Source of the DNA: a virus
Lineage: Duplodnaviria > Caudoviricetes
Strand: one strand, 5' to 3'
IMG/VR virus record: IMGVR_UViG_3300049485_000101
Location: 1 to 38,492 of that record
Length of the DNA: 38,492 nucleotides
Shown in pieces: positions 1 to 38,492 of this stretch. Position 1 is the stretch's first letter. The number at the start of each line of letters is the position of its first letter. The notes under the pieces were generated by a model. That model had not been told where the DNA came from and searched no databases. It saw only the letters and a program-made list of their open reading frames with translations. The position numbers were made by a program, and so were the translations under genes.

Positions 1-127
1 CAGGATATATTTGATTGTTTTGAAGGTACTACCAATATTTGTTTATATAAAAAATTTAAAAAAAAGATTTTTGATTGTCTTGTAAATATTGGAAGAAAAA
101 ATACTATTTTATTACTTCAGCGTGCTT
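1..127. repeat. Terminal direct repeat, left copy (circular-assembly overlap)
   Basis: 1-127 is identical to 38366-38492; 127 is a common assembler k-mer size; a gene reads through the junction. Confidence 0.95.
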
Positions 128-348
128 TTAATGCTATTAGAGGATATGGATATATACGTATCAGAGAAGATGGATTTTTAGGTAAACAAACTGAATTTAA
201 TCTTATAGATATTTTAGGGTCGGAGTATGAATATTCAATCGTTGTGGCATTCGATTGCGAACGCGCCGCATATTACCGTGTTTTAGCAGCAAAAAACCCG
301 AGTCAGGAAAAGTTCTTGAATGGCTGGTTACGTCGTGCCTATTCGTAA
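1..348 (+). CDS. Endolysin GH108, 3' part with peptidoglycan-binding C-terminus
   Basis: Frame 1 reads FDCLVNIG..LLQRA..EDGFLGKQT..RAAYYRVL..QEKFLNGWLRRAYS*, typical GH108 + PG_binding_3 ending; TAA at 346-348. Confidence 0.9.
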   Translation, partial: QDIFDCFEGTTNICLYKKFKKKIFDCLVNIGRKNTILLLQRAFNAIRGYGYIRIREDGFLGKQTEFNLIDILGSEYEYSIVVAFDCERAAYYRVLAAKNPSQEKFLNGWLRRAYS

Positions 349-589
349 AAAACCACTCATAAACGTAAAAATATATGAAGAAGCACGAAAAAAATGTTAT
401 TTAAAGCCATGCAAACATTGTCCTTCTCATAATTACGAACCTGATCCAGAATCAATTGATGTTAAGAATGATGATTCTTGCCCTTGGGAAGAAAAAGTGT
501 TTTTATGTGATTGGCGTAGACGTGGTATATGTACAGGTATTGCAAAATATATTAGTGGATTAGAACCTTGGAAGGAAAAAAATTTATGA
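320..589 (+). CDS. Hypothetical Cys-rich protein
   Basis: ORF with CKHC, CDW and IC motifs; coupled to neighbours; start uncertain. Confidence 0.55.
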   Translation: MAGYVVPIRKKPLINVKIYEEARKKCYLKPCKHCPSHNYEPDPESIDVKNDDSCPWEEKVFLCDWRRRGICTGIAKYISGLEPWKEKNL

Positions 590-825
590 ATGAATTAAAT
601 AAAAAACTTGTTGATGTATTAGAAGATTTTAATGAAAAATTTTATACATTTTTATACGATTATGAAAAAAAATCTTATGAACAAATGGTACAATCCTTAG
701 AAAATAGTTCTACTGTATTATCAGAGGCTGTTACTTTATATACTACTATTGTTACTATACGACAAAAATATGATGAATTGATGTGTGTTTCAAATCAAAA
801 AAGAGCAGAAATATATATGTCATGA
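586..825 (+). CDS. Hypothetical protein
   Basis: AAGGA RBS; ATGA overlap with the upstream stop. Confidence 0.65.
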   Translation: MNELNKKLVDVLEDFNEKFYTFLYDYEKKSYEQMVQSLENSSTVLSEAVTLYTTIVTIRQKYDELMCVSNQKRAEIYMS

Positions 826-860
826 GTGGAAAAATAGAAATATTATGGAGTGGAGTTTAA

Positions 861-1031
861 ATGACTGACGAAAAAAACAAAAATTCATTACCTAGCGCGG
901 CAGAATTTCTTAAATTTCTAAAAGAAAATCCTTTGTCTGCATATCCTTCTGAAGAATTAAATAATGTGGATGATAATAAAAAAGAATTTTTAAAAGATGC
1001 TTGCAATGTTAAACTAACAGAACAAGACTAG
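861..1031 (+). CDS. Hypothetical 56-aa protein (MTDEKNKNSLPSAAEFLKF...)
   Basis: GGAG RBS; converges on the terL stop; below the ORF-track length cutoff. Confidence 0.55.
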   Translation: MTDEKNKNSLPSAAEFLKFLKENPLSAYPSEELNNVDDNKKEFLKDACNVKLTEQD

Positions 1032-2593
1032 TCCCTCTTATTCCTAGCCATACCTAGATTCATTCTATTTTTAACAGTTTGATTTAATCCCATCATGATA
1101 TTTTTTCTTGCTTCTTGTGGTTTGTTTATGTACATATCTTTGAATGTATTTTCCATGAGTGCTAGTTTTATTCCGTCTGCGAAACAATCCGCGATATCAT
1201 CAAAACGGTGCGTCATTGCAGGGTTGATCTTAGTCATGTGATCAATGCACATTTGGTAATGACGTGCACCTCGCGTGAATGATACACGCTTGGAGGCAAT
1301 GTATGGCTGGATTTCAAGGAATCGTTGAGCCTTTGAACCGCTTGCCCTTGTGCGCTCAATTTCCCTTATCTGCATACCACGGAATTTCTGCAACACACTC
1401 ACAAGTGTGACGCCAGTTGATTTCTTTTCGATAGCGGCAATCATGGGTGGTTTTTCGTGGGTTGAGCAAGATGAGTAAAAGTCTATAAAGGAACTTTCCA
1501 AATCTTTTGGTTCTACACGTAACTCAACGCAATCCAAAGAATGAAGCCCTAATAGTCCTGTCTTGCGATCATTTTCTTCGATCTCATATATTCCCCAAAA
1601 TGCAAATGCTGTTGCGTCATTCCACGATTTTGACGTTTCTGCGGTATCGGCAGTGATGAATGTCATAAGAATTTTTGGGTCTTCTTCTAACAAGACAAAC
1701 CAGTCTTTTTGATACAGACTACCCCCTGCGCTCACAGGGTCTTGCTGGTATTGCGAGTAGAAAACGTATGGGTCAAATTTCTGCTTGTTCAGCAACATTT
1801 CAAGCGAATTGACTTCTGGATACATAACATTTCCAGCATCGTCGATACTTTTGATAATGATCCGTTCCCATTCATATCCATCATTACCTTTCAAAAGATA
1901 ATCACATAGATCGCTTTCATGTACTCGTTGACCGATAAACACAATCGGAACTTGTTCACTTCTGACGCGCTGTTGTAGAGTCTCGCGGTAATTAGTTATA
2001 ACTCCCTCGCGTATAACTTCGCTCGCGGCTTCGTCTGGCTTAATGGGATCATCTATCCATAAAATTCCACTGAAACGATCAACCCCTGGCAATCCAGCGT
2101 CTAGCCCTGTAACCGTACCTGCGCTACCAATAGCCGCCACCATCCCGCCATGTGTGGTTTGGAATAGTTCTTTTCCACGTGCATCGTGTCTGATTTCAAC
2201 ACCAAAAAGGTATCGGTATTCAGGTAACTGAATTATTCTGCGAATGATTTCTGTATGTTTTCGAGACAAATCTTTACTGTAAGAGACGTACAAAAAACGA
2301 CTGTCAGGATATTTTGCGAGTGCCCATGCAGTACAAAATGATGCAAAGGTACTTTTTCCGCTACCAGGGCTTAGATTCAACATTAATCTTTGAGATTGTA
2401 TTTGTAAATTTACTGCGCGAGTCAAGGCACGACAGACGATTACTTGGTGCGATTCACGGCCAACTGGATGGCTGACAAGGTAATCCCTATTAGTTAGTAT
2501 CTTGTAAAAAAACTTTGTGAACTCAAACAAGGAACCCTTGAATTTTGCAGCAAGTTCGGCGCGATTATCTTCGTGTATGATGATTTCAGTCAT
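1028..2593 (-). CDS. terL: Terminase large subunit
   Basis: Walker A SPGSGKS, Walker B LWIDDPIK, FIGQRVHESD, QYQQDP, nuclease TADTA and FDDIADC. Confidence 0.95.
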   Translation of the reverse strand: MTEIIIHEDNRAELAAKFKGSLFEFTKFFYKILTNRDYLVSHPVGRESHQVIVCRALTRAVNLQIQSQRLMLNLSPGSGKSTFASFCTAWALAKYPDSRFLYVSYSKDLSRKHTEIIRRIIQLPEYRYLFGVEIRHDARGKELFQTTHGGMVAAIGSAGTVTGLDAGLPGVDRFSGILWIDDPIKPDEAASEVIREGVITNYRETLQQRVRSEQVPIVFIGQRVHESDLCDYLLKGNDGYEWERIIIKSIDDAGNVMYPEVNSLEMLLNKQKFDPYVFYSQYQQDPVSAGGSLYQKDWFVLLEEDPKILMTFITADTAETSKSWNDATAFAFWGIYEIEENDRKTGLLGLHSLDCVELRVEPKDLESSFIDFYSSCSTHEKPPMIAAIEKKSTGVTLVSVLQKFRGMQIREIERTRASGSKAQRFLEIQPYIASKRVSFTRGARHYQMCIDHMTKINPAMTHRFDDIADCFADGIKLALMENTFKDMYINKPQEARKNIMMGLNQTVKNRMNLGMARNKRD

Positions 2594-2949
2594 ACTTTTT
2601 GTTCTTCTTTCAAGAGTGCTTTCTCAGCTTCCAATCGTTCCTTTTCCTCTCTTTTTTTGACTAACATATCTTTGTGGGATATGAGAAAGTCGACGCATTT
2701 TTGTATGTGTTCTTCTGTTAATGGATAGATTGTTCTTAACAATCTTTTGTCGAACTTCTCTTTTTTTAGTTGAGCAAGGACAGATTGCATTTTGTCGCGT
2801 AGATCACGGCAATGTTCTCGGCGCATTTTAAAATAGACTTGATTTACTTGGCTCAGTTTTTCTTGAAGTAAAATATTTTCAGACGCAACAAAGGCTTCGT
2901 TAAATTCTTTCCACAGATCGGCAACCAGATCGGCTTCGTACTTTAGCAT
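2590..2949 (-). CDS. Hypothetical coiled-coil protein coupled to terL
   Basis: 119-aa ORF with ATGA overlap with terL start. Confidence 0.7.
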   Translation of the reverse strand: MLKYEADLVADLWKEFNEAFVASENILLQEKLSQVNQVYFKMRREHCRDLRDKMQSVLAQLKKEKFDKRLLRTIYPLTEEHIQKCVDFLISHKDMLVKKREEKERLEAEKALLKEEQKV

Positions 2950-3119
2950 TGTTTAAATCTCGTCGTATTGTTTACATAATTTATACGACATTTAATCGCA
3001 TGTTAACAGTACTTGTGCGTCAATTTATTGTTTAATGTTTGCCAAAATTCAATTTGTGAGATATTTTTTTCTCAGACTAATCGTTTTAAAAATTTAATAA
3101 TGGAAGGAATCAAGAAGAT

Positions 3120-3308
3120 ATGACTGATAATCGTGAACAACTTTTGACGTTAGCAAAAGAGATCAAGTCTGAACGTGAAGAAATAGACTTGTTAAGGGAA
3201 GATTTAAAGACACGAAAGAACTTATTGAAGCACAAGGAATCTGAATATTTTTCATATTCTGTACAAGAATTTTCAAGGCAAAATGAAAGGACATCGAACC
3301 ATGTTTAA
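3120..3308 (+). CDS. Small coiled-coil protein (paralogue 1)
   Basis: GGAAGGA RBS; LAKEI...LK..ESEY shared with next ORF. Confidence 0.7.
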   Translation: MTDNREQLLTLAKEIKSEREEIDLLREDLKTRKNLLKHKESEYFSYSVQEFSRQNERTSNHV

Positions 3309-3471
3309 AGAATTAACAGAGTTATATAAACTGGCAAAAGATATTGAAGAATCAAAAGAATATTTAAAAGATGATGAAAAGGAATTGAGGCACGAAAGAA
3401 TGCGTTTGAAACGGCTTGAATCAGAATATTGCCAAAAATCACTTGAGACTTTAAAGAAGTTGAAGAAATAG
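3301..3471 (+). CDS. Small coiled-coil protein (paralogue 2)
   Basis: AAAGGA RBS before ATG 3301; LAKDI...LK..ESEY. Confidence 0.7.
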   Translation: MFKELTELYKLAKDIEESKEYLKDDEKELRHERMRLKRLESEYCQKSLETLKKLKK

Positions 3472-3505
3472 CCGTGATTGACTTGTGTATGAAATGTTTG
3501 TACAC

Positions 3506-3572
3506 AAAAAAAGGCCAGTCTTTGGTGGACTGACCTTTAGCAGTTAATATTCCGTTGGCTTGGAGATATTAT
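3506..3572 (-). ncRNA. Putative small RNA with anti-SD 5' end and intrinsic terminator
   Basis: Minus strand TTGACT(3605-3600)-16-TATGAT(3583-3578); RNA starts near AUAAUAUCUCC; terminator stem AAAGGTCAGTC/GACTGGCCTTT with a G-U pair only on the minus strand, then T-run. Confidence 0.55.
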
Positions 3573-3625
3573 GTGTAATCATACACTACATAAAACTCAA
3601 GTCAATGAAAAAAATAAGGAGTTTT

Positions 3626-4018
3626 ATGTCAAAATATGCGGAATCCTCAAAACGTGTTCAAATAGTGATGTGGTTATTTTATGAATCAAGATTAGAAAAT
3701 CTTGATGAAGATTTTTACATGCGATTAATTACGGAAGATCCCGAGTTTTTAAAAAATAAAAAAGAATCAGACGAATGGAAACCAGAGTGTGAATGTGGAT
3801 GTATATGCAATGCACCATTTGATTATAATTCTGTTCGATTCTTTCACGAATATAACCCTATCGGAGTATCTTATCCAATTTCAGATAAAGATTGGGAATA
3901 TATTGAACCTGATTGGATTCATTTTCTTTTGAAAGAAAAATCAAGTAACAGTCATTTTTATAAAAGAATGAAAGGGAGACCATGGTTTAAAGAAGAATTA
4001 CAAAAATATAATATATAG
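3626..4018 (+). CDS. Hypothetical protein
   Basis: TAAGGAG RBS before ATG 3626; CECGCIC motif. Confidence 0.7.
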   Translation: MSKYAESSKRVQIVMWLFYESRLENLDEDFYMRLITEDPEFLKNKKESDEWKPECECGCICNAPFDYNSVRFFHEYNPIGVSYPISDKDWEYIEPDWIHFLLKEKSSNSHFYKRMKGRPWFKEELQKYNI

Positions 4019-4019
4019 A

Positions 4020-4090
4020 AAAAAAAAGATCAGTCTTTTGAACTGATCTTTTTCTTTTATATGAACCCAAACTACCACGAAAGGACTCAA
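4020..4090 (-). ncRNA. Putative cis-antisense RNA over the replication-initiator RBS
   Basis: Minus-strand TTGACT(4125-4120)-18-TATAAC(4101-4096) inside the first rep codons; ends at hairpin 4021-4053 plus T-run. Confidence 0.55.
4021..4058. terminator. Bidirectional intrinsic terminator
   Basis: AAAAAAAGATCAGT-cttttga-ACTGATCTTTTT with A and T runs on both sides. Confidence 0.75.
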
Positions 4091-4091
4091 A

Positions 4092-5138
4092 ATGAGTTAT
4101 ACAAAAAATCCTAAAGACAAGTCAACTAAAAAAAATAAATTAGATTTTCTTGATAAAATTAAGTTTTTTTCAATACCACCAACGATATTTAAATATAAAT
4201 TAAATCCTACCGAAATTCTTTTTGTCAGTATTGTTTTTCATTTTAAGGACACAAATAACGGATGTTATTTATCAAACGAACAATTTTACACAATGATGGG
4301 TGTCTCTAAAAATACTTTTTTACGTACAAAAGTTAAAATTATTAGCAGTGGATTTGTAACTGTCAAAGAAAAATCCAAGGGTTTTTGGACTGAATGTTTA
4401 ACTTTATCCGATGATATGAGGGAATTATTTAACAGTCCCAAAATGGAACAAGGAATTTTAGAGAACAGTGCCAAATTGGCACCGTTTGAATATGAATACA
4501 GTCCCAAATTGGAACAGAACGGTGCCAAATTGGAACAGAACGGTGCCAAATTGGAACCTAATAACTGTATTAATAATAATAATAATAATAATGTGTGTGA
4601 TCCATATAGATCTAGCGCGCGTGCGCGCGAGGAAAACACACACACACAGAAAACAGTTGAAGACAAAATCCAAAAGGCAGTCTCCAAAGAGTTCATGGAC
4701 ACTGCAACACTAGTTGAAACCCTCAAGCCTCACATTGTCCATAATGATCAGAAAGTGAGTTTCGTTAGAAACGAATTGTTGGATCATATAAAAATGACTG
4801 GCGAAGATTTATTCCTCCTCGATTCGTATATGAGACAAAAACGATTAAACATAAATTATGCAAATATAGCCTCTAAAACGAAGATAGAATCAGTTTTGAA
4901 CGATTACTTAGATCAAGCTAAAAAAGTTCAATCACAGTCAAAAGAATCAAAATCCGAGGTATTTTCTAATGACTACTATAAAAAATCAGTAGAAAAATTG
5001 GCTTATATTGAGATTAATGGAGAGACATATCTTAAAAAAGACTTAGAAAGGTTGAAAGAAACAAACTTTGACAAGTACAAACAATTAATGGCCACAGGAG
5101 ATACTCCTATGAATGAACAAGTTTCAGTAGCCAATTAA
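4092..5138 (+). CDS. Replication initiator (N-terminal winged-HTH, lambda-O-like organisation)
   Basis: LNPTEILF..NGCYLSNEQFYTMMGVSKNT..L...GFV HTH pattern followed by an iteron-encoded repeat linker and poly-Asn. Confidence 0.8.
   Translation: MSYTKNPKDKSTKKNKLDFLDKIKFFSIPPTIFKYKLNPTEILFVSIVFHFKDTNNGCYLSNEQFYTMMGVSKNTFLRTKVKIISSGFVTVKEKSKGFWTECLTLSDDMRELFNSPKMEQGILENSAKLAPFEYEYSPKLEQNGAKLEQNGAKLEPNNCINNNNNNNVCDPYRSSARAREENTHTQKTVEDKIQKAVSKEFMDTATLVETLKPHIVHNDQKVSFVRNELLDHIKMTGEDLFLLDSYMRQKRLNINYANIASKTKIESVLNDYLDQAKKVQSQSKESKSEVFSNDYYKKSVEKLAYIEINGETYLKKDLERLKETNFDKYKQLMATGDTPMNEQVSVAN
4431..4592. repeat. Replication origin: five iterons plus AT-rich (AAT)n tract
   Basis: Copies of about AACRGTSCCAAAWTGGMAC start at 4431, 4464, 4497, 4518, 4539; followed by TAATAATAAT tract. 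Confidence 0.85.
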
Positions 5139-5214
5139 ATGCAAAAGGCAGTCTTTAAGAGGAAAATACAGGATCACTAAATGAAAATAGGTACAGAATC
5201 CAAAACAAGGCAAC

Positions 5215-5298
5215 AAACAGCCTCGAGGTTGAATCATAATAACATTTTGGTACAAAGTCATGAGACGTGTTAAAATAATTCAACCACGGGCTTATTTT
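5215..5298. repeat. Imperfect inverted-repeat element, copy 1
   Basis: AAACAGCCTCGAGGTTGAAT...ATTCAACCACGGGCT; left end matches 15477-15496 at 19/20. Confidence 0.6.
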
Positions 5299-5311
5299 AA
5301 AGTAATTAAAT

Positions 5312-5545
5312 ATGAATAAAATTGTAGACGATCCGTTATGGGATCCGACCGTTCGGGAATACCTCCGTCTAAAGGAACGCGGTGAGATTTTGCACAGGCT
5401 TAATATTCTGATCAAGGACATGGAAGAAAAGGCAGTCATCAAAGAAAAGAAAAACAGATTGCCACCTACCTTTGAAGACTACCTTGAATTTGTTAAAAAA
5501 GAGGAAGAACTGAAAAAAAATGATAGGATTCCTTTAAAAAATTAA
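5312..5545 (+). CDS. Hypothetical protein
   Basis: 77-aa charged ORF downstream of rep. Confidence 0.6.
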   Translation: MNKIVDDPLWDPTVREYLRLKERGEILHRLNILIKDMEEKAVIKEKKNRLPPTFEDYLEFVKKEEELKKNDRIPLKN

Positions 5546-5554
5546 GAGGATTTT

Positions 5555-5764
5555 ATGAATTTTAAAGAATGTCCAACGTGTGAAATTGAACTTTGTTGCC
5601 TTTTTTCTGACGAACTTGAAGATTTTCCCCATAATGCAATTGAATATGTTCAACAAAGTGATATAGAAAAATACAGGATGAAATATAGATTGAAAGATGA
5701 TGAAGGTAATGTTATTTATTTTTGTGACGCTTGCATGATGTTTGTGAAGTATGAAAATGAATAA
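5555..5764 (+). CDS. Small zinc-finger-like protein
   Basis: GAGGA RBS; CPTC...CDAC. Confidence 0.65.
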   Translation: MNFKECPTCEIELCCLFSDELEDFPHNAIEYVQQSDIEKYRMKYRLKDDEGNVIYFCDACMMFVKYENE

Positions 5765-5807
5765 CATTGTCCTTGACAGCATGGTTTTTAAATTTTAATG
5801 TGTGATT

Positions 5808-5906
5808 CTTGCATGTTCATTATATTAACTTAGTGGATAATGAACGTGTTTTAATTGTGGCATTGCGCGATCTTTTGTCATGCACTGATCGCGTGGTGTT
5901 ATTTTT
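5808..5906 (+). ncRNA. Putative small RNA A1 (two hairpins)
   Basis: TTGACA(5773)-17-TAATGT; stems 5811-5849 and 5859-5900 close fully only with G-U pairs on the + strand; ATTTTT tail. Confidence 0.65.
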
Positions 5907-5956
5907 GCAAAGATTAAAAACTTGTTGATTATTAAAATATCTCTGCTATAACACTT

Positions 5957-6026
5957 ACAACGTGTCCAGAAGCCATGTTACACCCGCAAGTTTTGTTCAT
6001 TTATCACTTGTGGGTTTTATTTTTTT
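5957..6026 (+). ncRNA. Putative small RNA A2 (hairpin plus terminator)
   Basis: TTGATT-16-TATAAC with TGn extension; AACGTG/CATGTT stem; ACCCGCAAGT-tttgttcatttatc-ACTTGTGGGT plus T-run. Confidence 0.6.
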
Positions 6027-6041
6027 ATAATATAATTTTTA

Positions 6042-6100
6042 TACACCTCCTCAGTGTAAAGTTTCCCGATCAGTATCCTTTCCTGATCGGGTTTTATTTT
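6042..6100 (+). ncRNA. Putative small RNA A3 (hairpin plus terminator, anti-SD loops)
   Basis: TTGTGG(6008)-17-TATAAT(6031); TACAC-ctcctca-GTGTA; CCCGATCAG-tatcctttc-CTGATCGGG plus T-run. Confidence 0.65.
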
Positions 6101-6115
6101 AAATGGAAATATTTT

Positions 6116-6319
6116 ATGTCAGAAGAAAAAATTTATACCGAACAAGAATTTAAAACAAAAATTCTTGAAAACAATCAGTCTCATTTGTTTAAATCAATTG
6201 ATAGACTTGATAATAGTATTAACTCTTTAAATAATAAAATTGATACTTTTAAATATTGGACTTTAGGATTAATTTTTGGATTGTATGGATTAATGATTAC
6301 TTATTTTGTGACAAAATGA
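6116..6319 (+). CDS. Small coiled-coil protein with C-terminal TM helix (possible holin or membrane protein)
   Basis: MSEEKIYTEQEF...IDRLDNSINSLNNKID..WTLGLIFGLYGLMITYFV; the 5975 start runs through the sRNA hairpins and is unlikely. Confidence 0.65.
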   Translation: MSEEKIYTEQEFKTKILENNQSHLFKSIDRLDNSINSLNNKIDTFKYWTLGLIFGLYGLMITYFVTK

Positions 6320-6745
6320 TTAAAAAGGTATGTCTGAATCGTCATCAAAAGGCGTGGCAGTTTTGTAGTCCTGTTTTTTCTGTGCAAACATATGCCCATT
6401 TTCTTCCTCCTTCTTTTGACCACCACCAAGGAAAGTCATATGATTCCCAACGACTTCCGTGATGTACTGCTTTTTATTTTCCTTGTCTTCCCATGATCGA
6501 GTCGTCAGCTTGCCTTCAATATACACTTGCGATCCTTTTTTCAAATACTGGCTAGCAAGCTCAGCCTGCTTACCCCATAAAATCACACGATGCCATTCTG
6601 TTTTTTCTTCCATCTTGCCATTTTTCTCATACTTATCACTTGTCGCAAGTGAAAGTTTAGAAACACTCTGACCAGTAGCAGTCGTACGAAAGTCGGGATC
6701 GTCGCCTAATCTACCTATTAAAATAACTTTATTTACACCTGACAT
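6320..6745 (-). CDS. ssb: Single-stranded DNA-binding protein
   Basis: VNKVILIGRLG.DP, TEWHRV, YLKKGSQVYIEGKL, acidic tail DDDSDIPF. Confidence 0.97.
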   Translation of the reverse strand: MSGVNKVILIGRLGDDPDFRTTATGQSVSKLSLATSDKYEKNGKMEEKTEWHRVILWGKQAELASQYLKKGSQVYIEGKLTTRSWEDKENKKQYITEVVGNHMTFLGGGQKKEEENGHMFAQKKQDYKTATPFDDDSDIPF

Positions 6746-7041
6746 TTTATTGCCTCATTTCTACATGTGATTAAATAAACCAAAAAAGGTTTTGGTATCC
6801 CTAAAAGTTCCTCAGCTAGCTTGTCATTCTTGCTGTAGTACATAACTTTACACGTCGTGATCGTTTGCGATTCTTTGATCTGATCAATCACTGGCTCGAT
6901 TTTTTTTCCGACAAAGCAGGAATTGATAAAATCATTGATCGCTGTTTGAGCATTAATTGATAATACTTTTTCATGTCCTACTCTTATAGCCAAACGGCCA
7001 TCGAGCAATTCAGTACATTTGATCAAAAAACTATTTTCCAT
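6733..7041 (-). CDS. Hypothetical protein
   Basis: 102-aa ORF in the leftward early operon. Confidence 0.6.
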   Translation of the reverse strand: MENSFLIKCTELLDGRLAIRVGHEKVLSINAQTAINDFINSCFVGKKIEPVIDQIKESQTITTCKVMYYSKNDKLAEELLGIPKPFLVYLITCRNEAIKCQV

Positions 7042-7198
7042 CTTTTAAAATTCCGTCTTTTCGCAAACGATCAAAAAATTCTTCCCAATCTTTAGAAAGT
7101 TTTGGCTCATCCTTTTCTGGATCAGTTAAATTATCCCAATCCAGTACAAGATTACCTTCGCTATCTTCATTAAAAATGTTCGATTTTTTTTCGATCAA
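7031..7198 (-). CDS. Hypothetical acidic 55-aa protein (MIEKKSNIFNEDSEGNLVLDW...)
   Basis: TTG start overlapping the ATPase stop; fills the gap in the operon. Confidence 0.5.
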   Translation of the reverse strand: MIEKKSNIFNEDSEGNLVLDWDNLTDPEKDEPKLSKDWEEFFDRLRKDGILKDGK

Positions 7199-8064
7199 GC
7201 CGTCTTTTTCTCACGCTGTAAGTTTTGTTTGAAAACTTTATACTGCGAGAAATTGAGCTTGTCTAGTGAGCTGACCTTAAAATATTCCAACGCGCCTTTT
7301 AGTCGATCAGCATTCTCTGGCTTTGATTTTATGATCTCGTCGAGTTCATTTAAATGTTCCTCTGAAATTGGCAATTTTTCTTCGTCCACGATCAGTGTCG
7401 ATAGCCAATCCTTAATTTGTTCACCTGTTTGTGGAGTGATCTTAAAAATCTTGTCGACAAAAAGGCCAGTTCTGTCTTTTGAGACCATAGCTTCATGAGT
7501 CATTGCAACGTCAAAAACTGTTGTAAATTCGTATTCGAGCCCTTCGCGTTGTATGGGCGCAAGACCTACTTTTTTAGGCGTCATCTTGCCCCGATCATTA
7601 GCTTCCATCACATAATCTTGCTTGGATCGCATCGTGATGATTATGTGTATGTTTGACTGCAAAAATGCTGACTTTAGTATTTCGTGTTTTTTCGTGATAG
7701 ATGCCCAATTTGTATAGGAATTGCCACCCCTTCCGTCGAGTTTTTCTTTTTGTTCAAGCAATCCTCCTTCGCCAGCCCATGCGTGTGACAAGGAATCAAT
7801 GACTAAAACGTCATATCCAGCATCTTCTGCTGATTTAATCGCACTAATGTACTTTTCTGTCTCAAACGGTGGCTTTAACTCAAGTACGTCAAACTCAAAT
7901 TGATCTGCGTAAAGAGAAGCTGATCCATTCTCAGTGTCGATTACTGCGATCTTTTTTCCGAGACCAGACGCAAGCGAGAGTGATGAAAAAGTTTTTCCCG
8001 ATCCAGACGCGCCAGTGACCGCGATTTTTATCTTGATGGATTTTTTTTCAGCTTTTTTAAACAT
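7195..8064 (-). CDS. Sak4-like RecA-family ATPase (AAA_24 type)
   Basis: GASGSGKT, IDTENGS, VIDSLSHAW, REGLEYEF; lies between exonuclease and SSB. Confidence 0.88.
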   Translation of the reverse strand: MFKKAEKKSIKIKIAVTGASGSGKTFSSLSLASGLGKKIAVIDTENGSASLYADQFEFDVLELKPPFETEKYISAIKSAEDAGYDVLVIDSLSHAWAGEGGLLEQKEKLDGRGGNSYTNWASITKKHEILKSAFLQSNIHIIITMRSKQDYVMEANDRGKMTPKKVGLAPIQREGLEYEFTTVFDVAMTHEAMVSKDRTGLFVDKIFKITPQTGEQIKDWLSTLIVDEEKLPISEEHLNELDEIIKSKPENADRLKGALEYFKVSSLDKLNFSQYKVFKQNLQREKKTA

Positions 8065-8209
8065 TTTCAGCCCCCTCTTTTTTTTCTTCTAATTTTTTTA
8101 AACGGTCGCTTTCGATTTCCATATATTTTGAAAATTTTTCGTTTAGTTCTTGGAGGGCTTTTGAATAATTATTCAGATCTTCAAGAAATTTTTCTATATA
8201 TGTGTTCAT
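8057..8209 (-). CDS. Hypothetical 50-aa protein (MNTYIEKFLEDL...)
   Basis: AGGA RBS; fills the gap between exonuclease and ATPase. Confidence 0.55.
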   Translation of the reverse strand: MNTYIEKFLEDLNNYSKALQELNEKFSKYMEIESDRLKKLEEKKEGAENV

Positions 8210-8219
8210 TTTTTTATCC

Positions 8220-9059
8220 TTATTTTAGTAAAAAAGTTCTATTTCCCGATTTATTTGTTTTCCATGTGCAAAGCACTTTTTCCGACTCATCAATGATCGA
8301 TTCACAATCTTTCATGTACTCCATGATCTCGAACTTTGATTGTTCTTCGATCTCTTTTAATTCCTTTAGTTTACTTTTTACATCATTCATTTTAGACAAT
8401 TTTTCAAGTATTATTTCATTGACTTGTGCAGATTTTCCTTGTATATGTTTCGTGTATCTTAGTTTAAGATCGTCGATATTAATTAGCTTAATGTTGTCAG
8501 ATTCTTTGCTCTCAACAGCATCCCAAAACGAGCAAGCACTATCTAAAATTCTTGATTCAAGATCAAGATCGCGAGTGTATTTGTATTGCTTGTAAGTGTT
8601 GCCACCGATCAGTACTGCTATGTGAGCAGACGGCCAGTTTTTTATTGAGCAATACGTTGCGACTTGTATAATGTACTGGATCGGTACTTGTGCCGTGTCT
8701 TCCTCTCCCCATTCTTGCGACGCAAACGCCGAACAGGTTTTTGCTTCAAAAATTGACTTGTAATCATCAATTTCTCCATCAAAATGTCCCTGCACAAATT
8801 CAAAAAGAGGGTGAACATGTGTTTTGCATGTTTCGTAAACTGACACACTATTCCTGCGCTCAAATTCTGATCTAATTATGGGTTCCATAATATTACCCCA
8901 GTATTGATACTCATTTTCCTCTTGAGACTGTTCCAAAAGTCCAAGTTTTTGGAGATAAAGCTGGTATGGTGTCATAAATTTTGATAGACCCATGATGATC
9001 GGCATGTCTGATCCGCCGAGATATCCTTTTCGTTCATCTAGCTGTTGTTTTGTGATCAT
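8220..9059 (-). CDS. YqaJ-family (lambda-exonuclease-like) recombination nuclease
   Basis: R..YLGGSD..IMGLS.F.TPYQLY..K, WG..ME..I, FDG, FEAKT, VP..Y..QV. Confidence 0.93.
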   Translation of the reverse strand: MITKQQLDERKGYLGGSDMPIIMGLSKFMTPYQLYLQKLGLLEQSQEENEYQYWGNIMEPIIRSEFERRNSVSVYETCKTHVHPLFEFVQGHFDGEIDDYKSIFEAKTCSAFASQEWGEEDTAQVPIQYIIQVATYCSIKNWPSAHIAVLIGGNTYKQYKYTRDLDLESRILDSACSFWDAVESKESDNIKLINIDDLKLRYTKHIQGKSAQVNEIILEKLSKMNDVKSKLKELKEIEEQSKFEIMEYMKDCESIIDESEKVLCTWKTNKSGNRTFLLK

Positions 9060-9258
9060 AGTGATCTAGTCCTTTCCAAATATAAATAACCTCTACAAAA
9101 TTAAATTTTCTGATCTCAGCGGGCTTTTTATTGACGTTAAGCTGTTTCATGCGTCGGTAAATATTAGGTTTATCTTTACCAACGATTTTGGACATCTCGC
9201 CAAGTGTATACTCTCCAGCAGGGATCAATTTTAACCAATCCTTTGTCTCTTGTCTCAT
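9034..9258 (-). CDS. Small HTH DNA-binding protein
   Basis: AAAGGAC RBS before ATG 9258; YTLGEMSKIVGKDKPNIYRRMKQL HTH pattern. Confidence 0.6.
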   Translation of the reverse strand: MRQETKDWLKLIPAGEYTLGEMSKIVGKDKPNIYRRMKQLNVNKKPAEIRKFNFVEVIYIWKGLDHYDHKTTAR

Positions 9259-9282
9259 ATGATAGTCCTTTAAAAATATTTT

Positions 9283-9334
9283 TTTACATAACAAAATCAG
9301 AGTTTTTATTTACATAACAAAATCAGAGTTTTTA
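9283..9334. repeat. Perfect 26-bp tandem duplication
   Basis: TTTACATAACAAAATCAGAGTTTTTA at 9283-9308 and 9309-9334. Confidence 0.9.
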
Positions 9335-9786
9335 AAAAGTTCTTCAAAATTTTGCCAGTTTTCAAAACTGTCTGAAAATTCAAAATGCTGTCTAAAAATC
9401 ATGACGCAAATTTCCTCAATTCTGAAAATTCTTTCAATTTCTCCTTTTTCGTCGCAATCGTAAAAGCTCAAGTTTAAAAAAACATTATTATTTTTGTCTA
9501 CATCTAACCCTTTAAAAATATAGTCTGTAATACCTGCTGAAAAAAACAATCGATTGCATAAAAAATTTGGCAACGTGATATAAAATTCTATTTTTTGTTT
9601 GATTAGTTCTAATAACGTAATTTTTTTTCTGTAAGCTTTCATTTCTATTATATATCTTTCTTCGTCTCTGATTTTTTTTCCTCGATCTTGTAAAAAATCA
9701 CGGCAAAATTTAAAATCTGAAAATTCTTTGTAAATCTCTGAATTAAATGCAGATAAAATAGTTTCAACATATGTGTTAGTAGTCAT
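9310..9786 (-). CDS. Hypothetical early protein
   Basis: AAAGGA RBS, directly downstream of promoter at about 9861-9833. Confidence 0.7.
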   Translation of the reverse strand: MTTNTYVETILSAFNSEIYKEFSDFKFCRDFLQDRGKKIRDEERYIIEMKAYRKKITLLELIKQKIEFYITLPNFLCNRLFFSAGITDYIFKGLDVDKNNNVFLNLSFYDCDEKGEIERIFRIEEICVMIFRQHFEFSDSFENWQNFEELFKNSDFVM

Positions 9787-9819
9787 AAATTTTTCCTTTC
9801 AAGTTAGTGTGACCAAAAA

Positions 9820-9864
9820 TTGATCACACGTTAAGTTATACAATAGATTTTCTGTTGTCAATAA
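9820..9864 (-). promoter_or_regulatory. Sigma70-type early promoter with embedded operator-like palindrome, copy 1
   Basis: TTGACA-17-TAACTT; ACAACAGA-aaa-TCTATTGT overlaps -35 and spacer. Confidence 0.7.
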
Positions 9865-9869
9865 AAATC

Positions 9870-10382
9870 TCAAAAATTATTGTTAAATACAAAAAAATAT
9901 CCTTCGTTCCTAATAAAGTTCACATCTCCATTTAATTCGCAATCACGCGTAAAACTCTCATAGTCAAAATAATTCTTGAAAATTTCTGGTGTTGAACTAT
10001 CAAAAATTGTTTCCTCGACGTGTTGATAAGCCCATTCAAGCCTATTCTCAAAAGTTCCGAGATAATTCTCTAAAATCGTTTCGCATGATGTTTCATTGAA
10101 AGGATTTTCGTTCAAATACACATCAACCACGTGTTTTTCTGTCTCAGTTAAAGATAGATACTCATCAAAAACGGTCTCGTTTATACCGCATTCGGAGTAA
10201 AAACGTGCTGGAAACCCTTCATAATCTTGGAACATAAGTTCTGGATCGCGTTCGTCTTTGTGTAAGTCGAAACATGCACCCATGAAAGATTCTTTTGTAT
10301 GATTTTTTAGATTGATCCATGCACCCTTTAGGATACCATTGTTATATTTTTTGTATGTGCTAACGTAAACTTGCGCGTTCAT
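9870..10382 (-). CDS. ardA: Antirestriction protein ArdA (DNA mimic)
   Basis: VYVSTY.KYNNG.L.GAWI.L, PELMFQDYEGFP, ENYLG.F, YFDYESFTRD; acidic. Confidence 0.92.
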   Translation of the reverse strand: MNAQVYVSTYKKYNNGILKGAWINLKNHTKESFMGACFDLHKDERDPELMFQDYEGFPARFYSECGINETVFDEYLSLTETEKHVVDVYLNENPFNETSCETILENYLGTFENRLEWAYQHVEETIFDSSTPEIFKNYFDYESFTRDCELNGDVNFIRNEGYFFVFNNNF

Positions 10383-10399
10383 TTTTTTCGTGTCCTTTA

Positions 10400-10900
10400 T
10401 TAATTTAATTGATTTTCTAATATGTCTTTTGCGTACAATAAGATATTGTCAACGTTATCACGTTTTTTATTTCTAACTAATACTTTAACTAATGCGTCAA
10501 AAGTAATAACTTTTGAAACTACATCACAACTATCAACACCGTTAAAATTTTCAAAATTCACAAAAAAACATATGTCTACACTTTTTTCAGTATGCAAATC
10601 TCTGAAACTTGAAATTGTGACATATTTGTCTTCATTGTATGAATCGAAGATTACATCAAATCCGTTGATTTCCCAATTTTTAAAACGAAAATGAAACTTT
10701 TTTAAAAATATCAATAAAATTGAAAGTTTATCGGAAGTCATATTAAAAATATTTTTGTACAAATTCGATTTTTTTAGTTCACTCCAAGATTTATAACTAT
10801 CAGTTTTTATTTTTTCGTTAAGTTTTTCGATTTTTACATTAAGTTTTTCTATGCGAGATATTGCTTCTAAAAAATATGTCTTCGTATAAGTATCGTTCAT
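10400..10900 (-). CDS. Hypothetical early protein
   Basis: AAAGGACAC RBS; 166 aa. Confidence 0.7.
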   Translation of the reverse strand: MNDTYTKTYFLEAISRIEKLNVKIEKLNEKIKTDSYKSWSELKKSNLYKNIFNMTSDKLSILLIFLKKFHFRFKNWEINGFDVIFDSYNEDKYVTISSFRDLHTEKSVDICFFVNFENFNGVDSCDVVSKVITFDALVKVLVRNKKRDNVDNILLYAKDILENQLN

Positions 10901-10927
10901 TTGTTTTGTGTCCTTTATTTGTTAAAA

Positions 10928-11167
10928 TTAATTCCAATAGCCAGTTTCAATAAAATTTTTCATTTCTTGGATTGTTGTATCGTCTGTAAATACAAGTTCC
11001 TCTAGCGCGTAACGTGGAAGATCTGACTGATCAATTTTTTGGGCATAAAAAGAATAAGGATGAAAATCATTGGAATTTTTGTAATCCAAGTACATCTCTA
11101 AAATTTCTGGATCAGTTGTATAAGCATACTGTGTAACTGCGATCGAGCTGTGTATTGCGTAAAACAT
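10928..11167 (-). CDS. Hypothetical early protein
   Basis: AAAGGA RBS before ATG 11167 (MFYAIHSS); first gene after the promoter. Confidence 0.65.
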   Translation of the reverse strand: MFYAIHSSIAVTQYAYTTDPEILEMYLDYKNSNDFHPYSFYAQKIDQSDLPRYALEELVFTDDTTIQEMKNFIETGYWN

Positions 11168-11226
11168 CTTTTTCGTTTCCTTTCTCGCCCATTTTTGAGC
11201 TTGTGTTTGTTTGTGACTGACTATCA

Positions 11227-11268
11227 ATCACATCACTAACTTATACAACAGTTTTACTATTGTCAATA
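11227..11268 (-). promoter_or_regulatory. Sigma70-type early promoter with embedded operator-like palindrome, copy 2
   Basis: TTGACA-17-TAAGTT; ACAATAGT-aaa-ACTGTTGT; closely similar to copy 1. Confidence 0.7.
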
Positions 11269-11413
11269 TATATTTTTATTTATTTTAAAAAAATAGTTAT
11301 GTATGATAAATATAGATAACTTTTATTTAATGAAAAATATTTAAAAATAATTTTAAAAAATATTTGCATTTCATAAATCCCATCCTCAAAAGACCTTATT
11401 TTTATCCCAAATT

Positions 11414-11442
11414 TTGCATTTAATTACAGACTTATGTATAAT
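11414..11442 (+). promoter_or_regulatory. Sigma70-type promoter
   Basis: TTGCAT-17-TATAAT. Confidence 0.65.
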
Positions 11443-11487
11443 AATCAAAGAGAAAATATAATTTTATGTCAATTGAGGTTAAAAAAA

Positions 11488-11715
11488 ATGTCAAACAAAT
11501 CAAGGTATTGGCTTGATCTGATCTACAAAATATTTATCGCAATTTTTGGAATACTTTTAGGCACTCATGCTTACAAAGACAAAGTCGATCATGACGCAAT
11601 GATCGAAGCGATCTACGGCTTGCAAATTGAGTCAACAGAGTTAAGAAAAGAATTGTTAGAAAGCGGTGTCACATATCAACAATCGGCAAGTTTTGAGGAT
11701 TCAACTAATGCTTAA
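11488..11715 (+). CDS. Small single-TM membrane protein
   Basis: GAGGT RBS; LIYKIFIAIFGILLG TM helix; overlaps the protease start. Confidence 0.7.
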   Translation: MSNKSRYWLDLIYKIFIAIFGILLGTHAYKDKVDHDAMIEAIYGLQIESTELRKELLESGVTYQQSASFEDSTNA

Positions 11716-12601
11716 AATACTTATATTTCTTGGATTTTCAATGTTTTTTGCATCATGTAATTATGATGCAAGTTCGTCAACATTAGTAAAATTAACTGAC
11801 GATAAAAAGATATCATTGATAAAATTTCCAAATGCTCAAAATATTGAAATAAAGCATAAATTCGAGTTTTTAGAAGATGATTACTCAAACGGCATACACT
11901 CTTTTACTAGAGACCTTGGTATGCAAAGTGTTCCTGTACTTGATCAAGGATCAAAAGGTACTTGTGTAACATTTGCGTCAACAGCGGCGCTTGATGCTTT
12001 AATAGCAAAGTCTGACTTTGTGAGCCAGCAATGCTCACTCGAGCTTGATAAGTATCTAGGGCAGGACTACTGGAACGGTGCATACTATCCGTCGCAAATA
12101 GTTGATCCAATAAAAAAATACGGCGTGGTTGCTCACGCAAAATGCCCGCACCAATATCCATCTTCACTCTATAAAATGGCTCCAACAAAATACACTGCGC
12201 TTGCAGACAAGGATAAGTCTGTAAAGGTTAAAGATGTGCAAATTTTATATTCAGTTGATCCTACGGTTGGGGACGTGCGCGCGGCAATTAATAGAGGACA
12301 CCGCGTTTTGTTTGGCTTTGTGATTGATAGCTCGCAGTCAGTCGCGATCCGTGGCTTCGATCTAACAGTTGATGGCAAAGCATACAAAGGTGGCCTCTGG
12401 GCTTGCAAACAAGGCGATATTGATGTCTGCAAACGCTATGACGCAGGACATGAAGTTTTAATTGTTGGCTATGATGATGATCAACAATTGTTAAAAATAA
12501 GGAACAGTTGGGGCGTGTCAGTAGGGGAGAATGGCGACTATTATATGTCATATAAATTCTTTGAGGATCGTAGCTTGGACATGACTGAAATATGGCTGTA
12601 A
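11708..12601 (+). CDS. Lipoprotein, papain-like (C1) cysteine peptidase
   Basis: GAGGA RBS; MLKILIFLGFSMFFAS-C lipobox-like; VLDQGSKGTCVTFA (Gln, Cys), AGHEVLIVGYDD (His), IRNSWG (Asn). Confidence 0.92.
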   Translation: MLKILIFLGFSMFFASCNYDASSSTLVKLTDDKKISLIKFPNAQNIEIKHKFEFLEDDYSNGIHSFTRDLGMQSVPVLDQGSKGTCVTFASTAALDALIAKSDFVSQQCSLELDKYLGQDYWNGAYYPSQIVDPIKKYGVVAHAKCPHQYPSSLYKMAPTKYTALADKDKSVKVKDVQILYSVDPTVGDVRAAINRGHRVLFGFVIDSSQSVAIRGFDLTVDGKAYKGGLWACKQGDIDVCKRYDAGHEVLIVGYDDDQQLLKIRNSWGVSVGENGDYYMSYKFFEDRSLDMTEIWL

Positions 12602-12843
12602 TATGCAATATTTGCCTTGATCGAAAGAAAGTATACAAATTTCTTTCTGGCTACTCATTAGTCGATAACGGCGGGTGGGGAAAGATAGATTGTCCAAATT
12701 GTACTGTAAACAAATCTGAAATTAAAGAGGGTGTCATGGATGACATTCCTAAAATTAAGATTGAACAAATTAAACAAAAGGATGTCATGGATGACAAGCG
12801 GAAAAGTTCACGAGCCAAACGACAAAATAAGGCAAACCGTTAG
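12592..12843 (+). CDS. Small zinc-finger protein
   Basis: CNIC...GGWGKIDCPNC with basic tail. Confidence 0.6.
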   Translation: MAVICNICLDRKKVYKFLSGYSLVDNGGWGKIDCPNCTVNKSEIKEGVMDDIPKIKIEQIKQKDVMDDKRKSSRAKRQNKANR

Positions 12844-13156
12844 AGACCTTAAGGCTTTTGGTATCACACAAGATCAGATTTCTAAGTATCTTAAAATCGG
12901 GAGAGACACGCTAACAAGGCACTATGAGCATGAGCTTGAGACTGGCAAAATACATGCTATATATAAAGTGGCTGGTGCGTTGTATCATTCAGCAGTTGTA
13001 AAAGGTAATGTTTCAGCTCAAATATTCTTCTTGAAAACTCAAGGCGGTTGGCGCACGGCTGATGGTCTCGACAATTCGATCCAAAACGCCGAGATTCTCG
13101 AAAAGATAAATCAAGTCAGCAAAGCACTCGAAGAAAAATACAAACGCGATTATTGA
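12791..13156 (+). CDS. terS: Putative terminase small subunit (HTH)
   Basis: GITQDQISKYLKIGRDTL.RHY..EL..GK, VAGALY..A..GNVSAQIFFLKTQGGWR, a typical TerS pattern. Confidence 0.8.
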   Translation: MTSGKVHEPNDKIRQTVRDLKAFGITQDQISKYLKIGRDTLTRHYEHELETGKIHAIYKVAGALYHSAVVKGNVSAQIFFLKTQGGWRTADGLDNSIQNAEILEKINQVSKALEEKYKRDY

Positions 13157-13207
13157 TAAATCTTTTACAATTACTTTTCTTTTAAGACTTGTCAACAGAT
13201 TTATATC

Positions 13208-13235
13208 ACTTCCTATAACCTAGATTATGTTGAAT
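13208..13235 (+). other. dif-like XerC/XerD recombination site (candidate attP or dimer-resolution site)
   Basis: ACTTCCTATAA-CCTAGA-TTATGTTGAAT, 11-6-11; right arm 10/11 to E. coli XerD arm TTATGTTAAAT; left arm 10/11 to B. subtilis dif left arm ACTTCCTAGAA; intergenic. Confidence 0.8.
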
Positions 13236-13271
13236 AAATTGAATTGAATGAAAATTGATTTAAATCAAGAA

Positions 13272-13377
13272 ATAAAAAACCCACCGAGAACCCCCAATGG
13301 GTTTAAAATGGAGGCCGAAACTCCACTTGCAATCCTCTGCGAGTATGTACAGAGGATATCCACTATACTCTAGGCAA
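13272..13377 (-). ncRNA. Putative small RNA B2 (three hairpins, last a terminator)
   Basis: TGTGT-TACAAT extended -10 (13393-13383); stems ATCCTCTGT/GCAGAGGAT, AGTGGAG/CTCCATT, AAACCCATTGGG/CTCGGTGGGTTT with minus-strand G-U pairs; T-run. Confidence 0.65.
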
Positions 13378-13402
13378 TTTATATTGTAACACAAACATGT
13401 AA

Positions 13403-13464
13403 AATAAAAAACGCGCCTATCTGACTAAGCGCGTCTTCCAACCTTTTAGGATTTCACATGGAGA
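13403..13464 (-). ncRNA. Putative small RNA B1 (anti-RBS 5' seed plus terminator)
   Basis: TGTGT-TATAAT extended -10 (13480-13470); CUCCAUGUGAAAUCCU then GACGCGCTTA/TAGGCGCGTT stem plus T-run. Confidence 0.6.
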
Positions 13465-13487
13465 CTTTTATTATAACACAATTTTTA

Positions 13488-13557
13488 GGACACACAAGAT
13501 CGCGATCTGTGTGTCTTTTTTATGGGGGACACGAAAACGGTTTCCATGTCCCCCATG
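13488..13557 (+). terminator. Two strong hairpins (first followed by a T-run)
   Basis: GGACACAC-aagatcgcgatct-GTGTGTCT-TTTTT; ATGGGGGACA...TGTCCCCCAT. Confidence 0.55.
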
Positions 13558-13560
13558 ACA

Positions 13561-13604
13561 AGTTACTTTCAATTACTCTCAATTACTTTCAATTACTCTC
13601 AATT
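13561..13604. repeat. 10-bp tandem repeat x4 (AATTACTYTC)
   Basis: agttactttc aattactctc aattactttc aattactctc aatt. Confidence 0.85.
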
Positions 13605-13637
13605 TTTATTATGATCATTTTTTTATGAGGTATTAAA

Positions 13638-13949
13638 ATGGATTTAGAAGAATTTTATAATAAATGTAGATATGATTTAAATAACTCTGCTACTTTGGAT
13701 GAGATTAAAACAATAAAATCTATACATGATATGGCTCGCGCATATTCAAATGGTTATTTTACATTGCTTGGATACGGTGATCATTACCGATTTTATTTGG
13801 GAACAACAAGCCAACTTTTGGATTCATCTTCACCTTCATTTTTTTCAGATTTTATGGGTGAAGGTAGTAGTATCGAATATGCTGTACTAGATTACATTAA
13901 AAAATGTGGCAAGAAACATACTTGCCCTTCTTGCAAACATAGATTTTAA
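13638..13949 (+). CDS. Hypothetical protein (paralogue of next)
   Basis: GAGG RBS; YRFYLG, GSSIEYAV, C-terminal Cys cluster. Confidence 0.75.
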   Translation: MDLEEFYNKCRYDLNNSATLDEIKTIKSIHDMARAYSNGYFTLLGYGDHYRFYLGTTSQLLDSSSPSFFSDFMGEGSSIEYAVLDYIKKCGKKHTCPSCKHRF

Positions 13950-13960
13950 ATGGAGAAAAA

Positions 13961-14440
13961 ATGTTACCGATAATAAAAGATTACTTAGAATTATCAGACA
14001 TAAATAGAAGATCAGTAGATCAGTTGTTAGAAACAAATAGAACAGCTTTGTTTGATATGTTAGCAGAACTCGCATTAAATCATACATCTAATTGCGAATA
14101 TACAATTTTTTATGATGGACGTGGTTACAGATTTTGTTTTGGTTTTCCAGATAAAAAGAATGATATATACTGTGTTGATACTGGCAATACTGTGCAAGAA
14201 GCTGTTGATTTTTATTTTAGACGTTTTATTGAATCAAAAAACAAATTATTTCAGGTTGTAAGCAATAATGAAATAGAACCATTACAAGAAAAAGAAGAAG
14301 AATTAAAACTAGAACTAAAAAAAATCCAAGAATTGAAAGAAACAGTAGCAGTTGGGATGGAGATGCAAGATGCAATATTCTGCAAAAAATGCGGACATAC
14401 TCATTCTAAAAAAAAATTATCATGTACTCATAATCCATAA
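13961..14440 (+). CDS. Hypothetical protein (paralogue of previous)
   Basis: GGAG RBS; YRFCFG, GNTVQEAV, CKKCGH. Confidence 0.75.
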   Translation: MLPIIKDYLELSDINRRSVDQLLETNRTALFDMLAELALNHTSNCEYTIFYDGRGYRFCFGFPDKKNDIYCVDTGNTVQEAVDFYFRRFIESKNKLFQVVSNNEIEPLQEKEEELKLELKKIQELKETVAVGMEMQDAIFCKKCGHTHSKKKLSCTHNP

Positions 14441-14539
14441 AATCTCAACCAATATCAGTTAACCTTAACTTAATCTTAAAAAATCACATGACAATTATAT
14501 AAACAAATGTATAAATAAATTTATTTGAATGAGGTGATT

Positions 14540-14956
14540 ATGATTGATATATCCAGTATTGTGTTCCAAGGTAAGCGAAAATTTCATGGAAGTTTTGGTC
14601 GGAAAAAGGGAAATGAAATCCATTTTAGACTTAAAAATGCAAAGCGTGGCGGAAATTGTTTTGATCTTAAATTATATATTGGTAGTGACATTGCCAAGAA
14701 AATATCCCTTCGAGATGGTGACAATCTAATCGTATCCCTTGATCACAATTACTGGTATTTGAAGGTCGATAGTTCTGGGTACAAAGCTAGATATGAAAAA
14801 AAGAGAGGATTGTTTACTGTTCAATTTCCTTTCTCATTTTCAGGAAACCCAACGGATGGATCAGTTTTAATCTCTCCTTTCCATGTTGAAACCGATTCAG
14901 ATCAAAGAGTCCTTGCCATGAACGTCAGTTCATACCTTAAAAGCAACATTAACTGA
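14540..14956 (+). CDS. Basic protein, possible AbrB-like fold (paralogue 1)
   Basis: GAGGTG RBS; LYIGSDIAKKISLRDGDNLIV. Confidence 0.7.
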   Translation: MIDISSIVFQGKRKFHGSFGRKKGNEIHFRLKNAKRGGNCFDLKLYIGSDIAKKISLRDGDNLIVSLDHNYWYLKVDSSGYKARYEKKRGLFTVQFPFSFSGNPTDGSVLISPFHVETDSDQRVLAMNVSSYLKSNIN

Positions 14957-15041
14957 AAAAACCGCGTGACAATTATATAAATCTCGTATAAAAAAGAATT
15001 AATATTCAACGCAAATAGTTTTATTAAAGAGGGATTTTTAT

Positions 15042-15470
15042 ATGATTGATCTGTCAAACGTGGTTTTCAACGGTCGCATTAGATATTACAATGGTGTTCT
15101 ACGTGGAAAAAAACTCAGTAATCAAGTAAATTTTCGAGTCAAGAAACCAAAAGACAAATCAAAATTTTTTGAACTTGTTTTGTACATTGGTGATGAGTAC
15201 GCGAAAAAAATGGGTCTGCAAGAAGGTGATCGTATGTCAACAAATTTCGACAATAATAATTGTTGGTATTTTAAAGTCGATGATGGTGGTTACAGGGTGG
15301 CGAAAGATAAAAATAGAAATTTATTTTACATATATTTGCCATACAAGACTAATGCTAACATAACTGAATTTATTACAGTCGCTCCATTTCACATAGAAAC
15401 ATGTCCAAATCAGAAAGTTATGGCTATCCATGCCACTCCATACCTAAAAACACCAACAAATCCAAAATAA
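15042..15470 (+). CDS. Basic protein, possible AbrB-like fold (paralogue 2)
   Basis: LYIGDEYAKKMGLQEGDRM; collinear with previous ORF over full length. Confidence 0.7.
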   Translation: MIDLSNVVFNGRIRYYNGVLRGKKLSNQVNFRVKKPKDKSKFFELVLYIGDEYAKKMGLQEGDRMSTNFDNNNCWYFKVDDGGYRVAKDKNRNLFYIYLPYKTNANITEFITVAPFHIETCPNQKVMAIHATPYLKTPTNPK

Positions 15471-15556
15471 AGCCCAAAACAGCCTCGTGGTTGAATTTAA
15501 ACACTTTTTTGATATGAACATATTAAACGGTTTATTTTAAATCGTTGTAGAGGCTG
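15464..15556. repeat. Imperfect inverted-repeat element, copy 2
   Basis: AAACAGCCTCGTGGTTGAATTTAAA...TTTAAATCGTTGTAGAGGCTG. Confidence 0.6.
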
Positions 15557-15592
15557 AAAATACACATTATTAAATTGTGTTGACAAGGTTTA

Positions 15593-18526
15593 TTATTTTT
15601 GTTTGTCTGATCTATTCGGAACTGTTCCAGCCCTCAAAACAGCTTGTCCAATGGCACTTTTCAAATAGTATTGTTCTTGAGTACTTAATTTAATTTTTGG
15701 ATTTTTGATTTTATCAATCACTGTATTTCTAAAAGTTTCTTCTGTCATGAGTTGATTAAATTTTCTCGATCCTAAAAATGTAGCAACAGTTTTAATTGGG
15801 TTAGTCTTTAAGGCCGCAATGAACATCATCATTCCAAGACTGTGCCCCGTTTTAGGCATAAACATAACATCAAGGGCGTGACTGTTCATCTGCCTCAGTT
15901 TTGAATAATCTAATAAAGATTTACGAACCTCTGGATCGGGAAATGTTTCCTCAAATTGTTTCTTGCCCATATTATCTATGAGTTGAGCAAGTTTTTTTGG
16001 ATCAACAATACCATCCTTATCAACAGAACCTCTTAAATAAGCATAACCAACAAGATTTTTTTGATCTTCTGGTAGCATACTAACAACACGTCTAACTTTT
16101 GAGGATGAGTCAGTTGTTTTGTTTGGGCTAATGATTTTTCTCGCTAATGCGTCTGCACTTTCACTTGGATCAGTGGCAATCTTATAGATAGGATCATTCT
16201 TCATAGCCTCATATTGTTTAGCATAATTAATTAATGATTGCCTCAATTGTGGATCACGAACAAGATTTTCAAATTGCCTTGTTCCAAGATTATTAACCAA
16301 TCGTGCTAATTCTGACGGTATGAGTTCTCCATTTTTATCAAAAGCATTTCTAAAATATCTATACGATAAAATGCTTTGTTTTTCTTTTGGTAAAAGGTCT
16401 TGGATTTTTTTAATATTTTTATACTGATCGAGAGATTTACTAGGTTTAATAATATCATTAACAATTTTCTCAGGATTTTCTTGAATTAATTTTTTATTGA
16501 TTTCTTTATCTAAGAAAGGAACATAATTTTCTCTATAATTTTTATTTGCACTTTCATGTAACTTTTGCAGTTCGGGAGAACCTTTTTTTACACTTCTATT
16601 AATATCAGTTTTGAGTGCCTTTGATACTTTTTCAAGATTGTTTGCAACCATTTGATCGATAGGATTAACAGATCTTTTTATTTTTTGGGATTTCTCATAC
16701 AGATCACTTGCAAAAATTTGAGCCTCAGAAAGTGTTGGAGTAGCACCTTTAAAAGAATAAACTCTTTTTCCTTTTTCATAGCGATCCCCTGCTTTTTCTG
16801 CTTCTAATGGTTCAGAAATTGGAGGTTTTTCTGCTTCTTTTGTAAACACATCAGTTGGGGTAAAGCCTTCTTCTGGCAATCGTGTGCCTTGTTTTTCAAG
16901 TGCAGAAGATTGAAACGATTGTTTCGGTTTAAAACTCACAATACCATTTGGTTGAAACATAAAAGATTCAGGAACACCACTTAATTTTCGAGTTCCTTCT
17001 AATTCTGGATGATCTGTTATGTATGATTCTGCATCTATAGTGCGTTCATCACGAATAGGGATTTCAGTATCGACGGGAGTTTTTTCTTTTTGAAAGACGT
17101 CTGTGCCAACACGTTTTTCTTTTAAACCTTCTCCAAAAGTCATGAATTTATTCATTTGACTTCTGAAACGTGGATCGTATTTATATAATGCGGAATCTTT
17201 AATAGATTTAGATATTCTCTTTACTTCTTTTCTGAATGAAGGAACACGCAATGAAAGATTTTCTTGTTCAGCTAATTTGTTTCGTTCAGAATAAATCTCA
17301 TTTTTAATATCTTTTTGAATAGATTTTGCTTCTTTCAATAAAGAATGGGTAATTTCATCTAGATCGCCACCATCTTTGATTTCTTTTGGCTTCAACGATT
17401 CAACAATTTCAGTACCTTCTGTTTTAAAAGGATCGCCTTTAGATTGAATGCTGAATTTTAGTGCGTCATTAGCACTCACATAATCTTCTACACCTTGAGG
17501 GGCAACTGATTCTAAAACTTGTCCAGATCTTTGCTCGACTTGTTTGCCAGCCTCTTGCAAGCCTTCATATCCACGACTGAAAGGCGTTCGACTTGAAACA
17601 TTTTGATAAAAATCAACAAGTGAAGGATTAACTACAATATTACCAAGTTGGGTATTTGTTCCTTCTGCGGCACGTTGATTGGCTTCAATTTCTTCAATTG
17701 GTACATTTTTTGCTTTCTTGGCAATGTAACTAGCTAACAAATCTTCGGCAGTTTTTACAGGGTGTAAAGCAGCCTTTCCTACTTTTGGAGCAACTTCTAC
17801 GGTTTTACCAATAATCTTTGGCGCACCAAATCCAAGCGCACCATGAATCGGGTCTGCGCCTTGACCAATGTTAAAGAGTGCGCCTTTAAATAAAGAGTCC
17901 AATAATCTTTTTTCGGGAAACATGGCATAAGATCCAATTTTGCCAAGCCCTTGAATTGCTTGATCACCAATTTCATCACGTCCAATGTAGCTTTTTGGAG
18001 ACATAGAAAGTGCTTCTTGTTCAAGTCCTGTTAAACCGAGTGGAACCTTTAATTTTGCAATGTTACCAAAAAGAGTTTCGTCAGGCGTCTCTCCAAATCC
18101 TTTGGCCATCTCAGGATTAATGCCTTTTTGAGACAATCCTAATCCCTTTTTATTCAAATAATCGGCCATCTCAGGAATAGTATTCCACATTCCTAGCATA
18201 CCTTTATTAGTGGCAATTGCTAGGTTTGTAGCGAGTCTTTGAGGATTTAAAAGTTGACCTGATCCTTCTGCGAGTGCAGGGATCGTTTCCGTGGCAATTT
18301 CTTTTCCAAATTTAGGAATACCACCAATACTTTTAAGAACATCAGAGAAAACACCTTGCCAACCTTGTGGTTTTTTTTCTTGTGGTTGTTTCTGTTGATC
18401 AGACTTTGAAATATTAAAATAATTTATAGCAGCCTTTGCAATTTGTTCGTCTGTCCAATCTTCTGGAACATCAAATTCTTCTGTTCTGCCGTCTGGAAGC
18501 TCTACTTCGCGCGTTATTTCTCTCAT
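15593..18526 (-). CDS. Large internal virion / DNA ejection protein (P22 gp16 position)
   Basis: 977 aa; N-terminal VELPDGR..EFDVP motif; third of three genes after the gp10-like hub; internal repeats. Confidence 0.7.
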   Translation of the reverse strand: MREITREVELPDGRTEEFDVPEDWTDEQIAKAAINYFNISKSDQQKQPQEKKPQGWQGVFSDVLKSIGGIPKFGKEIATETIPALAEGSGQLLNPQRLATNLAIATNKGMLGMWNTIPEMADYLNKKGLGLSQKGINPEMAKGFGETPDETLFGNIAKLKVPLGLTGLEQEALSMSPKSYIGRDEIGDQAIQGLGKIGSYAMFPEKRLLDSLFKGALFNIGQGADPIHGALGFGAPKIIGKTVEVAPKVGKAALHPVKTAEDLLASYIAKKAKNVPIEEIEANQRAAEGTNTQLGNIVVNPSLVDFYQNVSSRTPFSRGYEGLQEAGKQVEQRSGQVLESVAPQGVEDYVSANDALKFSIQSKGDPFKTEGTEIVESLKPKEIKDGGDLDEITHSLLKEAKSIQKDIKNEIYSERNKLAEQENLSLRVPSFRKEVKRISKSIKDSALYKYDPRFRSQMNKFMTFGEGLKEKRVGTDVFQKEKTPVDTEIPIRDERTIDAESYITDHPELEGTRKLSGVPESFMFQPNGIVSFKPKQSFQSSALEKQGTRLPEEGFTPTDVFTKEAEKPPISEPLEAEKAGDRYEKGKRVYSFKGATPTLSEAQIFASDLYEKSQKIKRSVNPIDQMVANNLEKVSKALKTDINRSVKKGSPELQKLHESANKNYRENYVPFLDKEINKKLIQENPEKIVNDIIKPSKSLDQYKNIKKIQDLLPKEKQSILSYRYFRNAFDKNGELIPSELARLVNNLGTRQFENLVRDPQLRQSLINYAKQYEAMKNDPIYKIATDPSESADALARKIISPNKTTDSSSKVRRVVSMLPEDQKNLVGYAYLRGSVDKDGIVDPKKLAQLIDNMGKKQFEETFPDPEVRKSLLDYSKLRQMNSHALDVMFMPKTGHSLGMMMFIAALKTNPIKTVATFLGSRKFNQLMTEETFRNTVIDKIKNPKIKLSTQEQYYLKSAIGQAVLRAGTVPNRSDKQK

Positions 18527-19617
18527 AAAAAATCTTTCAACTTAATTTTAGGCTTTTTATTGGAACCAGATTCACCAAGTGCCTCTTTTTTTATTTGAGA
18601 AGGGCTTTGAAAATAAGTGGATGTTTCTTTTCTTAAAATATCAACGATTGAATTGTAGTTTGATAAAGCCAAATCAGGATTACTAATCCAACCAGACGGG
18701 TCTGTTAATTTTTCTAACTTTTCCCTCATAGAGGGTTGAATGGATTCTCCATAGAACTGTCTAACTTGAGTGGCAAACATATGAGCCTTATTAAACATAT
18801 TAGACCATGAATCATATTCGGAAGATTCCTGTCCAAAAGGTGCTTTAACTTGTTCCCAGTATCTTTTCAATCCATTCGCACCAGAATATTGTGTCAAAAT
18901 CTTTGGATCGATTGAATTGATAGTTTTTTCAATATTTGCAGCATATCTACGTCGTTGGATTATTTGTGTCTGTTCAGATTCTTTCTCAAGTTTTGCTTCA
19001 TATTGAGATCGCAATTCATTCTGTTTATCTTCGGAGATTAGTTGTTTTTTTCCAGTACCAGGCATGAAACCAGAATTAATGTCATCAAGGTCTGTATTGA
19101 GTTTGGTCATAGTGGGAGAAATGGCATACTGTCTGGTATCGGCATAAATTTTTCTTTGATTTTGTATGCTTTGTTTATTTGCAATATTTGTTTCAAAAGA
19201 TCGACGTAAATCTTTAGCAAAATTCCTAGCAATAGGATCAGTACTCTGTTCAGCCTCATAAATTGACTGCAATACACCTGCATCACCAGGCGCAATGTGT
19301 TGCAAAAATCCAAGTGGAGAATTTTGTAATCTTTTATTTGTCTCAATTTTCTGCAAATAATCTTGAGTTTGTGCTTGTTTTAAACCACTTTCAATTGGAA
19401 GTAATTCCTTCATACGTTCCATTTGAGATTCTTTTGATTTAATTTCCATTTGCTTGAAGGCATTGGCGATCTTCGCTGTCTCAGATTCCTGTGCAAATTT
19501 CTCAGGCATTTTGTACAGACTATATGCTTGAGCCATTTTTTGGCCTAAGTCATCTGGGAAAACCTTAGTTGGTTCAAGTATTTGTGCGTTTAAAAAGTTA
19601 ATCGGTTGAAATGGCAT
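18523..19617 (-). CDS. DNA ejection protein (P22 gp20 position)
   Basis: 364 aa, Gln-rich helical; synteny. Confidence 0.6.
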   Translation of the reverse strand: MPFQPINFLNAQILEPTKVFPDDLGQKMAQAYSLYKMPEKFAQESETAKIANAFKQMEIKSKESQMERMKELLPIESGLKQAQTQDYLQKIETNKRLQNSPLGFLQHIAPGDAGVLQSIYEAEQSTDPIARNFAKDLRRSFETNIANKQSIQNQRKIYADTRQYAISPTMTKLNTDLDDINSGFMPGTGKKQLISEDKQNELRSQYEAKLEKESEQTQIIQRRRYAANIEKTINSIDPKILTQYSGANGLKRYWEQVKAPFGQESSEYDSWSNMFNKAHMFATQVRQFYGESIQPSMREKLEKLTDPSGWISNPDLALSNYNSIVDILRKETSTYFQSPSQIKKEALGESGSNKKPKIKLKDFL

Positions 19618-19629
19618 AATTTAAAATCC

Positions 19630-20313
19630 TTAACCAAAGAATGACGATCCAATACTTCCACCAGCCAATGCACCCCATGGTCCAGCCGTTGCGCCAAGTC
19701 CTGCTCCCGCTAACGATCCCGCTAATTTCTTAAAAAATTGTTCATTTGCTTGTTGTTGTTTTCTTTTTTCAAGTTGTTGTTGATAGGCAAGCGTTCCTTG
19801 TGAGCCATACACATTTCCTAAATCTTCTGCTCCTTGAAAGCCAGTATCATAAAAATGGCTAAGTCCTTCTAATCCTTTTCCTTGCAGTCCCATGGCATTT
19901 CTTAACCATTGTTGCATATCTTCGCCCATCAATTCATTTGATAAATGTTGTTGTCCTTGTATATCTTGCATGCTTCCTCGCATACCACCTGCTGCCGCGG
20001 TATTTGCGGCTGCTTGTAATGCGGCATCACGTTTTTGTTTAAAAGCAGAAGATTGCTGATAACCACCCATCAGGGATTCAAGATAACCTGCTGGATCAGA
20101 GGCCATTTGAGAATAAATAGGATTTAATTGTCCGTATGCTTGTTGTCCTTGTTGCATATATGGATCAAACAATTTGCTTGCTTTTTCAAGATACGGCATG
20201 GCAGCGTTTTGATTATCTCGAAAAAAGACTGACTTCATCAAATCTTTTGCTTGTGAAAACATATCTTTATATTTTTCTGGATTCTGTGCTAAAGATTCAA
20301 ATGGACTTGGCAT
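19630..20313 (-). CDS. DNA ejection/pilot protein (P22 gp7-like)
   Basis: PYMQQGQQAY, YQQS..F, AAAGGMRGS, Gly/Ala-rich C-terminus. Confidence 0.75.
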   Translation of the reverse strand: MPSPFESLAQNPEKYKDMFSQAKDLMKSVFFRDNQNAAMPYLEKASKLFDPYMQQGQQAYGQLNPIYSQMASDPAGYLESLMGGYQQSSAFKQKRDAALQAAANTAAAGGMRGSMQDIQGQQHLSNELMGEDMQQWLRNAMGLQGKGLEGLSHFYDTGFQGAEDLGNVYGSQGTLAYQQQLEKRKQQQANEQFFKKLAGSLAGAGLGATAGPWGALAGGSIGSSFFG

Positions 20314-20324
20314 ATATTTTTCTC

Positions 20325-20663
20325 CTATGGCGCACTCGTAATAGTCTCGATGACATTATTATCCGATTTAAATTTTAATTTCTTTACAGTTTTATCATAG
20401 AATATTGTACCATTAGGTATGGTATTATTGCTACCAAATGCTGTTATTTCTGGTGTTGTGAACGAAGGTGGTACAAGTCCATTCAGTGTTATATTTTGCG
20501 TATTGTTGTCAATGACTGTAACTGTAATCTGATTAAATACAGTATTCAGTGAATTTAAATCCCTCCACAATTCATCATTATACAAATAACTCGCATTGGT
20601 CATTTTGCCATCTTTGTCTGTATACTGCATATTATAGAACGGTGGCAATTTTGGGATTGGCAT
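20325..20663 (-). CDS. Putative small virion protein
   Basis: GAAGGA RBS before ATG 20663; P.FTT.EI...NGTIFYD.T..KLK motif common in phage tail proteins. Confidence 0.6.
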   Translation of the reverse strand: MPIPKLPPFYNMQYTDKDGKMTNASYLYNDELWRDLNSLNTVFNQITVTVIDNNTQNITLNGLVPPSFTTPEITAFGSNNTIPNGTIFYDKTVKKLKFKSDNNVIETITSAP

Positions 20664-20664
20664 G

Positions 20665-20907
20665 TCAATGAATTTCCTTCTCAAATTTAAGTAGATCATT
20701 TTTAATTTGATTAAGCATGGATTGAACATTCCTTTCTCGTATACCAAGCCAGTTAGCCAAAGTCATTCGTGTGATCTTCCTTTTCTTTTCTTCACAACAA
20801 AGGTATTTGTCGATTATGAATTGTACACATTTTTTTTGGTCTTTATCATTCATATTATAGATTAGAACCGATCTAGCCGACTTTGAAACGTGCAATGTTT
20901 TCATCAA
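20665..20907 (-). CDS. Small HTH-like protein inside the tail operon
   Basis: ITRMTLANWLGIRERNVQSML; ATGA overlap with the hub gene stop. Confidence 0.55.
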   Translation of the reverse strand: MMKTLHVSKSARSVLIYNMNDKDQKKCVQFIIDKYLCCEEKKRKITRMTLANWLGIRERNVQSMLNQIKNDLLKFEKEIH

Positions 20908-22376
20908 AAAATCTGCAATACTCCACCATTTACGACAAAACGATTGAAACCAAAAAATCGCAACTGGATCGTAAATTCGTTACAATTACCACCCATTCTT
21001 TGCCAACGTAGACGGTTTCTGAATTTACCTATCGGATTCAATTCCTTGCTTACGACACTTGAAAAACTCTGGTTGCCATCCTTGGAAAAAGACATATCAA
21101 CACGAGGTGTTAAAGTTTGCGTGGTAGGCATACCCTGTTCGATGTAAAAACCAAACTCGCCAAGCCTAAAAGGCTCTGAATTTTTCTGTCGAACAGTGTT
21201 ACAAATTCTAATACGTGGAATTTCAAATCCATAATCACCTACCAATGTTTTATAGTCTGCGCTCACCAGATCGGTATCCATTAAAAATATTGAGCCATGA
21301 TTTAATGATATGAAGTATGTTTTTTCATGAAAGAACACGACGTGGGTGGCAGGATGGTAGTTCAGATTCTCGTCTGTCGCATGGAAGAATGATTGTGTAT
21401 TAAAATCGTACACAAGGGTTAAATTGTCTGTTGGATCGTAGAAAGTCAGTTGATAAAACAAGTGTCCGTCTTGTCGATAAAAGAATGCGGTCGATTTCTC
21501 AGGGAAATTGATTCTACTTAGGACATTATCAATCCCATCACTACTGATACGATTGATGCTTGATCCGTCTGTCATCATGATAAAAGGTGCGTTGTTTTCA
21601 TTTTGAGCCAAATAACAAAGATACTGTTCACTCGCCGCAATTGTTGAGACATTTACGACACCGCTATCAATATTGAAACTTGACACACGCCTGTAGTTTG
21701 CGGCCTCTCCAACGTGTTGCCACACCTCGCCAACCGTGTTGCCAAGAACCAACACATTGTTGCCCTTACCAGGCAAGCGATGTACAGCAAGTGCAAAGTC
21801 AGGTTTAGTTTGCAATGTGAATTGTGAACCTGTTACAAATTCGATCTCGTTGTCATTTTTAAATTGAAACGCATACCAAGTTTGTGGAAACTGGCTGTTT
21901 TTTGTTGAACTGATTAAAAAGAATGTATTGTGATAACTGACATAGTTTGGAATAACATCATAGGAACCAACTGTTAATGTTTGTGGAGTCAACAATCCTG
22001 TTACATAGCTATAAATGTAAGCTTTTTTTCCATCAACAATACAAATTTGTTGGCTTAAATTTTCGTCCATAAACACATCGCCACTTCCAGGTTCAAGTGC
22101 TACTGGAATAGTGTCAAAAGAAAAATCAGGATTAATTTTGAAAACATTTGAAGATATGACGACTAAAAGAAAATTACCTCGAACAGAGTTAAAAATCCCT
22201 CGTCCTACACCACTTGTCAGAATATCAAGCACATTTTTGTATCCAGAATAATTGATAAGCCATCCATCAGAAGAAAACATGTTCAGAGTTTTTTCTGCGC
22301 TAATCTTTGGATAACGTCCGAACTTTGAACTACCTACAACCTGAATTTCTACTTCATTACCGTTTTCAATCGCCAT
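20904..22376 (-). CDS. Tail hub / DNA stabilisation protein (P22 gp10-like)
   Basis: 490 aa beta-rich; YRQDGHLFYQLTF, TLVYD, SFSKDG..F, G.FRNRLRW.RMG. Confidence 0.88.
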   Translation of the reverse strand: MAIENGNEVEIQVVGSSKFGRYPKISAEKTLNMFSSDGWLINYSGYKNVLDILTSGVGRGIFNSVRGNFLLVVISSNVFKINPDFSFDTIPVALEPGSGDVFMDENLSQQICIVDGKKAYIYSYVTGLLTPQTLTVGSYDVIPNYVSYHNTFFLISSTKNSQFPQTWYAFQFKNDNEIEFVTGSQFTLQTKPDFALAVHRLPGKGNNVLVLGNTVGEVWQHVGEAANYRRVSSFNIDSGVVNVSTIAASEQYLCYLAQNENNAPFIMMTDGSSINRISSDGIDNVLSRINFPEKSTAFFYRQDGHLFYQLTFYDPTDNLTLVYDFNTQSFFHATDENLNYHPATHVVFFHEKTYFISLNHGSIFLMDTDLVSADYKTLVGDYGFEIPRIRICNTVRQKNSEPFRLGEFGFYIEQGMPTTQTLTPRVDMSFSKDGNQSFSSVVSKELNPIGKFRNRLRWQRMGGNCNEFTIQLRFFGFNRFVVNGGVLQIF

Positions 22377-22479
22377 AAATGTTTTATTTTCTATTAATTA
22401 ATTCATTTATTTTACCATAAATTGTGAAAACTTTAAATTTGTAGTAATATTAATTTAATTTACAGGAATAAAATAATAT

Positions 22480-24666
22480 ATGGCTATTGATACAAGATTT
22501 GTAACAACAAGCGACTTGGAGAGTTTGTTTAGAAGCAAAGATACAGCTCTACCTTTGGCAAATGGTCGCCTTGAATTTTTCAAAGACACGGCAAGAAATG
22601 TGCCAAAAAATGTCTATCAATTTTCAAGTTTGTCTGCTGATCCCTATATAGATATAGGTAGTGTCGTCACACTTAGCGCAATCGGTACACCGCAAAACAA
22701 CAATGGAGATAATATTGTTATTTATTATCTCCCTCTTAATGACACACAGACTGAACGTGAACTTTATTTTGTTCGAGTTTTTGACCAAAATGGAAACGAA
22801 CAATTTACACGTGAAGCTTGGCCTAATCCTACTTCGACATCTTCGCCAGAGCCAGTTAATTCATTAAATACCATAACAAATCAGATATCAAATCCAACAT
22901 TTTCACAAACATTCCTGAATACAGGAATAAATATTTTTTCTTTTAATGCTGCTGTAAATAAAGAGATTTCTATCGCACCAGACTGGACATTGATCGTGAG
23001 TGGTACTGGTGATATTCAGATCACTTCTGAATCTGTTGCAGGTTCCGATAATGTTCCGACAAGTCCACCGTCAGATTTATTATTTACAATAGGGTCTGGC
23101 ATTACTTCATGTAGTTTGAGACAACGATTTTCTAAAAATTCAGGTCTTTGGACAAGCACAAATTCATACCCATTATTTTTGATTGGTTCTTTTGTAGCTC
23201 GTAATTTAAATATTGCTCCAGTTCAAATTACCATGAATTACGTTGGATCAGTTACAAAACAAATTGTGAATGCAAATCCAGTCAATACAAATTACGATTT
23301 ATTTAAAGCTGTTTCACAGCAAATACCATTTTCAACCGATCCAGATACAAATGGATATGTAGATATTGTTCTAAACTTTCCCCTGAATAGTTCTTTTAAA
23401 ATTTCTTCTATAAATGTTTTTCCATCAACAGTTTCACCAGAAACAATCATTCCTGCATTTGATTCCACAAACAGAAATGTTGATTACCAAGGAAATTATT
23501 TCATTCCGAGATTATCTGAACAGAGAGTTCCAAGTCATTTGGTTGGTTGGGATTTTACGTTAAATCCGAATCAATTTGGTCAAATTGTTCCTTTAACAAC
23601 AAATCCACAATATGTATGTGATCAAACTATTGCAGTCAAAACACAGGCCCCTGTTATAAATAAAACAATCAACAATCTGTTGAACGGCATACAATTTGAT
23701 TCTTTTGGCACTAACTCATTTTACATAATGCAATATTTAAGTGCAGAAAAAGCGAAAGAACTTGTAGGTTCAAATTTATCTGTAAATGTTTTTGCTTATA
23801 AAGGTGAAGGACAAGATGAAGTCACGATGAGAGTGTATCTTTTTGCAGGTAAAACAAACTTTGATTTTCCTATATTACCAAATTCAATCATCACGTTAAA
23901 TAATGATGGTACATATTCATCTATTAATGATGCAACTTTTACAGAAATACCTAGATCAAATTTACCTACTGCAAAGGCAAGTTTAGATGATAACACTATA
24001 ATCGAACTGCAAAATCAGACACATGCAGATCATAAATTTATTGGTTGGAATTTAAGTGAAGCACAAGCAACTGATATGAGAAAGTTCGCAATCGTCGTCA
24101 CTTTCGTCACTCCTGCAACTCCATGTAATATTGTAATAAACTCAATCTCATTAAATAGCGGTGATATCCCAACACGTCCTGCACCTCAGACACAGGATGA
24201 AGTTTTGAGGGAGTGTGAGTATTATTATGAAAAAAGCTATTTAAAAGACGTTTTACCAGGAACAGTAACAACAGAAAATTCTTTCGTCAGAACGCAAACT
24301 ATTTTTCCAAGGGATGCTAATACATCAACAGTAAATCGCGTTCTTGTTCCATCTACTTTCGATCTACATTATAACTCAGAAAAAAGAGTAATTCCAAATC
24401 TGAATCTATATGATCCTGTAAATGGTGCTATTAATACAGTATTCAATGCCATTTCAAATGATGGTACTCCAATTGTACCACCTACAATTCCAAGTGATGC
24501 ACATAGACCAACATCATTTTGGACATTTACGACAAGCAAAAAAGGTACATGGGCAATTAGAAATAGTATGAATCAATTACAGACTATTGTCGCACCAGAT
24601 CAAGGTTTAGATGGATTTATACAATTTCATTATACGTGCGACGCAAGAATTGGAATCATTAATTAA
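22480..24666 (+). CDS. Tail fibre/spike with P22-like head-binding N-terminus
   Basis: LPLANGRLEFF...YFVRVFDQNGNEQF N-terminus; EVLRECEYYYEKSY fibre motif near the C-terminus. Confidence 0.75.
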   Translation: MAIDTRFVTTSDLESLFRSKDTALPLANGRLEFFKDTARNVPKNVYQFSSLSADPYIDIGSVVTLSAIGTPQNNNGDNIVIYYLPLNDTQTERELYFVRVFDQNGNEQFTREAWPNPTSTSSPEPVNSLNTITNQISNPTFSQTFLNTGINIFSFNAAVNKEISIAPDWTLIVSGTGDIQITSESVAGSDNVPTSPPSDLLFTIGSGITSCSLRQRFSKNSGLWTSTNSYPLFLIGSFVARNLNIAPVQITMNYVGSVTKQIVNANPVNTNYDLFKAVSQQIPFSTDPDTNGYVDIVLNFPLNSSFKISSINVFPSTVSPETIIPAFDSTNRNVDYQGNYFIPRLSEQRVPSHLVGWDFTLNPNQFGQIVPLTTNPQYVCDQTIAVKTQAPVINKTINNLLNGIQFDSFGTNSFYIMQYLSAEKAKELVGSNLSVNVFAYKGEGQDEVTMRVYLFAGKTNFDFPILPNSIITLNNDGTYSSINDATFTEIPRSNLPTAKASLDDNTIIELQNQTHADHKFIGWNLSEAQATDMRKFAIVVTFVTPATPCNIVINSISLNSGDIPTRPAPQTQDEVLRECEYYYEKSYLKDVLPGTVTTENSFVRTQTIFPRDANTSTVNRVLVPSTFDLHYNSEKRVIPNLNLYDPVNGAINTVFNAISNDGTPIVPPTIPSDAHRPTSFWTFTTSKKGTWAIRNSMNQLQTIVAPDQGLDGFIQFHYTCDARIGIIN

Positions 24667-24679
24667 AAAAGGAAAAAAA

Positions 24680-25030
24680 ATGGTATCTCCATATTTAGCA
24701 CAACAGACAGTAGACGACTTTGGTCACAGATTCTCAGATATAAAATTTAGTGTTGATCTTGATCCGTCAACAAATACAATTTTAACAATTCCCGATGATT
24801 CCAAACGATATAAAATGGTCATAAAAGCATTTCCTTTCGATGGATTTGTGTGGGTTGCACTTAATGCAACGGCAACACCACCATCAGGAAATTCTTTTGC
24901 AAGCACATCTTCCGAGTGCTTGAGTTTATTTGTAACATGTAGGGAAGTTGTAGCTGGAGATCAGATTAACTTTTTTTCAACAAATGTAAATCCACAAGCC
25001 GTTAGCGTCGTACTTTATTCTTTGCTTTGA
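24680..25030 (+). CDS. Putative small virion protein
   Basis: AAAGGA RBS; beta-rich, VWVALNATATPP. Confidence 0.6.
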   Translation: MVSPYLAQQTVDDFGHRFSDIKFSVDLDPSTNTILTIPDDSKRYKMVIKAFPFDGFVWVALNATATPPSGNSFASTSSECLSLFVTCREVVAGDQINFFSTNVNPQAVSVVLYSLL

Positions 25031-25127
25031 TTTAAAATTGTCAATATATTTTTAAAATTCAAAAAAAAATGTTAATATAAAATAAAATAAGTCAAACGTC
25101 ACAAAATTTTCATGGAAGAAAATAATA

Positions 25128-26993
25128 ATGGCAATATTAAGCGTACAAATTAGCCCTATTGGCACGTCAGGTCAAGAACCTAAGCATATTTATCTAAAAA
25201 CAAATAATACAAAGGCAGAAGTGATAGAACCAGGATATTTAAACACTTTAAAGTCTCAGGGATTTTCTATTTCAGAAACAGATTTAGCTATAGTGTCAAC
25301 TATTGAATTAGACGGTACAGTTGATGTCAACGATTATGATATTAAATATGTAGCTGGGCAATGGACACTCATAAGTATCACATCATCAAGTATGGCCGAA
25401 TTTGATTATCTCACAGTCAATATTCAGTCAAATTTAAAAGGAAACACGATTTTTAGTGGTCAGATAAATAGTTCAGCTTTAAATAGCGTTTCTTTAACTC
25501 CATCAGGGTCAATGGTATTAAGTGGTAGTACAGTTAATATTACATCTGGTTCTTTCATGGATATTATCACTGGCGGTGGGATGAATTTCACCAATAGTGG
25601 TGCGGATGTAAATTTTGGCGGAGATAGCATATTTGACCTTGTAGTCAGCAATTTCCGTGAATTTCGTGTAGTTTCCGATGAAGGATTCGTACTTGGTGCA
25701 ACGCCTGGGGGGGTAGCCCATTCCCATATTTATGGCACACCGTCTGCTGATCTTGATTTTTTTGGTTGGGGGTCAATTGACATTGATCCAGCAGTTTTAA
25801 ATCTTGGTACGTCAAGTGCGACAAGCGTTGTTATCGGGAAAGCTGCGAATACTACTAGAGTCGATAGCACATCTTTTAGCTTACCACACTTAAACGGTGG
25901 TCAAACAGGTCAAATATTGTATGTTGGTGTTGCTGGTATAATCACGGTAGATGCGTTACCTACTCCTCCTCCTCCATTCGATCCGAGTTCTGATCAAACG
26001 ATCAGCGGAAATTGGATATTCGTTTCGGAATTTGATGTCGAAGCAACTGGCGATATAACTTTTTCTAGTATTGACAGTAACGTCGAGATTCTTGCATCGA
26101 GTGTTGGATCGACACTATTCTTAGGCGGTCACTCTGTAGAGATTGAGAGTATACTTGATACAACAATAAACTCATTAACTGGCAATGTGTTCATTGAATC
26201 GGATATCGCCGATGTGACAATTAATGCAGCTGCTAATTTATTTGCTGGCATTCCAACCAAAGGATTTTTAACTGTAAACAGTGCTGGATATGTAAACCTT
26301 GATTCCGAGACTGACAATGTACTTGTTAGCTCTGCCGTTGGAAATGTTGGCTTATCTGGTCAATCTGTAAGCATCCAAACAACTTCTACTGGTATTACAC
26401 TTAATGCGCTTGTTGCTGGCCCGATTACACTTAACACAGTAGCTGGTAATATCGCATTTTACGTTGCTGGAGGTGATTTACAAGCCTTCGGTATCGCAAA
26501 TACAGTCACAACAGAAGCCATGTATTACAATTCTGGTACAGGCACAGTGTCATACGGAACGGCTGGAATAACAGAAGGTCAATCCGTTGTAACAACGACA
26601 GGCGACTGGACAAACAACGGTACGAACTGGGCGTTCTCGAACACTACTTTTGATGTACAGACAAGTAACTTTATAAACATGCTGTCTGCTGTATCTACAA
26701 GTGTGGACAGTTCCACAACACTCACTTTAGGTGCAACAACGACAGCATTAAGTCTAGGTAATGATCTAACTTGTGTATTAACAGATATAAAGGGATTAGA
26801 CGTCTCTGTACTAGCAGAAGCTGTTGCAGGCGAACTTCACTTAGGTGATACCGCAACAGGCGGGGGCGTTTTCGTGGGTGCTGCATCACACGTGGGGGAT
26901 GTCGCTGTACCAGCGCGTAGGCCATCAGCAGGATTTAGCTATGTTGTAAGGGATGATATCACTGGGCAAGTTTACTTTATGGCTCCGACTTAA
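25128..26993 (+). CDS. Putative second fibre/spike protein (beta-helix-like repeats)
   Basis: 621 aa rich in Gly/Ser/Thr/Val/Ile with about 8-residue periodicity (TGNVFIES, AGYVNLDS, AGPITLNT) and a poly-Pro linker. Confidence 0.65.
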   Translation: MAILSVQISPIGTSGQEPKHIYLKTNNTKAEVIEPGYLNTLKSQGFSISETDLAIVSTIELDGTVDVNDYDIKYVAGQWTLISITSSSMAEFDYLTVNIQSNLKGNTIFSGQINSSALNSVSLTPSGSMVLSGSTVNITSGSFMDIITGGGMNFTNSGADVNFGGDSIFDLVVSNFREFRVVSDEGFVLGATPGGVAHSHIYGTPSADLDFFGWGSIDIDPAVLNLGTSSATSVVIGKAANTTRVDSTSFSLPHLNGGQTGQILYVGVAGIITVDALPTPPPPFDPSSDQTISGNWIFVSEFDVEATGDITFSSIDSNVEILASSVGSTLFLGGHSVEIESILDTTINSLTGNVFIESDIADVTINAAANLFAGIPTKGFLTVNSAGYVNLDSETDNVLVSSAVGNVGLSGQSVSIQTTSTGITLNALVAGPITLNTVAGNIAFYVAGGDLQAFGIANTVTTEAMYYNSGTGTVSYGTAGITEGQSVVTTTGDWTNNGTNWAFSNTTFDVQTSNFINMLSAVSTSVDSSTTLTLGATTTALSLGNDLTCVLTDIKGLDVSVLAEAVAGELHLGDTATGGGVFVGAASHVGDVAVPARRPSAGFSYVVRDDITGQVYFMAPT

Positions 26994-27244
26994 TATTTTT
27001 CTCTTAGTTCTATATCTGTTCTTTCAGATTTCTCTAATTGTACAATTCCTTTTGTCGCCCACATAGAACATTCTTCGAGCTTTGTAAGAGCAAGAGATGT
27101 TTCTCTGCATGGCTTAATTTCTTTAATTAAATCATAAAGTTCTTTTGCTTTATCCTTCATTTTAGTTACTTTTGTTTGACTATTGTCTGTCAAAGTGAAG
27201 TAATTTTTACATAGTGGATCATTTTGTACTTGTTCAATAGTCAT
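26990..27244 (-). CDS. Acb2/Tad1-like helical-hairpin protein (candidate immune-signal sponge)
   Basis: PCRETSLALTKLEECSMWATKGI motif preceded by a K..AKELYDLI helix. Confidence 0.7.
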   Translation of the reverse strand: MTIEQVQNDPLCKNYFTLTDNSQTKVTKMKDKAKELYDLIKEIKPCRETSLALTKLEECSMWATKGIVQLEKSERTDIELREKY

Positions 27245-27406
27245 TCAAAATCTCTTTCTCTTTAAATCTCCACATTTTTCGCATTGGAAAAAAATATCAG
27301 CATACGTGGGCATGATGTCAGTAGATTTTGCGAATACGTTGTGTTTCCCAATAATAATCCATTTATGCACGCAAAGCCCGAGAAGTTTGCGAATGAGTTT
27401 AATCAT
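27245..27406 (-). CDS. Small zinc-ribbon protein (paralogue 1)
   Basis: MIKLIRKLLGLCVHKW...CEKCG. Confidence 0.7.
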   Translation of the reverse strand: MIKLIRKLLGLCVHKWIIIGKHNVFAKSTDIMPTYADIFFQCEKCGDLKRKRF

Positions 27407-27599
27407 TATTTTTAATATCGTAATTAGCATTGATTAAAATAGTACTTTTATTTTTTCCACATTTTTCACAAGTAAAGACGATTTCATATCCGAACCCTTC
27501 TTTTATTTCTGGGTTTTTTATATGGAACAGTTTAATTCTATGTGTCTCAAAAAAATTATGCTCACAAAACCCTAGAAGTTTTCGGAGAAGTTTAATCAT
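27399..27599 (-). CDS. Small zinc-ribbon protein (paralogue 2)
   Basis: MIKLLRKLLGFCEHNF...CEKCG. Confidence 0.7.
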   Translation of the reverse strand: MIKLLRKLLGFCEHNFFETHRIKLFHIKNPEIKEGFGYEIVFTCEKCGKNKSTILINANYDIKNND

Positions 27600-27826
27600 A
27601 CATCTTCTGACTCTCGATTCAAAACCTCATCAATTGGTTCTGAAAGTTTAGGATCAACTTTTTTAAATTCGTGAAGTATCTCTTTTAAATATAAGTATAG
27701 AGAGCATATGTAAATTAAAAATTCGCCGTTATATTCAAATTTTGCAGTGTTTTTTTCAATTAAACTTTTTACTTCATCGATTTCTTTTTTTAGATGCTCG
27801 TTACTTATTAAGTCACTCATCCACAC
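27596..27826 (-). CDS. Hypothetical protein
   Basis: Overlap-coupled ORF in leftward cluster. Confidence 0.6.
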   Translation of the reverse strand: MWMSDLISNEHLKKEIDEVKSLIEKNTAKFEYNGEFLIYICSLYLYLKEILHEFKKVDPKLSEPIDEVLNRESEDV

Positions 27827-28028
27827 AATCCCAAGCCTTTCTAGTCCAATGTATGATATCCTTTGCGTTCTTTTTTATTTTTGGAGTGGCGTCCTTATCT
27901 TCCATGATCACATGTGCAGCATCAAGAACACTCGCAAGCCAATGCCCCTCATGTACTGGCACGGGTGGAGTACATAGTTGTCCAAAGTCTGGGTAATGTG
28001 AAGGTGGATCGCTTTTGTATTTAGTCAT
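27813..28028 (-). CDS. Hypothetical protein
   Basis: Overlap-coupled ORF. Confidence 0.6.
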   Translation of the reverse strand: MTKYKSDPPSHYPDFGQLCTPPVPVHEGHWLASVLDAAHVIMEDKDATPKIKKNAKDIIHWTRKAWDCVDE

Positions 28029-28239
28029 TCTTTTTTTCTTCTTGTTCTATTTTTTTCACAACAGGATCAGAGAATTTATTTTTTGTTTCATCAAGACTTT
28101 TTGAATTGATTTCTTCAATTTTTGCTTGAAACAAAAATTTCACTTGTTCAGGGCTTGCATTTAATAATAGTTCAACAAATTTTTCAAGACGGCAAGTTCT
28201 GTAAAAAAGATCAACAATTTCTTTAGGCCAATTTCTCAT
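28021..28239 (-). CDS. Hypothetical protein
   Basis: ATGA overlap with HNH stop. Confidence 0.6.
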   Translation of the reverse strand: MRNWPKEIVDLFYRTCRLEKFVELLLNASPEQVKFLFQAKIEEINSKSLDETKNKFSDPVVKKIEQEEKKND

Positions 28240-28748
28240 AGGTATTTTTTCCTTAAAATGTCTAGTTGTGTCATGTATTTAGTAAAATCTTTTTCTTGTG
28301 ATTCTAGTTCGGATATTTTTGTAATGAGACTACTGAATTTGTGAATGATTTTTTCCTCAATATTGTTGATAATGAATAGATCGGAAAGATTAAGATAATA
28401 TGAAATATTTTGAACTGACGTATGATACTTGTGATTATTTAAATCACGTCTAGTTTTATCTTTGTGGCAAGATTTACATAGAATTTGTAATTCAGGTGAG
28501 TGAAGTTTTCTTGACGAATCATAAAATTCTCCCTCATTTTGTGGACAATTATTTAGGATAGGTTTTATGTGATCGCACTGTACTTCACTTAAAGCAAATA
28601 AATTTTTGCATGTATTACATTCCCATTTTGTCAAACCATTCCCTATTTTTCTTGATGCCTCTTTAAAACAAGCCTTTCTGAATGGACAATATTTACTCCA
28701 ACCATATCGCAAATCTCTAAATTGTTTCGTCCAATAATTTTTTTTCAA
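28236..28748 (-). CDS. HNH endonuclease
   Basis: CNTC...QCDHIKPI...LQILCKSCHKDKT; TTG start after AAAGGA. Confidence 0.85.
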   Translation of the reverse strand: MKKNYWTKQFRDLRYGWSKYCPFRKACFKEASRKIGNGLTKWECNTCKNLFALSEVQCDHIKPILNNCPQNEGEFYDSSRKLHSPELQILCKSCHKDKTRRDLNNHKYHTSVQNISYYLNLSDLFIINNIEEKIIHKFSSLITKISELESQEKDFTKYMTQLDILRKKYL

Positions 28749-28899
28749 TTTGTCAATCCTTTATTTTGACAAATTTTAAACAATAAAAAATTCAAAATCA
28801 AACAATCTAAAAAACATTTTTATATATATTTATATTAAATTGACAGTTTTCTTGCATTTAAAATATTTATAAATTAAAATAATTGTAAACAATAATAAA

Positions 28900-29010
28900 G
28901 CCGATTCGGCGGTTAATCCGAGTTTAAACGCTTTTCATTTGCGGTAAATAATGGGGCGATACTCATCGTTAATAATGAGGTTACACGTCAAGGAAGACGG
29001 TAAAAAATCA
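28900..29010 (+). promoter_or_regulatory. Structured 5' leader of scaffold gene with repeated CG(G)TWAAT-loop hairpins
   Basis: Follows TTGCAT-17-TAAAAT promoter; hairpins at 28903-28924, 28933-28956, 28962-28979; fourth CGGTAAA near 28998. Confidence 0.6.
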
Positions 29011-29026
29011 AAAGGGAATAGGACAA

Positions 29027-29734
29027 ATGGAACAGGAAGTTCAACAACAAGCAGAATTAGCACCTAACGTCGCGCAAATGCCCGAACAAATTGGTGGCGG
29101 TGGTCTGTCACAGGATCAAGTCAATAAAATTGTGGCGCGTGAAAAACAAAACGCCGCGGAAAGGGCTCGTCGAGAGACCGAAGAAAGATATCAGGCTGAA
29201 TTATCGGCTTTGAGACAAGCACAGGAACAGAGAAATTCATCTGTTTCACGTGAAGTAGATAGCGACGCGATTAAACAACAAGTTCTTGAACAGTTGAAAA
29301 GCGAGTTCGAGGAACGCAATCAGCGTCAACAAATGGAACAGGTTGCGACAAATTATTTATCAAACGTCGCAAAGGCAGAAGCAGGATACGGTGATTTTAA
29401 AGAAGTCACACAGAATTTTGACCCTACGGCATTTCCACAACTGACATTTCTTTTGTCAGGAATGCCCGATGCTGGTGATGTTTTGTATGAGCTCTCCAAG
29501 AATCCCGAAAAACTCGTTGTTTTGGACAATTTATCACAACGTAGTCCACGTTTTGCACAAGCCGAACTATTAAAACTATCCAAGTCAATCAAAGACAACA
29601 AAGAAGCTCTTGCACAGGCTCAAAATCAATCTGTTGCTCAACCTCTTGACCGTCTGAATCCCTCGAGAATTTCAGGAACAAACGGAAAAATGACAATCAG
29701 CGATCTACGGAGTCAACCGTGGATGCGAGTGTAA
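29027..29734 (+). CDS. Capsid scaffolding protein
   Basis: Gln/Glu-rich coiled coil, SQDQVNKIV.RE, Y.DF.EV, VLYEL.KNP; directly upstream of coat gene. Confidence 0.85.
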   Translation: MEQEVQQQAELAPNVAQMPEQIGGGGLSQDQVNKIVAREKQNAAERARRETEERYQAELSALRQAQEQRNSSVSREVDSDAIKQQVLEQLKSEFEERNQRQQMEQVATNYLSNVAKAEAGYGDFKEVTQNFDPTAFPQLTFLLSGMPDAGDVLYELSKNPEKLVVLDNLSQRSPRFAQAELLKLSKSIKDNKEALAQAQNQSVAQPLDRLNPSRISGTNGKMTISDLRSQPWMRV

Positions 29735-29761
29735 AATAAATTTAAAAAAAGGAATTTTTAA

Positions 29762-31012
29762 ATGGCAGTCCCAAATCAATATTTGCAACAGGTACAGACC
29801 TATAATGAGTCTAACCTTGCAATGCTTTTAAACATGTACTGTTTTCTAAGTACAGCTAACAAGAAATTTGAAAAGTTCAACGATGATATCCCGAAACAAT
29901 TGGGCGATTCAGTACTTTTTGATCTACCGCCTAGAATGAATTCAACTAACTCTTTAGTTGTTTCTTTTCAAGCGGCCAATCAGCGTTTTAGGACACTGAC
30001 AGTCGATCAACCAGGATCAGTTGCATACTCATTCACTGCACAGCAATTTATTTTCAATGTGCGTGATTACATGGATAAGTTTGGGCGATCTGCTGTTTCT
30101 CAACTTGGTTCCAAGATTGAACAAGATGTTGCGTCTGTTGCAGAATCACAGACCTTCAAATTTTTTGGAGATGGCATTACGCCAATTTCGACTTATTTAC
30201 AATTAGCAACCGCTTTGGCTCGTCATGACGAATTTGGCGCGGCAAAAACCAATAAAAAGGGTTATTTGTCCAACATGACTTATCCCGCAATCATCAATAG
30301 TGGGTTAAGCCAATTTGCTCCGCGTCGCAATGATCGTGAGGCAATGAGCTGGGAGATCGGTGAATTTGGTGAATGTGAATGGTATCGTTCAAATCTTCTT
30401 AAAGTACATCGCGCTGGTACTGTTGGAAATACTCCCCCTGCACAATTAACAGTTGTATCAACAACACTCAATGCGGCTGGTGAAGTTATTGCAATCACAT
30501 TTAGTGGTGCGCCTGCAAGTGATCCGAACGCAATCAAGAAATATGACAAGTTCATGTTTTTAGATGGTTTTGTCCGTAACATTAGGTTCTTAACATTTAT
30601 CGGTGGAAGTCCGTCCGAACACCCTGTCCAATTTGCAGCGGCTGCTGATGCGGCATCAAATGCTGGTGGACAAGTTACTGTTAGTCTAACTCGTCCATTA
30701 CTTGCTGGTATTCCAAACGACGAAGCTCTTGGTATTACAGATCAAATCGTAGCAAACATGAAAGTAGTTGTGTTGCCAGATCATAGATGTGGATTGATCA
30801 CATCTGGCGGACCTCTAATGCTGGCCCTTCCACGCCTTCCAGAGGAAATACCCTATCCGACAAGCGTTGTGACTGATCAAGATTCAGGCGCATCCCTTCG
30901 GACATATATGGGTTCGTTATTCGGTCAAAATCAACGTGGTATGGTGACTGATGCTATATGGGGCAAAACACTTGTTGACGAATATTCTACAATGATCGCT
31001 TTGCCAGTATAA
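29762..31012 (+). CDS. Major capsid protein (P22 coat-protein family)
   Basis: 416 aa; GDSV.F..P.R, LTVDQ, AVSQLGSKIEQDVA, SG.S.R, D..WG; central insertion domain. Confidence 0.9.
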   Translation: MAVPNQYLQQVQTYNESNLAMLLNMYCFLSTANKKFEKFNDDIPKQLGDSVLFDLPPRMNSTNSLVVSFQAANQRFRTLTVDQPGSVAYSFTAQQFIFNVRDYMDKFGRSAVSQLGSKIEQDVASVAESQTFKFFGDGITPISTYLQLATALARHDEFGAAKTNKKGYLSNMTYPAIINSGLSQFAPRRNDREAMSWEIGEFGECEWYRSNLLKVHRAGTVGNTPPAQLTVVSTTLNAAGEVIAITFSGAPASDPNAIKKYDKFMFLDGFVRNIRFLTFIGGSPSEHPVQFAAAADAASNAGGQVTVSLTRPLLAGIPNDEALGITDQIVANMKVVVLPDHRCGLITSGGPLMLALPRLPEEIPYPTSVVTDQDSGASLRTYMGSLFGQNQRGMVTDAIWGKTLVDEYSTMIALPV

Positions 31013-31057
31013 TAAATATTGGCAATTTTTTAATTTATTTTTTAAGGACTTTATATA

Positions 31058-31927
31058 ATGTCAGCACAAATACCAATAGTCAATGCAGGCCTTGAGTATG
31101 TAAATGGTTTAAATTTAGTATATGTAGCAACTCCTCCTTCTCCTTTTGTCACAGGAAAAGTTTTCGTTATGGGAGCGGGTGCATGTCGTGATTCGTCAAA
31201 TCAAAATGATATCGTCATGGATCAACAATTGGACGTTGATGGTCATCCAATTTTTTTTGATGATTTAAAACTTGGTGCAATAATTAATGGCTTACAAGTA
31301 GGCGCAAACGGAGTTGATCTTGCTCCTCTTGAAGCTTTGAAACTTTATGCAGTATATGTAATAGGCGATTCAACAAAATATAAACCAACGGCAGGATTGC
31401 TATCATTGCGATATCCTTTTGGAACAATCGTAGTTGATGGAGTCGTTCAAGAAGTTCCAATATTACCAGTTGGATACGATATGTTCAGAAGGGTTGGTTG
31501 GGTAAGAACCACAGCAACAGCATTCTTAGAACCTTGGTTTCAATATGGAGTAGGCCAAGAAAGAATGTATTATTGGGAAAATAGTGTTCACGTTGCTACT
31601 GGATTTACTGGCGGCCCTACAGATATTCCTATCTTTATTGGTATTGGAACTGATCTGAATAGTCCAACTATGCCTCCTATTAATACACAGGTTTTACTCT
31701 CAGCATCCATGAGTGCCCCTGGAAATCTTGCTGTTTCTGCATATGGGAGTGTGACTACTAATCTAATCGTTTACCAAGTATTTCCAGTTGCTCTAAAAAG
31801 AGAAATGATGACTGTTCCCGAAAGATTGGATTTTTCAAATCCAATTGCACCAGTACCAACAATTTCTGCGTTTGCTGCTGGTGGAAATGCTGAAATATTT
31901 GTAAGTGGATTCGAGGATATTCTGTAA
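31058..31927 (+). CDS. Putative virion (decoration/tail) protein
   Basis: YVNGLNL, GACRDS, GANGVD, LYAVYVIGD, LPVGY..FRRVGWVRT. Confidence 0.7.
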   Translation: MSAQIPIVNAGLEYVNGLNLVYVATPPSPFVTGKVFVMGAGACRDSSNQNDIVMDQQLDVDGHPIFFDDLKLGAIINGLQVGANGVDLAPLEALKLYAVYVIGDSTKYKPTAGLLSLRYPFGTIVVDGVVQEVPILPVGYDMFRRVGWVRTTATAFLEPWFQYGVGQERMYYWENSVHVATGFTGGPTDIPIFIGIGTDLNSPTMPPINTQVLLSASMSAPGNLAVSAYGSVTTNLIVYQVFPVALKREMMTVPERLDFSNPIAPVPTISAFAAGGNAEIFVSGFEDIL

Positions 31928-31956
31928 AATAATAAAATGAATAGAGGTGGTCATGG

Positions 31957-33408
31957 ATGGCTTACACAACTAATCAGCTTATATCTGATGCATATTATGC
32001 TTCTGGTGTTGTTAGTAAAGAGTTTGAAACCGTAAGTGGTGGTCAATTTTCGGATGCTTTGCAGTGGGTAAACGATATCATATCTGATAAAGATGTGAAT
32101 CAAAGCATGGTTCCGTATGAGACCACTTATACTTTTACTGCAAATATTGGTCAAGAAAAATATTTCATCCCTAATCTAATCAGTATTGATACCATTGTTT
32201 TTTACAAAGATACCGTGCGATATGCTCTGACTTATACAAAACGTAATGCGTATTTCGGATCGCCAAGGGTTCAGAATATAAATAGTCTACCTTTTGACTG
32301 GTACTTCGAACGACAAACAAACGGTGGAAATCTATTTATTTATTTTAATCCAGATCAGACATATCCATTCGAGATTCACGGAGTATTTAGACCTAATCCC
32401 TTGAGGCTAGGGCAAGATTTAACAAACAATCAAACTCTTGTGAATTTAGGTGTTCCAACATTTTTTGGTGCTGATCCTGATACAGCGTTTAATGGAATAT
32501 ATTTTGGAGTTCTTGATCCAAATCAATTAATAATTAATGGCATAGATATGCAAGGCACTTATACATCTATAGGTGCATTTATAAATAAATTGGATAGTAA
32601 TTTTGTTAATGGAATACGCGCTAGAATTGATGTAAATAGCATTGTCCTTTATAGTGTGACTGATCCACCGATTCCAATTTATATTCAAGTCAGTGGTTAT
32701 GGTACAAATGGAACTAGATTCATCAAATTATTACAGCATGCAACAACTACAAATTTAAATGCAACATACAACAATATTGAGAGTAGTGGTCAAATTGCAG
32801 AATTGACATCAAATGTGAATGGTGTTCTTGTTATTGATAGTGATCCTGTTGCTTTAGATAGTTATGTACTTGTTAAAAATCAAACAAATCCGATTGCCAA
32901 CGGTGTTTATACTGCAATAAATATTGGAAGTATTGCAACTCCATGGATCATGAAAAGATCAGATTTTTACAATACACCATTAAAAATTGGGATTGGTGAT
33001 CTATTCAAAATTGATAATGGGGTTGTAAACAACAACAAAACTTTTGTACAAACATCAACTGTCATTCAAATTGGTATAAGCCCTATTGTATTCAATGTAT
33101 TTGAATATCTTTCATTTTCAAACATTTCTTCAATTCAGTTTCCCGATTATTTCGTATTCAATCCCGATGGATTGGATCAGTTCTATGTTTCATACTTAAA
33201 ATTTGCTTTAGCAGACAGAATATGCTCAGAATACAACTATGTTGTTCCTGCAAATGTTACAAAACAGCTCAAAGAATACGAAAACTGGATCGATAAAAAA
33301 TCCCGTCCTCTTGATCTTAAATTACAAAAAACATCTACTCTTAACCGCCAACAATATTTGGGATATTCATGGTTCAATCTTGGTAGAGGTTGGCTATCAG
33401 GTAGGTAA
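31957..33408 (+). CDS. Head-tail adaptor (P22 gp4-like) with large internal insertion
   Basis: N-terminal TTNQLISDAY..SGVV...DAL..VNDII and C-terminal YLKFALADRICSEY adaptor motifs flank an inserted fibre-like domain. Confidence 0.75.
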   Translation: MAYTTNQLISDAYYASGVVSKEFETVSGGQFSDALQWVNDIISDKDVNQSMVPYETTYTFTANIGQEKYFIPNLISIDTIVFYKDTVRYALTYTKRNAYFGSPRVQNINSLPFDWYFERQTNGGNLFIYFNPDQTYPFEIHGVFRPNPLRLGQDLTNNQTLVNLGVPTFFGADPDTAFNGIYFGVLDPNQLIINGIDMQGTYTSIGAFINKLDSNFVNGIRARIDVNSIVLYSVTDPPIPIYIQVSGYGTNGTRFIKLLQHATTTNLNATYNNIESSGQIAELTSNVNGVLVIDSDPVALDSYVLVKNQTNPIANGVYTAINIGSIATPWIMKRSDFYNTPLKIGIGDLFKIDNGVVNNNKTFVQTSTVIQIGISPIVFNVFEYLSFSNISSIQFPDYFVFNPDGLDQFYVSYLKFALADRICSEYNYVVPANVTKQLKEYENWIDKKSRPLDLKLQKTSTLNRQQYLGYSWFNLGRGWLSGR

Positions 33409-33487
33409 AAATCTCTCTTGCAAATCTAAAAAAACTCTGTCAATAAATTGATATTGGTTTATTAATATTATTGGTAGGTTACATTTT

Positions 33488-33856
33488 ATGTCTGAAACAT
33501 TAAGAGAAACAATACAAAAAGAGATGGCAGAAATATCCCTTGACGCCATTTGTGGTGTTGATAGAGACATTCCACTTGATGAGAGACCATACAGAATTTT
33601 TGAACTATTCAGTCATACGATGGATGTTTATCAATTCTTTTTGTATCAAGAAGTGTATGACAACAAGCGTTTTGAATTATTAAGCGAGTTAACATTTGTT
33701 GAAAGGCTTCGCTTTGATTTTAATTCAAGGCGCGGTGCAACAACATCAACACTTGACGCTTTGTACAGAGAAAAACAAAACTTCCCCAAGAATGTCTACA
33801 GTATAAATTTTGGAAAAAAACTGAAAGGGTGTGTAAATGACGCGAGAAATTATTGA
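33488..33856 (+). CDS. Hypothetical protein
   Basis: 122-aa ORF with AGGT RBS. Confidence 0.6.
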   Translation: MSETLRETIQKEMAEISLDAICGVDRDIPLDERPYRIFELFSHTMDVYQFFLYQEVYDNKRFELLSELTFVERLRFDFNSRRGATTSTLDALYREKQNFPKNVYSINFGKKLKGCVNDARNY

Positions 33857-34031
33857 TATGAAAGAAAACTTGGAAGAACTCAAGATATTAAAATCTAGGT
33901 TCACATCTCATCTTGAATCATTGGATGAATTTAAAAGCCGTTTAACATATGCTTTAAATGAAACTTGTTCAAACATTGAACAAATAGAACGGAATATAGG
34001 GCATGAGCAAACAAACAATTGTCTTTTCTAA
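33837..34031 (+). CDS. Hypothetical coiled-coil protein
   Basis: Overlap-coupled ORF. Confidence 0.55.
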   Translation: MTREIIDMKENLEELKILKSRFTSHLESLDEFKSRLTYALNETCSNIEQIERNIGHEQTNNCLF

Positions 34032-34191
34032 TGAGCAAATCGATCACATTTGTTTTATAATTGGTGAATGGTATGTGAAATGGAAAAGAACCATAACCGT
34101 TGATCCAGAGTCTATGCATAGACTTGGTTATGCAAAGGAAGATTTAAAGGAAATGTTGTTTCCTGTTCGTTCAGACGATGGAGATACTTGA
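34003..34191 (+). CDS. Hypothetical protein
   Basis: QIDHICFIIGEWY..WK...HRLGYAKEDLK. Confidence 0.6.
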   Translation: MSKQTIVFSNEQIDHICFIIGEWYVKWKRTITVDPESMHRLGYAKEDLKEMLFPVRSDDGDT

Positions 34192-34366
34192 AGTACTCGT
34201 TTTTAAGTGTACAAATATTCAAATCATTAACTTGTTCTAGTCTAAGTATGATCTCGTTTGGATTAAATGAATCACAGAAATAAATATTATTTTCAGGCCA
34301 AAAATTAAACGTGATTCCGTGTTTATTACAAAAATTTAATATTTCCATAATCTCAGATTCAATCAT
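34112..34366 (-). CDS. Hypothetical protein
   Basis: Last ORF of leftward cluster. Confidence 0.5.
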   Translation of the reverse strand: MIESEIMEILNFCNKHGITFNFWPENNIYFCDSFNPNEIILRLEQVNDLNICTLKNEYFKYLHRLNEQETTFPLNLPLHNQVYA

Positions 34367-34368
34367 TG

Positions 34369-34620
34369 TTATTTTAATTCCACCATTTCTTTATTAACTT
34401 CATCGCATTTATCACAAAGAGTAATGACTTGGCAAAAAATTTTGATACTTATGACCTCTTGTTTTCCTTCTATGCAAATATATTCACATTTTTTTTTATT
34501 GAACCTATCAATGATATTTTGTGTGATATCTAGTGATGTTACAACGTGATCATTATGACATTGTTTGCAAACATAGTTAAATTCATTGCTTGAAATGATT
34601 CGCTTCGTCGTATTCTCCAT
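34369..34620 (-). CDS. Small zinc-finger-like protein
   Basis: CKQC...CDKC; GGAG RBS. Confidence 0.55.
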   Translation of the reverse strand: MENTTKRIISSNEFNYVCKQCHNDHVVTSLDITQNIIDRFNKKKCEYICIEGKQEVISIKIFCQVITLCDKCDEVNKEMVELK

Positions 34621-34919
34621 TACATTTTTCTCCATTTATTTCGATTATCGATCCATGTACTCGCACAATTATCATACTTATTCCAATCATCGGCATTTTG
34701 TCCAGTGAGTTTGACAAATCGGATTCTTCGAGCGCGTTTGATGATGTGATGTTCAGTACCAATGAGTTCAGGCAACTTGTTTTTTTTCTCAAATGATTCC
34801 ATTTCACGCCATTCGCATTGATTACAGAGTGACTTAGACAACCTTTTGTTTCGCGCATTTCTGTTTAAGAAAGAAGTTTGAGTATGATTGCATATAAACT
34901 TCACGGTTACAGTTTCCAT
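34620..34919 (-). CDS. Hypothetical phage protein
   Basis: AAAGGA RBS fits ATG 34919; CNH..CNQC..LPELIGTE..A..IR..ASTWIDNR. Confidence 0.65.
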   Translation of the reverse strand: METVTVKFICNHTQTSFLNRNARNKRLSKSLCNQCEWREMESFEKKNKLPELIGTEHHIIKRARRIRFVKLTGQNADDWNKYDNCASTWIDNRNKWRKM

Positions 34920-34953
34920 TGACATCCTTTGATTAAATGGAGATAGTTTTATT

Positions 34954-35018
34954 GCGGACTGTTTCAGTGTACGTACACGGCAATAGTTTAAACTATTTCA
35001 CACTATTGCCCAGTCCGT
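34954..35018. ncRNA. Putative three-way-junction structured RNA
   Basis: Outer stem CGGACTG/CAGTCCG enclosing GTGT-acgt-ACAC and GGCAATAGT/ACTATTGCC. Confidence 0.5.
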
Positions 35019-35078
35019 CCAAATTTATAAATTAATTTTCAGATTGTATAGTACATAATTTTTATTGGTGCAATATGA

Positions 35079-35657
35079 TCATGACCATTGATCTGCTATG
35101 GCATCTGCAATTCCTTGAAATGTGATTGATCTTTTTTTTGCTCTGTCTTTTCCATATTTGTTAAACCAATCTGCTTTTGAAGTAGGTATTGGATTATCAA
35201 CTATATTGGTTGGTTTTAAATTAGGAAGATTTTTTAACCACAATAAAGTTTTCTTTTGAAATGGCTCTCCAAAATAGTATGGTTGAATAATTTGTGTATA
35301 TTTTGGCATATCAAATATTCTTGCTTGAACAGGATTTTCTATACAAATTTTAGGAATATTTGCGTTCAAAAGTGTTAGAAAAAATTCTTTTGCTTTTAAA
35401 CCTAATTTGTATCGTTCTTGATTCAAAACACCTTTTGGAAATAAAACACCATTTGCGCAATTTGAAAGATATGTACACGGGGGGTGTGCGATCATTAATT
35501 CCCAGCCACAATCCAAGTGTTTCAGTACATCATCCATGATATGATAATGGCTATTATCATCTGAAGGGATAATATCGCACGACCACGCCTCATGGCCTTT
35601 TTTACGAAAGGCTGAACGTATTCTACCTGAAAACTCACACGCAATCAAAATTTTCAT
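35079..35657 (-). CDS. Short DNA cytosine methyltransferase-like protein
   Basis: MKILIACEFSG, WSCDI, AHPPCTYL (PC motif), IENP, RSITFQGIADAIADQW. Confidence 0.75.
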   Translation of the reverse strand: MKILIACEFSGRIRSAFRKKGHEAWSCDIIPSDDNSHYHIMDDVLKHLDCGWELMIAHPPCTYLSNCANGVLFPKGVLNQERYKLGLKAKEFFLTLLNANIPKICIENPVQARIFDMPKYTQIIQPYYFGEPFQKKTLLWLKNLPNLKPTNIVDNPIPTSKADWFNKYGKDRAKKRSITFQGIADAIADQWS

Positions 35658-35661
35658 GAGT

Positions 35662-35853
35662 TTACATTTTTCTTTTGCGTGGTTTTCCTACTTTGTAACC
35701 TTTTGCTCTAGCCTCACTCATTGCGACTGCCAAAGCTTGTTTCGGTTTTGTAATCAGTTTACCTGTTTTCGAGCCAGAATGAAGTTCACCCTCTGAAAAT
35801 TCTTTTAAAACCTTTTTAATCTTAGATTTCGCTTTCTTTGATTCTTTCATCAT
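35662..35853 (-). CDS. Small basic protein (DUF6496-like)
   Basis: KIKKVLKEF..GELHSGS..G......KQALAVAMSEAR. Confidence 0.8.
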   Translation of the reverse strand: MMKESKKAKSKIKKVLKEFSEGELHSGSKTGKLITKPKQALAVAMSEARAKGYKVGKPRKRKM

Positions 35854-35943
35854 ATTTCCTTATATAATATTCGAGATTGTTATAAAACGGATCAGCCAAA
35901 AAGTAAAACATGGAACAATTAAATTGATAATTTTGGAGTGGGG

Positions 35944-38061
35944 TCATTTCGTTATGTTCTCTAATTTCTTGTTTATATGTTCGCCAATCTTAACGGCGGA
36001 GTCAACAGCGCTGCGCTCGTTTTCACTGACTATTTTTGCAGCCTTTAATTCCTGTTCAATGCCTACATTTTGAATGTTGGCTAGGGTATCAATGCGCTTT
36101 GTTTCCGCCTCCATAGCTTTAATTGACACGTTTGCAGCATCATTCTTTGCCTTGGCTTGTACAAGCATTGCGCCAACCTCGCCTTCTGTCGGGCTTTGAA
36201 TTTGTTTTTGCAGTGCGGCCATACTCATAGCCTGCTCTTGTGCTTGTTGTTGCAATTGTTGTTGTTGTGCCTGCATTGCTTGTTGTTGTTGAGCCTTTTG
36301 ACGTTCCATCCAAAAATTTGCTTTCTCTTTGAGCTGATCAATGCCACGAATATCAAGATTATCAAGTATAACAGGCAAGCCTTCTTCATTAAAGAACTGG
36401 CCAAATCCTTGGTTTGCTTGGCTCATGGCTATCACCGTTTGCAATGATATCTCCTTTTGCATCGAGAAGTTCACACCAGCCTCGACCTTAACTTGCAAGT
36501 GATTGGGATCGTAGTTCATGTATAATGATCCCTTTTTATTGATCTCGTAATAACTGCGTTTTCCGTCAGGAAGTAAAATTGGAAGTGATCTAGGTGTGCG
36601 GTAGTATTTTGGAATTAAATCAACAATAATTTCTGCAACCCTATTCAGACCTTTTATATAACCGATCACGTATGGCATGCTTGCATTGTTACTTTGAATT
36701 GCAGATCGTGCAAAAGAAACGCCCGACATATCCGCCCTATTTAATCCTGCTGCGGCATCATAGTTTCCAAGAATAGTTTGCATTTGCTGATCAGTTGACG
36801 AAAAAGTGTTTGGAATTTCGCCAGGTATTGGTGCGCGTTGTACTTCTCTTGGTGCTTGCAACTGGACATTTGGGTCATTATTTAGAAATTGATTAAATAC
36901 AAGTGTATCAGCCTTCTGAACATTCTGGTATGCCTCTTGGTAATCCTCAGGAATGGCTTCAATCGGAACAATGAACTTGTGTTGAATTGTATTTTCAATT
37001 TCGTTGGCAAGAGATTGTCCCGCCACATTTTTCAGACGTTGCAATCCCTCCCCATGATACACGTACGGCCTCGTCATTTGAGTGTACGAACCACCGTCCT
37101 TTAGAAAGACGCTGTTACCATCAACAAACACAAGCGGGAGATGGTTATAATCAGTCTCGATGTAATCAAGAACCCTGTTTTCACATACTCTATATCGGCA
37201 AATTGTTTGAAGGTTGGTTATGCGTTCAGAAACAATGACAGGAACCTGTTCAATGAAATTTGTTTGTTTCCATTCTTCGACAAATTTCTCATAGTGTTTT
37301 TTGACAATGACTTGGCCTGTCGAGAGTTTGCAGATTTTCTCGCGCTTCTTTTTCTTTTCGTAGTAATCGCAAACAAGGACAATTTTTTCATTGTCATTTT
37401 GGTAGCTCCAATCGAATCCAGAGAGGCTTCGAGTGAATTTCATTTCCCTCGCGGCTTCTGCTCCAAATTCTTCCTCGAACTTGTCTTTTGACATTGGATA
37501 TAGTTCGGCACAGAATTTACCGTCACCTTTGTGGCTTTTACGTGCCAAGGGGTCAAATATCGTCAAGGTTGGATCAAAACAACGCTCCACATATATATTC
37601 TGTTCCATTGACATGCTGTTCACATAGTCAGTAAAAACACGCATGACGCTGAATCCGCCAGCCAACAGATCGGAATAAATATTGTAGTCAAGCATGTCGT
37701 TTGAGCCTTCCGAGAAGACACACCGCAAATGGGCTTCGATGACATCGAGTGTTTCGCTGAAATTCCGATCCAACATGTTGACTGGAAGGCCGTCTGCGGC
37801 GCGAACTGTTAGGGCAGGCTCTTGTTTGGCAAATTCCCCACGCAACCTTGATATGATTGATTCAAGGATGTTAAATTCAATTGAGGGGCGTCCGTTATCT
37901 GCTAACGTCGCGGCCTCATCATCAGTGATGGAGCTTTTAAAGACAAAACGCATGAACTTGTTGTATCGTTCGACGTTTTGACAAAAGTATTGACGCGCGT
38001 CGTCTACAGACTTTTTGATTTCATCAAGACGTTCTGCATATTTTTTAGCTAATTCTTCCAT
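35944..38061 (-). CDS. Portal protein (P22 gp1-like, with C-terminal barrel)
   Basis: 705 aa; RP.IEFN.L, FDPLAR..DG..C, SGV, I.DLIPKYY..PR, Gln-rich C-terminal coiled coil. Confidence 0.92.
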   Translation of the reverse strand: MEELAKKYAERLDEIKKSVDDARQYFCQNVERYNKFMRFVFKSSITDDEAATLADNGRPSIEFNILESIISRLRGEFAKQEPALTVRAADGLPVNMLDRNFSETLDVIEAHLRCVFSEGSNDMLDYNIYSDLLAGGFSVMRVFTDYVNSMSMEQNIYVERCFDPTLTIFDPLARKSHKGDGKFCAELYPMSKDKFEEEFGAEAAREMKFTRSLSGFDWSYQNDNEKIVLVCDYYEKKKKREKICKLSTGQVIVKKHYEKFVEEWKQTNFIEQVPVIVSERITNLQTICRYRVCENRVLDYIETDYNHLPLVFVDGNSVFLKDGGSYTQMTRPYVYHGEGLQRLKNVAGQSLANEIENTIQHKFIVPIEAIPEDYQEAYQNVQKADTLVFNQFLNNDPNVQLQAPREVQRAPIPGEIPNTFSSTDQQMQTILGNYDAAAGLNRADMSGVSFARSAIQSNNASMPYVIGYIKGLNRVAEIIVDLIPKYYRTPRSLPILLPDGKRSYYEINKKGSLYMNYDPNHLQVKVEAGVNFSMQKEISLQTVIAMSQANQGFGQFFNEEGLPVILDNLDIRGIDQLKEKANFWMERQKAQQQQAMQAQQQQLQQQAQEQAMSMAALQKQIQSPTEGEVGAMLVQAKAKNDAANVSIKAMEAETKRIDTLANIQNVGIEQELKAAKIVSENERSAVDSAVKIGEHINKKLENITK

Positions 38062-38170
38062 GAATTACCTTTTTATTATTTAAATTATTATTTAATTATA
38101 TTACCATTTTTTTTGTTATTTTTAAATAATTGTGTTAGATGTATGATTTTATGAATGGAGGATGGAATCT

Positions 38171-38492
38171 ATGAAATTTGAATTTGAGGATGCAGTCGAA
38201 TACGTTCTAAAATGGGAGGGATCGGAATATGTTGATGATCCCGATGACAGGGGGGGTGCATCGAAGTACGGTATAAGTTCTCGTGATCATCCTGATGTTG
38301 ATATTAAAAATCTAACACGCGAACAGGCGATAGAAATTTATAGAAGTGACTATTGGGAGCCGAATCAGGATATATTTGATTGTTTTGAAGGTACTACCAA
38401 TATTTGTTTATATAAAAAATTTAAAAAAAAGATTTTTGATTGTCTTGTAAATATTGGAAGAAAAAATACTATTTTATTACTTCAGCGTGCTT
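38171..38492 (+). CDS. Endolysin, glycoside hydrolase family 108 (5' part; continues across the origin to 348)
   Basis: GGAGG RBS then MKFEFEDAVEYVLKWEGSEYVDDPDDRGGASKYGIS...LTREQAIEIYRSDYW, the GH108 EG..DP.D.GG.TxYGI motif; not in the ORF track. Confidence 0.92.
   Translation, partial: MKFEFEDAVEYVLKWEGSEYVDDPDDRGGASKYGISSRDHPDVDIKNLTREQAIEIYRSDYWEPNQDIFDCFEGTTNICLYKKFKKKIFDCLVNIGRKNTILLLQRA
38366..38492. repeat. Terminal direct repeat, right copy (circular-assembly overlap)
   Basis: Exact copy of bases 1-127. Confidence 0.95.

What the first reader, a model, noticed from the sequence alone, without database searches (positions are those of the whole stretch)
5773..6100. Tandem array of three small-RNA genes with anti-SD and anti-AUG loops
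Seen: three consecutive units of sigma70 promoter, hairpin, terminator hairpin and T-run. Four stems close fully only through G-U pairs on the + strand, which argues for selection on RNA structure. Loops are CUCCUCA and UAUCCUUUC (complementary to GAGGAG and GAAAGGAUA SD sequences) and UUUUGUCAUGCACU and UUUGUUCAUUUAUC (complementary to ATG-ACA-AAA and ATG-AAC-AAA starts). I saw no matching targets in the phage by eye. Inference: a cassette of trans-acting antisense RNAs that block translation initiation of host (possibly defence) or competing-phage mRNAs, with interchangeable loops as guides.
Basis: partly seen in the sequence, partly recalled or inferred. Interest (0 to 1): 0.8.

Follow-up and report, generated by a model that had tools for sequence, protein, structure and literature searches.

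The report
Three stacked phage antisense-RNA genes
A 330-base gene-free stretch of an uncultured podovirus holds three back-to-back promoter-like/hairpin/terminator units that are likely small-RNA genes, and two of them match the translation starts of the phage's own early genes better than those of its likely host, so they would most likely act as a built-in brake on early phage proteins; no transcript, relative or target has been shown.

Summary
The anatomy is confirmed: six hairpins in three units (fold z -4.9, -4.0, -5.1), ten G-U pairs and no mismatch in the + strand stems, T-runs, and a 9/12 sigma70-like promoter before each unit (shuffle p 0.01-0.02 each; none passes the strict scan). 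The phage is P22-like, 38.5 kb; its host is likely Silvanigrellaceae, and 0 of 5 such genomes had Hfq. Unit 3 copies the 16S rRNA tail. Its best start-region hits are four leftward early genes. Unit 2 has two segments that match the leaders of ardA and its orphan neighbour (post hoc p about 0.03). Unit 1 has no start-site target. In host proxies, 0 of 21 near-exact loop matches were gene starts. No single best target beats shuffles (p 0.12-0.78). No Rfam family, homologue, covariation or RNA run was found, and the stems differ between units, so 'interchangeable guides' is unsupported. A second hairpin cluster lies at 13270-13560. The scan has noted similar anti-RBS phage RNAs on other DNA. Verdict: real structured-RNA cassette; likely self-directed translation-blocking sRNAs (0.4); new variant of a known kind.

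The parts
5773..5801 (+). Predicted promoter of unit 1: TTGACA (5773-5778), 17 nt, TAATGT (5796-5801)
   Evidence: Sequence; 9/12, shuffle p 0.021; not listed by strict scan
5807..5907 (+). Unit 1 predicted RNA (about 100 nt): hairpin U1a 5811-5849 and hairpin U1b 5857-5902 with loop UUUUGUCAUGCACU, then T-run; may also end the upstream 5312-5764 transcript
   Evidence: z -4.85 on +, -2.93 on -; 8 G-U pairs; U1b listed as terminator-like
5925..5952 (+). Predicted promoter of unit 2: TTGATT, 16 nt, TG-n-TATAAC
   Evidence: 9/12 plus extended -10, shuffle p 0.013; lacks T at -7
5957..6024 (+). Unit 2 predicted RNA (about 68 nt): weak hairpin U2a 5959-5979 holding CGUGUCC, terminator-like hairpin U2b 5982-6015 with loop UUUGUUCAUUUAUC, T-run
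   Evidence: z -3.95 on +, -1.39 on -; loop 74% unpaired, GUGUCC 40% unpaired
6008..6036 (+). Predicted promoter of unit 3: TTGTGG (inside the U2b 3' arm), 17 nt, TATAAT
   Evidence: 9/12, shuffle p 0.023
6042..6099 (+). Unit 3 predicted RNA (about 58 nt): hairpin U3a with loop CUCCUCA and terminator-like hairpin U3b with loop UAUCCUUUC; both copy parts of the 16S rRNA 3' tail
   Evidence: z -5.13; loops 98% and 90% unpaired; 16S tail from L197-L202
10375..10395 (-). Candidate target of unit 2: leader and start of ardA (GGACACG at -13..-7; AAATGAACG across the start)
   Evidence: ArdA PF07275 E 4e-28; two contacts -13.1 and -8.8 kcal/mol duplex energy; inferred
10893..10913 (-). Candidate target of unit 2: leader and start of the orphan 166-aa gene 10900-10400 (GGACAC; AAATGAACG)
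   Evidence: no homologue among candidates of near length; inferred
8203..8211 (-). Candidate target of U2b loop: start of 50-aa gene 8209-8057 (AAATGAACA, 9 Watson-Crick pairs)
   Evidence: inferred
9070..9077 (-). Candidate target of U3b: SD GGAAAGGA of the RecE-like exonuclease gene
   Evidence: Rank 10 of 1085 genome-wide sites; inferred
9794..9800 (-). Candidate target of U3b: SD GAAAGGA of gene 9786-9310
   Evidence: Rank 11 of 1085; inferred
11178..11184 (-). Candidate target of U3b: SD GAAAGGA of gene 11167-10928, first gene of the leftward early operon
   Evidence: Rank 13 of 1085; inferred
8071..8077 (-). Candidate target of U3a: SD GAGGGGG of the Sak4-like recombinase gene
   Evidence: Rank 14 of 1085; inferred
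6116..6319 (+). Downstream neighbour: 67-aa coiled-coil plus C-terminal hydrophobic protein of a viral hypothetical family (weak XhlA-like lead); abuts the convergent ssb stop
5555..5764 (+). Upstream neighbour: 69-aa Cys-rich ORF, last gene of the rightward replication-gene run
   Evidence: no family at cut-off

Best explanation
The stretch holds three stacked promoter-like/hairpin/terminator units that likely make three small RNAs (about 100, 68 and 58 nt), which would bind ribosome-binding regions through their open hairpin loops, most likely those of the phage's own leftward early operon (anti-restriction ArdA, recombination genes). Shown: the hairpins, the + strand wobble bias, the T-runs, the identity of unit 3's loops to the 16S tail and the short matches to early leaders. 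Inferred: host sigma70 polymerase transcribes each unit; the pre-folded loops seed pairing without Hfq; unit 3 would act as a broad anti-SD RNA that prefers the GAAAGGA-type SD of early genes; unit 2 would make two contacts on the ardA and 10900 leaders (spacer after the SD, and the start codon); the result would be to damp early proteins after entry or during a carrier state, and those of a related superinfecting phage. Unit 1 has no identified target; it may address a host or foreign mRNA, or mainly end the upstream transcript.
For: Structure and strand bias. Positioned promoter matches, p 0.013-0.023 each. Host 16S tail GAUCACCUCCUUUCU shares 8 nt with U3a and 7 nt with the U3b loop. Unit 3: 10 of its top 50 accessible genome-wide sites lie in start regions against 3.4% of all 1085 sites, and the best four are leftward early genes 9059, 9786, 11167, 8064. 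U3b binds the 10 early starts better than the other 45, p 0.017. The complemented motifs are richer at phage than at host-proxy starts: GAAAGGA 5 of 54 vs 4 of 439 (p 0.001); AAATGAAC 3 of 54 vs 1 of 439 (p 0.005), all three in the early operon. Unit 2 two-motif match: 2 of 54 phage starts (ardA, 10900) vs 2 of 439 host starts; shuffles with CAU fixed give at least one gene in 2.7%, two in 0.1%. No Hfq match in 0 of 5 host-order genomes, with controls ringing in 5 of 14. A phage sharing the C1 peptidase (G001) has a three-hairpin promoter-to-terminator unit (z -3.2) whose anti-SD loop region best matches the start of its own divergent replication gene (p 0.03 for one window of the loop, 0.14 for a window shifted by 2 nt).
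Against: No transcript evidence and no homologue, hence no covariation. For none of six segments does the best start-region hit beat shuffles (p 0.12-0.78), and the early-operon preference is significant for 1 of 6 segments only, not after correction. The two-motif thresholds were chosen after seeing the match, and the ardA and 10900 leaders are near-copies, so they count as about one event. With CAU fixed, three 8-nt start matches arise in 26% of U2b shuffles. Any anti-SD loop favours genes with strong SDs, and phage early genes have them; G002 uses GAAAGGA at early genes too without such a cassette in its 89% complete record. GUGUCC is only 40% unpaired. In the genome-wide scan unit 2's top 13 sites are not at starts, and unit 1 has 1 start among its top 50. 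Of 17 other viral starts with the same leader pattern, none has a complementary hairpin loop in trans within the fetched flanks (the one hit is the leader's own reverse strand). The three promoters fail the strict scan.
Confidence: 0.4

Rival explanations
1. Same small RNAs, but aimed at host or competing-phage mRNAs: unit 3 would lower host translation broadly, units 1 and 2 would hit particular host starts.
For: U3a loop is complementary to host-proxy starts beyond 98 of 100 shuffles. U1b has no phage start target, so a target outside the phage is open. U2b has an 8-nt match across the start in 16 of 439 host-proxy starts.
Against: 0 of 21 near-exact matches of U1b and U2b in 14 host-order genomes are at real starts. 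ATGACAAAA and ATGAACAAA begin 0 of 439 host-proxy genes. The true host is not in hand, so strain-specific defence genes were not tested.
Confidence: 0.22
2. Stacked terminators and transcription insulators between two converging operons; the loops are incidental and any short RNAs are by-products.
For: The cassette sits where the rightward replication genes meet the leftward early operon. Long loops are common in host-proxy terminator-like hairpins (9 of 19 with 7 nt or more). Best-target tests are not significant.
Against: A positioned promoter match precedes each unit. Three of the six hairpins are 5' hairpins without a strong T-run. 0 of 19 host terminator-like loops has a 6-nt 16S-tail match, whereas unit 3 has two tail matches.
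Confidence: 0.17
3. Cis-acting control: the units pair with, or collide with, read-through from the leftward early operon, or units 2-3 form an attenuating leader for the 67-aa membrane protein 6116-6319.
For: No terminator-like site on - between ssb and 5225. An ATG at 5975 is in frame with 6116 through both terminators. The second cluster has a cis-antisense-like unit over an SD and ATG at 13458.
Against: The open frame is not unusual (p 0.09) and has no clear SD; top atlas look-alikes of the protein are 74-76 aa, near the short form. On - the loops open only 18- and 22-codon frames, and unit 3's SD-like strings have no start at a usable distance.
Confidence: 0.11
4. Decoy RNAs that bind a protein (an RNA sensor, nuclease or chaperone of host defence) or sponge other RNAs, with pyrimidine-rich loops as protein sites.
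For: No strong mRNA target; U1a's 3' arm is complementary to the U2b loop and its 5' arm resembles it (alignment p 0.026).
Against: The four loops share no common motif as protein decoys usually do (own knowledge); no repeat or Rfam match.
Confidence: 0.1

Closest known systems
Cuckoo / alpha-r14 sRNAs (NfeR1) of Alphaproteobacteria (PMC4615179 abstract and outline; PMC10746234 passages)
   Same: Short RNA of adjacent hairpins whose loops show anti-SD sequence; NfeR1 is described as Hfq-independent and blocks translation by pairing at the RBS. Unit 3 works like this on paper.
   Different: Cuckoo loops all carry CCUCCUCCC; unit 3 has two different loops (CUCCUCA, UAUCCUUUC). Phage-borne, three separate units, two with anti-AUG loops, no Rfam match.
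Phage antisense repressors of the phage's own genes: P22 sar, lambda OOP and aQ, 24B_1 (PMC12197685, parts 1-2 of 6 read); P1 C4 (PMC8201110 passages; its two-loop pairing is recalled)
   Same: Phage small RNAs that turn down the phage's own regulatory or early genes by pairing at or near translation starts.
   Different: Those are single RNAs, mostly cis-encoded or with one defined target such as an antirepressor. Here three unrelated units are stacked 2-5 kb from the candidate targets, with 7-9 nt seeds; no antirepressor, repressor or integrase was recognised among the 59 ORFs scanned; no C4 Rfam hit.
Host-directed phage sRNAs PreS, VpdS, DicF (PMC12197685, parts 1-2 read); satellite sRNA SviR (PMC10884466 passage)
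   Same: Trans-acting phage-borne sRNAs with short seeds.
   Different: PreS, VpdS and DicF are tied to Hfq in that review; Hfq was not found in the likely host group, and no host target was found here.
Staphylococcal sRNAs with C-rich loops (SprX, RNAIII, RsaE; functions recalled)
   Same: Loop-exposed UCC(C/U) seeds against SD sequences.
   Different: SprX model scores 21 bits against a cut-off of 80: resemblance only.

Membership tests
Cuckoo / alpha-r14 sRNA | 2-4 adjacent hairpins | tested here: met
   Unit 3 has two hairpins
Cuckoo / alpha-r14 sRNA | CCUCCUCCC motif in every loop | tested here: not met
   Loops are CUCCUCA and UAUCCUUUC; definition from PMC4615179 abstract
Cuckoo / alpha-r14 sRNA | Rfam model match | tested here: not met
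   No hit at gathering score or at E up to 10
C4 / CI antisense RNA | Rfam C4 model match | tested here: not met
C4 / CI antisense RNA | Linked icd-ant type operon as target | tested here: inconclusive
   No antirepressor family among 59 ORFs; many ORFs have no family
Trans-encoded antisense sRNA (general kind) | Own promoter and intrinsic terminator | tested here: inconclusive
   9/12 promoter matches, p 0.013-0.023, not passing the strict scan; hairpin plus T-run present
Trans-encoded antisense sRNA (general kind) | Discrete transcript | not testable with these tools
   No RNA holder listed
Trans-encoded antisense sRNA (general kind) | Accessible seed complementary to a target start region beyond chance | tested here: inconclusive
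   U3a and the unit 2 two-motif test positive; best-hit tests negative
Trans-encoded antisense sRNA (general kind) | Structure conserved with covariation | not testable with these tools
   No homologue found
Guide-RNA array (repeat scaffold with variable guides) | Repeated common scaffold | tested here: not met
   Pairwise alignment p 0.026, 0.22, 0.43; no shared stem family
Guide-RNA array (repeat scaffold with variable guides) | Adjacent effector protein | tested here: not met
   Neighbours are 69-aa and 67-aa proteins without nuclease or RNA-binding family

The most novel reading that the evidence does not exclude
The phage runs its early programme with a panel of protein-free, Hfq-independent RNA repressors: separately transcribed hairpin RNAs, stacked in two cassettes (5773-6100 and 13270-13560), whose loops address the phage's own early leaders, including a two-contact shut-off of the anti-restriction gene ardA, in place of a repressor protein; the same RNAs would give RNA-based immunity to related phages.
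Probability: 0.2. Interest if true: 0.8.

Novelty: new variant of a known kind. Interest (0 to 1): 0.5.

Why it matters
Few phage small RNAs have a known function, and a 2024 review says their role in lytic phages remains to be worked out (PMC10884466, passage read). A stack of 58-100 nt RNAs that turn down the phage's own anti-restriction and recombination genes without Hfq would be a compact RNA timing or immunity circuit in a phage group with no close isolate in the collection searched (best terminase identity about 31%). The units are small enough to test directly in a reporter assay. If they prove inert, the finding is a dense set of terminators.

Tried and rejected
Homologue searches all failed: blastn against 50,697 phage records, best E 0.9; viral contigs through the replication protein (0 loci), recombinase (9 loci), terminase (13 loci) and peptidase alignment (4 loci); metagenomes (78 loci); stem patterns gave 3, 81 and 44 stretches, all unrelated coding DNA or ordinary terminators. 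Whole-record searches of 5 and 9 related viral records gave only chance hits; five metagenome loci were not held and not searched. The syntenic-looking hit in G002 lies across coding DNA. The intergenic listing of 14 related records was cut in the output, so only part was read; no stacked cassette was seen in that part. No RNA holder listed; laying two DNA runs showed no variant, and one may be the source of the window. No prophage relative or spacer-like match in 34 host-order genomes. A crude count of promoter spacers in host DNA gave no signal. U1b's best genome-wide site, 12 bp at 33652-33663, is inside a coding region at an out-of-frame ATG and not beyond chance (p 0.11). U2b's best start-region duplex is gene 3120 (14 bp with a bulge, p 0.65). 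The likeness of U2a to the middle hairpin of the G001 unit is not significant (p 0.12). A shared-leader search (92 stretches, 17 start-like) found no complementary hairpin in trans. Rejected: coding explanation (only short or unsupported frames); DNA palindrome explanation for units 1-2 (wobble bias). Paper searches for such a cassette returned nothing relevant (0 papers; 1 each; no listed title on a Silvanigrellaceae phage); the library lacks most subscription papers, and no supplements were read.

Full report
Setting. The window is a complete 38,492-nt virus record with direct terminal repeats, GC 35%. Portal, terminase, head-closure and DNA-ejection hits make it a P22-like podovirus; no integrase or repressor family was recognised among 59 ORFs scanned. 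The cassette lies between a rightward run (3120-5764, with an O-like replication protein) and the end of a leftward early operon (11167 to 6320: ArdA, RecE-like exonuclease, Sak4-like recombinase, SSB), with one 67-aa ORF in between. The host is inferred, not shown: the best named relatives of the phage's C1 peptidase are from Silvanigrella, Fluviispira and Pigmentibacter (41-48%), and named SSB relatives are from Fluviispira and Bdellovibrionales. No prophage relative or spacer-like match was found in 34 genomes of that order.

Observation. The six hairpins and four quoted loops are real. Folding z-scores on + are -4.85, -3.95 and -5.13; on - they are -2.93, -1.39 and -5.06. The four stems of units 1 and 2 contain ten G-U pairs and no mismatch on +, which favours selection on + strand RNA; unit 3 has no wobble pair and is oriented only by its T-run and promoter. 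Each unit is preceded by a 9/12 sigma70-like match at a fitting distance (shuffle p 0.021, 0.013, 0.023; background 14 of 524 intergenic windows). The criterion was set after seeing the sites, and the tool's stricter scan lists none of them. There is no Rfam member.

Relatives. None was found despite scans of viral contigs, metagenomes, genomes and isolates. The closest related record, G002 (78% recombinase identity, 89% complete), has no such cassette in its listed intergenic regions. Covariation could therefore not be tested. The three units do not share a scaffold, so the idea of interchangeable guides on a common frame has no support. No RNA holder was listed, which says nothing either way.

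What the loops match. The 16S tail of Fluviispira multicolorata and of an Oligoflexia MAG reads GAUCACCUCCUUUCU. U3a contains CACCUCCU and the U3b loop UCCUUUC, so unit 3 shows both halves of the tail, 98% and 90% unpaired. I tested loops against 54 hand-picked phage starts and 439 starts called with a simple rule from 800 kb of two host-order genomes (G035, G031); the shuffle test used 60 of the host starts. U3a beat 98 of 100 shuffles on host and 99 of 100 on phage starts; U3b 82 and 94; U1b and U2b were average. Near-exact complements of the U1b and U2b loops in 14 host-order genomes (5 and 16 matches) never lay at an ORF longer than 45 aa.

Own-gene signal. GAAAGGA occurs at 5 of 54 phage starts and 4 of 439 host starts; AAATGAAC at 3 of 54 and 1 of 439, the three being early genes 8209, 10382 (ardA) and 10900. 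In a genome-wide scan with accessibility, 10 of unit 3's top 50 sites are start regions (3.4% of all 1085 sites), led by 9059, 9786, 11167 and 8064. Unit 2 has a second segment, CGUGUCC, that matches GGACAC(G) just behind the SD of ardA and 10900; only these two of 54 phage starts, and 2 of 439 host starts, match both segments, and shuffles with CAU fixed do so for at least one gene in 2.7%. Against this: thresholds were post hoc; the two leaders are near-copies; the loop match alone is common in shuffles (26% for three genes); no segment's best start-region duplex beats shuffles (p 0.12-0.78); only U3b prefers early starts (p 0.017, one of six tests); strong SDs are typical of early genes anyway; and unit 1 has no start target. 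A search for other viruses with the same leader gave 17 start-like cases, none with a complementary loop in trans.

Context that fits. Hfq was not found in 0 of 5 host-order genomes searched, while controls rang, so seeds held open in loops suit this host group, as described for the Hfq-independent NfeR1 (PMC10746234, passages). G001, a phage with the same peptidase family, has a 105-nt three-hairpin unit behind a TATAAT box whose anti-SD region best matches its own replication gene start (p 0.03 or 0.14 depending on the window); it is an analogue, not a shown homologue. The window itself has a second cluster of strong hairpins with promoter- and terminator-like sites at 13270-13560.

Mechanism. 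I judge it about 0.7 that the units are transcribed as small RNAs, and 0.4 that they are antisense RNAs acting mainly on the phage's own early operon: host polymerase would make them, the loops would seed pairing on SD and start codon, and ArdA and recombination proteins would fall after entry or in a carrier state. Rivals: host or foreign targets (0.22), terminators only (0.17), cis control or attenuation (0.11), protein decoys (0.10).

Comparison. It works like cuckoo/NfeR1 anti-SD RNAs (PMC4615179 abstract; PMC10746234 passages) and like phage self-repressing RNAs sar, OOP, aQ, 24B_1 (PMC12197685, parts 1-2 of 6) and C4 (PMC8201110 passages; loop mechanism recalled), but fails their membership tests. 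Searches for a described stacked cassette found none in a library that lacks most subscription papers; no supplements were read. Earlier unchecked notes of this scan describe anti-RBS hairpin RNAs on other phage DNA, some aimed at own early genes; I had reached the own-gene reading before seeing the latter (note), and they are not counted as evidence. Verdict: real, new variant of a known kind, interest 0.5.

Noticed in passing
window 13268-13565: Second dense hairpin cluster, the strongest-folding 330-nt region of the genome (z -7.0 on -). Minus-strand unit 13466-13395 behind TTGTGT-16-TGnTATAAT (z -5.0) and a three-hairpin unit 13372-13268 with a CAU-containing loop (z -3.8), both ending in terminator-like hairpins; two more hairpins at 13487-13558. 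No Rfam match.
   Followed up: partly
window 13446-13640: The 13466-13395 unit lies antisense over the SD (AGGA) and ATG of a 56-aa ORF (13458-13628) with a hydrophobic C-terminus, an internal + strand terminator-like hairpin (13487-13523) and a stop overlapping the SD of gene 13638: looks like an antisense-controlled leader/attenuator or a type I toxin-antitoxin pair. The open frame alone is not significant (p 0.08); no PHROG family.
   Followed up: partly
window 13563-13602: Four copies of a 10-nt unit TTACT(T/C)TCAA in tandem.
   Followed up: no
window 5215-5297 and 15475-15495: Repeated element AAACAGCCTCG(A/T)GGTTGAAT in two intergenic regions, with an inverted copy at 5268-5297; possible operator, promoter or recombination site.
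   Followed up: no
window 1028-2593, 12731-13156, 29762-31012, 35944-38061: Packaging and head genes are scattered and on both strands (small terminase 10 kb from the large one; major capsid opposite to portal), whereas related records keep terminase-portal-capsid in one direction.
   Followed up: partly
window 9861 and 11266 (- strand), 14488 and 14966 (+ strand): Early promoter-like sites share an unusually short spacing: (T/A/G)TGACA, 15-16 nt, TATAA.
   Followed up: partly
window 14534-14956 and 15042-15470: Two adjacent similar 140-aa ORFs, each behind a near-identical promoter-like site; weak AbrB-like lead for the second (E 0.011).
   Followed up: no
L195 6914-7018 (G001 24914-25018): Stand-alone three-hairpin promoter-to-terminator unit with an anti-SD loop region complementary (8 + 4 bp) to the start region of the divergent replication gene.
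   Followed up: partly
window 38171-38492 and 1-127: A glycoside hydrolase 108 lysozyme-like ORF begins at 38171 and runs into the terminal repeat (PF05838 E 7e-16).
   Followed up: no
window 11708-12601: Papain-like C1 peptidase with an N-terminal lipoprotein-like signal, in a family shared by many 33-41 kb contigs and by Silvanigrellaceae genomes; a useful host marker for this phage group.
   Followed up: partly
L192 545-589 and 951-997 (G002): Two copies of a palindromic hairpin element following two similar HTH-like ORFs.
   Followed up: no

Follow-up and report, generated by a model that had tools for sequence, protein, structure and literature searches.

The site and its genomic setting

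The window, i.e., the whole stretch of DNA analysed here, is a viral genome of 38,492 nucleotides. The genome is circular-complete (38 kb, with a terminal repeat of 127 bases) and carries P22/Sf6-like portal, capsid, scaffold, head-closure and ejection genes. The genome also has an O-like initiator gene containing iteron-like repeats, a pair of exonuclease and annealase genes, and genes for SSB, ArdA and Acb2/Tad1. The 28-mer ACTTCCTATAA-CCTAGA-TTATGTTGAAT, an 11-6-11 site, is located on the plus strand at 13208-13235, 51 bases after the terS stop (13156). It occurs once in the genome and is intergenic (intergenic share of the genome, 8.2%), as had been stated in the original prediction. The features of the locus and the main genes are the following.

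12731..13156, plus strand: small terminase gene terS (phrog_309, E=2e-14; P0121; database call from ATG giving 121 aa)
13208..13235, plus strand: XerCD-type dif mimic, 11-6-11 (sequence; 24.1 bits, 0/1500 simulations)
13208..13218, plus strand: predicted XerC-binding arm ACTTCCTATAA, equal to the Staphylococcus/Listeria dif left arm in the excerpted Kono 2011 supplement
13219..13224, plus strand: central spacer CCTAGA (spacer comparison)
13225..13235, plus strand: predicted XerD-binding arm TTATGTTGAAT, equal to the Chlamydia dif right arm in seven rows of the excerpted Kono table
13277..13304, minus strand: terminator-like hairpin, in the first of two minus-strand hairpin units by the site (hairpin folding)
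13405..13440, minus strand: second terminator-like hairpin (hairpin folding)
4092..5138, plus strand: lambda O-like replication initiator (phrog_678, E=5e-5)
7195..9059, minus strand: YqaJ/RecE-like exonuclease and Sak4-like annealase (PHROGs, Pfam)
35944..38061, minus strand: P22-like portal, family-defining (PF16510; Sf6 gp3 structure 7sfs, E=1.5e-16)

No recombinase or ParA/B was found among 63 ORFs searched with PHROGs and Pfam or among 25 ORFs searched with NCBIfam. Six-frame searches with PF00589, PF00239, PF07508 and a XerL-like protein were also blank, which leaves room for a remote homologue below profile sensitivity. With the terminal repeat, these searches bear out the claim of an apparently complete P22-like genome, a P22/Sf6-like podophage, that lacks a recombinase. 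No recognised repressor was detected in the window with PHROGs or Pfam. Other genes encode an ArdA anti-restriction protein (9870-10382), a papain-like C1 peptidase with Legionellales relatives (11666-12601) and an Acb2/Tad1 anti-defence protein (26990-27244). The iteron-like repeats (repeat family D2) lie inside the initiator gene at 4429-4558, 8.7 kb from the site, and are the likely origin of the circle on which the site would act. The exonuclease and annealase are homologous-recombination genes and would generate multimers.

The window was the only one of 30 family genomes compared that had its late genes in inverted blocks; late genes were collinear in every relative where they were detected. 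The blocks were assigned as terL+, lysin-, portal+, capsid block-, tail block-, head-closure block+ and terS-, and each inverted block needs its own promoter. According to the gene order, rearrangement has parted terS from terL. The site is located at this terS/terL breakpoint, and four ORFs without a homologue in the relatives come next. One rearrangement breakpoint was spanned by a Logan contig. The region 13150-15600 had no DNA similarity to relatives, and its source was not identified. The downstream ORF at 15042-15470 had no sequence homologue, and its Atlas structural matches were all under 0.9. Two paralogous ORFs occupy 14525-15470, with a weak AbrB-like structural lead.

Two units lie on the minus strand of 13262-13470. 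By eye, both have a -10-like motif with a TG extension, and both contain a terminator hairpin (z -2.8 in one and -3.1 in the other); GGA motifs are present in the longer unit. A strong double hairpin (z -5.3) with a 10-bp tandem repeat follows at 13490-13602. These units and the double hairpin are candidate small RNAs. An Rfam search of the hairpin region gave nothing at gathering score, and no RNA datasets holding this DNA were listed.

The dif-profile scan and chance estimate proposed in the original prediction were carried out with a generic dif weight matrix, which was built from an IUPAC consensus and not trained on the window. The site scored 24.1 bits, and the next best place in the genome scored 9.8 bits. 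That score was reached by none of 1500 order-3 Markov genomes (top simulated score, 22.0), a per-genome p-value that overstates the significance because the site was chosen among about 250,000 scanned windows. A pattern fitted to the site had matches in 0/100 dinucleotide shuffles. In the per-genome simulation, the site exceeds the chance expectation for this genome.

The inner ATAA/TTAT dyad is present in the 11-6-11 layout, and both arms match chromosomal dif arms. Judged by the excerpted Kono 2011 table, the left arm is that of Bacillales chromosomes (Staphylococcus/Listeria), and the right arm is that of Chlamydia (seven rows). The left arm is also identical to arms in six viral records. 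The spacer CCTAGA differs, as had been noted, from the E. coli spacer TGTATA; it has three mismatches to TGTATA, TATATA and TTTATA, and the XerD-side TAGA is common with the spacers GATAGA and TGTAGA. The spacer begins with T in all 80 listed chromosomal dif sites and with CC in none of them. CC following ATAA was seen in only one entry of the excerpted Kono dif table, and XerD-side TAGA was seen in several. Compared with chromosomal XerCD dif of Bacillales, Chlamydia and Gammaproteobacteria, each arm of the window equals a tabulated arm, but the arm pair together with the CCTAGA spacer was in no chromosome, tabulated or searched.

The surroundings of the site were also inspected. An ARG-box-like match is located at 13245, on the XerD side (14 such matches in the genome). 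No cer-like accessory arrangement was identified, and there is only one KOPS motif. A Logan contig of 37,856 bases, possibly from the source sample itself, covers 12000-14600 without a joint or variant; it comes from the one run in which this DNA was found, and contigs lose rare variants.

dif mimics, resolvases and prophages in the phage family

The portal had at least 2008 relatives, the best with 70% identity. The portal alignment gave matches at 212 viral loci, 80 of them retained, and at 12 loci of bacterial genomes, including Legionella maceachernii and Ca. Aquirickettsiella (48-49%). Thirty near-complete records were compared. Twenty-nine are family members, and one (G030), with only terS in common, was left out of the family counts.

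The site was sought in related phages, as the original prediction had suggested, and was not found there; absence from relatives is one of the outcomes that the prediction itself had counted against its reading. A XerCD-type site scored above 15 bits in 0/40 related genomes (best, 15.0), none of the 30 near-complete records exceeded its own null on the dif matrix, and the stretches downstream of terS homologues in relatives had no XerCD site. In the relative with the most genes in common (G022), a look-alike, ATTACCAATAA-CCTGTA-TTATGTTGATT, is located between terS and terL. Its 12.8 bits were reached by 446/1500 simulations and are thus inside the null; it is oriented opposite to terS and overlaps small ORF ends. 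The right arm TTATGTTGAAT was found in 120 viral loci (40 of them with short flanks only), G022 being the only family member. Nine loci found through the Sak4-like protein yielded no closer relatives and no sites.

A different type of dif site is present in the family. Legionellales have a single-recombinase XerL/difL system, discovered via the phage LME-1 (excerpts of Nicholson 2022, PMC9765430), and difL was present in 106/131 Legionellales examined. Canonical difL was found in 4/29 relatives (G008, G019, G021 and, twice, G004), and the variant GGTGATTA-N6-TAATCACC was found in 5/29. Thus, 9/29 relatives carry a dif mimic of XerL type, mostly right after the last late gene. The variant also occurs in 3/301 Gammaproteobacteria, in one of which (G191) it is 2.3 kb from a XerL homologue. 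The exact difL core was detected in 65 viral loci (L462-L526), 26 of which match family structural genes, some distantly. In the window, the symmetric difL arms GTCTGATTA-N6-TAATCAGAC had no match at three mismatches, and a host-trained difL matrix reached at best 5.4 bits, elsewhere than 13208-13235.

Other 11-6-11 near-palindromes were observed after the last late gene or in common between sister genomes: TTATAA-N6-TTATAATACTA in G017/G018, others in G001 and G003, and a perfect 11-6-11 palindrome in G023. These could be further dif types.

A serine resolvase of 190-225 aa without a dif mimic was found in 6/29 relatives. Five of the six carriers form one clade, nested among the difL carriers, and the late/early junction that holds the gene is the same in all five. 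The exclusion between dif sites and resolvases is weak (hypergeometric P of about 0.08, with five of six carriers in one clade), and both integrated prophages described below carry a dif site and a resolvase together. The slot of the window site, immediately after terS, is taken by the resolvase in three genomes (G029, the L. maceachernii prophage and G045:C4). G045:C4 contains a family genome whose break lies inside portal; the junctions lack dif, and it was treated as a possible chimera. ParA and a small partner lie beside the resolvase in G006 and G024 (L191:5462-7458), and a RelE-like ORF (by eye) lies beside it in G023; the cassettes of these three genomes resemble plasmid-prophage maintenance. 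The relative from an Aquirickettsiella bin has a tyrosine integrase. The family alternatives are therefore a difL mimic, the difL variant, a serine resolvase with or without ParA, and a tyrosine integrase. In 14/29 relatives the dif mimic, resolvase and integrase are all absent, so the function is dispensable.

Two full-length integrated relatives were found at difL, with 47-50% portal identity to the window. The L. maceachernii prophage (40.9 kb) lies between difL-derived attL/attR at 48219-89174 of G041:C27 (L326-L328), the two sites being placed at 48219 and 89147. It encodes a second XerL-like recombinase, 57% identical to the other copy, and has a resolvase between terL and terS. The second prophage (35.6 kb) lies between difL-derived attL/attR at 1738541-1774201 of G534:C1 (L594-L597), with the sites placed at 1738543 and 1774174, and is split in its replication operon, between an HTH-type replication ORF and the lambda-P gene. 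The XerL-like protein query had no match in this prophage. The dif-flanked related prophages anticipated in the original prediction thus exist, but at difL and of XerL rather than XerCD type.

A tree was built on portal, terL and capsid from 34 genomes, 9 of 43 genomes without one of the markers being left out. The window was placed on a long branch between the variant clade and the clade containing the difL carriers, and the five resolvase carriers were nested among the difL carriers (FastTree supports of 0.91, 0.95 and 1.0). An interim IQ-TREE topology, without support values, gave the same placement of the window. The window site is a singleton and the least supported member of the family dif pattern.

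Integrase-less phages are routinely called strictly lytic, and this family shows that a 28-base mimic of a host site can replace a recombinase gene. The original prediction held that few such cases are described in tailed phages, which is fair, except that LME-1 is published and experimentally tested (Nicholson 2022, PMC9765430; Nicholson 2025, PMC12407071; both as excerpted); its att sequence is given in the excerpted part of Rao 2016. Integration of a tailed phage at dif is therefore not new; a single phage family that swaps dif types and resolvases is. In the literature covered, mainly open access, dif mimics used as resolution sites were found neither for tailed phages nor for this phage family. 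Like the window, LME-1 is a dsDNA phage with a host dif mimic and a short tail (shown in Nicholson 2025), and the relatives of the window carry its difL motif. Unlike the window, with its XerCD-type site and divergent spacer, LME-1 depends on one recombinase, XerL, and its 22-bp att is identical to that of the host. LME-1 is also T7-like, whereas the portal, capsid and head-closure proteins of the window matched Sf6 chains only or nothing (the presence of LME-1 chains in the PDB set was unconfirmed). The LME-1 strategy is not confined to a single phage, then, but is shared by a broad family of Legionellales phages that the virion protein search did not relate to LME-1; this provides a handle for host prediction.

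Two classes of dif site

Among the first-listed Legionellales difL sites, 27/30 had one of five spacers (TTTTGA in 19 of these); this five-spacer host set was defined from the same Legionellales loci. The phage difL-type sites had 24 distinct spacers in 31 sites, 19 of which were at most one base from a Legionellales spacer, compared with 7.6% at random. Twenty whole records contained 22 difL-type sites. All 18 of the intergenic ones were one to two bases off the host set. Those inside ORFs were host-identical in 3/4 cases, including both prophage junctions and the second site of G004, in a replication gene. G004 holds both kinds (at 993 and 27225): one host-identical inside the replication gene and one divergent after the last late gene. 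"Non-host" was judged against the sampled Legionellales, and the true hosts of the free phages may be unsampled and match.

When recombination takes place between copies of a phage's own genome, the spacer is automatically identical. We infer that the host-identical sites in the replication module are att sites and that the intergenic sites with non-host spacers serve to recombine one copy of the phage genome with another. Spacer identity and position together may therefore separate integration sites from self-resolution sites. The window site, which is intergenic with intact arms and a divergent spacer, resembles the free-standing class.

On a broader scale, the family may swap its DNA-resolution module, using a difL mimic, the variant, a serine resolvase with ParA, an integrase or, after a host jump, a XerCD mimic. 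It would then have two functional dif classes: att sites with the host spacer, at which integration splits the replication operon, and sites with a diverged spacer, which serve the phage's own multimers. This scheme is put forward as a possibility, with less confidence than the self-resolution reading of the window site set out below. If it is true, the type of site would name the Xer system of the host.

Function of the site and the host

Of the two uses named in the original prediction, integration and dimer resolution, resolution is tentatively favoured here, and use of the site as a dif is plausible in view of difL in the family. The site would be a working XerC/XerD dif mimic for self-resolution of phage multimers. 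With its arms both intact, the site would be bound by host XerC and XerD. Where the circular phage genome had formed a dimer or multimer, these enzymes would recombine two copies of the site in direct repeat and so restore monomers. A spacer that starts with CC is predicted to keep the phage from entering the host chromosome by the usual XerC-first route, and XerD-first entry would be possible where the host dif spacer is GATAGA or TGTAGA. This reading is favoured because the site is free-standing, has intact arms and a CC spacer, and lies in the post-terS slot that is held by a resolvase in three relatives. It presupposes a persistent circular state and a switch of the lineage from a XerL host to a XerCD host. 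Arguing against it are the absence of a XerCD site in the 40 relatives, the lack of ParA and of a recognised repressor, the single KOPS and the lack of a cer-like arrangement.

The proposed role is like that of ColE1 cer, pSC101 psi and P1 loxP/Cre, which monomerise a circular replicon, cer and psi via the host XerCD; multimer resolution by ColE1 cer/XerCD and P1 Cre/loxP is described in the excerpt of PMC2409434. Unlike these systems, the window has no identified ArgR/PepA arrangement, no ParA/B and no phage recombinase.

Alternatively, the site is an attP, and the phage integrates through XerCD at a host chromosomal dif whose spacer matches at least on the XerD side. This XerCD counterpart of LME-1 is unlikely. 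Two family prophages do lie between difL-derived sites, LME-1 integrates at difL through XerL (Nicholson 2022, PMC9765430, as excerpted), and chromosomal dif spacers ending in TAGA exist in the Kono table. Spacer mismatches are also tolerated at the att sites of VGJ and gokushoviruses, and gokushovirus dif motifs with variable spacers integrate (excerpt of PMC7062461). However, the family integration sites have host-identical spacers within the replication module, and the window site has neither, which makes integration less likely. The Logan contig had no joint at the site (a single run, and contigs lose rare variants), no exact arm match was found in metagenome contigs, arms at two or fewer mismatches with a matching spacer were in none of 401 Gammaproteobacteria, and the window has no recognised repressor.

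The comparison with IMEX phages (CTXphi, VGJphi, TLCphi and enterogokushoviruses) bears on the same point. Like the window, they have no integrase and an 11-6-11 dif-like site with a non-canonical spacer. They are ssDNA or satellite phages with demonstrated integration, whereas the window is a tailed phage genome for which no integrated form was found. In CTX and VGJ, XerC acts first during integration and homology is kept at the XerC side (PMC5357621 and PMC9226527, as excerpted), where the window spacer is most unusual. The XerC-first route is therefore predicted to be closed to a spacer that starts with CC. The arms of the window are both intact, unlike those of the TLC/GGI att sites.

A coincidental match, lying in AT-rich intergenic DNA and picked from a very large scan, is improbable. 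The site is not conserved in 40 related genomes, the right arm plus ATAA recurs as a coding artefact in a conserved Legionellales ORF, a looser pattern occurs in about 150 viral stretches that are nearly all unrelated, and 20 bits were reached by 14/1500 simulations. Against this, no simulation reached 24.1 bits, each arm is identical to one present in chromosomal dif sites, the site is intergenic, and dif mimics of another type are present in 9/29 relatives. Pseudoalteromonas phage J2-1 (120 kb; NC_047839.1, about 56692-56719; L230:5001-5028) also has the same two arms, with the spacer GATATA, where no genes are annotated.

Slightly less probable still is the capture of a genuine dif that now lies idle and that arrived with foreign DNA, from a plasmid dif module or a host terminus, during the rearrangements that scrambled the genome. 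The scrambled late-gene order, seen in the window alone among 30 family genomes, and the position at the terS/terL breakpoint ahead of four ORFs without a homologue in relatives are consistent with such a capture. There is, however, no second good site to close a module (next best, 9.8 bits), 13150-15600 has neither DNA similarity to relatives nor an identified source, and the arms are undecayed.

In P1, pac lies within the terS gene, and circularisation is Cre-mediated. In a P1-like circularisation of the window, pac would lie in terS, the first headful would carry the site at both of its terminally redundant ends, and XerCD would close the incoming linear DNA. This would fit the post-terS position shared with resolvase genes in three relatives, but is very improbable, as most family difL sites are at least 12-13 kb from terS and the phage has its own exonuclease/annealase pair.

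The prophage relatives, difL in the near relatives and the C1 peptidase gene, which has weak DNA similarity to many Legionellales genomes, all point to Legionellales-like bacteria. The excerpt of Carnoy and Roten (2009) reports no XerCD dif in Legionellales, which are reported to have XerL instead. There is thus a real tension between these host clues and a XerCD-type site, and a functional XerCD site needs a jump of the lineage to another host. No XerCD-using host lineage was identified among 401 Gammaproteobacteria, metagenome contigs and tabulated dif sites. A perfect spacer-length match of window positions 1-19900 was found in none of 198 scored Legionellales genomes (two candidates scored in each).

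Two candidate host signals were rejected. Dif-like matches in Legionellales that share the right arm (in 22 and 32 of 101 genomes) were considered as host dif, but are mostly inside a conserved ORF next to queA. The nearest chromosomal match (G312) was discarded as a host clue; its order has canonical dif in 79/99 genomes. In many of the Legionellales genomes (G472-G737), further difL-like sites were found, as many as 11 in one genome; their spacers vary, some of the sites are clustered, and they are possible dif modules of mobile DNA.
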